Assembly (NCBI RefSeq): GCF_963921235.1
Contig: NC_086108.1
Location: 19,840,001-19,904,000 of the forward strand
Direction: 5' to 3'
Length of the DNA: 64,000 nt
Origin: Mobula hypostoma
Lineage: Eukaryota
Shown here: in pieces, positions 1 to 64,000 of the stretch
Numbering within the stretch: the first letter of the stretch is position 1
Layout of the letters: every line of letters begins with the position of its first letter
Position numbers and translations under genes: made by a program
The notes under the pieces: generated by a model
Databases searched by the model: none
Told to the model about the DNA's origin: nothing
The model's input: the letters and a program-made list of their open reading frames with translations, nothing else

Positions 1-765
1 CTTGGAGATGCTGCATTTAATTCCCTCATCCAAGTCATTAATATATATTGTAAACAACTGGAGTCCCAGCACTGAGCCTTGCGGTACCCCACTAGTCACT
101 GCCTGCCATTCTGAAAAGGTCTCATTTATTCCCACTCTTCGCTTCCTGTCTGCCAACCAATTCTCTTTCCACATCAATACCATACCTCCAATACCGTGTG
201 CTTTAAGTTTGCACACTAATCTCCTGTGTGGGACCTTGTCAAAAGCCTTTTGAAAATCCAAATATACCACATCCACTGGTTCTCCCCTATCCACTCTACT
301 AGTTACATCCTCAAAAAATTCTATGAGATTCGTCAGACATGATTTTCCTTTCACAAATCCATGCTGACTTTGTCCGCTGATTTCACTGCTTTCCAAATGT
401 GCTGTTATCACATCTTTGATAACTGACTCTAGCAGTTTCCCCACCACCGATGTTAGGCTAACCGGTCTATAATTCCCTGGTTTCTCTCTCCCTCCTTTTT
501 TAAAAAGTGGGGTTACATTAGCCACCCTCCAATCCTCAGGAACTAGTCCAGAATCTAAAGAGTTTTGAAAAATTATCAGTAATGCATCCACTATTTCTTG
601 GGCTACTTCCTTAAGCACTCTGGGATGCAGACCATCTGGCCCTGGGGATTTATCTGCCTTTAACCCCTTTAATTTACCTAACACCACTTTCCTACTAACA
701 TGTATTTCCCTCAGTTCCTCCATCTCACTGGACCCTCTGTCCCCTACTATTTCCAGAAGATTATT
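1..765 (-). mobile_element. CR1-type LINE fragment (RT region), truncated by the window start
   Basis: Reverse strand encodes RT motifs ([20 protein letters not shown]). Positions 1-170 are near-identical to about 5236-5405 of another copy. Confidence 0.85.
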
Positions 766-1371
766 TAGCTCGCTGTTCTGCGAAGTTTACTCATCTCTGC
801 ACTGAACAAAATGGGCTCCTGCAGTGAAGAGTGGCTTCATGGCTGTAGACTCATTTTCGTGACCTTCAGTTCTGAATGTTATTTGCTGACTTTTATGGTT
901 TACAGATTTGTTTTTTCCCTGCACACTGGATGTTTGATGGTCTTTTCAATGGGTTCTATCAGGTTTCTTTGTTTAGTGGCTGCCTGTAAGGAGATGAATC
1001 TCAAGGTTGTATACAGACATCCCACCTCTCCTGGAAGTTCCAGGAGTCTCCCGCACATTGATAGCGGCTCCCTGATGCCCGCAAATTATATACAATATCC
1101 TGGAAATCTATTTTTAAAATATATATTTATATACTACTAGCTCCATTGGGCTGTCTTGTGTGGGAAGAGAAATGACAGATGAAGTTAAATGGGAAGTGTT
1201 GCACCTCAGTAGGGCAAATGCAAGGGCAAGATCCAGGACAGTGTTACTGAGTGGAGAGATCTTGGGAGCTAAGTTCACAGCTCCTTGAAAGTGCTACACA
1301 GGTCAATAGGGTGGTTAAGAAGGTTTAATGAATGCTTGCCTTTATTAGCTGAGGCATTGAGCTCAGAAGTC

Positions 1372-2302
1372 CATAAGACATGGGAGCAGATTTAGGCCAT
1401 TTGTCCCATTGAGGGTGCTCCACCATTCAATCATGGCTGAACCTTCTTCCCCCTCCTCAGCCCCATTCCCCAGCTTTCTCCCCATAACCTTTGATGCAGT
1501 GGCCAATCAAGAACTGATCAATTTCTGCCTTAAATGCACCCAATGGCCTGGCCTCCACAGCTGCATGTGGTAACAAATTCCACAAATTCACCACCCTCTA
1601 GCTAAAGAAATTACTCCACATCTGTTTTAAATGGATGCCTCTCTGTCCTGAGGCTGTGCCCTCTTGTCCTTGACTCCCCGACCCTGGGAAACATCCTTTC
1701 CATATCTACTCTGTCTTGGCCTTACAATATTTGAAAGGTTTCAGTGAGATCCCTCCCACTAATCCTAAATTCCAGCAAGTACAGACCCAGAGCCATCAAA
1801 TGTTCCTCATATGATAACCCTTTCATTCCTGGAATCATCCTTGTGAGCTTACTCTGAACATTCTCCAAAGACAGCACATCTTTTCTTAGATGAGGGGACC
1901 AAAACTATTCACATTACTCAAGGTGAGGCTTCACCAGTCCCTTATAAAGCCTCAGCATCACGTCCCTGTTCTTGTATTCAAGACCTCTTGAAATTAATGC
2001 AAACATTGCATTTGCCTTCCTCACCATCGACTCTACCTGTAAGTTAACCTTCAGGGTGTTCTGCACAAGAACTCCCAATCCCTTTGCATATCAGATTTTT
2101 GGATTTTCTCCCTGTTTAGAAAATAGTCTGTGCATTTATTTCTACTATCAAAATGCATGACCATGCATTTTCCAACATTATATTTCATTAGCCATTTTCT
2201 TGCCCACTCTCCTAATCTGCCCAAGTCCTTCTGCAGCCGACCTGTTTCCTCAACACTACCTGCCTCTCCACTAACCTTCATATCATCTGCAAATTTGGCA
2301 AC
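1372..2302 (-). mobile_element. CR1-type LINE 3' fragment
   Basis: ORF 2051-2338(-) has KFADD...LQKDLGRLGEWARKW; a typical CR1 3' tail lies near 1372. Confidence 0.8.
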
Positions 2303-2339
2303 AATCATTGAAATCATTGTTATACAGCATAAAGTCAAG

Positions 2340-2910
2340 AGGTTATAAAACTCTGGTTAAGCCACATCTGGAGAATTGCATACAGTTCTGGTCAGCCCCA
2401 CAATAGGAAGGATGTTGAGGCTTTGGAGAGGGCGCAGAAGAAGTTTACCAGGATGCTGTCTGGTTTGAAGAGCTGGAGAAACCTGGGTTGTTTTCTCTGG
2501 AGTGGCAGAGGCAAAAGGAAGATTTGACAGAGGTTTATAAGAATTATGAGAGGCACAGATAGAGTGGACAGAGTATCTGTTTCCCAGGGTTGAAATGTCT
2601 AATACCTGAGGGCATACATTGAAGGCAAGAGGGGGTAGGTTCAAGGGGGATGTGAGGGGTAAGTTTTTTTACTCAAGAGTGGTGGATGCCTGGAATGCGC
2701 TGCCTGGTACGGTGTTAGAGGCAAATACATTAGAAGCTTTTAAGAGATGTTTAGATAGGCACATGGATGTGAGGAAGATGGAGGGATATGGACATGGTGT
2801 AGGTAGGAGAGATTAGTGTTTGGGTGTTTTTGATTTGCTTTTTAGCTGTTTCCACACAACACTGTTGGCTCAATGGCCTGTTCCTTTGCTGCACTGTTCT
2901 ATGTTCTATC
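2340..2910 (+). mobile_element. CR1-type LINE 3' fragment
   Basis: ORF 2619-2816 (RGKFFYSRVVDAWNALP) and a (TGTTCTA)-like tail near 2895-2910. Confidence 0.75.
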
Positions 2911-3229
2911 TTTTGTGCTCTAGATGTGAGGCCGGCAAGGAATAGGAATGATTCACTTGTGTTCAAATCTTGCAATGACAGCCACTATATTTGGTTCCTA
3001 ATTACTTGTTGTGCGAGCAAGTTGGGTTTCAGTGATTGTGGGTTGGTCTGTATCCTCTTACTCTTTAAGATGCTTTTTAAAAATCCATCTCTGAATAAGC
3101 ATTGGTCAACAGCATCAAGGGCTCTGTGCCAAGCTATCTGATATTTCAGCCACACTGTTCTACACACTAGCACTATTGATACAAAACAGGTGCAATGGTC
3201 CTCAGCGTCAGAGGAGCCAACCTTTTGTT

Positions 3230-3560
3230 CGCAGCTTTCACGTGGCCAGGTGTAACATCAGGTAAGCAATTTGGCATTGACTTTGTGATTGGTCTGCTGC
3301 AGTACCCATCGTCGTGAGTAGATGGCGTAGTCGAGCATTTCCCTTCCCCGTGAGCCGCCAATTAACGGCTGGATTGGACACGTCAGAGTAATGGAGCGAG
3401 TAGCGGCGGTCGGTTTGCGTTCCTTGCTGCGGGGCGTCCGGCCGAATGTGGGCAGGTTAGCAGCCGCAACGAGACCAATACTGCGATCATGCGTCTGCTG
3501 CGGGCCTGCGCGATGTCCCGTGCCGTGGCCTAACAGGAAGCACGCATCTCTATCCCAGTA
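3230..3560 (+). promoter_or_regulatory. CpG-rich promoter / first-exon region of CRYZL2 (candidate shared promoter for GTPBP3)
   Basis: Strong local CpG enrichment against a CpG-poor background. E-box CACGTG 3239-3244, CCAAT boxes (ATTGG 3288-3292, CCAAT 3358-3362, ATTGG 3373-3377) and CRE-like CACGTCA 3379-3385 lie just before ATG 3391. Confidence 0.6.
3391..3455 (+). CDS. CRYZL2: CRYZL2/QORL2 exon 1, mitochondrial presequence-like (MERVAAVGLRSLLRGVRPNVG-AG|), phase 2
   Basis: ATG in the CpG-rich region, Arg/Leu/Val-rich peptide, donor CAG|GTTAGC. Phase 2 matches the exon 2 acceptor at 5719. Confidence 0.75.
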
Positions 3561-4302
3561 TTCTGGGCAGGAGGCTTCCTTGCATAAACGTTAAATGCGA
3601 AATGTGACCCCATTAATGCTATTTTGCTAGGAAACGTGGTCGTCTCGAGCCACAGCGGTAGATTTTCTGATCTGGACGACATGTTTTAAAGTTATTTTGT
3701 GCTTTTACAACACAATTTCCTCAGATTATGCTAAGAATGGCACAGGACCCATTGCTGTGTGTGGCCAGAGAACTCCTGCATGGAGGAACTCGGCGTGTTG
3801 AGCAGGATCTGTGGAGAGAGTTGTGTTTTGACTCTCAGTTCCTCCAGCAGTTTTTTTGCTCCAAATTCCAGCATTTGCTGGGTGAAACTGCCCCTTTGGT
3901 CACACAGACGCACACACAACACCGCTCAGAAATAACACGTCAGCGTGTTTCGGGGCCAACTTTTTTCGCTTCGGTTCCAACGTTGAAAGTTTTTAATAAT
4001 CCTCTCGATCCTGCGCTTACGTGTAATTTATGACGGATTCCAGACATGTAATTTCTATAACACAAGAATATTTGTAGATGTTGGAAATCCAAAGCGACAC
4101 AGAAAATGCTGGAGGAGCTCAGCAGGTCGGGAGCATCTATGGAAATGAATTTACAGTCGACGCTGTGGGCAGAGACCTTTCTGCAGGACCTGTTGAGTTC
4201 CTCCGGCATTTTGTACGTGTTTGCTTTTTACTTCGATTGTGTGTGTACTCGGTTCACATTTGATTGACGAGGGCGACAACCTGTCCTCAGCTGGTGATCG
4301 GT

Positions 4303-5410
4303 ACAGAAACATAGAAATATAGAAAATAGGTGCAGGAGTAGGCCATTCGGCCCTTAGAGCCTGCACCGCCATTCAGTATGATCATGGCTGATCATCCAAC
4401 TGAGAACCCTGCACCAGCCTTCCCTCCATACCCCCTGATCCCCGTAGCCACAAGGGCCATATCTAACTCCCTCTTAAATATAGCCAATGAACTGGCCTCA
4501 ACTGTTTCCTGTGGCAGAGAATTCCACAGATTCACCACTCTCTGTGTGAAGAAGTTTTTCCTAATCTTGGTCCTAAAAGGCTTCCCCTTTATCCTCAAAC
4601 TGTGACCCCTCGTTCTGGACTTCCCCAACATCGGGAACAATCTTCCTGCATCTAGCCTGTCCAATCCCTTTAGGATTTTATATGTTTCAATCAGATCCCC
4701 CTTCAATCTTCTAAATTCCAACGAGTATAAGCCTAGTTCATCCAGTCTTTCATCATATGAAAGTCCTGCCATCCCAGGAATCAATCTGGTGAACCTTCTT
4801 TGTACTCCCTCTATGGCAAGGATGTCTTTCCTCAGATTAGGGGACCAAAACTGCACACAATACTCCAGGTGTGGTCTCACCAAGGCCTTGTACAACTGCA
4901 GTAGTACCTCCCTGCTCCTGTACTCGAGTCCTCTTGCTATAAATGCCAGCATACCATTTGCCTTTTTCACCGCCTGCTGTACCTGCATGCCCACTTTCAA
5001 TGACTGGTGTATAATGACACCTTGGTCTCGTTGCACCTCCCCTTTTCCGAATCGGCCACCATTCAGATTCTGTTTTCCTGTTTTTGCCACCAAATTGGAT
5101 AACTTCACATTTATCCACATTAAATTGCATCTGCCATGAATTTGCCCACTCACCTAACCTGGCCAAGTCACCCTGCATCCTCTTAGCATCCTCCTCACAG
5201 CTAACACTGCCGCCCAGCTTCGTGTCATCCGCAAACTTGGAGATGCTGCATTTAATTCCCTCATCTAAGTCATTAATATATATTGTAAACAACTGGGGTC
5301 CCAACACTGAGCCTTGTGGTACCCCACTAGTCACTGCCTGCCATTCTGAAAAGGTCCCGTTTATTCCCACTCTTTGCTTCCTGTCTGCCAACCAACTCTC
5401 TATCCACATC
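4303..5410 (-). mobile_element. CR1-type LINE, 5'-truncated, relatively young
   Basis: ORFs 4392-5153 and 4837-5454 ([31 protein letters not shown]), one frameshift, (TTTCTAT)-type tail at about 4303. Confidence 0.9.
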
Positions 5411-5718
5411 GATAACTTACCTACAGTATTGAGTCTCAACAGATTCAGCGACATCTGTACCAGGAGATATATTTACTGTTTCCGGTGTTGTCACTTCTGA
5501 CCTGCCAAGTGTTTCCGGCTTTTCTATTTTTATCTCGGATTTTCCATGTCAGCAGTTTCGGTATTTTTTTTATCATCGCGATAGAGAGTGAAAACAAACC
5601 TTTTGCTGACAACCAAGCTCCTAATTACTCTAAACTTACCTGAGCTTATTTTATTGATCCTACTTTCCCGGTAATTACGGGTTTCAGATTAAAAGTAATG
5701 TTCATTCTCTTTGTACAG

Positions 5719-5875
5719 GAGGAATAATGTATTGAGGCAAAATCCTAGACTGGCAGAGATTGGTACCAGCAGTGCTGCAGGTTTAAGAGATTCCTACTTA
5801 ACAGTGCAGTGTACTGACCTGAAGAAGCCATTAGAGATCCAGCGATTGCCTTCAGTTGCCCTCAAACCAACCGAG
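5719..5875 (+). CDS. CRYZL2: CRYZL2 exon 2 (RRNNVLRQ...YLTVQCTDLKKPLEIQRLPSVALKPTE)
   Basis: Acceptor TTGTACAG|G, donor GAG|GTAAAT; encodes the N-terminal strand of an MDR/zeta-crystallin fold. Confidence 0.85.
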
Positions 5876-6112
5876 GTAAATCACGCCGCATGGATGGATG
5901 CAGGTTGTTTAAATCATTGTTTGCACTCAGCCTACTTCAAATCCAAGAGTAAACACAAATAAATACTTGGTTTATTATACTTAATGTTCCATGTACTAAC
6001 CAATAACATTGATGAAGAACCTAACAGCTGCTGATGTTAAGCTGCTTGTGCATGAGAACAGGCATTGACTGAATGTCTTCCAATGATGATCTCTCCTGCA
6101 CTTTGTGGTTAG

Positions 6113-6209
6113 GTGCGAGTGGATATTCATTGCTGTGGTGTGAACTTTGCTGACATTCTGATATGTCAAGGACTGTATCAGCATCAACCGCAGCTCCCCT
6201 TCACTCCAG
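6113..6209 (+). CDS. CRYZL2: CRYZL2 exon 3 (VRVDIHCCGVNFADILICQGLYQHQPQLPFTPG)
   Basis: Canonical QOR motif GVNFAD...G.Y...LPFTPG; TAG| acceptor, G|GTAAAA donor. Confidence 0.93.
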
Positions 6210-6419
6210 GTAAAACCAATTTTTGCTGTGTAAGAATTGTGAATTGATGTTAGCAGTAAGATGTTTAATGCTTAAGACACACCAAAATTTGGGGCATAGC
6301 GGACAGTGAAGAAGGCTATCAAAGCTTGCAGCATGACAGGGACTGGCTGAAAAATAGTAGATGCAATTTTATGCCGACGTGTGAAGAGTTGCACTTTGCT
6401 GATCCTTTTCATTGGGTTG

Positions 6420-6970
6420 AAATCAGTGCCAGAGGTCATTCGTTGATGATGCAGCGCAAAGTTTAAAAAGGACTCGGGAGCTTTCAGCTTTCTTTTGGGA
6501 GCTGAAATCTGCGAGGGGCTAATAAAAAAGGAAGGAGGTGTGGGCAGAGCGGCCATTGTGGAAGCGGGCCAATGTTAGAGTGGTCCAGCTTTGGCTCAAC
6601 AGGCTTAGGCAAGCACCGGTGGAGGTTCTAAGTAAGAAAGAAAGATTTTGGTAACTTTCTGTTCTGCTACTACATAGCTAATGCAGTGAGAATGGATCCG
6701 AAGGTAGTGGTATGTTCCTTGTGTGAGATGTGGGAAATTTGGGAGACTTACAGTGCATCGAGTTTCAGCTCCTTGGAGACCACGTCAAGTAACTGGAACT
6801 GCAGCTGGATGCCCTTTGGCTCATATGGGAATTGAGGTGATAGATAGGAGCTACAGGGAGATAGTCATCCCTAAGTTGCAGGAGACAGGTACCTGGGTGA
6901 CTGTCGGGAGAGGGAAAGGGGAAGAAGCCAGTGCAGAGTACCCCTGTGACAATTTCCCTCGATAATAAGT
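6420..6970 (+). mobile_element. CR1 5' UTR/ORF1 fragment
   Basis: Encodes VVCSLCEMWE (Zn-finger-like) and WVTV motifs typical of CR1 ORF1. Confidence 0.55.
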
Positions 6971-6993
6971 GTGTGTATGTATATATATATATA

Positions 6994-8542
<1,549 letters not shown>

Positions 8543-8548
8543 TATATG

Positions 8549-8850
8549 TGTTGGTGCGTGGCCAAGTGGTTGAGGCATTCGTCTAGTGATTTGAAGGTCT
8601 TTAGTTCAAGCCTTGGCTGAGCAACGCGTGTGTCCTTGAGCAAGTCACTTAACCACACATTGCTCTGTGACGACACTGGTGCCAAGCTGTGTGGGTCCTA
8701 ATGCCCTTCCCTTGGACCATATCAGTGAGTGGAGAGGGGAGACTTGCAGCATAGGCAACTGCTGGTCTTCCATACAACCTTGCCCAGGCCTGCGCCCTGG
8801 AAACCTTCCAAGGCTCAAATCCATGGTCTCATGAGACTAACGGATGTCTG
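8549..8850 (+). mobile_element. tRNA-derived SINE (CORE-like central segment)
   Basis: A-box TGGCCAAGTGG, B-box-like GTTCAAGCC, followed by GTGTCCTTGAGCAAGTCACTTAACC. Confidence 0.55.
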
Positions 8851-8864
8851 TAAATATATAACCA

Positions 8865-9305
8865 CAAGAGATTTGGCAGTTTCTGGAAATCCAGAGTAAC
8901 ACACACAAAATGCTGGAGGAACTCAGCAGTATCTTTGGAGGGGACTATTTCAGGTTGAACCCTTTCATCAGGACTGGAAAGCAAGGGAGAAAAAGCAGAA
9001 TAAGATGGGGGAGGGGTGCTGGAAAGGAGTGCAAGCTGGAAAGTGTTATGTAAGGGGAAGATAGGTGAGTGGGGGTGAAGTGAGAGGCTAGGAGGTGATA
9101 GGTGAAAAGCTCAAGGGCTGAAGAAGAAGGAATCTGATAGGAGAGGAGAGTGGACCATGGGAGAAATGGAAGGAAAGGGGGTACCAGAGGGTGATAGGAG
9201 GTAAGGAAAAGAGAATGGGTAAGAGGAGATCCAGAGTGCGGAATGGAGAAAGGGGGAAGGGAGGGGGGAGAAATTACTGAAGTTAGGAAAATCAATATTC
9301 ATGCA
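8865..9305 (-). mobile_element. Penelope-like element 3' fragment
   Basis: Minus strand reads MNIDFPNF plus a pyrimidine-rich UTR and a degenerate hammerhead motif, as in 44310-44805. Confidence 0.65.
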
Positions 9306-9702
9306 TTGGGAGTGGTGAGTTTGGAATGAACTATTGCATTGGGGAAAGGTGTGAGAGGGAATACATTATTATACTAGGAATGGTGAGTGCAAGAATAAAT
9401 TATTACCATGGGAGCTTTGAGTATGTGATTGAGTTATCACACTGGGAATATTGTGTGTGGGAGTGAATTGTTACGTTAGAAATGATGAGATGGGAATCAA
9501 TTATTGCACTGGGGACTGTGAGTGTGGGAATAATTTCTTACATCGAAACAGTGAGTGTGAGTGATTTATTACACCAAGAATGGTGAGTGTGCAAATGAAT
9601 TATATGACTAGAAATGGTGAGTTGGGAATGAATTATTACTCTGAGAACAGTGAGTGTGGAAAAGAATGATTAAACTGGGAGCGGTGAGTGCAGGAATGAA
9701 CT
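9306..9702. repeat. Degenerate ~34-35 bp tandem minisatellite, roughly 11-12 units
   Basis: Recurrent GAATTATTxCACTGGGAATGGTGAGTGTGGGAAT-like unit. Confidence 0.6.
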
Positions 9703-9894
9703 GGTTACTAAGTTATTGCCAGACCTGTGTTACTGAGTACGGAGTAGTCCAGTATGAGAAAAAGTAATTACTCTGGCAAACAATGTGGTAGTACATAGGA
9801 CTATTACACTGTTTTGCACTAGTTATTTATTTTTGTAACAGTAATTTTTATATCTTGCACTATACTGCTACCACAAAGCAACAAATGCTTTGTA

Positions 9895-10303
9895 TTTAAT
9901 GAATACTTTACTTCAGTATTCACTATGGAAAAGGACTTTGGCGATTCTAGGGATGACTTATAGCGGACTGAAAAGCTTGAGCATATAGACATTAAGAAAA
10001 AGGATGTGCTGGAGCTTTGGAAAGCATCAAGTTGGATAAGTCACCGCAACCGGACGAGATGTACCCTTCTGTCTCTTCTTTCAGTTAGTCCTGACGAAGG
10101 GTCTCGGCCCAAAACGTCGACTGCACCTCTTCCTAGAAATGCTACCTGGCCTGCTGCATTCACCAGCAACTTTGATGTGTGTTGCTTGAGACGTACCCTA
10201 GCCTACTATGGGAGGCGAGGAAGAGATTGCTGACTGCTGGCAATGATCTATGCATCATCAATGGGGACAGGAGAGGTTCTGGATGATTGGAGGGTTGCAG
10301 ACG
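9895..10303 (+). mobile_element. CR1 fragment interrupted by a short Penelope-derived insert
   Basis: Homologous to 36820-37100; split at 10068-10187. Confidence 0.75.
10068..10187 (+). mobile_element. 120-nt Penelope-derived insertion with hammerhead-like motif
   Basis: Flanked by 12-bp TSD GAGAT/CGTACCCT (10056-10067, 10188-10199). Confidence 0.75.
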
Positions 10304-13245
10304 TAAGGCTCACTGGTCTATAATTACCCGGACTATCCCTACTACCTTTTTTGAACAAGGGGACAACTTTCACCTCCCTCCAATCCTCCGGTACCATTCC
10401 CATGGACAACGAGGGCATAAAGATCCTAGCTGGAGACTCAGTAATCTCTTCCCTTGCCTTGTGGAGCAACCTGGGGAATATTCCGTCAGGCCCCGGGGAC
10501 TTATCCGTCCTAATGTATTTTAACAATTCCAACACCTCCTCTCCCTTAATATCAACATGCTCCAGAACATCAACCTCACTCATATTGTCCTTACCATCAT
10601 CAAGTTCCCTCTCATTGGTGAATACCGAAGAGAAGTATTCATTGAGGACTTCGCTCACTTCCACATCCTCCAGGCACATCTTCCCACCTTTATCTCTAAT
10701 TGGTCCTACCTTCACTCCTGTCATCCTTTTTTTCTTCACATAATTGAAGAATGCCTTGGGGTTTTCCTTTACCCTACTCACCAAGGCCTTCTCATGTCCC
10801 CTTCTTGCTCTTCTCAGCCCCTTCTTAAGCTCCTTTCTTGCTTCCCTATATTCCGCAATAGACCCATCTGATCCTTGCTTCCTAAACCTCATGTATGCTG
10901 CCTTCTTCCACCTGACTAGATTTTCCACCTCATTTGTCACCCATGGTTCCTTCACCCTACCATTCTTTATCTTCCTCATCGGGACAAGTTTATCCTAACT
11001 TCCTGCAAGAGATCCCTAAACATCGACCACATGTCCATAGTACATTTCCCTGCAAAAACATCATCCCAATTCACACCCACAAGTTCTAGCCTTATAGCCT
11101 CATAATTTGCCCTTCCCCAGTTAAAAATTTTCCTGACCTCTCTGATTCTATCCTTTTCCATGATAATGCTAAAGGCCAGGGAGCAGTGGTCACTGTCCCC
11201 CAGATGCTCACCCACTGAGAGATCTGTGACCTGACCTGGTTCATTACCTAATACTAGATCTAGTATGGCATTCCCCCTAGTCGGCCTGTCAACATACTGT
11301 GACAGGAATCTGTCCTGGACTCTGCCCCGTCTAAACCATTGGAACTAATCAGGTGCCAATCAATATTAGGGAGTTAAAGTCACCCATGATAACAACCCTG
11401 TTATTTTTGCACCTTTCCAAAATCTGCCTCCCAATCTGCTCTTTGGTATCTCTGCTGCTACCAGGGGGCCTATAGAATACTCCCAATAGAGTAATTGCTC
11501 CCTTCCTGTTCCTGACTTCCACCCATACTGACTCAAAAGAGGATCCTGCTGCATTACCCATCCTTTCTGTAGCTGTAATAGTATCCCTGACCAGTAATGC
11601 CATCCATCCTCCCCTTTTTCCGCCCTCTCTATCCCTTTTAAAGCACTGAAATCCAGGAATATTGAGAATCCATTCCTGCCCTGGTGCCAGCCAAGTCTCT
11701 GTAATGGCCACACATCATAATTCCATGTATGTATCCAAGCTCTCAGTTCATCACCTTTGTTCCTGATGCTTCTTGCATTGAAGTACACGCAGTTTAGCCC
11801 TTCTACCTTACTACCTTTACACCCTTTATTCTGCTTCTCTTTCCTCAAAGCCTCTTTATATGTCAGATCTGGCTTTATTCCATGCACTATACTTGCAGTT
11901 CTCGCATGACCTTTATCCTCTTTCACCTCACTATCTGCTCTAACACTCTGGTTCTCCTCCCCCTGCAAATCTAGTTTAAACCCCCGGAGCAGCATTAGCA
12001 AACCTTCCGGCAAGGATGTCCGTCCCTCTCCAGTTCAGGTGCAACCCGTCCCTTCGGAACAGGTCCCACCTTCCCTGGAACAAAGCCGAATTGTCCAGAA
12101 ACATAAAGCCCTCCCTCCTGCACCAACTCTTTAGCCTCGTATTTAACTGCATTATCTTCCTATTTCTAGCTTCACTGGCATGTGGCACGGGTAGCAATCT
12201 TGAGATCGCAACCCTGGAGATCCTGTCCTTCAACTTTGCACCTAACTCCCTAAACTCTTTGCAGGACCTCCTCCTCCTTCCTATCCACGCCATTGGTCCC
12301 TACATGGACTAGGATATCTGGCTGCACACCCTCCCTCTTGAGAATACTGAGAACTCGATCTGAGATATCGCGGACCCTAGCACCAGGGAGGCAACAGACC
12401 ATCAGGGATTCTCGATCTCTCTCACAGAACCTCTTATCTGTCCCCCTAACTATCAAATCCCCTATCACTAGTGCAGTTGTACAAGGCCTTGGTGAGACCA
12501 CACCTGGAGTATTGTGTGCAGTTTTGGTCCTTTAATATGAGGAAAGACAGTCTTGCCATAGAGGGAGTACAAAGAAGGTTCACCAGATTGATTCCTGGGA
12601 CGGCAGGACTTTCATATGATGAAAGACTGGATCGACTAGGCTTATACTTGCTGGAATTTAGAAGATTGAGGGGGGATCTTATTGAAACGTGTAAGATCCT
12701 AAAGGGATTGGACAGGCTAGATGCAGGAAGATTGTTCCCGATGTTGGGGAAGTCCAGAACGAGGGGTCACAGTTTGAGGATAAAGGGGAAGCCTTTTAGG
12801 ACCGAGATGAGGAAAAACTTCTTCACAGAGAGAGTGGTGAATCTGTTAAATTCTCTGCCACAGGAAACAGTTGAGGTCAGTTCATTCGCTATATTTAAGA
12901 GGGAATTAGATATGGCCCTTGTGGCTAAAGGGATCGGCGGTATAGAGAGAGAAGGCAGGTACAGGGTTCTGAGTTGGATGATCAGCCATGATCATACTGA
13001 ATGGCAATGCAGGCTCGAAGGGCCGAATGGCCTACTCCTGCACCTATTTTCTATGCTTTCCCTCCTTCTCTTCTGAGCTGAGGCTCCAGTCTTGGTGCCA
13101 GAGATGTGACCACTGCAACTTGTCCCTGGTAGGTCATTCCCACCAACAGTCTCCAAAACGGTATACTTATTATTGATGGGAACGGCCACAGGGGTGCTGT
13201 GCTCATTCTGTCTGTTCTCCTTCCCTCTCCTGACAGTCACCCAGT
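10304..13245 (-). mobile_element. CR1 LINE (ORF1 esterase plus ORF2 endonuclease/linker), interrupted by another CR1
   Basis: ORFs show VIGD.IVRG, CLPGARVRD, DGLHLN (SGNH ORF1), NARSIRNK, ITETWL, GDFN, SDH and KSPGPDG. Confidence 0.88.
12471..13060 (+). mobile_element. CR1 3' fragment inserted into the minus-strand CR1
   Basis: ORF 12471-13076 is highly similar to 4392-5153(-). Confidence 0.85.
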
Positions 13246-14832
13246 TTGGGCACCCTGGTCAAAATTTCTGTTACTGTGAATAGCTGAGTGCGTAAAAGAT
13301 GAACTGATTTCCAAAAGGTATAAAGTTGAAGAAGACACATTTCTTTAATATTTTAAGCAAGAAAACTTTTTTATTTCCATCTTTTACAGTTTCAAAATAA
13401 CAAAAATGGAAAAGGGCCCAAAGCAAAAGTTTGGGCTCCCTGCATGGCAGTACTTAGTAACACCCCCTTTGGCAAGTATCACAGCGTGTAAATGCTTTCT
13501 GTAGACAGCTAAGAGTCTTTCAATTCTTGTTAGGGGGATTTTCATCCATTCTTCCTTGCAAAAGGCTTCTGGTTCTGTGAGATTCTTGGGCTCTCTTGCA
13601 TGCACTGCTCTTTTGAGGTCTGTCCACAGATTCTCGATGATGTTTAGGTCAGGGGACTGTGAGGGCCATGGCACAACCTTCAGCTTGCGCCTCTAGGTAG
13701 TCCATTGTGGATTTTGAGGTGTGTTTAGGATCATGATCTGGTTGTCGAAGCCATCCTCTTTTCATCTTCAGCTTTTTCACAGACGGTGTGATGTTTGCTT
13801 CCAGAATTGGCTGGTATTTAATTAAATTCATTCTTCCTTCTACCAATAAATGTTCCCCGTGCCACTGGCTGCAACGCAAGCCCAAAGCATGATCGAACCA
13901 CCCCCGTACTTAACAGCTGGAGAGGCGTTCTTTTCATGAAATCTGCACCCTTTTTTCTCCAAACATACCTTTGCTCGTTGCGGCCAAAAAGTTATATTTT
14001 AACTTCATCAGTCCACAGGACTTGTTTCCAAAATGCATCAGGCTAGTTTAGATGTTCCTTTGCAAATTTCTGACGCTGAATTTTGTGGTGAGAACGCAGG
14101 AAAGGTTTTCTTCTGATGACTCTTCCATGAAGGTCATATTTGTGCAGGTGTCGCTGCACAGTAGAACAGTGCATCACCACTCCAGAGTCTACTAAATCTT
14201 CCTGAAGGTCTTTTGCAGTCAAATGGGGGTTTTGATTTGCCTTTCTAGCAATCCTACGAGCAGTTCTCTTGGAAAGTTGTCTTGGTCTTCCAGACCTCAA
14301 CTTGACCTCCACCATTCCTGTTAACTACCATTTCTTAATTACATTACGAACTGAGGAAACGGCTACCTGAAAATGCTTTGCTACCTTCTTATAGTCTTCT
14401 CCTGCTTTGTGGGCATCATTTATTTTAATTTTCAGAGTGCTAGGCAGCTGCTTAGAAGAGTCCATAGCTGCTGATTGTTGGGACAAGGTTTGAGGAGTCA
14501 GGGTATTTATAAAGCTTTGAAATTTGCATCACCTGGCCTTTCCTAACGATGACTGTGAACAAGCCATAGCCCTAACAAGCTATTTGAGGTCTGAGACCTT
14601 GGTAAAAGTTATCTGAGAGCTCAAATCTCTTGGGGTGCCCAAACTTTTGCATGGTGCTCCTTTCCTTTTTTTCACTCTAAAATTGTACAAAACAAAAAAT
14701 AATACATGAGTCTTGCTTAAAATATTGAAAAGGACGTTTCATCTTTAACTTTATGACTTTTGGAGATCAGTTCATCTTCTCACTTAACTATTCACAGTAA
14801 CAGAAATTTTGACTGGGGTGCCCAAACTTTTG
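13243..14832 (-). mobile_element. Second Tc1 copy (same family), inverted, outermost TIR bases missing
   Basis: ORFs 13384-13674, 13649-13885 and 14043-14315 match the first copy. Ends are TTTGGGCACCC...GGGTGCCCAAACTTTTG and lack CAGTGGCATGC. Confidence 0.9.
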
Positions 14833-15295
14833 TATATATAGAGAGAGAGAGAGCGCGCGTGCACGCTGTCGGGTGCTTAAGACCTTTGCAGTACTGTATT
14901 TGTCAATGTGGAGTCGAGAACGAGTTTGTCAATCTGGCGGGAGTAAAGGATATTGGGAATGGCGAGAATGGAGTGCCACAGGAGGGGTGTGGGAGAGATG
15001 GCAGAGAAGGAGTGCCAGAGGCAGAGAGTTGGTGCAGGTGTAGATACACTCAGCCCTGAGATGCCAGGCAAGGTCATTTGATTCCAAACAATTAGCTTAT
15101 TGATCATTACAGAATGTCTCTCTGCTGCTTGCTTCCCCCCCTCCCTTCCTCTCCCTTTTCCCAACCATGATTCCTGTCTCCTGACCCCTTTCCAGTCTCA
15201 GTCCACAATGGAGACCCATATCTGAATCAGGTTTATCACCACTCACATACGTAATGAAATTTGTTTTTTTTGCAGCAGCAGCAGTATAGTGACCA

Positions 15296-15423
15296 ACTTC
15301 TTCTTTGTCTTGTTTTACGGCGGTTGGCACCCAGCTTAATGGTGCATTACTACCACCTTCTGCTCCGGAGTGTGCAATAGACTTGCATTCTAAATCCCTT
15401 CACCCAATCACTCACTTACTCAC

Positions 15424-15519
<96 letters not shown>

Positions 15520-16370
15520 TCTCACACACACTCTAACCTACACTTTATCCTCCCATCTTTGGCTATCCTGGTACCCTATTCCTGCTTATCTGTCATATCC
15601 TATAAAAAACCCCTGTACCCCTTTAGAAAGCTAAAAATACCCTGACCTGTACTCTCTCAACCATGCCCGGCAACCCTTTTAATGTGAATTCCTGCACCCC
15701 CAATTCCCTTAGATTAATTCTCATCATCTCTCTCTGTATCCCATACTTCCTGCAACTCAGAACTGCATGTTCTACTGACTCCTCTTCTTGACATTCCTCA
15801 CACAATCCTGTCTGGTGTTTCCCTATCATTTTCAATGTTTTGTTTAATGCACAGTGCCCCAGTCTTAACCTAGTCCACACAGTCTCCTCTCTTCTGTATC
15901 TACTACCTACCCTAGCACCTGCAACACTTCTTTGTATTTGATATAAATGCCTCTGTTTCCCCTTCCTGTTTCATCTTTCTTGCCACATTTGGTTGATTTT
16001 TTTTCCCAGATTACACACTTAACCTCTGTTTTACTGATAGTAATGTACATTTCTATATTTTCTTTCATTAATGCCCTCTTTGCCAACTCATCCACCCTCT
16101 CATTCCCCTTCACCCCTACATGTGCTGGAACCTATAGAAATTTTACCTGACCTCCCTGATTTGCAATTCTTGTGACTGACTGAAGGACTTCATAAAAGTA
16201 CATCTTGCCAACTGTTTGAGTGAAAAGACCTTAAACTTGCTAGAACTGAGGATGAATCTGAGTATATCAACACTTTGACTTGTCTAACTTTCTCCACCCA
16301 TCGCATCGCAACGCAACCAACACTGCCAGCATCTCCACTGTATACACCCCTAACTTATTAGAGTATAGTG
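15296..16370 (-). mobile_element. I-group (Nimb-like) LINE 3' fragment with RNase H and CCHC knuckle
   Basis: VPAHVGVKGNERVDELAK (RNase H), TRLRLGH...CEECQEEESVEHAVLSC, and an AAG-rich 3' tail. Confidence 0.7.
15408..15531. repeat. Compound microsatellite (CACT)n(CT)n(CA)n
   Basis: Seen directly. Confidence 0.95.
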
Positions 16371-16399
16371 ACCAAGCCTTTGACGCTAAGTCTAGCTTT

Positions 16400-19300
16400 G
16401 TGGTTCATAAGGGGAGGGGGTGGGGTTGGAAGAGGAGTGCAGTAGTGATAAGGGACTCCATGACTAGAGGAGCAGGAAACAGATTCTGCAGATATGAAAG
16501 AGACACCCGAATGGTGTGTTGCCTTCCAAGGCCCAGGGTCAGGGATGTGAACGGTCAGGTCGGCGGCATTTTAAAGAGGGAGGCTGAACAGCTGGAAGTC
16601 ATGGTACGTACAAGTACCAGTGACATAGGTGGCAAACGGGAGGAGGGTATGACGAGCAAATACAGCAAGTTAGGCAGAAAGCTGAAAAGCAGAACCTCCA
16701 GAGTACTAATTGCTATCTGTGCCACATGCCAGTGAGGGTAAGAGTAAGAAGATTGTGTGGCTGAAGAATTGGCGCAAGGAGCAGGTTTTCAGATTTATGG
16801 ATCATTGCGATCTCTTTTAGGGAAGGTATGATCTATGCAAAAAGGACGGGTTACATCTGAACCTAAGGGGAACCAATATCCTTGCTGGCAGGTTTGCAAG
16901 AGATGTTGGGGAGGGTTTAAATGAACTTGACAGGGGAATGGGGACTGATAGGGTTGAGGATGGGACAGTTGGTATACAAGTAGATGAAGTGAATAGTGAG
17001 ACTGTGAGGAAGGGCAGGCAGATGATAGGGCAAAATTGCAGTCAGTGCAATGAGTTAAAGCAGGGGTCCCCAACCTCTTTTGCACCACGGACCGGTTTAA
17101 TATTGACAATATTTTTGTGGACTGGTCGACTGGGGGGTGGAGTATTCAAGTAGGGTTAAACTCACCTCAGCATGTCTTTTACAGTTAGAGTTGCCAACTC
17201 TCTCACTCCCAAATAAGGGACGAAAGTAGCAGTCAAATGCAGGACAGTGTTTACCCTGAGGAAGACTACCATGACCATGAAGCCTTGCATGGGCACCTGT
17301 GTGTACGTGCGATTTTTTTCACCCACAAATCGGTTTTGACTTTATCTTCCTGACTACGATGCACATATATTATTTCTACTTTATAAAGGCTGTGTATTTA
17401 TCATATTATTCCTGCTTTTACTATATGTTAGTGTTATTTTAGGTTTTATGTGTTATTTGGTATGATTTGGTAGGTTATTTTTTGGGTCTGGGAACGCTCA
17501 AAAATTTTTCCCAAATAAATTAATGGTAATTGCTTCTGCGCTTTACACCATTTTGGCATGAAAGGTTTCATAGGAATGCTCTACCTTAGCTGGGGAAGTA
17601 TGGAACAAGGGTGGTCCCTTATGGGACAAACCAACTTAGCCCAATATATGGGATGTCCCAGCAATACGGGACAGTTGGCAACCCTCTGTTTAAGCTCAAC
17701 AGTGCGTGACAGGGAATGAGGAAAGGTGCAGCTGACTTGTATAGTTTCCTCGCGGCCCGGTAGTATATGCTTTGTGGCCTGGTGGTTGGGGACCGCTGAG
17801 TTAAAGTATAATGGAGCCAAAATCATGGGGGATTTCAATATGCAGGTAGATTGGGAAAATCAGGTTGGTGCTAGATCCTAAGAGAGGGAATATGTAGAAT
17901 GCCAACAAGATGGCATTTTAGAGCAGCCTGTGGTTGAGCCCAGTAAGGGAAAGGCAATTCTGGATTGGGTGTTGTGCAATGAACCTGGTTTGATTCGGAA
18001 GCTTGTAAATGAGCTTTTAGGAGGTAGTGATCATAATATGATAGAATTTACTCTGCTGTTTGAGAAGAAGATGAAATCACAATGTATCAGTAGTAGAGTG
18101 GAGTAAAGGGAATTACAGAGGCATGAGAAAGGAGCTGGCCAGAATTGACTGGAAGGAGACACTAGCAGGAATGATGGTAGAACAGCAGTGGCTGGTGTTT
18201 CTGGCAGTGATTCTGAAGCCGCAGGAAAGATACATCCCAAAGATGAAGAAGATTCCAAAGGGAGGATGAGGCAACTGTGACTAATAAGGGAAGTCAAAGG
18301 CAGCATAAAAGAGAGGAAACATAGCAAAACTTAGTGGGATTTTAGCGGATTGGGGAGTTTCTAAAAACCAACAGAAGGCAACTAAAAAAAGCAAAAAGAG
18401 ACAAAAGATGAAATATGAAGGTAAGCCAGCCAATAATATAAAAGACGGTGCAAAAAGCTTTTATAGATATATAATGCGTAAAAGAGACAAGAGTGGAAAA
18501 TTATGCTGGAGTGGTAGTAATCGGGACAAAGAAATGTTGGACAAACATAATAAGTATTTTGAATCAGTCTTCACCGTGGGAGACATCAGTATGTTAGAAA
18601 TATGTGTGTGTCTGGGGCAGAAGTGAGACTTGTTGCTATTACTAAGGGAAAGGTGCTTGGGAAGCGAAAAGCTTGAAGCTAGATGTGGAGAGGATGTTTC
18701 CTCTGGTAGGTGGGAATCAGGAACTAGAGGGCACAGCCTCAAAATTGAGGGGCGACCTTCTTGAACAAAAGTAAGAAGGAATTTTTTAGCCAGGGAGTTG
18801 TGAATCTGTAGAACACTCTGCCACAGACTGCAGTGGAAGCCAAGTCCATGGGTATATTCAAAGCGGAAGTTGATGGATTCCTGATTGGTTGGACCATCAA
18901 GGGATATGGTGAGATGGCAGGTGTATGGGGTTGAATGGGATCTGGGATCAGCCATAATGAAATGGTGGAGTGGACTTGATGGGCTGAATGGCCTAATTCT
19001 GCTCCAATGTCTTATAGTCTTAAGGTAGGTGGACTAAACCTCAAGGATCTGAAAGAGGTTGCTGAAGAGACTGAGGAGGCATTAGTAATAATCTTACACG
19101 AATCACTAGATTCTGGAATGGTTCCCGAGGACTGGAAAATTAGAAATGTCACTCCACTCTTTAAGAAGGGCGGCAGAAGAAATGAAATTATAGGCCAGTT
19201 AGCCTGACCTCAGTGATTGGGAAGATGTTAGAGTCTGTTATTAAGGATGAAGTTTTGGGGTACTTGAAGGCAGAAGATAAAATAGGCCAATGTCAGCATG

Positions 19301-19980
19301 GTTTTTAGCTTTCTGCCTAACTTCCTATATTTGCTCGTCATGACCTCCTCCCTTTTACTATCTATGTCATTGGTACTTGTATGTACCATGACTTCTGGCT
19401 CTTCACCCTCCCCTTTTAGAAATCTTGCCTGATAAAGCTGTTGGAAGTTTTTGAGGAAATAACAGGTAGGATAGATAAGGAGAGTCAGTGGATGTTGTAT
19501 ACTTTGATTTTCAGGAGGCCTTTGACAGGGTGCCACAGGTGAGGCTGTTTAACAAAATAAGAGCTCGTGGTACTACAGAAAAGGTAGAAGCATGGATAGA
19601 CGATTGACTGGCAGGAGGCAAAGAATGGGAACAAAGGGGGCCTTTACTGTTTGGCTGCCAGTGACTAATGGTGTGCTGCAGGGGTCGGTGTTGGGTCACT
19701 TCTTTTTATGTTTTAGGTGAAGGAATTGATGGCTTTGTGGCCAGTTTTGTGTATGGTATGAAGGGACAGGTTGTGTTGGGGAAGTAAGAAGTTTGCAGAA
19801 GGACTTTGACGGATTTGGGAAATGGGCAAAGAAGTGGCAGATGGAATATAATGTAATGAAGTGCATGGTCATGCAGTTTGGCAGAAGGAATAAAGGTGTG
19901 GACTATTTTCTAAATGGGGAGAAAATTCAATATTCAGAGGTACAGAGGGACGTTGAAATCCTTGTGTAGGATACCCTAAA
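16400..19980 (+). mobile_element. Old degraded CR1 (ORF1 to RT) with several nested insertions
   Basis: Fragments MVCCLPRPRVRD, DGLHLN, MVPEDWK, DRVPQ and a nested CR1 3' end at about 18680-19020. Confidence 0.7.
17061..17798. mobile_element. hAT-type MITE with a nested second TIR element
   Basis: TIRs CAGGGGTCCCCAACC / GGTTGGGGACCGCTG, 8-bp TSD AGTTAAAG (17053-17060, 17799-17806); inner TAGAGTTGCCAAC...GTTGGCAACCCTC pair at about 17186-17686. Confidence 0.8.
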
Positions 19981-20079
19981 GCTTTTGTATGTCAATCTTT
20001 TTTCTGGCTTGGACCAATACCATGAAGCAACAGGTCAGGTTGGGAACCCCTGCCCTAAAGGTTAACTTGCAGGTTGAGG

Positions 20080-21290
20080 CTGTAAGACCATAAGATACTA
20101 GAGTAGAGTTAGGCCATTTGGCCCGTTGAGTCTGCTCCACCATAGCTAATCTATTCTCCTCTCAGTCACAATCTCTTGCCTTCTCCCCGAAACACTTCAT
20201 GCCCTGACAAATCAAGAATCTATCAACCTCTGCCTTAAATATACCCAATGACTTGGCCTTCACAGCTGCCTGTGGCAACTAATTCCACAGATTCACCACA
20301 CTCTGGCTTAAAGAAATTCCTCCTCATTGCTGTTCTAAGTGGATGACCCTCTATTCTGAGACTGTATCCTCTTGTCTTGGATTCTCCCACCATAGGAAAT
20401 ATCCTTTCCACGTCCATACTATCAAGGCCTTTCAACATTTGATAGTTTTCAATGTAATTCCCCCCTCATGTTTTTGAATTCCAGTGAGTACAGGCCCAAA
20501 GCCATCAAACCTCCTCATATGACAAGCCTTTCAATCCCGGAGTCATTTTCATGAATCACCTTTGAATTTTTTCTAACATCAGCATATCTTTTCTTAGATA
20601 AGGGCCTCAAAACTGCTCACAGTACTCCAAGTGAAGCCTCACCAGTGCCTTATAAAGCCTCAACAGTCTATCCTTGCATTTATATTCTAGTCCTCTCGAA
20701 ATGAATGCTAACATTATATTTGCCTTCCTCACCACTGGCTCAACCTGCAAATTAACCTTTAGGGCATCCTGCACAAAGACTCCCAAGTCTCTTTGCACCT
20801 CAATTTTTTTTACTTCATTTAAAAAGTAGTCCACGTTTTTATTTCTTCTACCAAAGTGCATGACCATACACTTCCCGACACTGCATTCCATCTGCCACTT
20901 CTTTGCCCATTCTCCTAATCTGTCTGTAGCTTCTCTGCTTCCTCAAAGCTACCTTTCCCTCCACCTATCTTCATATCATCCACAAACTAGTCCACAAAGC
21001 CACCGATTCCAACATCCAAATCATTGACGCATAAAAAGAAGCAGCCCCAACAATTTGGAACACCAACAGTGGCAGCCAGCAAGAAAAGGAGCCCTTTATT
21101 CCCATTCTTTGCCTCCAGCCAATCACCCAATGCTCTATCCATGCTGGTATCTTTACTGTGATACCATGGGTGCTAAACTTGTTAAGTAGCCTCGTATGGC
21201 TCCTTGTCAAAGGTGTTCTGAAAATCCAAGTACACAACATCAACCGATGCTCCTTTGCCTATCCTGATTGTATTCTTTCAAAAAATTCCT
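20080..21290 (-). mobile_element. CR1 3' fragment
   Basis: ORFs 20235-20438 and 20607-20891 with CR1 RT C-terminal motifs. Confidence 0.8.
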
Positions 21291-21511
21291 CCAGATTGGG
21301 TGAGGAAGACAAATGCAATGTTAGCGTTCGTTATGAGAGGACTAGAATACAAAAGCGAGAATTAATGCTGTGGCTTTATAAGGCATTGGTCAGTCCACAT
21401 TTTGAGTATTGTGAGTTGTTTTGGTCCCCTTATCTAAGGAAACATGCTGGCATTAGAGAAGGTCCAGAGGAGGTTCACAAGATTAATCCCAGAGATGAAA
21501 GGGTTAACGTA

Positions 21512-22200
21512 TGATTGAAATTCTGGCTGAGTGATGTCACAAAACAACCTCTTAGTCAATGCCAGCAAGACAAAGGAGCTGAATATTGACTTCAGGAGGA
21601 GGAAGCCAGTCCTCGGGGGATCAAAGGTGGAGAGTGTCAGCAACTTTAAATTCCTCGGTATTATCTTTTCTGAGGATCTGTGCAGCTTGGAAGTGTAATA
21701 ATGAAGAAAGCACAGCCATGCCTCTACTTAGGAGTTTGCAGAGATTCGGCAGGATATCTAAAACTCTGACAAATGTCTGTAGGTGTATAGTGGAGAGTAT
21801 ATTGACTGGCTGCATCACAGCCTGGTATGGAAACATCAATGCTCTTGAATGGCAAATCCTACAAAAAGTAGTGGATACGGCCCAGTCCATCACAGGTAAA
21901 GCCCTCCCCACCATTGAGCATATCTGCATGGAGAGCTTTTGCAGGAAAGCAGCATCCATCATCAGGGACACCCATCAGCCAGGTCATGATCTCTTCTTGC
22001 TGCTGCCATCAGGAGCCTCAGAACTCAATAATCCAGATTCAGGAACAGTTACTACCCCTCAACCATCAGGCTTTTGAATCAAAGGGGATATCTTCACTCA
22101 ACTTCACTTGTCCCATCACTGAAATGTTCCCACAACCTATGGACTCACTTTCAAGGACTCTTTATCTCGCGTTCTCAATATTTATTGCTTATGTTTGTTT
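21512..22200 (+). mobile_element. Rex-Babar-type LINE 3' fragment
   Basis: ESILTGCITAWYGN...LQKVVDTAQSITG...HDLFLLLPSG. Confidence 0.7.
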
Positions 22201-23875
22201 TTGGCAATGGGTGGATGAAGGGGGAAGGAACAAGGAGGGGGAGTCCCAACCAGCTTAGTTATGGTGTGGGGGATGGTGCAGTCTCACAGAAGGAGGCAGT
22301 TCAGCCCATTGGGACCTTTCCAGACCCCAACAAATCAGTCCTATTCCCCTTCCCCCCAGTAGCACAGCAGTTTTCCCTCTCAGGTGCCCATTAGCTCTCC
22401 TTTCTTTTCGCATTTACTTAACCCACAGTCCCTACCAGTGTGATTTTGGAACATGGAATTAAATAGTAGCACCCAACGAAACATGGAGGGAATGTGCAAA
22501 CTCCACACAGTCAGCACTTGCAGTACCACGGGGTTGGCTGTGTCAAAAGTCAAAGAAGAATGGTGGCCACACACGTGTGCATACTTAATACAGTTTCCAA
22601 CATTGGACAGTACGCTGCCAGTGCAGTAGAGGAAATGCAGGCTTGTTGCAGAGGTTCAGATGTGGAGCCATAGCAAAACTGGGTATTGATACAGGAGCTG
22701 ATGTATGTTTAAGAATTAGGACTGATGGTAAAGGGTAGTTGCAAGGACAGAAGTTGTATTTTTGAGCAGATGAGCCATTGTGCAGATTTGAAGCAGAGGG
22801 AACAGTATGTACAGAGAAAACCTTTTACCAGTATCAACTACTGTGGGTCCAGGAAGAGAAGGTGGGTGGTTAGTGGGGCTGATATAAAGGGAGAAGGAGG
22901 TGGGGTTTTTTGGAAGAAGGGATTAGAGATGGTTTGATGGGAGTTAAGCAAGCAACAAATGAAATTGGAGTTTGGATCCTGAGGAGGCAGGGAACCACAA
23001 GGAAGGGACTTTGGCTTGGCAGCCTTGAAGGTAAGTGGCTAATGGATGGTTTCTATCTCAATGATAAAGAAGTCTGTGAGTTTCTTAAAGGAGAAGGAGA
23101 GAGAGGTTTAACAAGGCAGTTTGAATTGAAGATGGGGCACAGGTACAGTGACATAGCAAGTAGAACAACTGTCTCGTAGCTTGAGTAACCTTGGTTCAGT
23201 TCTGACCACGGGCATGTTTTGTGTGGAGTTAGCACATTCTCCTCACTGGGTTTCCTCTCACAACGCAAAGGCATCTCAGCTGATAGATTGATTGGCTACT
23301 GTATATTGAGCCGAGTGTGTTGGTGATTGTTGGAAGTTAGGAAGGGTGGAAAGGGGAAGTTGATAGGAATGTTTGAGGAGTGAAATGGGATTAATCTAAG
23401 CAGATGTTTGATGTCTGGTCTGGCCTCTTTCCATGTTGTATGACTCTATGTAATTTAAGCCATATGTTATCTGATTTAGCCAGAAATGGTGGCCAATGGG
23501 CAAACCTGTTGAATTCATAAGTGTTCTTGGTTGAGCACATTGGAACAGAGATGTGGCTGTGCCGGGGTGGCGTAGGGGTGCAGAGAGTGAGAAAGGTTCC
23601 ATAGGGAAGAGGACATAAGAACTAGAGCTGAGGATGTGTTCAGTGGATAAAGTGCAGAGCAAAGGCCAGGGGCATGATAGCTCATCAATTGGCAGAGGCC
23701 CAGGTCCATGTTGAGAGGGCTGGAAAGATTACAGACCTTTAACTTTGCAGAGAGATAAACGAAAGAGGGTGTACACGTTATTAGGTGGCCTAGATTTATT
23801 CAGTCCGGAGCACCATTTCCAGGATTTCTAGGTAGTGACAAGAAAGGACAAACTTGAGAAGTCTTAATTCACAGG

Positions 23876-24340
23876 ATAGTCATAGTCATACTTTATTGAT
23901 CCCGGGGGAAATTGGTTTTCGTTACAGTTGCACCATAAATAAATAGTAATAAAACCATAAATAGTTAAATAGTAATATGTAAATTATGCCAGTAAATTAT
24001 GAAATAAGTCCAGAACCAGCCTATTGGCTCAGGGTGTCTGACCCTCCAAGGAAGGAGTTGTAAAGTCCGATGGCCACAGGCAGGAATGACTTCCTATGAC
24101 GCTCTGTGTTGCATCTCGGAGGAATGAGTCTCTGGCTGAATGTACTCCTGTGCACAACCAGTCCGTTATGTAGTGGATGGGAGACATTGTCCAAGATGGC
24201 ATGCAACTTAGACAGCATCCTCTTTTCAGACACCACCGTGAGAGAGTTTAGTTCCATCCCCACAACATCACTGGCCTTGCAAATAAGTTTGTTGATTCTG
24301 TTGGTGTCTGCTACCCTCAGCCTGCTGCCCCAGCAGGTTG
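23876..24340 (-). mobile_element. Rex-Babar-type LINE 3' end
   Basis: ORF 24021-24353 (ILDNVSHPLH...TERHRKSFLPVAIGLYN) and an (ACTATG)-like tail. Confidence 0.7.
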
Positions 24341-24469
24341 ATGAACATTTCAAAACGCCTTCAGCATGCTGGAAGTGATGAGTTTTCCTCCTACTGACTT
24401 GATGACCACGTGACTTGATTAAGGTTTTTTTGGCTGTTTTTCATTACTACCAAGAGGGAGGAGGTATAG

Positions 24470-24800
24470 GAGCAACACACACAAATGCTGGAGGAACTCA
24501 GCAGGTCAGACAGCAGTTATGGAAATGAATAAACAGTCGATGTTTCAGGCGGAGACTTCTCTTCAGGACTGGAAAGGAAGGGGGAAGATACCAGAGTAGA
24601 AAGGTGGGGGAGGGGAAGGAGGACAAGCTAGAAAAGGATAGGTTAAGCTAGGTGGGTTGTAAAGGTAAAGGGCTGGAAAGAAAGAAATCTGATAGGAGAA
24701 GAGAGTGGACCATAGGAGAAAGGGAAGGAGGAGGGGCACTAGGGAGAGGTTAATAGTTGGGTGAGGAGAGGAGTTAACAGGCTGGAGTGGGGAAATAGTC
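24470..24800 (-). mobile_element. Penelope-like 3' fragment with hammerhead-like motif
   Basis: Reverse complement of 24535-24570 is AGTC CTGAAGA ... GAAA CA TC GACT. Confidence 0.6.
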
Positions 24801-24884
24801 ACAAAATAACAAGGGATGTGTAGGCAAATGAAGTTGTATGCTTGGTCTCAAGCATTTACTCAATAGGTTACATTTGTTTTGCAG

Positions 24885-24943
24885 GAATGGAGTTTGCGGG
24901 GTCAGTGATAGAAGTTGGTACCAATGTCACAGGGGTTTCCAAG
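24885..24943 (+). CDS. CRYZL2: CRYZL2 exon 4 (GMEFAGSVIEVGTNVTGVSK)
   Basis: TTTTGCAG| acceptor, AAG|GTAAGA donor; continues the PG-x-E-x-x-G motif in phase 1. Confidence 0.92.
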
Positions 24944-25059
24944 GTAAGACTTTGCAGTTTAGGTGCATTGGGTCCATCTAATGTATTTGGAGACTAATGC
25001 CAAGCTGTAGGGTGCACATCCACAGATAAGCTTCTCTGATTCACGTGTCAGCTTTAACC

Positions 25060-26220
25060 TGCAAGCAATAGGCATCAGAAACTTCGCTTCTTGCAACAGT
25101 CTGAGATCTCTCTGTAAATTTGCTGCTCTAAATCCTGTGGACTGTTGAGTGGTCTATAATATCTCATTAACGCATTCTCAGTTCTACCCGTAAAGCCTCA
25201 CTAGACAAGTTCTCCAATCTGTCCTGACTGTGCACTGCTGTGATATTTTCCTTGACTAGTACTGTCACTCTTTCGCCTTTAATCCCTCCCACTTTTCACC
25301 TCTAAAACAATGGAACCCTAGAATATTAAGCTGCCAGTCCTGCCCTTCCTGCAACCAAATCTCACTGATGGCTACAAAGTCATAATTACACGTGTTAATT
25401 CCTGCCATAAGCTCATCCGCCTTTCCTACAATACAAGCAGCTCATATTGCCATATAAGCAGCTCGGACATTGGTCCCACCATGCTCACTTTGATTCTTGA
25501 CCTTCTATGTAGGCTTAGCATTGTCTTTCTCCACAACCATCTGTTCTGGTGTTCTGGTGCTCTGGTTCCCATTCCCCTGCAACTCTAGACACCTCTCCCC
25601 TCCTGCCCCCCCCCCCCCCCAATCCCGGGCAGCACTAGCAAACCGTCCTGCGAGGATATTAGCTTTCCAATTCAGGTGCAAACAGTTCTGTCTGTACATG
25701 TCCCAACTTCTCTGAAAAAGAGTCCAACGATCCAAAAATTAGCCACATGTTGAACTGTATGATCTTCCTATTTCTGGCCTCACTAACAGTGGCCTCTCAG
25801 TTAGCAGTCCTGAGATTACAGCCCTGGGGATCCTATCCTTTAAGTTAACACCTAACTCCTTGAATTCACCTTGCAGGATCCCGTCACCCATCCTATCCAT
25901 GTCATTGGTACTGACATGGGCTAAGATTTTTGGCTGCTCACCTTTCCATTTAAGAATGCTGTGGACTCAATCTGAGATATCCCTAACCCTAGCACCCAGA
26001 AAGCAACAAACTAATGGGAAACTCGTTCTCGTCTACAGAGCCTCCATTCTGTTCCTCTCACCAGTGATTGCCCTTTCACCTCTTCTCCCCGCTTCCCTTC
26101 TAAACTGCAGATCCCAGCTGAGTGCCAGAGACCTGGTAGGTCGCCCCCGCCCCCCAACCAACAGTATCCAAAGCATTATACTTATTACTGAGGGGAATGG
26201 CTGCTCCACTTACACCTCCC
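25060..26220 (-). mobile_element. Old degraded CR1 (ORF1/EN region)
   Basis: CLHLNWKANILAGRFA and related fragments. Confidence 0.6.
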
Positions 26221-26262
26221 TTCTCTTTGTTGGCTCAGATAAAATTCAGTCCCAGCAAGGTA

Positions 26263-27700
26263 TCATCATCATCAGGTGCTATGCCCAGATTGAGCTTTGA
26301 CTGCCATGGCCCACACACTCCTGTTTCGGATTAAGTGGATCAATTCATTGGTATTCATTTCCAGATCTCTGGTGGCTGTCTCCATCATAATTTGTCTTTG
26401 CCTTCCTCTTGCTTTCTTCCCTTCAATCTTTCCCATAAGTACCATGCATTCTAACTCCTCTTCCCTAATCACATGTCCAATGAAGTTACATTGCCTTTTC
26501 ATGATCTCATACATTATTTCTCTATTTGTGCTTGACATCCTCATTAGATATTCATTTCATCCATGATATTTTTTGCATCCTCCTCAAAAACCACTTTGCT
26601 GCTGCTTCAATTCGTTTCCTAGTGTTACTAGATATTGTCCGACATTCTGAGCCATATAACGTAACTGGATAAATGTAACATTTCAGTGCTCTGAGGCGGG
26701 TTGTCATGCCTAGTTTAGTGTTGGTCAGTATACTCTTCATTCTCGTAAAGGGTCTTTTGCCATCCCTATTCTTCTTTTGATGTCCATGGCACACCTGCCA
26801 TCTGATGTCACCCAGCTTCCTAAGTAGAAAAAGCTCTGTAATTGTTTTCTGTTTTCCCCATTTATTCTCAACCTGCAGAAAGGATTCTCCTCCTTTTTGG
26901 ATATCATCATACATTCTGTCTTTTTGCAATTGATAGACCATTTTTGCACTTTCTTCAACAACTATATTAATTAAGTTTTGTAGTTCTTCCTCTGTACTTG
27001 CAATTAACAGTGTCATCTGCATATCTAAAATTATTGATTGACACCGCCAACTTTGATTCCCAAGATGTCTCTTATTTTTTGTAATATTGTTTCGCTGTAC
27101 ACATTAAACAAATCAGGGGAGAAAACACACCCTTGTCTAACACCTCTCTTGATTTTCGTAAACTGACTCACTTCTCCATCTATTCTTACAGCGGCAGTTT
27201 TCTGATTAGGCGGAGGCCTTTCGAATCTAGATCTAGAGTTTTCTGTAATATTTCAAATAACTTATTGTGCTTCACTTTATCAAATGCTTTTGTGTAGTCG
27301 ATAAAACAAACAAATCTTTTTGCTCTTGAATAGCTTGTTCTGATAGTATCCTTAACATCAATATCGCGTTTCTTGTACCTTTGTCTTTCACAAACCATAT
27401 TGTTCTTTAGCTATTTCAGCTTGTATCTTACTTTTAGCTCTTGTTATCAAAATTCTTAGAAGTATCTTAGTGATATGACTAATTAAACTTATGGTTCAAC
27501 GTAATTCACATTCTATTGCTCCAGGTTTCTTAGGAAGAGTGATAAGTACTGATTTTTTTCATCTCTTCTGGTATTATTGCAGTCTCATAAATGTCATCCA
27601 TTAAATCAGTAAGTTTTTCAATTCCATAATCTTCAAGGGCGATAATTTGTTCTATTCCTATTAATCAAGACCTGCTGCCTTTCCTTTCTTCATCTTCAAG
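26263..27700 (-). mobile_element. RTE-clade LINE 3' fragment
   Basis: FIDYTKAFDKVKH, GVRQGCVFSP, LYGSEC...FLRRM, GHVIR...GKIEGKKARGRQR, and a (TGA)n tail at 26263-26274. Confidence 0.8.
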
Positions 27701-28134
27701 GCATGCAGTCTTCAAATAGTTCTCACCTTACAAGATGTCGCTCTCTCACTTGCTATTTCAGAACTGTCTTGTTCTTTGATACCCTTTTTATTCTCCATTA
27801 TTAAAATTGGAGTTTAGAAAGTTGAAAATCCGGTGGCAATAAAGCTCCAATAACTTGAATGAAAATAATAAAGTATTTAATCTATGTATGCAAATATTAT
27901 TTGAAGGAACAGTGTTTTTGACAAATGACATGACAGGAAATGCCAAACCATCATTCAGAAAGAAAATTGATTCTAAGCTGGATTCTTCATTATGATTTTT
28001 GTTTCCCTGTATTTTGCGGGGGGGGGGGGTTTGTTGTAGTGCCAGCACACCTCATCATCTGTATGCGTTGTTGAACTTTATCCAACATGGGTGTATATAT
28101 ATATCAAGAGAGATTCAATTTGTATTCTGTTAAG

Positions 28135-28200
28135 GGAGACCGAGTGCTAGGTGTGACTTCCATTGGAGCGATGGCAGAACAGTGCATCGTTGACCATAAG
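28135..28200 (+). CDS. CRYZL2: CRYZL2 exon 5 (GDRVLGVTSIGAMAEQCIVDHK)
   Basis: GDRV motif; AAG| acceptor, AAG|GTGAGT donor. Confidence 0.92.
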
Positions 28201-31054
28201 GTGAGTGGCGTGCGATTTCAGAGCAGCCAATGAAGTCTGTTCTGAAAATCTCGTGATCTTGCAGGGTGAAACAATCGTTTGGGCTGAGATGGAATGGAAG
28301 GAGTGCAGTTTGAATTAATGTTTGGTTTGGTATTTGTGGTTTAAATACTACCTCAAGAAGGATATGTCATGTCTCAAAAGCGCAAGTCCATGGGTAAGGA
28401 TACAGCTGAATCAACTCTTATGGGGAGTTTGGGTTATCACTCAACTTCTTTTCATGTTCTCACATTGGCTATGACTTTAGACAAACCAAGCCAACTGCAA
28501 AGTGCTCAGTAATGATTCTTTGAGTCTTCAAGTGTTCATGTCTCACTCTGACACCTTGCCATGCTTAATCAACTGTTGCAACACCCAACATTGCCACAGA
28601 GGTTGCACTTTAATACGTGTCTCATTCTCTGTGAAGGATTGCAACATCATGAGGGTATTCAAGCCAATTACTCTGTTTTCCATTGGCTGCTGCACTGGCC
28701 CCCTCCCTACGTACACATTTTGTTGTGTTTGCTCACCTCATCACAATCTTCATAAACTTCACTTCCAGCTGCAGATCGGTATTTTTTTTTAAAGTTATGA
28801 ACTAGCATGATGTATTAATTTATCTGGGAATCTGTGCTCACTATGCTGTGAGAAAGAGAGAGAGATGAAGGAAAACTCTTCTGTTCCAGCAAGGCTTGTT
28901 AGTTTAACCCTGTAATTCGGAACACAACTCTGTAAGCTGATCTTTTTGAGTTCTTGTAACTTTTTGGAAAGATGCTGCTTTCAGATGAAGAGGAAAGGAA
29001 TACTTTTGGTATAATAGACTAATGATGTTTGCTGATTGTATATTTGCTTTAAGGTAAAATTATTGAGGTAAGTTGTCCTTTTGCCACCTTAGGTCCTTCC
29101 TACAGCTAAATTAGTTTTACCTGTAATTAAGGAGCTCAATTGCTGATCCCTCGTTCCCATTATGGTGAACAAAGCTGAGTCTGTGATAGAAAGTTTTGTC
29201 ACACTTTAAAAGGCTCCTGTGTTCTGTATTTTAAAGAAGTTTAATCTTTTAGTACTCTCTTCAATCGAGGAAACTCCATCAAATGTATTTCATTGTCTTT
29301 AATATGAGTGTAGAGGCTAAACAGCTTCTGAAGCTATGCAAATACTGGTCTGAATCAAAAAGTAGGGAAAGATAGGGCAATGTACTTCTAGTTGTGATTG
29401 TGGTATGGAAATACCACGCATGCTCTTCCATCGCCATAGTTAGTACTGTTTACACACTGTCAAGAAGTCAGAGAGTAATACAGTATGGAAACAGGCCACT
29501 CGGCCCAACTGGTCCATGCCAACTGCAGCATATTTCCTGGTAGCCCCACTTGCTCACACATAACCCTCCAAATCACACTCCTCCATGTACCTATCCAAGA
29601 GTCTCTTAAACGTTGCAGTTGTACCTGCTTTGACCTCTTCCTCTGGCAGTTCATTCTAGGTATTTATTACCAAATGTGTAAGGAAGTTTTCTCAGGTATG
29701 TTTTAATTCTCTCCCTTCTTATTTTGTGTCTGTGCTCTCTAATTGATTGGTTCCTGATTGGTCAGGATGTCAAAAGTTACAGAGAAATGGGGTTGTGAGG
29801 GCTTATAAATCAGTCATGGAATGGTGAGCAGACTCGATGGGTCAAATAGCCTAATTCTGCCCCAATGTCTTATGGTCGTATGGAACTGAGAGGTGATCAT
29901 ATAGATGTGTATAAAATTAGGGGCACAGCCAGAGTTAATGTGGACTGCCTTTTCCCCAGGGTTGGAGAATCAAGAAATCAATGACGTAGGTTTAAGGGAA
30001 TAGGAATCTGAGGGGCGACTGTTTCACCAAAAGTATGGTCATTTTATGAAATGAGCTGCCAGAGGCAGGTAACTTAATAACACTTAATAAATATTTGGAC
30101 AAGTACATGGATAGGAAAGGTTGAGAAGAATCTGGGTGAAATGCAGGCAAATGGGACGAGGTTAGATCGGAACCTTGAGCAAAGGGCTCATTTCCATGCT
30201 GTCTGACATTATGACTATACTGCTTATAGCCCAGACCAAGTGGAGATGATTGGATATGTATCCCAGCAGTCAACCCTGGAGATTTCATGATGTAACTATA
30301 ATTATTTTGTGCCTTGACCTTGTCACTCTGATTGATAGTGATATCGTTGATCACCTTGTTTTAAAAATATGTCCAAATGCTCTCATGGTTTAAGGCTGGG
30401 TTGCATTGTTTTGTATTGTTTAGAGTAAACATCTCACCTACAGAGTAGTGTGAGCAAGCTTGCCAGATGCTGTAAGTGTGCCCTTTAACTTGAGTGCTCA
30501 TTGTAGTCCAGTAGCATCAGTTGCTTTAAAAAGCCTAAGGGTGGGAGGATGGAGATATGTTCTCTACCAAATGAGGTGTCAGGCCTTCCCTTTGCTAGCC
30601 TACAGGTCACCCTTGGGCAAGGTGTAGCACCTGCCTAGCTCCCCAATCGGGGTCATATGGAACCATGGGAGCAGGTGGTGGATAGTCATATGAGCAGTTG
30701 GTGCATATCGCAAGTTCTGGTTATGGGACCACTTGCACCATGCAGACAATCTCTGAAGAGTATTGATAATGGCTGCGGTCACCCATTTTGTAAAGACACT
30801 GCTCAGAAGAAGGCAAACCACTGCTGTGGAAAAATTTGCCAAGAACAATAATGGTCATGGAAAGACCATGATCTAACAATGTGGCACATAATGATGACGT
30901 ATTTGATCATAGAAGTCACTGCAGAATTGAGTAATAACACGCTGGAGGGGAAAGGGAGGAATATGGGATGGGGGAACAATGTGTGGTCAGTGGTGGTTGG
31001 TTGCATATCCAATATGCTGCCTTGGTTTTAACTGTGTGCCTGAAATCCCTTTAG

Positions 31055-31164
31055 GTATTGTGGCCGATTGATGAGGCTATATCGTTTGAAATGGCAAGCG
31101 TGTTACCGGTTTCATATGGCACAGCGATCCTGGCTCTGCAGCACCGAGCAAACACACAGCCAGG
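31055..31164 (+). CDS. CRYZL2: CRYZL2 exon 6 (VLWPIDEAISFEMASVLPVSYGTAILALQHRANTQPG)
   Basis: CCCTTTAG| acceptor, GG|GTGAGA donor; LPVSYGTA motif. Confidence 0.92.
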
Positions 31165-33057
31165 GTGAGAAGTGACATCATTCAATCCTAGTTTGCCTTT
31201 CATGTGCTTGTCAGCAGACAGTATAGGAGGTTCTCTGTCAATTGCGGGAGCAACAGCTTATGGTGAAAACTGGGACAAAAACTTACATATGGTGACAAAT
31301 ATGTTTTACAATTCTATTCCATTTACCTTAACCTTGTAGACAAAATTTTGAAGTGTGCAGCACAGAACAAGATTGATGAACCCAAAGTTCCGGAATACCT
31401 CCTTGAAAGAGCAATTGAACTAATCCGACTCCTCTATGATTTCCCCTGCGTCATCCTCCTTTGCAAGTGGTCTCACTCTCAGTAGATGAACCTAAGAGTT
31501 TGAAGATGAATCCAGGTTGAAACTCTCTAGCCAGCAATCTGTGGTCTTGCAGCTCCCTTGATCTGGTCTGATTTGAATCTGTCGTACAGATCTGTACCAA
31601 TTAACTAATTCTAACTAAAATCAAAAATTAGCTCTCTTATCTATACTAATCTGTAGTTAATTAACCTACCAGTGCAGCTTTTCTAATCTTAGGTGACAGT
31701 ATTTTCAATTTAAAGAAATTTTTGTTTACAGACAGTCCTCAGGACTGCTCGTACTTGAAAAGAACAATTCTCCTGCTTCGAAGATGAAGATTGGAGGCAA
31801 TTTTTCTGTGACTCAACACCGGTCAGGTCCCAAGGCTGCTTGACTAGCAAGTTTCAACCTATACTCCTAAACAACTTCACTTGGAGCAGTCTTGCTGTCT
31901 AGCAAGTCTGTGGCACCACCTGTTACTTAGATTACACTATTTATAACAAATTTTAAGTCTGATCTAAGTTTTTCTTCATACACACCAAACACCATTGGTA
32001 GTGCAGTTTGTGTAGCCATCTAGTGGCTCCTGTGACCCAGGTTCAAGCCTGTTCTCTTTGTGAGATAGGTTGGTTTCTCCCAGGTTCTTTTGTTTCCTCC
32101 CACATTCCAAAGAGGTGCTCTTCAGTTGGTTAATTGGGCACTCCATATTTCCCTTGGTGTAAGTGGATGGCAGGAGACTCTGGTGGATGTTAGTGGGTAT
32201 GGGAAAGAGAATGGGTGGCAGGAAAATATGGGGAATAGAATTGCTCAAAATGTTCTGTGAGAGCTGGCATAGATACAGTGGTCTAAATGAGCTTTCATTT
32301 CAAAAGAAAATGTCAAATAATGTGAAAGTTAGACAATCTCATCCAAGCTCTCTCAAACCGCAATTTAATATTCCTTTCCCCCCGCAATCAGTTGTCACTC
32401 TCACCAAATTCACAACCTGCTTCTTCTTCCTTCTTCTGAGGTTGTCCTCAGGGATCGAATATGACTTTGCGACTTCCACTCCAATTCTGAGGTAGCTAAA
32501 GAGGCCACACATTTATGGTAATTTTACCAGCACTGACAGCTGCTCCCACTCCAGTAACTGCCAAGGGCCAAGAACAATACAGTGTAATTGTTAGAGATGC
32601 ATTTTTCTTAGCAGGGCGGGGGGGGGGGGTGTGATTGTGAATAAAATGGCCAGTCCATTCTCATTTCTCTTGAACTAAGCCTCTTAGCAAGTGTCACCTG
32701 GAGGCAGTCAGTTTGGAGAATTGTATCTTGATTAAGATCACCAGCTAAGCAGTACCCAGAGACCAGTTCTGTGAGCTTCCTGGTTCATGAGATGTTGTTC
32801 CATGCTGGGCATTGCTTCTCAGCTCCATGCTTATGGGGAAAGATCCTGACTTCCATTACTCTTGTTTAATACAGTCATTAAAACTCACCACTTCGACCAA
32901 AGTGTTGGTCATTGACCAAGTACCTTGCTGCTGTTGTTCAGAAGTGACATGGATGATTAAATGCAACTTGTTTTTTTGTGAGCGTGTGATTCTGTATTTC
33001 TGAGAGGCCTGAATCTAATTTGAAGTTGTGTCCCTTGTTTCTGTTGACATTTGCCAG

Positions 33058-33139
33058 GGAGACGGTTCTGGTGACAGCAGCAGCTGGTGCAGCAGGACTT
33101 GCTGCTATGGACATTGCATCTCACATCCTGAATGCCAAG
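33058..33139 (+). CDS. CRYZL2: CRYZL2 exon 7 (ETVLVTAAAGAAGLAAMDIASHILNAK)
   Basis: NADPH-binding AxxGxxG Rossmann motif; CCAG| acceptor, AAG|GTTTGA donor. Confidence 0.92.
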
Positions 33140-33164
33140 GTTTGATGCTCTTTTTGTTTTTGAT

Positions 33165-34850
33165 ACCATAGGATATAGTAGCAGAATTAGGCCATTTGGC
33201 CTGTTGAGTTTGCTCCGCCTTTCATCATGGCTGATCCAATATTCCTCTCAGCCCCAATCTCCTCCCTTTTCCATGTATCCCTTCATGCCCTGACTAATCA
33301 AGAATCTATCAACCTCTGCCTTAAATATACATAAAGAATTGGCCTTAACAGCTGTTTCTCTGGCTAAAGAAATTCCTCCTCATCTCTGTTCTAAAACTGT
33401 GCCCTTCTATTCTGAGACTGTGTCCTCTGGTCTTAGACTCCCCCATCATAGAAAATATGCTTTCACCATTTGATAGGTTTCAGTGAGGTCACCCCTCATT
33501 CTTTGGAATTCTAGTGAATATAGGCTGAGAGCCCTCAAATGCTTTTCATATGAAAAGCCATTCAATCCTGGAATAATTTTTGTGAACCTCCTTTGAACCC
33601 TCTGCAGTTTCAGCACATCCTTTCTAAGAATAGGGGCCCAAAACTGCTCACAATACTCCAAGTGAGGTCTCACCACTGCTTTATAAAGTCTCAGCATTGC
33701 ATCCTTGCTTTATACTCTAGTCCCCTTCATATGAATGCTAACATCGCATTTGCCTTCCTCACCACAGACTCAAGCTGCAAATTAACCTTTAGGGAATCCT
33801 GCACAAGGACTCCAAAGTCTCTTTGCACCTCAGTTTTTTGTATTTTCTCTCCCTTTCATTTCTTCAACCAAAGTGCATGACCATACACTTCCTGACACTG
33901 TATTCCATCTCCCATTTCTTTACCCATTCTCCTAATCTGTCTAAGTCCTTCTACCCTCTCTATTTCCTCAAAACTACCTGCCTCTCCACCTGTCTTCATC
34001 TGATCTGCAAACTTTGCAACAATGCATCAATTACATCATCCAAATCATTGATAAATAATGTAAAAAGAATGGGTCCCAACACAGACCCCTGTGGAACACC
34101 ACTAGTCACCGGCAGTCAACCAGAAAAGGTTCCCTTCATTCCTATTCTGTGTCTCTTGCAAATCAGCCACTACTTTATCCAAGTAGAATCTTTTCTGTAA
34201 TACTGTGGGCTCATAGCTTGTTAAGCAGTCTCGTGTGGCACCTTGTCAAAGGTCTTCTGAAAATCGAAGTCCACAACATCAGTGGATTCTCCTTTGTCTA
34301 TCCTGCTGACTCTGGCGCATTTTATCATGTCCTCCAAGTATCCTGAGATTTCATCCTTAATGATCGATTCCAACGTCTTCCCAGCCAATGAGGTCAGACT
34401 AACTGGCCTATAATTTCCTTTCTTCTGGATCTCTCCCTTCTTGAAGAGTGGATTGACATTTGCAATTTTCCAGTCTTCCGGAACCATTCCAGAATCTAGT
34501 GATTTATGAAAGATCATTACTGATGCCTCCATGATCTCTTCAGCCATCTTCTTCAGAATTCTGGAGTGTACACCATCTGGTCCAGGTGACTTATCTACCT
34601 TCAGACCTTTCAGTTTCCCAGGAACTTTCTCTCTAGTTATGGTAACTTCACACACTTCATGCCCTGACACCTAGAACTTCCACCGTACTGCTAGTGTCTC
34701 CCACGGTGAAGACTGATGCAAGTTCATACGCCATTTTGTTGTTCCCCATTACTACCACTATGGCATCATTTTCCAGTGGCCCGACATCTATTCCCACCTC
34801 TCGTTTACACTTTATGTATCCGAAGAAACTTTTGGTATATCTTGTTTCTA
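33165..34850 (-). mobile_element. CR1 fragments
   Basis: ORFs 33446-33697 and 34221-34670 (KSPGPDG, NYRPVSLTS, DFQKTFDKVPH). Confidence 0.82.
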
Positions 34851-35669
34851 TCTGGTGCTCTCTTGCCCAGCAGTTTGGTAGGAGTATTGTGGAGAGATAA
34901 ACAGAACCTCTGCAGAGGTTGTCAGTGCTGTAGAACACTTTGCCCTTGCCTATTCTATTTTGAATTTTCAACGTGCAGTATTTCACTTAGGGAAAATATT
35001 TGCATTTGCACACTAACAAATGTTGTTTCCTGTCCAACATTGTGAATACTTAACAATAAAGCACTGGAGTCTGAGTGACATGGTAGGATGGTAAAGCTTT
35101 TTTTTAAAAATACCTGTGCTGTCTTGAATCTGATTCCAACACACTGGATGGTTGACTTCCACAACCATCACCAAGAGGAGCTCAGTAGCAACAGCACTGA
35201 ACTGACCTGGCAGCTTGGAACGTAAGTGTACTCCTTCACAATCTGTAACTTAATGGCCCAGGATATCCCTCACTCACCATTACTATCAAGCCAGGGAATA
35301 CCCTGGATTCAGCAATGAATATAATAGGACACCCTAGCAGCAGTACCAGGAATACCAAGAACAAAGAGCCAACTTGATGAATATACCTACATGTGCACTA
35401 AACAACAAAACAAGCATATAGTTAATAGTTCTAAGTTATCCTGCAAACAATTGATCAGATTAAAGCCCTGAAAATGGAGCAGCCTGGGCTTCAAGCAGCA
35501 AGAACTACACAGCATTTCTTTGTGGGCTGCCATAGAAATAATAAGAGCCTGGCAAGGACCAGCTGAAACGAGAGAAACTAACCATCTCCAGTGTCATTGC
35601 AAACTTCCCCACCATTACACTGGGGGAGTTGGTGAGTAGAAGATGGGAGTTGAGGCTCAATTCTAATCA

Positions 35670-36570
35670 GCATATTCTTTATACTTTATTGTCGCCGAAC
35701 AATTGATACCAGAACGTACAATCATCACAGCGATATTTGATTCTGTGCTTCCCGCTTCCTGGATTACAAATCGATAGTAAATATTAAAAATTTAAATTAT
35801 AAATCATAAATAGAAAATAGAAAAATGGAAAGTAAGGTAGTGCAAAAGAACCGAGATGCAGGTTGGGATATTTGGAGGGTATGGCCTAGATCCGGGTCAG
35901 GATCCGTTCAGCAGTCTTATCACAGTTGGAAAGAAGCTGTTCCCAAACCTGGCTGAACACGTCTTCAAGCTCCTAAGCCTTCTCCCGGAGGGAAGAGGGA
36001 CGAAAAGTGTGTTGGCTGGGTTGGTGGTGTCCTTGATTATCCTAGCAGCACTGCTCCGACAGCGTGCGGTGTAAGGTGAGTCCAAGGACAGAAGATTGGT
36101 TTGTGTGATGTGCTGCACCGTGTTCACGATCTTCTGCAGCTTCTTCCGGTCTTGGACAGGACAACTTCCATACCAGGTTGTGATGCACCCTAGAAGAATG
36201 CTTTCTACGGTGCATCTATAAAAATGAGTGAGGGTTTTAGGGGACAGGTCAAATTTCTTTAGTTTTCTCAGGAAGTAAAGGCGCTGGTGGGCCTTCTTGG
36301 CAGTGAACTCTGCTTGGTTGGACCAAGTCAGATCATTTGTGATATTGACCCCGAGGAACTTAAAACTTTTGACCTGTTCCACTTGCGCACCACCAATGTA
36401 AATTGGGTCGTGCAGTCCGCTACTCCTTCTGAAGTCAACAACCAATTCTTTCGTCTTGCTGACGTTGAGGGATAGGTTATTGTCTTCGCACCCTCTTAAT
36501 TTCCTCTCTGTCCTCAAACCCAAGATACGGCCTACAATTGTTGTGTCATCAGCAAACTTATATATTGAGT
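35670..36570 (-). mobile_element. Rex-Babar-type LINE 3' part
   Basis: ORF 35897-36523 (LNVSKTKELVVDFR, FKFLG, ESILLGCITTWYG, NSFFPTVIRLLN). Confidence 0.85.
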
Positions 36571-36719
36571 TCCATATTAACTAAACCATCTGATGCTACA
36601 AGGGTAGGAATCTTGTAGTGAGTAGTTTACCTTCTGAATCTATGGTTCAGGAGCATGAGTGAATTCACCTGGATACAGGGCTCAGGAAGCTCAATGCCAT
36701 CCAGGGCAAAGCAGCCCAC

Positions 36720-38505
36720 ATAATTATATGAAGAGCAAGAGGATAAGACGTGAAAGAATAGGACCTATCAAGTGTGACAGTGGGAAAGTATGTATGGAAC
36801 CAGAGGAAATAGCAGAGGCACTTAATGAATACTTTACTTCAGTATTCACTATGGAAAAGGATTTTGGTGATTGTAGTGATGACTTGCAGCAGACTGAAAA
36901 GCTTGAACATGTAAGTATTAGGAAAGAGGATGTGCTGGAGCTTTTGGAAAGCATCAAGTTGAATAAGTCGCCAGGACTGGATGAGTTGTACCCCAGGCTA
37001 CTGTGGGAGGCGAGGGAGGAGATTGCTGAGCCTCTGGCGATGATCTTTGAATCATCAATGCGGACGGGAGAGGTTCCGGAGGATTGGAGGGTTGTGGATG
37101 TTGTTCATTTATTCAAGAAAGGGAATAGAGATAGTCCAGGAAATTATAGACCAGTGAGTCTCAGTGGTTGGTAAGTTGATGGAGAGGACCCTGAGAGGCA
37201 GGATTTATGAACATTTGGAAAGGTATAATATGATTAGGAATAGTCAGCATGGCTTTGTCAAGGGTGGGTTGTGCCTTACGAGCCTGATTGAATTTTTTGA
37301 GGATGTGACTAAACACATTCATGAAGGAAGAGCAGTAGATGTAGTGTATATGGATTTCAGCAAGGCATTTGATAAGGTACCCCATGCAAGGCTTATTGAG
37401 AAAGTAAGGAGGCATGGGATCCAAGGGGACTTTGTTTTGTGGATCCAGAACTGGCTTGCCCACAGAAAGCAAAGGGTGGTGGTAGACGGGTCATATTCTG
37501 AATGGAGGTCGGTCTCCAGTGGAGTGCCTCAGGGATCTGTTCTGGGACCCTAGCTCTTTGTAATCTTTATAAATGACCTAGATGAGGAAGTGGAGGAATG
37601 GGTTAGTAAGTTTGCTGATGATACAAAGGTTGGGGGTGTTGTGGATAGTGTGGAGGGCTGTCAGAGGTTACAGCGGGACATTGATAAGATGCAAAATTGG
37701 GTTGAGAAGTGGCAGATGGAGTTCAACCCAGATAAGTGTGAAGTAGTTCATTTTGGTAGGTCAAATATGATGACAGAAAATGGCATTAATGGTAAGACTT
37801 TTGGCAATATGGAGGATCAGAGGGATCTTGGGGTCCGAGTCCATAGGACGCTCAAAGCAGTTGTACAGGTTGACTCTGTGGTTAAGAAGGCGTACGGTGT
37901 ATTGGCCTTCATCAATCGTGGAATTGAATTTAGGAGCCGAGAGGTAATGTTGCAGCTATATAGGACTCTGGTCAGACCCCACTTGGAGTACTATGCTCAG
38001 TTCTGGTCGCCTCACTACAGGAAGGATGTGGAAGTGTAGAGGAGATTTACAAGGATGTTGCCTGGATTGGGGAGCATGCCTAATGAGAGTGGGTTGAGTG
38101 AACTTGGCCTTTTCTCCTTGGAGCGACGGAGGATGAGCGGTGACCTGATAGAGGTGTATAAGATGATGAGAGGCATTAGTCGTGTGGATAGTCAGAGGCT
38201 TTTTCCCAGGACTGAAATGATTGCCACAGGAGGACACAGGTTTAAGGTGCTGGGGAGTAGGTACAGAGGAGATGTCAGGGGTAAGTTTTTTACTCAGAGA
38301 GTGGTGAGTGCGTGGAATGGGATGCCGGCAATGGTGGTGGAGGTGGATACGATAGGGTCTTTTAAGAGCCTTTTGGATAGGTACATGGAGCTTAGAAAAA
38401 TAGAGGGCTATAGGTAAGCCTAGTAATTTCTAAGGTCGGGACATGTTCGGCACAACTTTGTGGGCCGAAGGGCCTGTATTGTGCTGTAGGTTTTCTATAT
38501 TTCTA
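36720..38505 (+). mobile_element. CR1 LINE RT through 3' end
   Basis: ORFs 36659-38417 with all RT motifs and a TTTCTAT tail. Confidence 0.9.
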
Positions 38506-38514
38506 TAATTGATA

Positions 38515-38878
38515 AGAACATAATAAGAACATGAGGGGTAGACCATCTGGCCCATTGAGCCTGCCCTGCCATTCAGTAAGATCATGGCTGATCTGTCCGT
38601 AAACTCAGCTCCATCTACCTGCCTTTTCCCCATAACCCTTAATTCCCTTACTATGTAAAAACCTATCCAACTGTTTCTTAACTATATTTAGTGAGGAAGC
38701 CTCAACTGCTTCCCTGGGCAGAGAATTCCACAGATTCACCACTCTCTGGGAAAAACAGTTTCTCCTCATCTCCGCCCTAATTCTTCTCCCCTGAATCTTG
38801 AGGCAATATCCACTAGTTCTAGTCTCACCTACCAATGGAAACAACTTTCCTACTTCTATCTTATCTATCCCTTTCAAA
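38515..38878 (-). mobile_element. CR1 3' end
   Basis: ORF 38605-38943 (FSQRVVNLWNSLP); tail-to-tail with the previous copy. Confidence 0.75.
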
Positions 38879-41579
38879 AGGGACCGTAAACCCTCCACCA
38901 CTGGCTCGCCTTGGCTGCATTCTGTATCACCTGCAAATAACACTACTTACTCACCTCTTAAAGCATCTCTACCACCAAGAAGGGCAATGGCATTCTCATG
39001 ACCTTGACTTTATCACAATTCCACCATTCATCCAGGTTACAAGTGTTCAGGAAGATAGCTTATTACCAACCTCCCAAGTGCAGCTGGGGACTGGCCATTA
39101 ACATGAGCCTGGCCACTGATGTCCACATCTCAAAATTAATTAGAAAAAGGGAAAAAAAATCATGACCTGCAACATTAAGTTTGCTCCTCTGTCCACAGAT
39201 ACTGCCTGACCTACTGAGTGTTTCCAGCATTTTCTGTTTCTCTCTCAGATTTCCATTGGCTGCAGTTCTTGATTTTTGATGTTGCCTTTGAGCTTATATT
39301 GGACTTGTAATGGCAGCTCAAAATAAACAGCCTCCTCTTAGTGGGATTGGGAAATGGGGATTGGTGGTCAAACTGCCGACTGTTTCTCCTGAACTCATTT
39401 TATATCAGACATGCGTATGGGGGTAAAAATGCCCAATACAAGTAGATATTAAGTTTAAACTGCTCTGGTTGGGCTGAGAACATATTGCAAAGAGAGGTAT
39501 TTTTGGATTAGGGTTGATCATCTTGGTGATTCCTGCTCAGTGAGTTCCTCATCTTTACATGGTGTCTTATATGATGGCAATAGGGGCTGCAGGCACTGTG
39601 GAGCTGGTGGAGGAAACAGTCATAATTGGCTTGCTGGAGCACTTTGTCTGGAATCATTGTAATATTGGAGAAAGTATTCCCCTCACAACTTAGTTTAACA
39701 GCTTGATGAAGTTCATGTTCATGTTCATTTGCAGATTTGGGTCAGCAGATGGCATTCCTGCCTCAAAAATCAATGCAGTACCTTCAGGCTAAACTTCAGA
39801 ACTTCCCTTCATTGTGCAGGGGGTTTGATTTATGTGTGGGGAGTCCTACAGTGCTGGAGGTGTTGGGCTTTGTCTGGTGTATTATGACGTGGGAAGATGT
39901 TGTAATTCCCACAGATCAGTCTGAGAAGCGCAGGATCTTCTTGTATTTATAAATTCTTCCATCAGCCTACACCATTTCTCCCACTCCTCAGTGGAATTCT
40001 CCAAAGTGTACATCCTCCAAGGGTACAAAATGTCAACCATGCTTTCATGTTTCAAAGTAATCATTTACTTTGAAACTATCCACACTATCTTTGACATGAT
40101 AAGATAGGCTGCAATTTTAGAAATATTTCCATCTAATGACAGCATATAAATGATCTGTTGTGGGAGACACATAAGCCTCTTGCCCCCCCCACTTACCTTT
40201 CTTCATCAAATCAATTTCTTCCTCTTTTCTCTCAACTTTTCTCCTTAATGTGTTCTATGCTCTTCACTTTAATTACCATTTGGTAGTGAGTTCCACTTTC
40301 TCACCAGACTGCATTATTTATTTGGTAAGTGCACATAACTGTCTCCTCACATGCAGACTTCAGTATTGTTCGATCAATTGAAGGTGTTGGGAGGACACTT
40401 GCAATACTGCCTCTATCCAAAACCATAAAATGACTTCACCTGGTTGCCAGTTATAAAAATTGTCAATGACCTATTGTAAAAGCTGTTCTCAATTCCTTTG
40501 TAATGAACATGGAGATAGTGAACAATATGTTGTTTGCTTCCTTGATTTTTACTCCTTGTTCCAAAGGATTTCTCGAGTTACCTCCTGATCAGGTAGCCAG
40601 CATTGTTGAGCGCATCTTGATGGGAAGGAGGCACACGGTGTATTGTGTAGACTTTTTTTGGAATGGAGGATCATGTGTAGCATGGATTTTATTAATCAGC
40701 TTTTAGTTTACAAGACATCAAAAAGTTTTTAAGAGATTGTTGTTATCTCTGAGAAAATCCAGGCAAGTTGAGTCAGTTCAAGATGTAATAAGCAAGGTTA
40801 CATGCAGCTATGTATTGGCCATGAGTTCTATATGAAACCAATGCCAAAAGGTTGGACCATTCCGCATTGCTACCTGGAGACAGGAACTGAGTTTGGGGCT
40901 TCTGGTGACCCTGTTGATCTGAGATTGCTTGAGTGACAAACTGTTTGGAATACTTTTGCTGTAGTCATCTGAATGTGCTCATGAGTAGTCATACATCTGC
41001 TTAATGCCATGTTAGAACAGGGTTTCGCATCAACATCTGTCACTGTGAATGGATTTTGGCTTCTTGTTAAATACTGGCATTGTCGGGGTTACATATACTT
41101 CAACTCAGTTTTGACAGAGCATTCTGTGTTCTGACAAAGAGTCTTCAACTTGAAATGTCAACTCTTGTTTCTCTTCCTACAAATGGGTCTGACTTGCTGA
41201 GTGTTTCCAATATTTTTTTTATCTTAATTTTAGATTTCCAGCTTCTGCAATTTTTTTGATTTCCATATGCGGGGTTAACTGATAGCATGTCATTTATTCC
41301 TTGGTCAACATGGGCACAATGTGGGATTTGCATACAGAACGGTCTGGTTTAATCCAACTATTTGTGTTTCTGTATCTTGAATTAGACAGTCTAGTCACTG
41401 ACCTATGTTGTATATGTTTCTCTGAAACATAATCTTCAGTACATATTATAGTTCTTGGTTACTCTGCAGGCATATTTTTCACATCTTGAAAAGCATTTTC
41501 AAAATGATTGGCATACTAATTCAGCAATCTTCGTAAGCATATCTAGCAGCCACCTTGTCTCCATTGATGAGCACTGACA

Positions 41580-41797
41580 TTCTCTATCTCTATTTCTCCA
41601 TCCGTCCCTCTCCCTGTCTGTCCCCCTCCCTGTCCCTCTGTGTCTCTCTCTCTCTCTCTCTCTCTCTCCCTGTCCCTGTGTGTGTGTGTGTGTGTGTGTC
41701 TCTCTCTCTCTCTGTCTGTCCCTCTGTCTCTCTCTTTCTTCGTCTGTCTGTCTCTGTCTCTGTCTCTATCTCTCTATCTTCTCTCTCTCTTTCTCTG
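41580..41797. repeat. CT/GT microsatellite tract abutting the exon 8 acceptor
   Basis: Seen directly. Confidence 0.9.
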
Positions 41798-41800
41798 TAG

Positions 41801-41982
41801 GTCATTGCTGCGGCAGGAACAGATGAAAAGAGCGAACTGGCATTGCAAAGAGGTGCTGTAGCAGCCATCAATTATACCACACAGAGCCTGAAAGAGGAGG
41901 TGAAAAAACTGACTGGAAATAAAGGAGTGGGTGTGGTTTTTGATGCTGTGGGAGGAGATGTATTCAAGCAAGCTTTCAGCAG
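41801..41982 (+). CDS. CRYZL2: CRYZL2 exon 8 (VIAAAGTDEKSELALQRGAVAAINY...KGVGVVFDAVGGDVFKQAFS)
   Basis: CTGTAG| acceptor after a CT-rich tract, AG|GTATTT donor; GV.VVFDAVGG motif. Confidence 0.93.
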
Positions 41983-42204
41983 GTATTTTCATCATAATGC
42001 ACTTGTCTATGGTATTAACTGCTTAATCACCAAGTTGTGACAGACAGCAGGGTGTGGGTTCAAACTTCATCCCTTCAGTTGTCCATCTCTGTATGGGGAG
42101 TATTCCTGCAAGATGTCAGACTATTTTTTGTCAGTGGTGGGACAGTGTTGGAACCAATGGTGCTGTGTCATGCCTTCAGTTTGACAGTATGGTAGATGTG
42201 TAAC

Positions 42205-44392
42205 CTACCTGGGCCCTCAGAGGTTTCTTCTTCCTCTCACCCCAACCATCCCCTCTCCACTGACACCACCAACCTCCCTCCCCCTCCCCTCTCTGATCCC
42301 ACTTCTCATCTGTGCTGGGCCTTTACCGTCCCCTCCGACCTTCAACTATCTGAGGCAGAACGCTCTGTCCTCAGTAAGGGCCACACCTTTGTCCCCCTTC
42401 GCCCACACCTCAGCGAGTTCCGCGTTCGCCATGATGCTGAACTCTTCTTCCGCCAGCTCCGTCTTCGAGCCTACTTCTTCGGCAAGGACTCTCCCACCCC
42501 CACCGATGACCCCTTCTCCCATCTTCAACCCTCCTCCTCTTCATGGACACCCCGCTCTGGTCTTCTGCCTGCTCTGGATCTCTTTATTGCTAATTGCCGA
42601 TGGGACATCAACCATCTCAACTTCACCGCACCTTGTTCCCATTCCAACCTCACTCTTTCTGAACGTTCTGCTCTCCACTCCCTCCGCACTAATCCTAACC
42701 TTACTATAAAACCCGCTGATAAGAGGGGTGCTGTTGTAGTCTGGCACAGTGACCTCTACCTTGCCGAGGCACAGTGACAACTCGGGGATACCTCCTCTTA
42801 TTTACCGCTTGATCATGACCCCACTAAGGAGCACCAGGCCATTGTCTTCCACACCATCACCGACTTTATCCGCTCAGGGGATCGCCCATCCACTGCTACC
42901 AACCTTATAGTTCCCACACCCCACACTTCCCATCTCTACCTCCTACCCAAGATCCACAAACCTGCCTGTCCTGGCAGACCTATTGTCTCAGCTAGCTCCT
43001 GCCCCACCGAACTCATTTCTGCATACCTCGACACTGTTTTATCCCCCCTTGTTCAATCCCTTCCTACCTATGTTCGTGACACCTCTCACGGTTTGAAACT
43101 TTTCGATGATTTTAAGTTCCCTGGCCCCCACCGCTTTATTTTCACCATGAATGTCCAGTCCCTATATACTTCCATCCACCCCCCGCCCCCATCAGGAAGG
43201 TCTCAAAGCTCTCTGCTTCTTTTTGGATTCCAGACCTAACCAGTTCCCCTCTACCACCACTCTGCTCCGTCTAGCGGAATTAATCCTTACTCTTAATAAT
43301 TTCTCCTTTGGCTCCTCCCACTTCCTCCAAATTAAAGGTGTAGTTATGGGCACCCCTATGGATCCCAGCTATGCCTGCCATTTTGTTGGCTTTGTGGAAC
43401 AATCTATGTTCCAAACCTATTCTGGTATCTGTCCCCCACTTTTCCTTCACTACACGGACGACTGCATTGGCGCTGCTTCCTGCACGCACGCAGAGCTCGT
43501 TGACTTCATTAACTTTGCCTCCAATTTTCACCCTGCCCTTCCTCTTCTCACCCTGTCTCTTGCAAAAATGCCATCCCCTTCTTGCAATTCCTCTGTCTCC
43601 ATCGCATCTGCTCTCAGGATGAGGCTTTTCATTCCAGGACGAAGGATATGTCCTCCTTTTTTAAAGAAAGGGGCTTCCCGTCCTCCTCCTCTAACTCTGC
43701 TCTCAAATGCATCTCCCTCATTTCACACACATCTGCTCTCACTCCTTCCTCCCGCCACCCCACTAGGAATAGGGTTCCCCTTGTCCACCCCACCAGCCTC
43801 CGGGTCCAACATATAATTCTCTGTACCTTCCGCCACCTCCAACGGGATCCCACCACTAAGCACATCTTTCCCTCCCCCCGTCTGCTTTCCGCAGGGATCA
43901 CTCCCTATGTGACTCCCTTGTCCATTCGTCCCCCCATCCCTCCTCACCGATCTCCCTCTTACTTAGCCTTGTAAGCGGAACAGGTGCTACACATTCAGGG
44001 CCCCAGACAGCCCTTCCAGGTGAGGCGACTCTTCACCTGTGAGTTGGCTGGGGTGATATATTGCATCCGGTGCTCCCGATGCGGCCTTCTATATATTGGC
44101 GAGACCCAACGCAGACTGGGAGATCATTTCGCTGAACACCTACGCTTTGTCCACCAGAGAAAGTGGGATCTCCCAGTGGCCACACATTTTAAATCCACGT
44201 CCCATTCCCATTCTGATATGTCTATCCACGGCCTCCTCTAAAGTTGAAGCCACACTCAGGTTGGAGGAACAACACCTTGTATTCCGTCTGGGTAGCCTCC
44301 AAACTGATGGCATGAACATTGACTTCTCAAACTTCTGCTAATGTCCCACCTCCCCCTCGTACCCCATCCGTTTTACATATATATATACACAC

Positions 44393-44436
<44 letters not shown>

Positions 44437-44805
44437 TCTTTTTCTCTCTCTCCTTTTTCTCCCTCTGTCCCTTTCACTATACCCCTGCTCATCCTCTGGG
44501 CTTCCCCCTCCCCCTTTTTTTCTCCCTGGGCCATGATCCTCTCATATCCCTTTTGCCAATCAACTGTCCAGCTCTTGGCTTCATCCCTCCCCCTCCTGTC
44601 TTCTCCTATCATTTCAGATCTCCCCCTCCCCCTCCCACTTTCAAATCTCTTACTAGCACTTCTTTCAGTTAGTCCTGATGAAGGGTCTCAGCCCGAAACG
44701 TCGACTATACCTCTTCCTAGAGATACTGCCTGGCCTGCTGTGTTCACCAGCAATTTTTACGTGTGTTGCTTGAAATTCCAGCATCTGCAGATTTCCTCGT
44801 GTTTA
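42205..44805 (+). mobile_element. Penelope-like retroelement (RT plus GIY-YIG endonuclease), decayed
   Basis: IKPADKRGAVVV, YLLPKIHKP..PGRPIVS, GVVMGTPM.PSYA, YTDD, GVIYCIRCSRCGLLYIGETQRRL..F.EH, MNIDFSNF, and a 3' UTR with a hammerhead motif. Confidence 0.9.
44671..44706 (+). ncRNA. Minimal type I hammerhead ribozyme motif (Penelope-associated)
   Basis: AGTC-CTGATGA-AGGGTCTCAGCCC-GAAA-CG-TC-GACT: stem I AGTC/GACT, CUGAUGA core, stem II GGGU/GCCC, GAAA, palindromic ACGU stem III, GUC site. Confidence 0.7.
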
Positions 44806-45379
44806 AGTGGTCTTCTGATTGCATTCGTTACTTCACTTGGTGGCTGTAAAAGCCCATTACTATACATGAGAAAGGAAGTTGGAGTGTCTGCTATGTCATC
44901 TGGGCAATGCTGTGCACCTGTTAGGGAGGTGGTTACTTGTTCAGAAACTTGAATAGTTGCCTCACAAGACCGGAAATGCACACACCTCTTTGGTGGGAAT
45001 GAAAAAATGTACATATGGTGAAAAGTTGCCAAAATGAGAAATCATAGAAAAAGTTCATACACTGGAATTGGATTTCAATACCTGTAGCTTTTGACTGTGG
45101 GGATAGCTGAAAAATTAGCCCTTGATCTGGCATTAATTGGCATGAGTTCTCCCTGCTGGTTGGGTGGGGGAATTTCAATGTCTATCACCAAGGGGAATTG
45201 GTAGCTCCAATACAGTGTTGAGCTGGCCAAGCCCTGAAAGACGTGGCTGCTAGACTGAATCAACCTAAACAGTGAGTGAACCAGGATGGATACACCCAGT
45301 GAACTGGTGCATCTGGCCACAATAACTTTGGTGGAAGTGATCATTGCATACTTTTTGATGAGACCAACAAGAGTACCCT

Positions 45380-46110
45380 CAGGATCAGAATCAGGTTTAT
45401 TATCACTGACGTGCTGTGAAGTCTGGTTTTGCAGGTGTAGTAAGGTGCAAGATGGGAAAATTAATTTGAGGCACAAAATTTAGTAATGCTGAGAGAAATT
45501 ACAAAGTAGTATTCATAGACTTTTCAAAAATCAGATGGTGGAGAGAGGAAGCTGTTGCTTAAATACTGAGTGTGGGTCGTCAGGATCCTGTACCTCGTTC
45601 CTGACGGTAGTAACATGAAGAGAGTATGTCTCAGATGGTGAGCGTCCTTAAAGATGAATGTCACCGTCTTAAAGACACTGGCCATTGAAGATGTCCTTGA
45701 TGGTGGGGAGGGTCATACCTGTGATGGAGCTGGCTGAGTCGACCACTTTCTGCAGCCCCTTTCCATTCCAGGCAGGATTGCAACCAGTCAGAATGCTCTC
45801 CACCATACACCAATAGAAATTTGCAAGACTTTGGTGATGTACCAAATCTCCTAATGAAGTACAGCTGCTGGGTTGCCTTCTATGTGATTGCATCAATGTG
45901 TTTGGCCCAAAATAGATGCTGAGATGTTGATATCCCAGAAGTTGCTCACCATTTCCATGGCTAACCCCTCAATGAGGACTGGTGTGTATTCACCTGACTT
46001 CCTTTCCTGAAATTCATAATCAATGCCTTGATCATGTTGACATTGATTGTGAGATGGTTGCTGTGATATCACTTAGCCAGCTGATCTGTCTTACTCCTGT
46101 ATGCCCCTTA
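45380..46110 (-). mobile_element. Rex-Babar-type LINE fragment
   Basis: ORF 45669-45896 (ESILTGC..AWNG...LQKVVDSASSITG). Confidence 0.65.
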
Positions 46111-46369
46111 CCATTACACACCTTGCTACTACAAATCTTCTGAATTGGAATACACTTCAGCTAAAGATGATCAAATCAGTTGCCATTTAAAAATACTCAT
46201 GTTCATATTGACTGTTGCATTTCAGCAGTGATCACATTTCATAGGTACTTAATTTCTCTGATTTTTTTAAAGCTGTCCTGCAGTCATAATACAAAAATGT
46301 TCATCTTCTTTCATGCCTTGATGTGTTCAACTGGCATTTAACTGAAGGTTTGCTTTCCATTTCTGGCAG

Positions 46370-46598
46370 CTTGTCCTGGGAAGGCAGAATTGTGGTGGTT
46401 GGTTTTGCTGGGGGAAATGTATCAACCATACCAGCTAATCAACTGCTGCTAAAGAATGTGACAGCCATGGGTGTTTTCTGGGGAAAATACAAAGATCAGC
46501 ATTTCCCAGTCTTCTCCAGATCCATTACATCTGCACTTCAATTCTGCAAAGAGGGAAGAATCAGTCCTTATAATGGTTCAGTCTTTAAAATGCAACAG
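46370..46598 (+). CDS. CRYZL2: CRYZL2 exon 9 (SLSWEGRIVVVGFAGG...LLLKNVTAMGVFWG...FKMQQ)
   Basis: GGCAG| acceptor, CAG|GTAAAT donor; the typical QORL2 segment is visible in ORF 46323-46673. Confidence 0.93.
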
Positions 46599-49561
46599 GT
46601 AAATACTCTTTCTACTCGTTCATATTGTATTTTCAGAATCTGTAAGTCAGAAACAAAAGTGAAAAAACTTTAAGTACATGTCACATCTATCAATCCAATG
46701 AAGAGAAAAAGGCAGATTGATATATTGTGTATCATTCTGTGATAGAATGGAAAATATGCAAATTTATTTGAGGACTATAAACCATATTGTGAAGATGGGG
46801 TGGTGAGAAGGAAGAACAAAAGATCCCTGCTGTTTCAGTCAGAAGTTAATGAACTCTCCTAAGTCCCTTAAGTATTCGCTCAGTTACTGGGTGCACACTA
46901 GCACACTCCATTTCATTCCTGATTTTGGGTTACAGCAAATCTTGGTGACAATGAACCCAACAAAATACCTATCAAAATATGCAAAAATATGATTCTTTTA
47001 ACATTTTTTCATAAACTGATTTTTAATCATACTTTGTGAGTTTTGTATAAGTGTATTATCAAATCATTCAACTATGCATTTCTTTCTTCAGTTTGTTGAA
47101 AGGAGTTATTTTTATTCTATTATCTGTCACATGATTTTATATGCATTTCTCAAATTTTCTGTGTGTGTTCATGTTAAGGGAGGGTGCCTGTGGTAGCTCA
47201 TATGACATTGTTACAGACTGTAAGATCAGAAGAAAGCCTTTGCTTCATTCCCTGGTCCCTGTTGAGTTAGCTGACTCTGTGATATGGTGGGCAACCTATT
47301 CAGCCTAACATTTCACTTACAGGAAACTTCAGCTGTGTTTGACATATAAATATGGTTGACACAGTAGATCAAGTGGTGCTGCTGACTTAAAGCTCAGGTA
47401 ACTGGGATTTGATTATGACCTTTGATACAGTCTGTGTTGAGTTAGCATATTTTCCCAATGGCTTTGTGGATTTCCCCTTGTGTGATCTGGTCTCTCCCGA
47501 AGATATGCTGGTTACTATAAATTATTCCTTCGTATGGGCCAGTGGTGGGTGGTGGTGGTGAGGAAATCAGGGTGGAGTTGGTGGGTATGTGAGAGAGATT
47601 GTTACAAGGAAACAGGTGGTAGAATGGAATTGATGGGATTGTTTTGAGTGCCAGCATGGACAAGTGTTGAATGATATTCTACATAACAATATACAGAAAA
47701 TATCTGTGGGTTTTTGACAATGACGTGGTTCAATTCAGTTATGCTGTTTCTCATGGTAAGTTAGCCATCTGTCGCCTAGTTGTGCTCCTGAAAATTTGAT
47801 CAGCTGATTGAGATTCGGGAGAGGTCAGTGGAGCTGTTAAGGAGTAAGGTATTTAGAAGGGGGTCTGAGGGGAACGCTTTTCACCTAGAGAGTGGTGTAA
47901 ACCTGGAACGCACTGCCAGAGAGAGTATTGGAAGCAAAGTTGCTCACAGCATTTAACAACTGTTTAGATTAGCACTAGAATCACTTTGATATAGAAGACT
48001 ATACGTCATGTGCTGGAAAATGGGATTAATACAGGTGGATGCCTATTGATTGTGGCAGGCCGAATGGCCTGTGGCCATGCTCTGCGACTCTGTGTTAATG
48101 CTTTTCAGAGAGATTAAATCACCTAACAGTAATCATTCAGTGATGATGAGCAGATTTGCTCCATTGACTAAATTGACTAAATTTTTGCTGGATTATCCGT
48201 ACAGAGAGTGAAGGAGAATTAGCAGGTATGGAGGGAAGGTGAAGGATAAGAGAGTTTAAAGAGAATTCAAACAATATATTTTATCTTCAGAAATGTAGAT
48301 TAACAGAACCTTGATTTTGAAATGCTTTTAATTTGGTTTAGTTTATTACATTACTTGAAAAGATGGTTTTATTATTTAACTGGAAATTAAAGATCTTAAA
48401 TAGAAACAGAAAATGCTGAAGACACTCAGTAGGTCAGGCAGGATCTATGAATAAAGAAACAGTTAATATTTCAGGTGGGAAAGTTTGACACAGGGTCTTC
48501 AACCTGAAATGTTAACTTTCTCTGTTCACAGCTGATCAACTGACGATTTACAGCATTCACAATTATTATGTCGGCTCTGAATAAAGGTGTATTACAAGCT
48601 AAAATCAGAGATTAAGCAATTAGCATCGGTGACAGAAATCCTATATTGATCCCCATAAACTGGTTCTATGGATTAACTATTCTAAGTATTTATCATATTA
48701 GAATTTTAGCTGATGTCAGATTGTGATTTTCCATATAAGGAGTGGAAACAGTGAGGGAAAAGGACAAGGGAATTGGAGAGAACAGCCTGCACCAGATGGG
48801 AAATGACTCACAAAGTAGCAGGTTGAAACTGCAGGCAAATCAGTGATGTGCACAAGGATGTGGCAATCACAGCCAAAATCTGTCCTTTTGCAGTTCTATT
48901 TTAAGATACTTCAATTACTATGTTACTCTTGTTAGAGTTAGTGGAAAGGATTAATTTTAGAATAGTTTTGTATTTGCATATGAATTACACACAGCATTGT
49001 TATTTCAACTGTTCCAGTTCCCCTTGTTTAAAAACAGATTTCCTTTTGTTAATGAAATTTATGGGAACACATCTCAGCTCCTAGTTTACACTAGTTCTTC
49101 TAACTCCATTGTTAAAATATTCAAATAGCATGAGTCACTGATATCTTTTCCCACTTTATGCTATTGAAATTTAACATGTATGGCTTAATCTCCCTAAATG
49201 TGGATACTGATTTATTTTGCCTGGTGTGTCTCTACCAAGATATCCTAGTGATACAAAAGATTTTGACTGAATGCAGATCTAACAGGTTTAATCTTTGTTT
49301 ATTTGACTTGAGGAAGAGGTAGAAGAGAAAGTTGCCAAGTAAATGTATGGAACTTTATGCTTAGCATGTAGTGAATAGAAAATCAACCTCCCCAACTACC
49401 CTTGTTCAGTATCTAGAACTTCAACAGAAAGTGAGTGGGGATATGATACTTTGTAATGAGGCTAAAACTACTTCCAATATGGAATGCTGGATGATGCTGG
49501 AGAGAATCTCTGGAGTGTTTCTTCTGCTCTGCACAATTTATATCTTTTATTTCTTTTGAAG

Positions 49562-51074
49562 TAATAGACTTTTAATTCTTTTCAAACAGCGTACTTTCCA
49601 TGACAGTTTTCTGAAGACACAATGCTCAGACTCCCATGAGAGAAGGACCATTTTTGCACTGAGCTCGGGTCATGGCAAGTGTGGGGTAGCTGTTATCCGA
49701 GTGAGTGGACCTGCTAGTCGGGATGCACTCAGCTCTCTGACTGGCCAGAGACCTCTACCCCCAGCCAGGGCTGCTGTCATCAGGCCGTTGCTGGACCCCA
49801 GATCAGGGGAGCGCCTGGACGTGGCCCTGGTATTATGGTTTCCAGAACCGCGAAGTTTTACTGGAGAGGATTGCTGTGAGTTTCACGTCCATGGTGGATC
49901 AGCAGTAGTTAGTGGAGTTCTTCAATCTCTGGGAAGCTTACCTGGGCTGCACCCAGCTGAAGCAGGGGAATTCACTAAACGTGCTTTTCAGAATGGGAAA
50001 CTGGACTTGACAGAGGTGGAGGGTTTAGGAGATCTCATTCATGCAGAGACAGAAGCCCAAAGAAGGCAGGCATTGAGGCAGATGGCTGGCGGCCTGGGAC
50101 AGCTCTTTCATGCATGGAGTGAGAGGCTAACTCGATGCCTGGCTCACTCAGAAGCTTACATTGATTTCAGCGAAGATGACAACATTGAGGATGGAATACT
50201 CGATACCGTTGACAGTGAAGTGCGAGCATTGCAGAGAGAAATGGACAATCACCTGTGTGACAGTCGCCGAGGCGAGAGACTAAGGGAGGGAGTTCATGTT
50301 GTGATTGTTGGGGTGACAAATGCTGGGAAAAGTAGCCTTTTGAATGCAATCTGTCAGAAGCCAACTGCCATAGTCTCACCTGTAGCCGGAACAACACGAG
50401 ATGTAGTGGAGACAGCTCTGAACATTGGGGGGTACCCTGTACTTTTGAGTGACACAGCAGGACTCCGCGAGACATCTGACATTGTAGAGCAAGAGGGCAT
50501 GAGACGAGCGCGGCAGAGGCTAAAGCAGGCAGATGTTGTGGTTGTGGTAGTGGATACCACAGAGCTCCCAACAAACATGACTGATGCTGTTCATTTTCTC
50601 CAAGATTATCTGAACAAAGTAGTTTTGCATAAATCTAATGAGGAGTCGGATATATCCAGCCCAAGACTGGAAGACTGGATTGTAGTTTGTAATAAAATGG
50701 ATCTGGTTCAGATGGAAGATTTCAAAAAGCTGCCCAAAATTCATAAAGAACATGGACTGCCTCAGGTGTGCATGCTGTCATGTAAAACCGGCTGTGGTTT
50801 TGATGACTTCTTAGATCTCCTTAAGGAAAGAGTTGAAAAGATGTGTGGGAACCCCTTGGTTGGAAATCCTAGTCTGACACAGGCCCGTCATCGACTGCAC
50901 CTCCAGAACTGCACCCAATATCTAAAGCACTATCACCAGAATCGAGACTTGGACATTGTCCTGGCCACGGAGTATCTGAGAATGGCACTGAGACAACTGG
51001 GAAAGATCACTGGAAAAATTGGAGTTGAAGAAATCCTAGAAATTGTGTTCAGGGATTTCTGTATTGGTAAATAA
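49562..51074 (+). CDS. GTPBP3: tRNA modification GTPase GTPBP3 (MnmE/TrmE/MSS1), single large coding exon nested in CRYZL2 intron 9; N-terminus must come from an upstream exon
   Basis: Uninterrupted frame from 49560 to stop 51072-51074. Motifs: [35 protein letters not shown]1 [10 protein letters not shown]2 GTTRD, G3 DTAG, G4 NKMD, C-terminal FCIGK. In-frame stop at 49557-49559 and no in-frame ATG before the conserved domain. Confidence 0.93.
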
Positions 51075-51075
51075 A
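51070..51075 (+). terminator. Candidate polyadenylation signal AATAAA overlapping the GTPBP3 stop codon
   Basis: ...GGT AAA TAA AAC: AATAAA spans 51070-51075. Confidence 0.35.
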
Positions 51076-51694
51076 ACATCTAAAGGTGGAGTTAATTTTT
51101 AACTCTTCATATCATTGGGACCTTAGATCAGGTGTTTTCTAGACCTTTAGATCACCTGTGATATCGTAGGATTCAAGTGATTGCTGGATTTCCTTAAACT
51201 CCTATCAATTCACTTATTATGTTGTGGTATGGAGACATTAAGCCATGTGTTATGCAAGTAAAATTGTTAGAAAAGTTCTTATTACTGATGATCTGGACCA
51301 TTAATTTATTTAATGTTTAAAGATTTTGCTTGCTAGTAACTACCTGCTTTAATCAATGAACAGCAGATAAATAGACCAAGTGTAGATAGCAGACACAGAA
51401 GCCACCCTATGCTGCTAGTAGTGGAGGAGGTTAATGGTGGTTTGGGTGCCAATCAAATGTTGTTTCTCTGGCTGCAATCATACAAGCCAGTTGAATTGCC
51501 CACATAGGCAGAGAGTATCAGAGAACAATGTGAATGGTCAAAAATGGTGTGATATAAAAATAATTAATATTATAATCTGGTAGTTAATCAAAAATGACTA
51601 AATGATAGCTTGATCATAATTGCAGTGGTTTCTTAAATTATGGGCAAAGTATAATGGAAATGAGTGTTACTTTATTGGATTTGTAATTTTCCAG

Positions 51695-51763
51695 GTAAAT
51701 GAAGCTTTCCAACACATATTGCAGCGCAAGTCCATTGGGAAGGTCATCCTAACCATGAAATGA
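51695..51763 (+). CDS. CRYZL2: CRYZL2 exon 10, terminal (VNEAFQHILQRKSIGKVILTMK*)
   Basis: TTTTCCAG| acceptor and MDR C-terminal GKVIL motif. The spliced CDS is 1116 nt (371 aa) with no frameshift. Confidence 0.92.
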   Translation, partial: VNEAFQHILQRKSIGKVILTMK

Positions 51764-51863
51764 ACTGAAGAAAAATAGCCAGAGAAAAGCTGGACTATAA
51801 CACAGTATACTAGCCCGCATTTTGAAATAGTAAAAATAATTGTATATGCTGTAACTCATTTGC

Positions 51864-51869
51864 ATTAAA
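51864..51869 (+). terminator. Candidate CRYZL2 polyadenylation signal ATTAAA
   Basis: About 100 nt downstream of the CRYZL2 stop codon, in AT-rich sequence. Confidence 0.35.
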
Positions 51870-52975
51870 AAGCTAAATTTTATTCAAAATTCTTGATAAA
51901 AGAACAGAAAAGTACAGTTTTTTTAACCAGCCTTTTTAAGGTATATACACAGAAAAAGTGATTCTAATTGGTCATAGATCAACAATATATGGTGGTTATT
52001 TCCAATGTAATTTGCAATGGAATAGTGCGGAACATACTGCATTGATGGTGCATCAAACCCAAACAGCCATGCCCTCCCTGACTAACTGCAGTGTGTGCTA
52101 TTTCCAATGTGACTTGTAATGGAAAGGTGTGGAACCCACTATCAGAATCAAAATCAGGTTTATTATCAGGGACATGTGTTGTGAGATTGGTTGTTTTGCG
52201 GCAGCAGTACAGTGTAATACATAAAAAAAAACACTATAAGGTAAATAAGGAATATAAAAAATAAATAAGTATTGCACAAAGAACAAAACAGTGAGGTGAC
52301 ATTGATGGACCATGCAGAAATCTGCTGTGGAGGGGAAGAATCTGTTCCCAAAATGTTAAATGTGTTTCTTTAAGCTCCTATAGCTCCAATACCTCCTCCC
52401 CAAGAAATATCCTGGGTGGTGGGGGGCCTTAATGATGGATGCTGTTTATTTGAGGCATTGCATTTTAAAGATTTCCTCGATGGTGGGGAGGCTAATGGCC
52501 ATGATGGAGCTGGCTGAGTTTATAACCCTCTGCAGATTTTTCCCAATCCTGTGCATTGGCACTTCCATACCAGCCAGTGATCCAACCATTTAGAATGCTC
52601 TGTAGAAATTTCCATTTCACAGAAGCTGTCTGAAAAATGTAATGCTTTTAATTGTGGTAAAAAGCTGACCTTCAGAATGTTCTTTATCATGTTTCTATAT
52701 TTTTAGAATAGCATGAAGATATAGTTACTATTCTATAGATTTGCTAAGTATGCCCACAGGAAAATGAATCTCAGGGTTGTATATGGATTCTATATATTTC
52801 AATAATAAAATTTACTTAGAAGATACGTAAATGTAGTAATATAGAACTGCCATCAATTGCAGCAGTGACACAAGTCAAAAGGTGAAGTGATATAAATTGA
52901 CTAAAAAAAGTTCTAAATTTTAATTACTCTATCTTCATTGTTGATTGTAGTGTTTGGCCAAGTGTGATGATTTTG

Positions 52976-53007
52976 TTAGGTCTTGGAGGATTTTGAGGGC
53001 TGAGGAG
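52976..53007 (-). CDS. ANKRD45: Probable ANKRD45 terminal coding exon ((S)PQPSKSSKT*)
   Basis: Strong pyrimidine tract TTTTTATTTTTCTCTTTCAATGAAG| on the - strand; phase 1 matches the donor at 60425 and gives a short Ser/Lys tail and TAA. Confidence 0.5.
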
Positions 53008-54373
53008 CTTCATTGAAAGAGAAAAATAAAAATTAGTTTTTTTCTTAAGAGGACTTTCTTAAAATGTTGATTTTTACAAATTATGTTTACAGACATTCAG
53101 TACATGTAAAAAGTACACAAAGTATGTGTTCTACACAAAGTTAATCATTGGAGATTTTTCTGAGGTTACATCCAGTAACCAGTATTTGCATCAATTTATT
53201 TCAGGATAGTGTCTTTGCAGTTTAATTACAATCTAAAATGGAATGAAGGAAATCTAAACATATGTAACTACTTGCACAGGTTTTTTGATTTGAACATCAT
53301 CATTTGGCTGATTTAGATTTGGTTCAATTCTGAGAACCAAGCCATCAAAGCACATTTTTTTGTAGCTTTACTGATATAAAATGGTGTACCATAAGTGAAA
53401 ACTGGAATGTTTAAATCAACGTTTTCAGAGATAGTTTAGCATAAGGTTAAAAAAAGAATTTAAATTAACCTTTTTATTAAGAAAATTTAACATCAGTTTC
53501 AGAATTGATAAATTCCTTTTAGCTGAACTGTATTAGAAGTATAAAGTACACGAGGAAATTTTAAAAATTAGGAATGAAATTAATAGTTTGGCTACACAAG
53601 AAATAAGAAAAAATTAATGTTTCTGAAACAGGCACTATGAAAATACTGGCGTGGAAATGAAAAAAAAAAGCAGAAAATACAATTCATAGAATAAAGGATC
53701 CAAGAACAAAAGTGATTTTTAAAAAAAAGCAAAGTGAAATTCAAGAAGCTTTTGAAATGTTTTACAAAACTCTATATTCCAAAGTTCCAGGGGGAAGCAT
53801 AACCCAAATTGGCACCTTCCTGAATTCTTTAGAGTTACCCACTTTAAGCAAAGAACAAAATAGAACAATAACTGCTGACATAACTGAAACTGAACTAAAA
53901 ACTGCAATTAGTAGGCTTAAATTAAGCAAGTCACCAGGAATCAGATGGATATACGGCAGAGTGGTATAAAGAGTTTAGAAGTAAGTTAATTCCTATTTTA
54001 CTCCCCACACTGAACTGGGCCCTAAGAAAGGCACAAATGCCACCCAGCTGGAAGGAGACGATAATCTCAGCTCTACTGAAAGGAGGCAAGGATAAAACGG
54101 AGTGTGGGTCATTTAGACCACTATCTGTTCTTAATGTGGATTATAGAATATTTACTTCCATCCTGGCCAAATGATTAGAAGAGTTCCTACCCACACTGAT
54201 GCATAATGATCAGACAGGTTTTATACAACAACGCCAAACACGAGACAATATACGAAGGACACCACATTTTGGATCATATTTTTAAAAAATGAAATTGAAA
54301 CAATAGTGATAAGTTTGGACGCTGAAAAGGCATTTGATTCTATTAATTGGAATTTTCTTTACAGAGTTTTACA

Positions 54374-56038
54374 GGAAGGTGGAGAACAAGTTCTGGTTCA
54401 GCATCGCAGGCACAGCCATCCCAACCATCACAGAAAAGCCAGTCAAGAGCTTAGGCAAAGTTTTTGACAGCTCCTTAAGGGACACAACATCCATTCAGGC
54501 AACCTGCACTGAGTCGGATGGTTGGCTGAAATCTGTGGATGAGTCTGGCCTACCTGGGAAGTTTAAAGCCTGGGTGTATCAGCATGGCATTCTTCCCAGA
54601 ATCCTGTGGCCCCTCCTCATCTATGCAGTTCCGATCTCGATAGTCGAAACCTTAGAGAGGAGGGTTAGCAACCACCTCGGGAGATAGCTGGGGCTGCCAA
54701 AGAGCCTGAGCAGCATCGCACTCTATGGACACCACAACAAACTGCAACTGCCCTTCAAATCCTTGGAGGAAGAATTCAAGGTAACAAGAGCCAGAGAAGT
54801 GCTACAGTATAGGGACTCAAGTGACCCGAAGGTGGCTAGAGCAGGGATCCAAGTAAGTACTGGCAGGAAGTGGAGGGCAGAGGAAGCTGTTCAGGAGGCA
54901 GAGGCGAGGCTGCGTCACAGGAGGCTGGTGGGAGTGGTCACACGAGGCCGAGCTGGGCTAGGATCCTTTCCAACTCCCCAAATGGACACCAGAGGGAAGG
55001 AAAGGCGTTGTCTAGTTCTGGAGGAGGTGAGAGCAGTAGTGGAGGACACGAGAGCCTGCAAGGCGGTGGGAATGAAGCAACAGGGAGCTTGGACAAGGTG
55101 GGAGAATGCGGTTGAGAGGAAAGTGACCTGGGCTGACCTTTGGAAAGCCGAACCACACCGCATCCAATTTCTCATCTAGACAGTGTACGATGTGCTTCCA
55201 AGCCCATCAAACCTGCACACATGGGGCAAGGCAGAGTCAGCTGCTTGCCCACTGTGCTCCAAGCGAGGAACCCTGGAGCACATCCTCAGCGGCTGTGCAA
55301 GGGCACTTGGTGAGGGATGGTACAGGTGGAGGCATGATCAGGTCCTGAAGACCATCGCTGAAGCCGTCAGCGCAGGATTTGAGTGGGCGAAGCGGTCCCG
55401 ACCCTCCAAGCAGACCATTGCCTTTGTCAGAGCTGGGGAGCAGCCAATACCTGCCAAAAGAACATCTGCAGGCATTCTGACCTCTGCAAGGGACTGGCAG
55501 CTGTTGGTGGACCTCGAAGGGCAGGTGAAGTTCCCCAACCATATTGCAGCCACCACCCTGTGACCATTGCCCTTGTATCTGAGTCGACTAAGCAAGTGGT
55601 GCTGCTGGAGCTGACAGTCCCATGGGAAGATAGCTTGGAAGAGGCCTTTGAAAAGAAGCTCTCCAAGTACGCAGGTCAGCAACTGTCAGCAGGCCGGATG
55701 GAGAGCGAGGTGTCTCCCAGTGGAGGTTGGTTGTAGGGGATTCATAGCCCGTTCTTTAGTTAGAGTCTTCAGCATTTTGGGCATCGAGGGAGAGGGGAAG
55801 AGGAGAGCCATCCGCAGTACCGCCGATGCGGCAGAGAGGGCCTCAAGATGGCTGTGGCTCAAAGGAGGGGAGCCATGGAGTCATAAGTAGCTAGCCATCT
55901 GGACACAAGCTGGGGTCTGATCAGCCCCGGTTGGGTCACCTGGAGGAGGGTGTATGACGTTGAAAGACCCGAAACACCCGATGATTCCAGGAACATCACT
56001 GAATATGTGTCCAGAAGCATCAATAGATGTACACAACA
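54374..56038 (+). mobile_element. Hero-like non-LTR retrotransposon (restriction-like endonuclease) 3' part, inserted in L1
   Basis: LPGKFKAWVYQHGILPRILWPL, CPLCSKRGTLEHILSGC, RHDQVL, LLELTVPWE, PVEVGCRGF. The L1 sequence GTTTTACA|TAGATTT resumes across it. Confidence 0.8.
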
Positions 56039-56129
56039 TAGATTTGGTCTTAATGACACAATTATTAAAACTATACAGGCACTATATGACAATTCTACTG
56101 CCAGGATTAAAATCAATGGATATTTATCT

Positions 56130-56331
56130 GAGCAACACACATCAAAGTTGCTGGTGAACGCAGCTGGCCAGGCAGCATCTCTAACTAACTCTTCCTTCAG
56201 TTAGTCCTGACGAAGGGTCTCGGCCTGAAACGTCGACTGTACCCCTAGAGCTGCTGCCTGGCCTGCTGCGTTCACCAGAAACTTGGATGGGTGTTGCTTG
56301 AATTTCCAGCATCTGCAGAACTCCTGTTGTT
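56130..56331 (+). mobile_element. 202-nt Penelope-derived fold-back insertion containing a hammerhead motif
   Basis: 13-bp TSD TGGATATTTATCT (56117-56129, 56332-56344); 56130-56183 is an inverted copy of about 56246-56300. Confidence 0.82.
56203..56238 (+). ncRNA. Minimal hammerhead ribozyme motif
   Basis: AGTC-CTGACGA-AGGGTCTCGGCCT-GAAA-CG-TC-GACT. Confidence 0.68.
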
Positions 56332-59300
56332 TGGATATTTATCTAATAGTTTTACCCTAGAAAGGGGCACGAGACAGGGTTGTGCATGGTCACTGCTACT
56401 CTTCGCATTATATCTGGAACCATTAGCTCAATACACCAGACAAAATGAAGATATCAGGGGAATTGCTATTAAAGGGACAGAGCATAAATTGGCCTGTTAC
56501 GCGGATGATATTTTGATCTATGTAGGGCAACCAACATACTCTACCTAAATTGATGCAATCCTTTGAAAAATATGGCCTATTATCAGGATACAAGATCAAC
56601 ATAGATAAAACCCAACTACTTTCATATAACTATAGCCCACCAAGAGAAATTGAAAGGAGATATCATTGGGCATGGCAAACAGAGTCCGTCAAATATTTGG
56701 GCATCATTATGCCAAAAGATTTGGCAAAATTATCAGAATGCAAATAACAGCCTGTATATAAAAAAAATAAGGAAGATATAACAAGATGGAACCTAATTCC
56801 TTTTCTTGGTCTCAGTTCAAGGATTGAATCTATTAAAATGAATATACTGCCCAGACTATTATATCGCTTTCAGACCCTACCAATAGAGATTAACCAAAAT
56901 CAATTCAACGAATGGAACAAGATGCTATCAAGATATATGTGGCAAGGTAAAAGGCCTAGGGTTTGTCTCAAAATTTTGCAATTAGCCAAGGAAAAGGGGG
57001 GAATGGGGCCTACCTTCTCTTAGAGATTATTATTTTTCAGCACAGTTGAGAGCCATGATATGCTGGTGTAACCCATCATATGGCGCTCAATGGAAAAACA
57101 TTGAGGAGAGGATGCTTTCCATCCCCCTATAGGCAATTTTGGCTGATAACAACCTACAAAGTTACATAAATAATGTTGACAACCCGTGGGTGAAATGGAC
57201 TCTTAAAATATGGAAAACTATTATAAAAGAATATAAACTAGAGAGAGACATTGCAATTCTTAAATGGTGTGGCATATAACTCGGATTTTACGCCGAATAA
57301 ACTGGATGCTAGATTTAAGGACTGGACAGATAAAGGAATAACAGTTATTTGCAATATAATGGAAGAAGGAACACTATTCAGTTTTGAAGCTCGAAGAGAA
57401 ACACTTATTAGAAAAACAAGACTTTTACCGGTATTTACAGATGCGACAGTATGTAAATAGGACGGTAAAAAATGTAACCAAGGCAAGTACATGTCTGATA
57501 GATCTACTTAGAAAAGCATATAATTCAGACAACGGTAGAATTTGAAGCGTTTATAAGGGTTTGTCAAATCTTAAAACACATTCGACTTCATACATTAAAA
57601 CAAAATGGGAGAAGGAAGGAGGGATAATAATATCTGAGGAAGACTGGACAATGATATGGAGGTATCAATGGAAGTGTACCACTTCACAGAAATAGAGGGA
57701 GTTTGGGTGGAAAACCTTGATAAGATATTTTATTACACCCTCTCGGAAATCCCATTATAATAGTAACTGCCCTGCTTGCTGGAGAAATTGTGGAAATCAA
57801 AATGCAAACCATTATCATATTTTCTGGGAATGCCCCGTTATCAAAGACAATTGGAGTGGGATACATAATGCCCTACAAGACGTCTTTAAATGTGAAATAC
57901 CCTTAGAGAGTAAGACTATATATTTTGGGTATACACCTCAAGAATGGTTGAAAAGAGATAAATATTTAATGAATGTACTGCTGGTGGCTGGTAAAAAGAC
58001 CCTTACCAGGAAATGGTCATCTCAGAAGAGCCCAACTTTAAATGTATGGATGGAAATTACAATGGACATATTTTTACAAAATGGAGAAGATAACAGCATC
58101 TGTTAATCATAAGCTGGAACAATTGTATTCATACTGGAAAAAATGGTTTAACTACATAACACCTCATAGGCCTGATTTTATTCTCACAAGTCAATGAATA
58201 TGTTGTAAAAAAAAATCACTCCCCACTCTGTACATAGTTTTCTTCTTTTGATTGTTCTTTCTTTCCTCTCCTTTCTGTAAGTGTATCCCTCATAAATATT
58301 ATGTGGAGATCTGTGACAAATATGATTATATATGTACAGTATCTGAAATATATCTTATGGAAATGTTTGATGATGAAATTCAATAAAAAATAAATTACTC
58401 ATGGTAGGAAACCATATTTTAAAATACATCTGGCATTTTAATCAAAATTAATTGAAGGATCCAACTGAATTTGCCTCTTTCAATAACTTCTTAAAGATGT
58501 CCCTCCATTTTCTAATTTGTAAATATATTTTGAGAGTTGCCTCTCTGAAATGCAGAAGAGTAGTTACTGTATAGAAAACAAATAAAACTGACTGAATGAC
58601 TGAGGGGTCTCAGGCTGAAATGTTGACTGCTTATTACTCTGCGGTGATGCTGCCTATCCTGTTGAGTTCCTCTAGTATTTTGTGTGGCTGGATCTGAATT
58701 TTCAGTGTGTTTATGAAACTGGTTTTATTCACTGCAGAATACCCATTCACCTCTACTGGTCAACCATGACCACTCCCCTCCCTTGAATACAATCAACAAA
58801 TCAGAGCACAAATATCTCAAAATGAGTTTGACAAGAATGACATTCTCTTAAGTATCTGGTTATCCCCATAATCATTTACTAATGTGTACCATAATCATAA
58901 TTTCTTCCTCAAATAATAGCATCCCAAACAATAACTGGTCATTTATCTCATTGCTATTTCTACAGCCTTGATGAGAATGTAGGCTTTATATTTGCTTACA
59001 TATCATTTATGTGATTAGATTCTAACTATTATTAGGAAAGCTTCTTCCTGATAACTCTTGCTTGACCTATCAGACGTGTTTCAGCTAAGGATAACATACC
59101 AAAAGTGAACCTACTTAGCCAAAAAAAATGAACACACGGTTATTATAGGAAAAGTAAATCAAAATTTTGAGAATGAAGCACTAAATTACACTAGGTCAAG
59201 TTTTTAAAAATGTTTTAATAAAATGTAACAAGAAATAGAAATGGAATAGAATATGGAAATAGAGCAGTAAAGTAGATTGTAGAGTGATGAGAAGGAATAT

Positions 59301-60424
59301 GCTGAGTAGTTGTTCTTACTTTGTGAATATTTGAAGTTAAATTTGTGAAACTATCTCCAGTGCCATTCATTTACATTGTCTCTGATCCTTTAACACATTC
59401 CTGCCTTATTCCCTTGATACTATCTAATACCTTTTAATCTCAGCTTCGAATCTGTATTGCTTACCTTCAAGCTAAGTATTTCCTTACCTAGGTATAACGA
59501 CTAAGGCTGGAAATGTAACTCAGAAGGCAGTAGGCAGGTGTTTTTATGCATCCAAAAGACGACTTTCTTATTCATCCAGCAATACCAGCTAACACATTAT
59601 CTATCTTGCTAACTAATTGTTCTTCAGGCATGTTTCCTTCCCACATTTCATAAGTAGCACACTCAGATTATTCCATAGTAGTTTATATTTTTAAAAAGTT
59701 TTGTGCTTCTCAGTAAAGTAAACAAGCTCAGTCTCCTTCCCTAAATGCCCAACTCTGCTTGTTGGGCATTGGACAGCTGCAAAACATTAGTGTGACTGCA
59801 GGGCTAGCATCTTTGGAGCCATTACTATAAAGCAGGGGTTCTTAACCTTTTTTATGCCATGGATCCCTTTGACAGTCCAGTGAAGCCTATGGCCCTCTTC
59901 TCAAGAATAATGTATTTAAATAGATCAAAAATACATAGGCTTACAAAAAAATCAATTTTATCGAAATAGTTATATATAAAGGAAAATTTGTGATATGGTA
60001 ATGTGCTTCTTTATAGTCTAGTTATTTAATGTGTTAATGAAGTGTGAATAACCTAGAACTCAGTACTAATCTCTGTGACACGCCCTCCTATAAAGGTACT
60101 ACTTCCAAAGTTAAAATTGAAGAAATTTGAAAAGGCATACCAAAAAGTATTGCATATTTTAACTTTTTGCTCCTTTTTGTCTTGACAAGGCTGATATTGC
60201 ACTAATCTATGTTATCAGTATAAGAGTTTTTACATTCCCAACCTGATTTGGCACTTCTATACCACTGATGAAGTTCCAAATGAGAAAACCTAACAAAAAC
60301 ATTCCTTTCAATTCAGTGTATTTTTTTCCTGCTCCTGTTGATTGAACACTGACATCCACCAACTAATGAAATGAGAAAAATAAACATTTCCAAGATCTCA
60401 CTGTGAATTGATATTTGCACTCAC

Positions 60425-60563
60425 ATTGGGTTGTTAGTTTGGTAATGATCGGTTCCACACTCATCTCCAGTTGTTTCTTTTGTTCCTCAAATTCCTCTAT
60501 GGAAGCATTCTGTGCTGTTAGAAGCCATTCAGATTTTGCTCTGCAGGCATTTGTAAAGGCAGT
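60425..60563 (-). CDS. ANKRD45: ANKRD45 penultimate exon (TAFTNACRAKSEWLLTAQNASIEEFEEQKKQLEMSVEPIITKLTTQ)
   Basis: Acceptor CTGGTAG|, donor T|GTGAGT, 107-nt intron to the previous exon in phase 0. The ACRAK.EWL...AS..E..EQ..QLE..V.PI.TK.TT pattern is recalled from vertebrate ANKRD45. Confidence 0.82.
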
Positions 60564-60670
60564 CTACCAGATGATAAAAATTTATAAACCCAAAGACACA
60601 ATGAGCACTCACTGATTAAAGAGAGAAATACAGACAACAGTGCTTTCAAATGAAGAATATTATAGCTTAC

Positions 60671-60765
60671 CCTGTCTTGCTTAGACAGCTTGCCTTGTGA
60701 TTTTTCAAGATCAGTAACAGTTTCTTGGATGTTACTAATATACAATTCCAAAATCATTTTGCCTT
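60671..60765 (-). CDS. ANKRD45: ANKRD45 internal exon (GKMILELYISNIQETVTDLEKSQGKLSKQDR)
   Basis: Minus-strand acceptor TTTTTAACTGCAG| and donor AGG|GTAAGC; recognised as the helical Hsp70-lid-like C-terminal region of ANKRD45. Confidence 0.8.
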
Positions 60766-61943
60766 CTGCAGTTAAAAAGTACAAATTAAATATGAATTGT
60801 TATTTTTACATTATTCTCTTTAACCTAAACAAACAGGAAATGGGATCATATTGTCTGCTTGCAGCATCACCTAGGAGCATGGTAGAGGTTCAATCATGTG
60901 ATTTCTGTGAACGAGTTTCCATTCTCAAGGTTACTGTGATGTGAAGATTACCCCTAAACTGGAGGGCAAGGAACCAATATCCTCATTGGAGGTTTGTTAG
61001 CTACTTGGAAGGATTTAAACTAGAGAGGCAGGAATTGGGACTCAGACGATAGTGAAAGACACAAGGAAGCAGAATCACATGCAGAAAATAGAACAGGCAT
61101 TCAGTAGGCTGAGCAGATACAGATGTGAGGAAGCATGAGAGGGCACATCTACATTTACTTTCCCAATTCTAGGATGGTCATCTTTTTCCATTGACTGTCT
61201 TGAAACTTACAGAATATGATCACTGTTTGAAAGGTTACTTCACAGACAATTCGACACCTCTGGATGAGGCTCATCTACATTTACTTTAGTATAGGAAACC
61301 CGGCAAGTAAGATGAGCTGACAGCATAGATCAGCACATGGGATTATTGCAGTCATGGAAACATGTTTGAGGGAGAATAGGACTGACAGCCTAATATTCTG
61401 GAAGTTTCAGGCAGTGTTGCATTGCTGACCAGGGAAGATATCCTGGATGGTCTAGCTAATGAAGCTATACGGGCAGAACTCAGAAATACAAAATGTGGGA
61501 CATTTTGCAGGGTTATACCGCAGACCTCCCAATAGTCATCAGGAATTAGAAGAATAGGTGTGTAGGAAAACTGCAGTAAAGTGTAAAAGCATGGGGTTGT
61601 AGCAGCAGGCAATTTTGACTTCATCAATATTGACTGGGATTGCCTAAATATAAAGGGCTAAAATGAGATGGAGTTCATAAAATGCATTCAAGAGGTGGTT
61701 TTAAAATAGTATGTAGAGGGTCCTATTCGTGGAAAGGGCTGAACTTGACCATATCTTAGGGAAAAAGGACAGATGAGTGTGGATAATGAACCTAGAACTA
61801 GGAGGAGGATCGATTTCAACAATTTAATGTAGCACTTCGCAAAAGTAAATTAGGAGCAACTGCTTTAAGTTGAGTTAGTAAGATATGAGTCAGCACATCT
61901 GTGCAGAGAATCAAAACAAAGATGGTAAGATGAGGGAATTATG

Positions 61944-62681
61944 ATTTTTTTTTCTTTTTCAATATTTTTATTAATTTACATAAAAGAATACAGAGTACAG
62001 TAGGGTATATGATATATCGATTACAATATATTGAAATCACATATAGAGTGTAATTACCCCATATCCATATAAAATTAAAATCCATGTAAAATTAAACTTA
62101 AACATCATGAGAGATGATTTTATTATACAAAAAAAATCTAAACCCACTACCAGAAAAAAACAGCTGTTAGGTTAAAAAAAAAAGAAAAGGAAGAAATCTT
62201 TAACATATAGTAAAACATATTATTAGCCAACATCTGTGCTTAATAGCAAATCAAAGATTTTGAAAATAATTCAAAAAAGGTCCCCACAATGTTAAAAAAC
62301 CTTGTCTAGGTTCAGAAATTGAACAGCAAATCTTCTCTAAATTTAAGCATGACGTAACATCATTTAACCAATGAGTAGGAGTAGGCGGGGTGGCATCCTT
62401 CCACTTAAGCAACAATGCCCTCCTGGCTATGAGTGAAATAAAGGCCAAAATATGCAGATCATGTGTCTCCAAAATAATATAATTTCCTCCAACAATACCA
62501 AATAAGGCAGTCAAAGGATGAGGTTTAAAATTTACTTTTTACCGAAAAAGTTTGAAATACTTCCTTCCAATATTTTTCAAGACTCGGACAAGTCCAAAAC
62601 ATATGGATTAATGAAACTTCTCCCTTATTACATCTATCACAAAAGGGAGATATATCCAAATAAAAACGAGACAGCTTATAT
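61944..62681 (-). mobile_element. L1-clade 3' end
   Basis: Poly-T/TTTATT at about 61944-61973; ORFs with CDRC...SLIHMFWTC and LIARRALLLKWK. Confidence 0.75.
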
Positions 62682-64000
62682 AACCATAGAACCATAGAAA
62701 CTACAGCACAGAAACAGGCCTTTTGGCCCTTCTTGGCTGTGCCGAACCATTTTCTGCCTAGTCCCACTGACCTGTACACGGACCATATCCCTCCATACAC
62801 CTCCCATCCATGTATCTGTCTAATTTATTCTTAAATGTTAAAAAAGAACCCACATTTACCATCTCGTCTGGCAGCTCATTTCATACTCCCACCACTCTCT
62901 GTGTGAAGAAGCCCCCCTAATGTTCCCTTTAAATTTTTCCCCCCTCACCCTTAACCCATGTCCTCTGGTTTTTTTTCTCTCCTTGCCTCAGTGGAAAAAG
63001 CCTGCTTGCATTCACTCTATCTATACCCGTCATAATTTTATATACCTCTATCAAATCTCCCCTCATTCTTCTACACTCCAGGGAATAAAGTCCTAACCTA
63101 TTCAATCTTTCTCTGTAACTGAGTTTCTCAAGTCCCGGCAACAACCTTGTAAACCTTCTCTGTACCTTTTCAACCTTATTTATATCCTTCCTGTAATTTG
63201 GTGACCAAAACTGAACACAATACTCCAGATTTGGCCTCACCAATGCCTTATACAACCTCATCATAACATTCCAGCTCTTATACTCAATACTTCGATTAAT
63301 AAAGGCCAATGTACCAAAAGCTCTCTTTACGACCCTATCTACCTGTGACGCCACTTTTAGGGAATTTTGTATCTGTATTCCCAGATCCCTCTGTTCCACT
63401 GCACTCCTCAATGCCTTACCATTAACCCTGTATGTTCTACCTTGGTTTGTCCTTCCAACGTGCAATACCTCACACTTGTCTGCATTAAACTCCATCTGCC
63501 ATTTTTCAGCCCATTTTTCCAGCTGGTCCAAAGCCCTCTGCAGGCTCTGAAAACCTTCCTCGCTGTCTACTACACCTCCAATCTTTGTATCATCAGCAAA
63601 TTTGCTGATCCAATTTACCAAATTATCATCCAGATCATTGATATAGATGACAAATAACAATGGACCCAGCACTGATCCCTGTGGCACACCACTAGTCACA
63701 GGCCTCCACTAGGAGAAGCAATTCTCTACTACCACTCTTTGGCTTCTTCCATTGAGCCAATGTCTGATCCAATTTACCACCTCTCCATGTATACCTAGTG
63801 ACTGAATTTTCCTAACTAACCTCCCATGGGGGACCTTGTCAAAGGCCTTACTGAAGTCCATGCAGACAATATCCACTGCCTTCCCTTCATCCACTTTCCT
63901 GGTAACCTCCTCAAAAAACTCCAATAGATTGGTCAAACATGACCTGCCACGCACAAAGCCATGTTGACTCTCCCTAATAAGTCCCTGTCTATCCAAATGC
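62682..64000 (-). mobile_element. Young CR1 LINE (RT through 3' end) inserted in L1; runs off the window
   Basis: ORFs 62929-63699 and 63709-63996 are largely intact; (TTCTATGG) tail at about 62682. Confidence 0.9.

Follow-up and report, generated by a model that had tools for sequence, protein, structure and literature searches.

The window analysed here, a stretch of 64,000 nucleotides of the Mobula hypostoma genome (contig NC_086108.1), contains on its + strand the gene for CRYZL2 (quinone oxidoreductase-like 2, medium-chain reductase family) and, nested within the last intron of that gene, an intron-free reading frame for GTPBP3. The coding part of CRYZL2 exon 1 (3391-3455) begins with ATG, encodes an Arg-rich presequence and ends after the second base of a codon, at the donor CAG/gttagc. 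It is followed by exons 2 (5719-5875, donor phase 0), 3 (6113-6209, phase 1), 4 (24885-24943, phase 0), 5 (28135-28200, phase 0), 6 (31055-31164, phase 2) and 7 (33058-33139, phase 0), and then by exon 8 (41801-41982, phase 2; ADH_zinc_N), exon 9 (46370-46598, donor CAG/gtaaat, phase 0, common to the two alternative 3' ends discussed below) and the coding part of exon 10 (51695-51763), all on the + strand. Exon 10 supplies the last 22 residues (VNEAFQHILQRKSIGKVILTMK) and the stop codon, and contigs extend the 3' UTR to about 53130-53255. An alternative first coding exon, that of the NCBI isoform P0247 (857 aa), lies at 4106-4213 (+, 100% tblastn match); it looks repeat-derived and similar copies occur elsewhere within the window.

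The host is assigned to CRYZL2 by its ADH_N and ADH_zinc_N domains and by orthology: the precomputed domains of the protein P0001 include PF08240, PF00107 and PF13602, exons 8 and 9 match PF00107, and it shares 83-87% identity with ray proteins that bear the CRYZL2 name. Its N-terminus is presequence-like, with 7 K+R and 1 D+E among residues 1-30 in Mobula and 5-9 K+R vs 1-3 D+E among the first 30 residues in all 10 species examined. A CpG island surrounds exon 1 (3200-3800, no strand; CpG obs/exp about 1.0 and GC 0.53-0.56 in the 400-base intervals starting at 3200 and 3400) and is likely the promoter shared by both products of the locus; no such island was detected upstream of GTPBP3 within the intron, where the intervals starting at 46600-49400 have CpG obs/exp of 0-0.4.

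The GTPBP3 frame runs from stop to stop over 49560-51071 (504 codons, + strand) and ends with TAA at 51072-51074. It lies in the intron 46599-51694, flanked by exons 9 and 10 and on the same strand as the host, as the earlier note had stated. The same note had described an intact MnmE-family frame of about 504 codons with all G motifs and an FCIGK end, closed upstream by a TGA and devoid of ATG before the conserved domain, and each of these points was borne out. TrmE_N (PF10396, residues 30-147, E 2.2e-35), the G domain MMR_HSR1 (PF01926, residues 246-352, E 2.4e-24) and MnmE_helical (PF12631, residues 150-501, E 5.8e-47) are present in the order expected of MnmE/GTPBP3 proteins. The frame also contains GVTNAGKS (251), TTRD (278), DTAG (298), NKMD (378) and a terminal CIGK, which we take to be the G1-G4 and CxGK motifs of the family. 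The closing TGA is at 49557-49559 and the earliest in-frame ATG is codon 175 (50082), deep within the protein; thus, the start codon and N-terminal presequence expected of eukaryotic members are missing from the frame itself. Among the matches listed, identity is 67% to the coelacanth protein and 73-84% to those of other chondrichthyan genera. An AATAAA overlapping the GTPBP3 stop codon (51070-51075, +) may be a poly(A) signal of its own; no further AATAAA or ATTAAA was found upstream of CRYZL2 exon 10. Neither this hexamer nor the splice acceptor at 49590 described below appears in the earlier note.

The taurine-type modification of the wobble uridine in mitochondrial tRNAs requires GTPBP3, whose gene is multi-exon in other vertebrates. 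A genome-wide search for a multi-exon parent, which the earlier note had proposed, found GTPBP3 at this single locus of the 3.48-Gb assembly with both the window frame (E 0) and coelacanth GTPBP3 (E 2.9e-217) as queries; no second or parental copy was significant in that perhaps incomplete assembly, the next matches having E values of 4 and 7. Coelacanth GTPBP3 aligns to the locus in one uninterrupted piece (residues 23-506), in agreement with the claim that the copy is intron-free, and the alignment begins only at residue 23. The gene looks like a copy of a nuclear gene. There is no visible A-rich tract downstream of its stop (51075-51700), and erosion of a poly(A) remnant would be expected if the insertion predates the split between chimaeras and elasmobranchs. 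A comparison with a close relative (organism B) shows 12 listed differences within the frame, nine silent and three replacing (347 silent and 1135 replacing sites). The resulting dN/dS, which the earlier note had suggested calculating, is about 0.10 rather than near 1, and the frame is under purifying selection.

The region preceding the conserved frame (49540-49589, +) has pyrimidine tracts and three AGs that define exon starts at 49562, 49568 and 49590, and includes the TGA at 49557-49559. The pyrimidine tract at 49562, which the earlier note had called strong, is richer (14/17) than that at 49590 (12/17). The third acceptor, aaacag/CGT, has phase 0, as does the exon 9 donor, and the two join in frame. 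The GT-AG chain formed by CRYZL2 exons 1-9 plus 49590-51074 is identical, letter for letter, to P0251 (843 aa); in this form the GTPBP3 coding exon (49590-51074, +) comprises 19 residues of an old presequence, the complete MnmE-type protein and TAA. Joining exon 9 to 49562 gives an immediate stop (349 aa) and joining it to 49568 gives a stop after 360 aa, so that 49590 is the sole productive acceptor for the exon 9 donor. The linker of the fusion is weakly basic (4 K+R vs 3 D+E in 22 residues), and residues 342-366 have pLDDT below 50 in the AlphaFold model.

A set of 46 chondrichthyan models or ORFs was compared, of which 39 are fusion models from 16 species of sharks, rays and chimaeras; those from NCBI are named 'tRNA modification GTPase GTPBP3, mitochondrial isoform X...'. 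These are automatic predictions and one of them (Chiloscyllium GCC30425.1) is not from NCBI RefSeq (XP_). Every fusion model (39/39), including that of the chimaera Callorhinchus, keeps the end of exon 9 (...K[ML]QQ) and an acceptor equivalent to 49590; the linker follows exon 9 directly in 37 of the 39, and two Scyliorhinus canicula isoforms have an insert of 15 residues between the two. If NCBI Gnomon issues several isoforms only for chains with transcript support, the occurrence of more than one isoform in a species would imply that the fusion junction is backed by RNA. No canonical CRYZL2 model was found for the species with fusion models in the protein collection searched. The 28 bases 49562-49589 have suffered frame-shifting indels in skates and in the electric ray Narcine and are out of frame with GTPBP3 there: the match of the skate colinear ORF P0256 to the window passes from frame 2 through frame 1 to frame 0 as 49590 is approached, and Narcine matches in frame 1 just upstream of that position. 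Downstream of 49590 there is only one length difference, of six codons and in frame, in Pristiophorus. Frame-shifting indels are thus tolerated upstream of 49590, and the alignments place the coding boundary at or near this position.

Other data from the locus point both ways on a fusion through exon 9. Against it, in four species (Narcine, Pristiophorus, Pristis and Hypanus) stand-alone GTPBP3 models are annotated beside a separate CRYZL2, and that of Hypanus reaches a 49562-type acceptor from an intronic 5' exon. The homologue of this exon in Mobula (47725-47823, +; donor AG/gtcagt, phase 2; tblastn E 5e-7) has GTG in place of ATG and is disrupted by a frame shift and a stop. The homologue of the Pristis 5' exon (48739-48834, +; tblastn E 2.5e-11) has an ATG at 48796 and a GC donor (CAG/gcaaat, phase 0) and, joined to 49590, would yield 507 aa; in the close relative, whose GTPBP3 is intact, one base is missing at 48801 and the frame is broken. 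Neither exon offers a usable start in Mobula, a point in favour of the fusion. Contigs assembled from four sequencing runs, which we take to represent RNA and from which assembly drops rare variants, join exon 9 (46598) to exon 10 (51695) in 4/4 runs; no junction into GTPBP3 occurs among their listed joints, which weighs neither for nor against the fusion. Genome-colinear contigs run unbroken across all three acceptors (49303-51295 in X1, 48102-51721 in X4), so unspliced RNA spanning the site exists, which counts against the fusion.

With slightly better than even confidence, we propose that the CRYZL2 transcript can end in GTPBP3 by way of an alternative 3' end, which would make the locus a vertebrate parallel of sdh2-rps14 in grasses. 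The supply of its ATG and presequence by host exons follows by elimination, since the only copy is constrained, lacks a start of its own and is preceded by no CpG island within the intron. The sole GTPBP3 of the ray would be an ancient intron-free copy that has lost about its first 22 codons (the start codon and most of the presequence), and would be transcribed from the CpG-island promoter of CRYZL2 exon 1. The exon 9 donor (46598, phase 0) would usually be joined to exon 10 (51695), producing ordinary CRYZL2, and less often to the acceptor at 49590 (phase 0), producing a second mRNA. The latter would encode an 843-aa precursor consisting of the CRYZL2 presequence, CRYZL2 up to residue 349 without its last 22 residues, the 19-residue remnant of the GTPBP3 presequence and complete GTPBP3, and would be imported by means of the CRYZL2 presequence, to act either in one piece or after cleavage within the linker. 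One half of the fusion, or both, might be impaired by the lack of those last 22 residues and by the roughly 350 residues that would precede the dimerisation domain at the N-terminus of GTPBP3. A stronger version, which we hold only tentatively and think rather doubtful, is that cartilaginous fishes make GTPBP3 exclusively as a composite CRYZL2 precursor that is imported and then cut at the relic presequence, freeing GTPBP3; it would be the counterpart of SDH2-RPS14 and of yeast Arg5,6, retained since before chimaeras and sharks diverged.

The part of the earlier note concerning capture of the host has a mixed outcome: dependence on the host ATG and presequence stands, by elimination, and the choice of host exon 1 alone as the fusion partner is not supported. 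Its proposed 46-kb splice from exon 1 (donor 3455, phase 2) to 49562 or 49568, omitting exons 2-9, would add the host presequence to GTPBP3. Both junctions indeed read in frame to FCIGK (525 and 523 aa), exon 1 ending two bases into a codon, and the products have the usual GTPBP3 size (mostly about 480-530 aa among the bony-vertebrate proteins listed); exon 1 is presequence-like, the pyrimidine tract at 49562 is strong and an equivalent acceptor is used in the Hypanus model, although with another 5' exon. This splice is nevertheless improbable and unsupported by the models, as exon 1 is never joined directly to GTPBP3 among the 46 models and ORFs compared from chondrichthyans. The comparison among sharks, rays and chimaeras that the note itself had suggested found the exon 9 end and a 49590-type acceptor in all fusion models; bases 49562-49589, which the note had read as coding, fall out of the GTPBP3 frame in skate and Narcine, so that their translation cannot be the conserved mechanism. 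Moreover, eight exons with good GT-AG sites would have to be skipped, and the same acceptors give an immediate or early stop with the neighbouring exon 9 donor. Shorter chimeras, in which the phase-0 donor of exon 2, 4, 5 or 7 is joined to 49590 (568, 620, 642 and 706 aa), have a similarly small chance of being the functional form; all four junctions are in frame, and phase-0 exon skipping is annotated in Hypanus CRYZL2 X3 (exon 7 to exon 10) and in Mobula isoforms lacking exons 5-7, yet the exon 9 end precedes the linker in 39/39 fusion models.

Transcription of GTPBP3 from a promoter of its own within the intron, starting near 47.7 kb, 48.1-48.8 kb or about 49.3 kb and using, in a spliced or colinear RNA, a start codon that escaped recognition, is unlikely, if less so than the exon 1 splice. 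In its favour are the colinear contigs that begin at 49303 and 48102 and cross the frame, the homologues of the Hypanus and Pristis 5' exons, the 507-aa product obtainable in the window from ATG 48796 and the AATAAA at the GTPBP3 stop. Against it, the 48.7-kb frame is shifted in the close relative with intact GTPBP3, the 47.7-kb exon has a stop and no ATG, the colinear upstream frame is ended by the TGA at 49557 and the intron has no CpG island upstream of GTPBP3; furthermore, the N-termini of the stand-alone models are mutually unrelated, and three of the four, together with that of the skate colinear ORF, are not presequence-like. The view that the frame is a retrocopy already dead or in decay, with fusion models that are mere artefacts of annotation, is close to refuted: the frame has no start codon and low contig depth (a poor measure for such contigs), but all 504 codons and motifs are intact, no other GTPBP3 locus occurs in the assembly, nine of the 12 listed differences from the close relative are silent and the protein retains its identity to other chondrichthyan genera and to coelacanth.

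If the fusion through exon 9 is correct, a whole vertebrate class depends entirely, for its GTPBP3, on an unrelated mitochondrial enzyme gene that lends it promoter, start codon and presequence, and the locus is an old animal case of a nested gene that survives by alternative splicing with its host, a pattern documented in grasses. No published description of the CRYZL2-GTPBP3 arrangement was found in the literature searched. Annotation of the locus varies among species, some having a GTPBP3 fusion and others two distinct genes, GTPBP3 and CRYZL2, and the locus thereby flags possible errors in cartilaginous-fish orthology tables.

Mobula GTPBP3 shares with vertebrate GTPBP3 and bacterial MnmE the TrmE_N, G and helical domains and the CxGK end, and locus architecture and junction are the same in the NCBI fusion models of the 16 cartilaginous fishes; unlike the Mobula fusion, the bony-vertebrate GTPBP3 proteins listed are stand-alone, each starting at a Met of its own and lacking ADH domains. 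The closest parallel considered is sdh2-rps14 of rice, maize and wheat, as described in PMC1543663 (citing Kubo et al., 1999, PNAS; Figueroa et al., 1999, Plant J.). In both systems an intron-free gene for a mitochondrial protein, devoid of a targeting signal of its own, lies inside an intron of a second nuclear gene whose product is also mitochondrial; in Mobula the nested gene is on the host strand, has no start and has an acceptor that matches a host donor. According to that account, alternative splicing yields the host or a chimeric mRNA and the host targeting peptide serves both products, as is proposed for CRYZL2-GTPBP3 from sequence and gene models. The differences are that rps14 derives from the mitochondrial genome whereas GTPBP3 has the appearance of a nuclear-gene copy, that a single host exon, the first, enters the rps14 chimera while nine (349 residues) are apparently kept here, and that the RPS14 fusion precursor is reported to be processed, which is only a candidate possibility for CRYZL2-GTPBP3, an arrangement that belongs to a vertebrate lineage and is seemingly much older. 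TRIM5-CypA (TRIMCyp) of owl monkeys and macaques, as presented in PMC4378998, likewise has a retrotransposed cDNA that lies within or beside a host gene and is spliced to its exons, with the C-terminal part of the host replaced in an in-frame fusion protein; there the parental CypA is retained and the fusion has a new function, whereas the GTPBP3 parent is gone and the fusion is apparently the sole route to an old housekeeping function. Finally, the composite precursors Arg5,6 and Atp25, cut internally by MPP (PMC8734313), also combine two mitochondrial proteins in one precursor with one presequence, and their internal MPP sites may be compared with the CRYZL2-GTPBP3 junction, a presequence relic; the yeast cases are gene fusions, whereas the ray precursor would arise by alternative splicing and its internal cleavage is hypothetical.

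The GTPBP3 coding sequence of the window (GC 42.5%, no N) lies in a stop-to-stop frame of 504 codons on the forward strand (49560–51071), closed upstream by TGA at 49557–49559 and terminated by TAA at 51072–51074. The Pfam domains TrmE_N, MMR_HSR1 and MnmE_helical all score well over their cut-offs, the G motifs and a terminal CIGK are present, and the earliest in-frame ATG is codon 175; the ORF is therefore as described in an earlier note on this DNA. Coelacanth GTPBP3 aligns to it as one unbroken piece beginning at coelacanth residue 23, which indicates that the gene is intron-free here and lacks about its first 22 codons. In other vertebrates GTPBP3 is a multi-exon gene. An AATAAA (51070–51075), a possible poly(A) signal, overlaps the stop codon, and no other such signal occurs between this stop and CRYZL2 exon 10; GTPBP3 transcripts may end at it or may run on into the CRYZL2 3′ UTR.

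The exons of the host gene CRYZL2 were located by tblastn with the best database match followed by a search for GT/AG boundaries, which gave a single solution. All are on the forward strand: exon 1 (3391–3455, donor phase 2), exon 2 (5719–5875, phase 0), exon 3 (6113–6209, phase 1), exon 4 (24885–24943, phase 0), exon 5 (28135–28200, phase 0), exon 6 (31055–31164, phase 2), exon 7 (33058–33139, phase 0), exon 8 (41801–41982, phase 2), exon 9 (46370–46598, phase 0) and the canonical last exon, exon 10 (51695–51763), which encodes VNEAFQHILQRKSIGKVILTMK and the stop. Since GTPBP3 falls between exons 9 and 10, this mapping bears out the earlier placement of the ORF within the last CRYZL2 intron, on the same strand. 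A CpG island covers exon 1 (observed/expected about 1.0; 0–0.4 in the intron upstream of GTPBP3), and the CRYZL2 N-terminus is presequence-like in all ten species examined. A (TC)n microsatellite (41643–41796, about 77 units) ends five bases ahead of the exon 8 acceptor. The alternative first coding exon of the 857-aa isoform P0247 matches the window perfectly (100%) at 4106–4213; it looks like an exonised repeat, because several diverged copies occur elsewhere in the window (24485–24569, 10088–10126, 56204–56266, 39201–39230 and 48413–48451). Many other long ORFs look, by eye, like LINE-type reverse transcriptase or endonuclease (1–786, 10251–12531 and 62932–63999 on the reverse strand; 36659–38414, 42196–44238 and 53661–58103 on the forward strand), and 7443–8175 (forward) and 13387–14324 (reverse) resemble remnants of Tc1/mariner-type transposases.

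An intronless copy nested in a host intron might be a dead retrocopy. The assembly (3.48 Gb, 200 contigs) was searched with two queries, the window ORF and coelacanth GTPBP3, and each matched this locus alone (E 0 and 2.9e-217, respectively); no second GTPBP3 locus was detected, the other two matches having E-values of 4 and 7, so that the search for a multi-exon parent proposed earlier returned the nested locus only. A contig of organism B, a close relative (run X4), shows 12 differences from the window ORF among those listed, nine silent and three replacing (M385V, G399E, K422R), and these three also separate the NCBI models P0001 and P0251. With 347 silent and 1135 replacing sites dN/dS is about 0.10, the silent count being perhaps slightly low as 31 differences lie beyond those listed. 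A sole locus with this ratio, which answers the selection check also proposed in the note, effectively excludes a dead retrocopy.

Several starts for GTPBP3 independent of the host were considered. The 5′ exon of the Pristis model has a homologue at 48739–48834 (E 2.5e-11), from which ATG 48796, through a GC donor joined to 49590, gives 507 aa in the window; this start was rejected for Mobula, since in organism B a base is missing at 48801 and the ATG is thereby out of frame. The 5′ exon of the Hypanus model, joined there to a 49562-type acceptor, maps to 47725–47823 and was rejected for Mobula too, the window reading GTG at the ATG position and carrying both a frame shift and a stop there. 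A colinear start fails as well, the frame being closed by TGA 49557 and the in-frame ATGs (49479, 49491, 49494) lying upstream of that stop. With these three eliminated, host exons are left as the source of the start codon of Mobula GTPBP3. A non-AUG start would rely on the single in-frame CTG found by eye before the domain, leaving about 12 residues and no presequence. The N-termini of the four stand-alone GTPBP3 models are mutually unrelated; no presequence-like character is seen in those of Hypanus, Pristis and Narcine or at the N-terminus of the skate colinear ORF.

Which host exon is joined to GTPBP3 was addressed by frame and by comparison. The splice proposed earlier, from CRYZL2 exon 1 directly into 49562 or 49568, is in frame in both forms, and the computed products (525 and 523 aa) were reproduced. 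A third acceptor (aaacag|CGT, exon start 49590, phase 0) is compatible with the donors of exons 2, 4, 5, 7 and 9. From the exon 9 donor, 49562 leads to an immediate stop and 49568 to a stop after 11 codons; 49590 alone is productive, and the translation of CRYZL2 exons 1–9 joined to 49590–51074 is identical to P0251, an 843-aa NCBI fusion model named Mobula hypostoma. The closest relatives in the first protein search are likewise long (664–857 aa) and carry ADH_N or ADH_zinc_N plus MnmE domains. Junctions were compared among 47 sequences, comprising 39 fusion models (16 species of rays, skates and sharks and the chimaera Callorhinchus; all NCBI RefSeq (XP_) entries except Chiloscyllium GCC30425.1), seven stand-alone chondrichthyan models or ORFs, and coelacanth. 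The exon 9 end (K[ML]QQ) precedes the linker to GTPBP3 in 39/39 fusions and directly adjoins it in 37. The other two, P0275 and P0277 of Scyliorhinus canicula, have 15 extra residues (VLEKDRHIPYHRGRQ) in between, as a cassette exon or the use of an acceptor further upstream could produce. Exon 1 joined directly to GTPBP3 occurs in none of the 46 chondrichthyan sequences. Of the earlier interpretation, dependence on host exons is supported, and the junction from exon 1 alone is not. Among the best 120 of 288 matches in a search for short protein fragments across the junction, none was near enough to be chondrichthyan (top identity 76% among the matches listed).

The stretch between the first and third acceptors also bears on this choice. 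In the skate colinear ORF (P0256) the peptides MLDD...SSAL, F.VIDF and FKQRTF follow one another in one frame; their homologues in the window are in frames 2, 1 and 0 successively. Narcine FEVIE is in frame with GTPBP3, whereas FEVIDF of the window is out of frame. Read from the peptides, these shifts imply that the lineages differ, just upstream of 49590, by indels whose lengths are not divisible by three; downstream of it the sole length difference is one of six whole codons, in Pristiophorus. To judge from these sequences, 49562–49589 behaves as intron (a pyrimidine tract) rather than as coding sequence, and the non-triplet indels rule out 49562/49568 as the conserved solution. In formal terms these acceptors could still be used in Mobula, Hypanus and Pristiophorus, whose frame here is that of the window.

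Assembled contigs of four of 21 runs, three of organism A (X1, X3, X5) and one of organism B (X4), were aligned to 45900–53500. The runs are taken as RNA because contigs join 46598 to 51695, a joint present in all four, and because exons stand out from introns. Among the joints listed none leads into 49562, 49568 or 49590 or leaves from 47823 or 48834, and bin 48694–48947 has zero cover in X1 and X3; both observations are neutral. Assembled contigs drop rare variants, a further 87 loose ends and 1369 pieces lie beyond those listed, and contig depth gives no basis for ranking the two 3′ ends. Genome-colinear contigs (49303–51295 in X1, 48102–51721 in X4) indicate that unspliced RNA crosses all three acceptors and reaches exon 10. 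Each of the organism A runs has a contig (depth 76–335) that matches 46482–46502 in exon 9 and 49464–49484 in the intron, 80 bases ahead of the TGA, with 21 letters on each side, flanks of unrelated AT-rich sequence and ends that are not splice-like; X4 has a similar short match joining 50757 to 52186 (depth 1024). Both are probably alignment artefacts of abundant unrelated contigs. Within the CRYZL2 3′ UTR region (51996–53011) depth reaches 1300–3600 in the 52504–53011 bins, far over the coding exons, which hints at either a repeated element or some other abundant transcript. At 48414–48497 an X1 and X5 contig has 13 other letters in place of 82 intron bases, probably a within-species indel polymorphism.

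Canonical CRYZL2 models (about 350–384 aa) occur in the protein collection only for the four species with stand-alone NCBI GTPBP3 models and, as UniProt entries, for Stegostoma and Callorhinchus; there is none for either Mobula species or Hemitrygon. The canonical isoform seems absent from the annotation of fusion-annotated species, although the contigs show exon 9 joined to exon 10. As a rule, Gnomon issues several isoforms only for transcript-supported chains; if that applies here, the several isoforms per species would point to RNA support for the junction.

On balance we lean, with some reserve, towards GTPBP3 being an alternative 3′ end of CRYZL2 reached from exon 9 through 49590. In the simplest reading the exon 9 donor would choose between alternative 3′ splice sites. 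The fusion product would retain the CRYZL2 presequence and residues through 349, drop the last 22 residues, which presumably complete the catalytic domain in the medium-chain reductase fold, and lead, by way of 19 residues that remain of the former GTPBP3 presequence and can be aligned to coelacanth, into full GTPBP3. An AlphaFold2 model of the 843-aa protein (65-sequence alignment) has a mean pLDDT of 64.3 and a pTM of 0.39, too weak for the relative placement of the halves to be judged; pLDDT is below 50 at residues 1–44 and 342–366, which is at most consistent with a flexible junction between the halves.

The arrangement is visible in automatic NCBI annotation only, and no description of it was found in the literature, the shark GTPBP3 papers being represented by titles and the beginnings of abstracts. 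Composite precursors with internal MPP cleavage have been described (PMC8734313). The closest known case is sdh2-rps14 of grasses, in which rps14 lies inside an sdh2 intron, a chimeric mRNA is produced by alternative splicing, and targeting relies on the SDH2 peptide, with processing of the fusion precursor (PMC1543663). TRIMCyp likewise combines a retrocopy with host exons in its origin.
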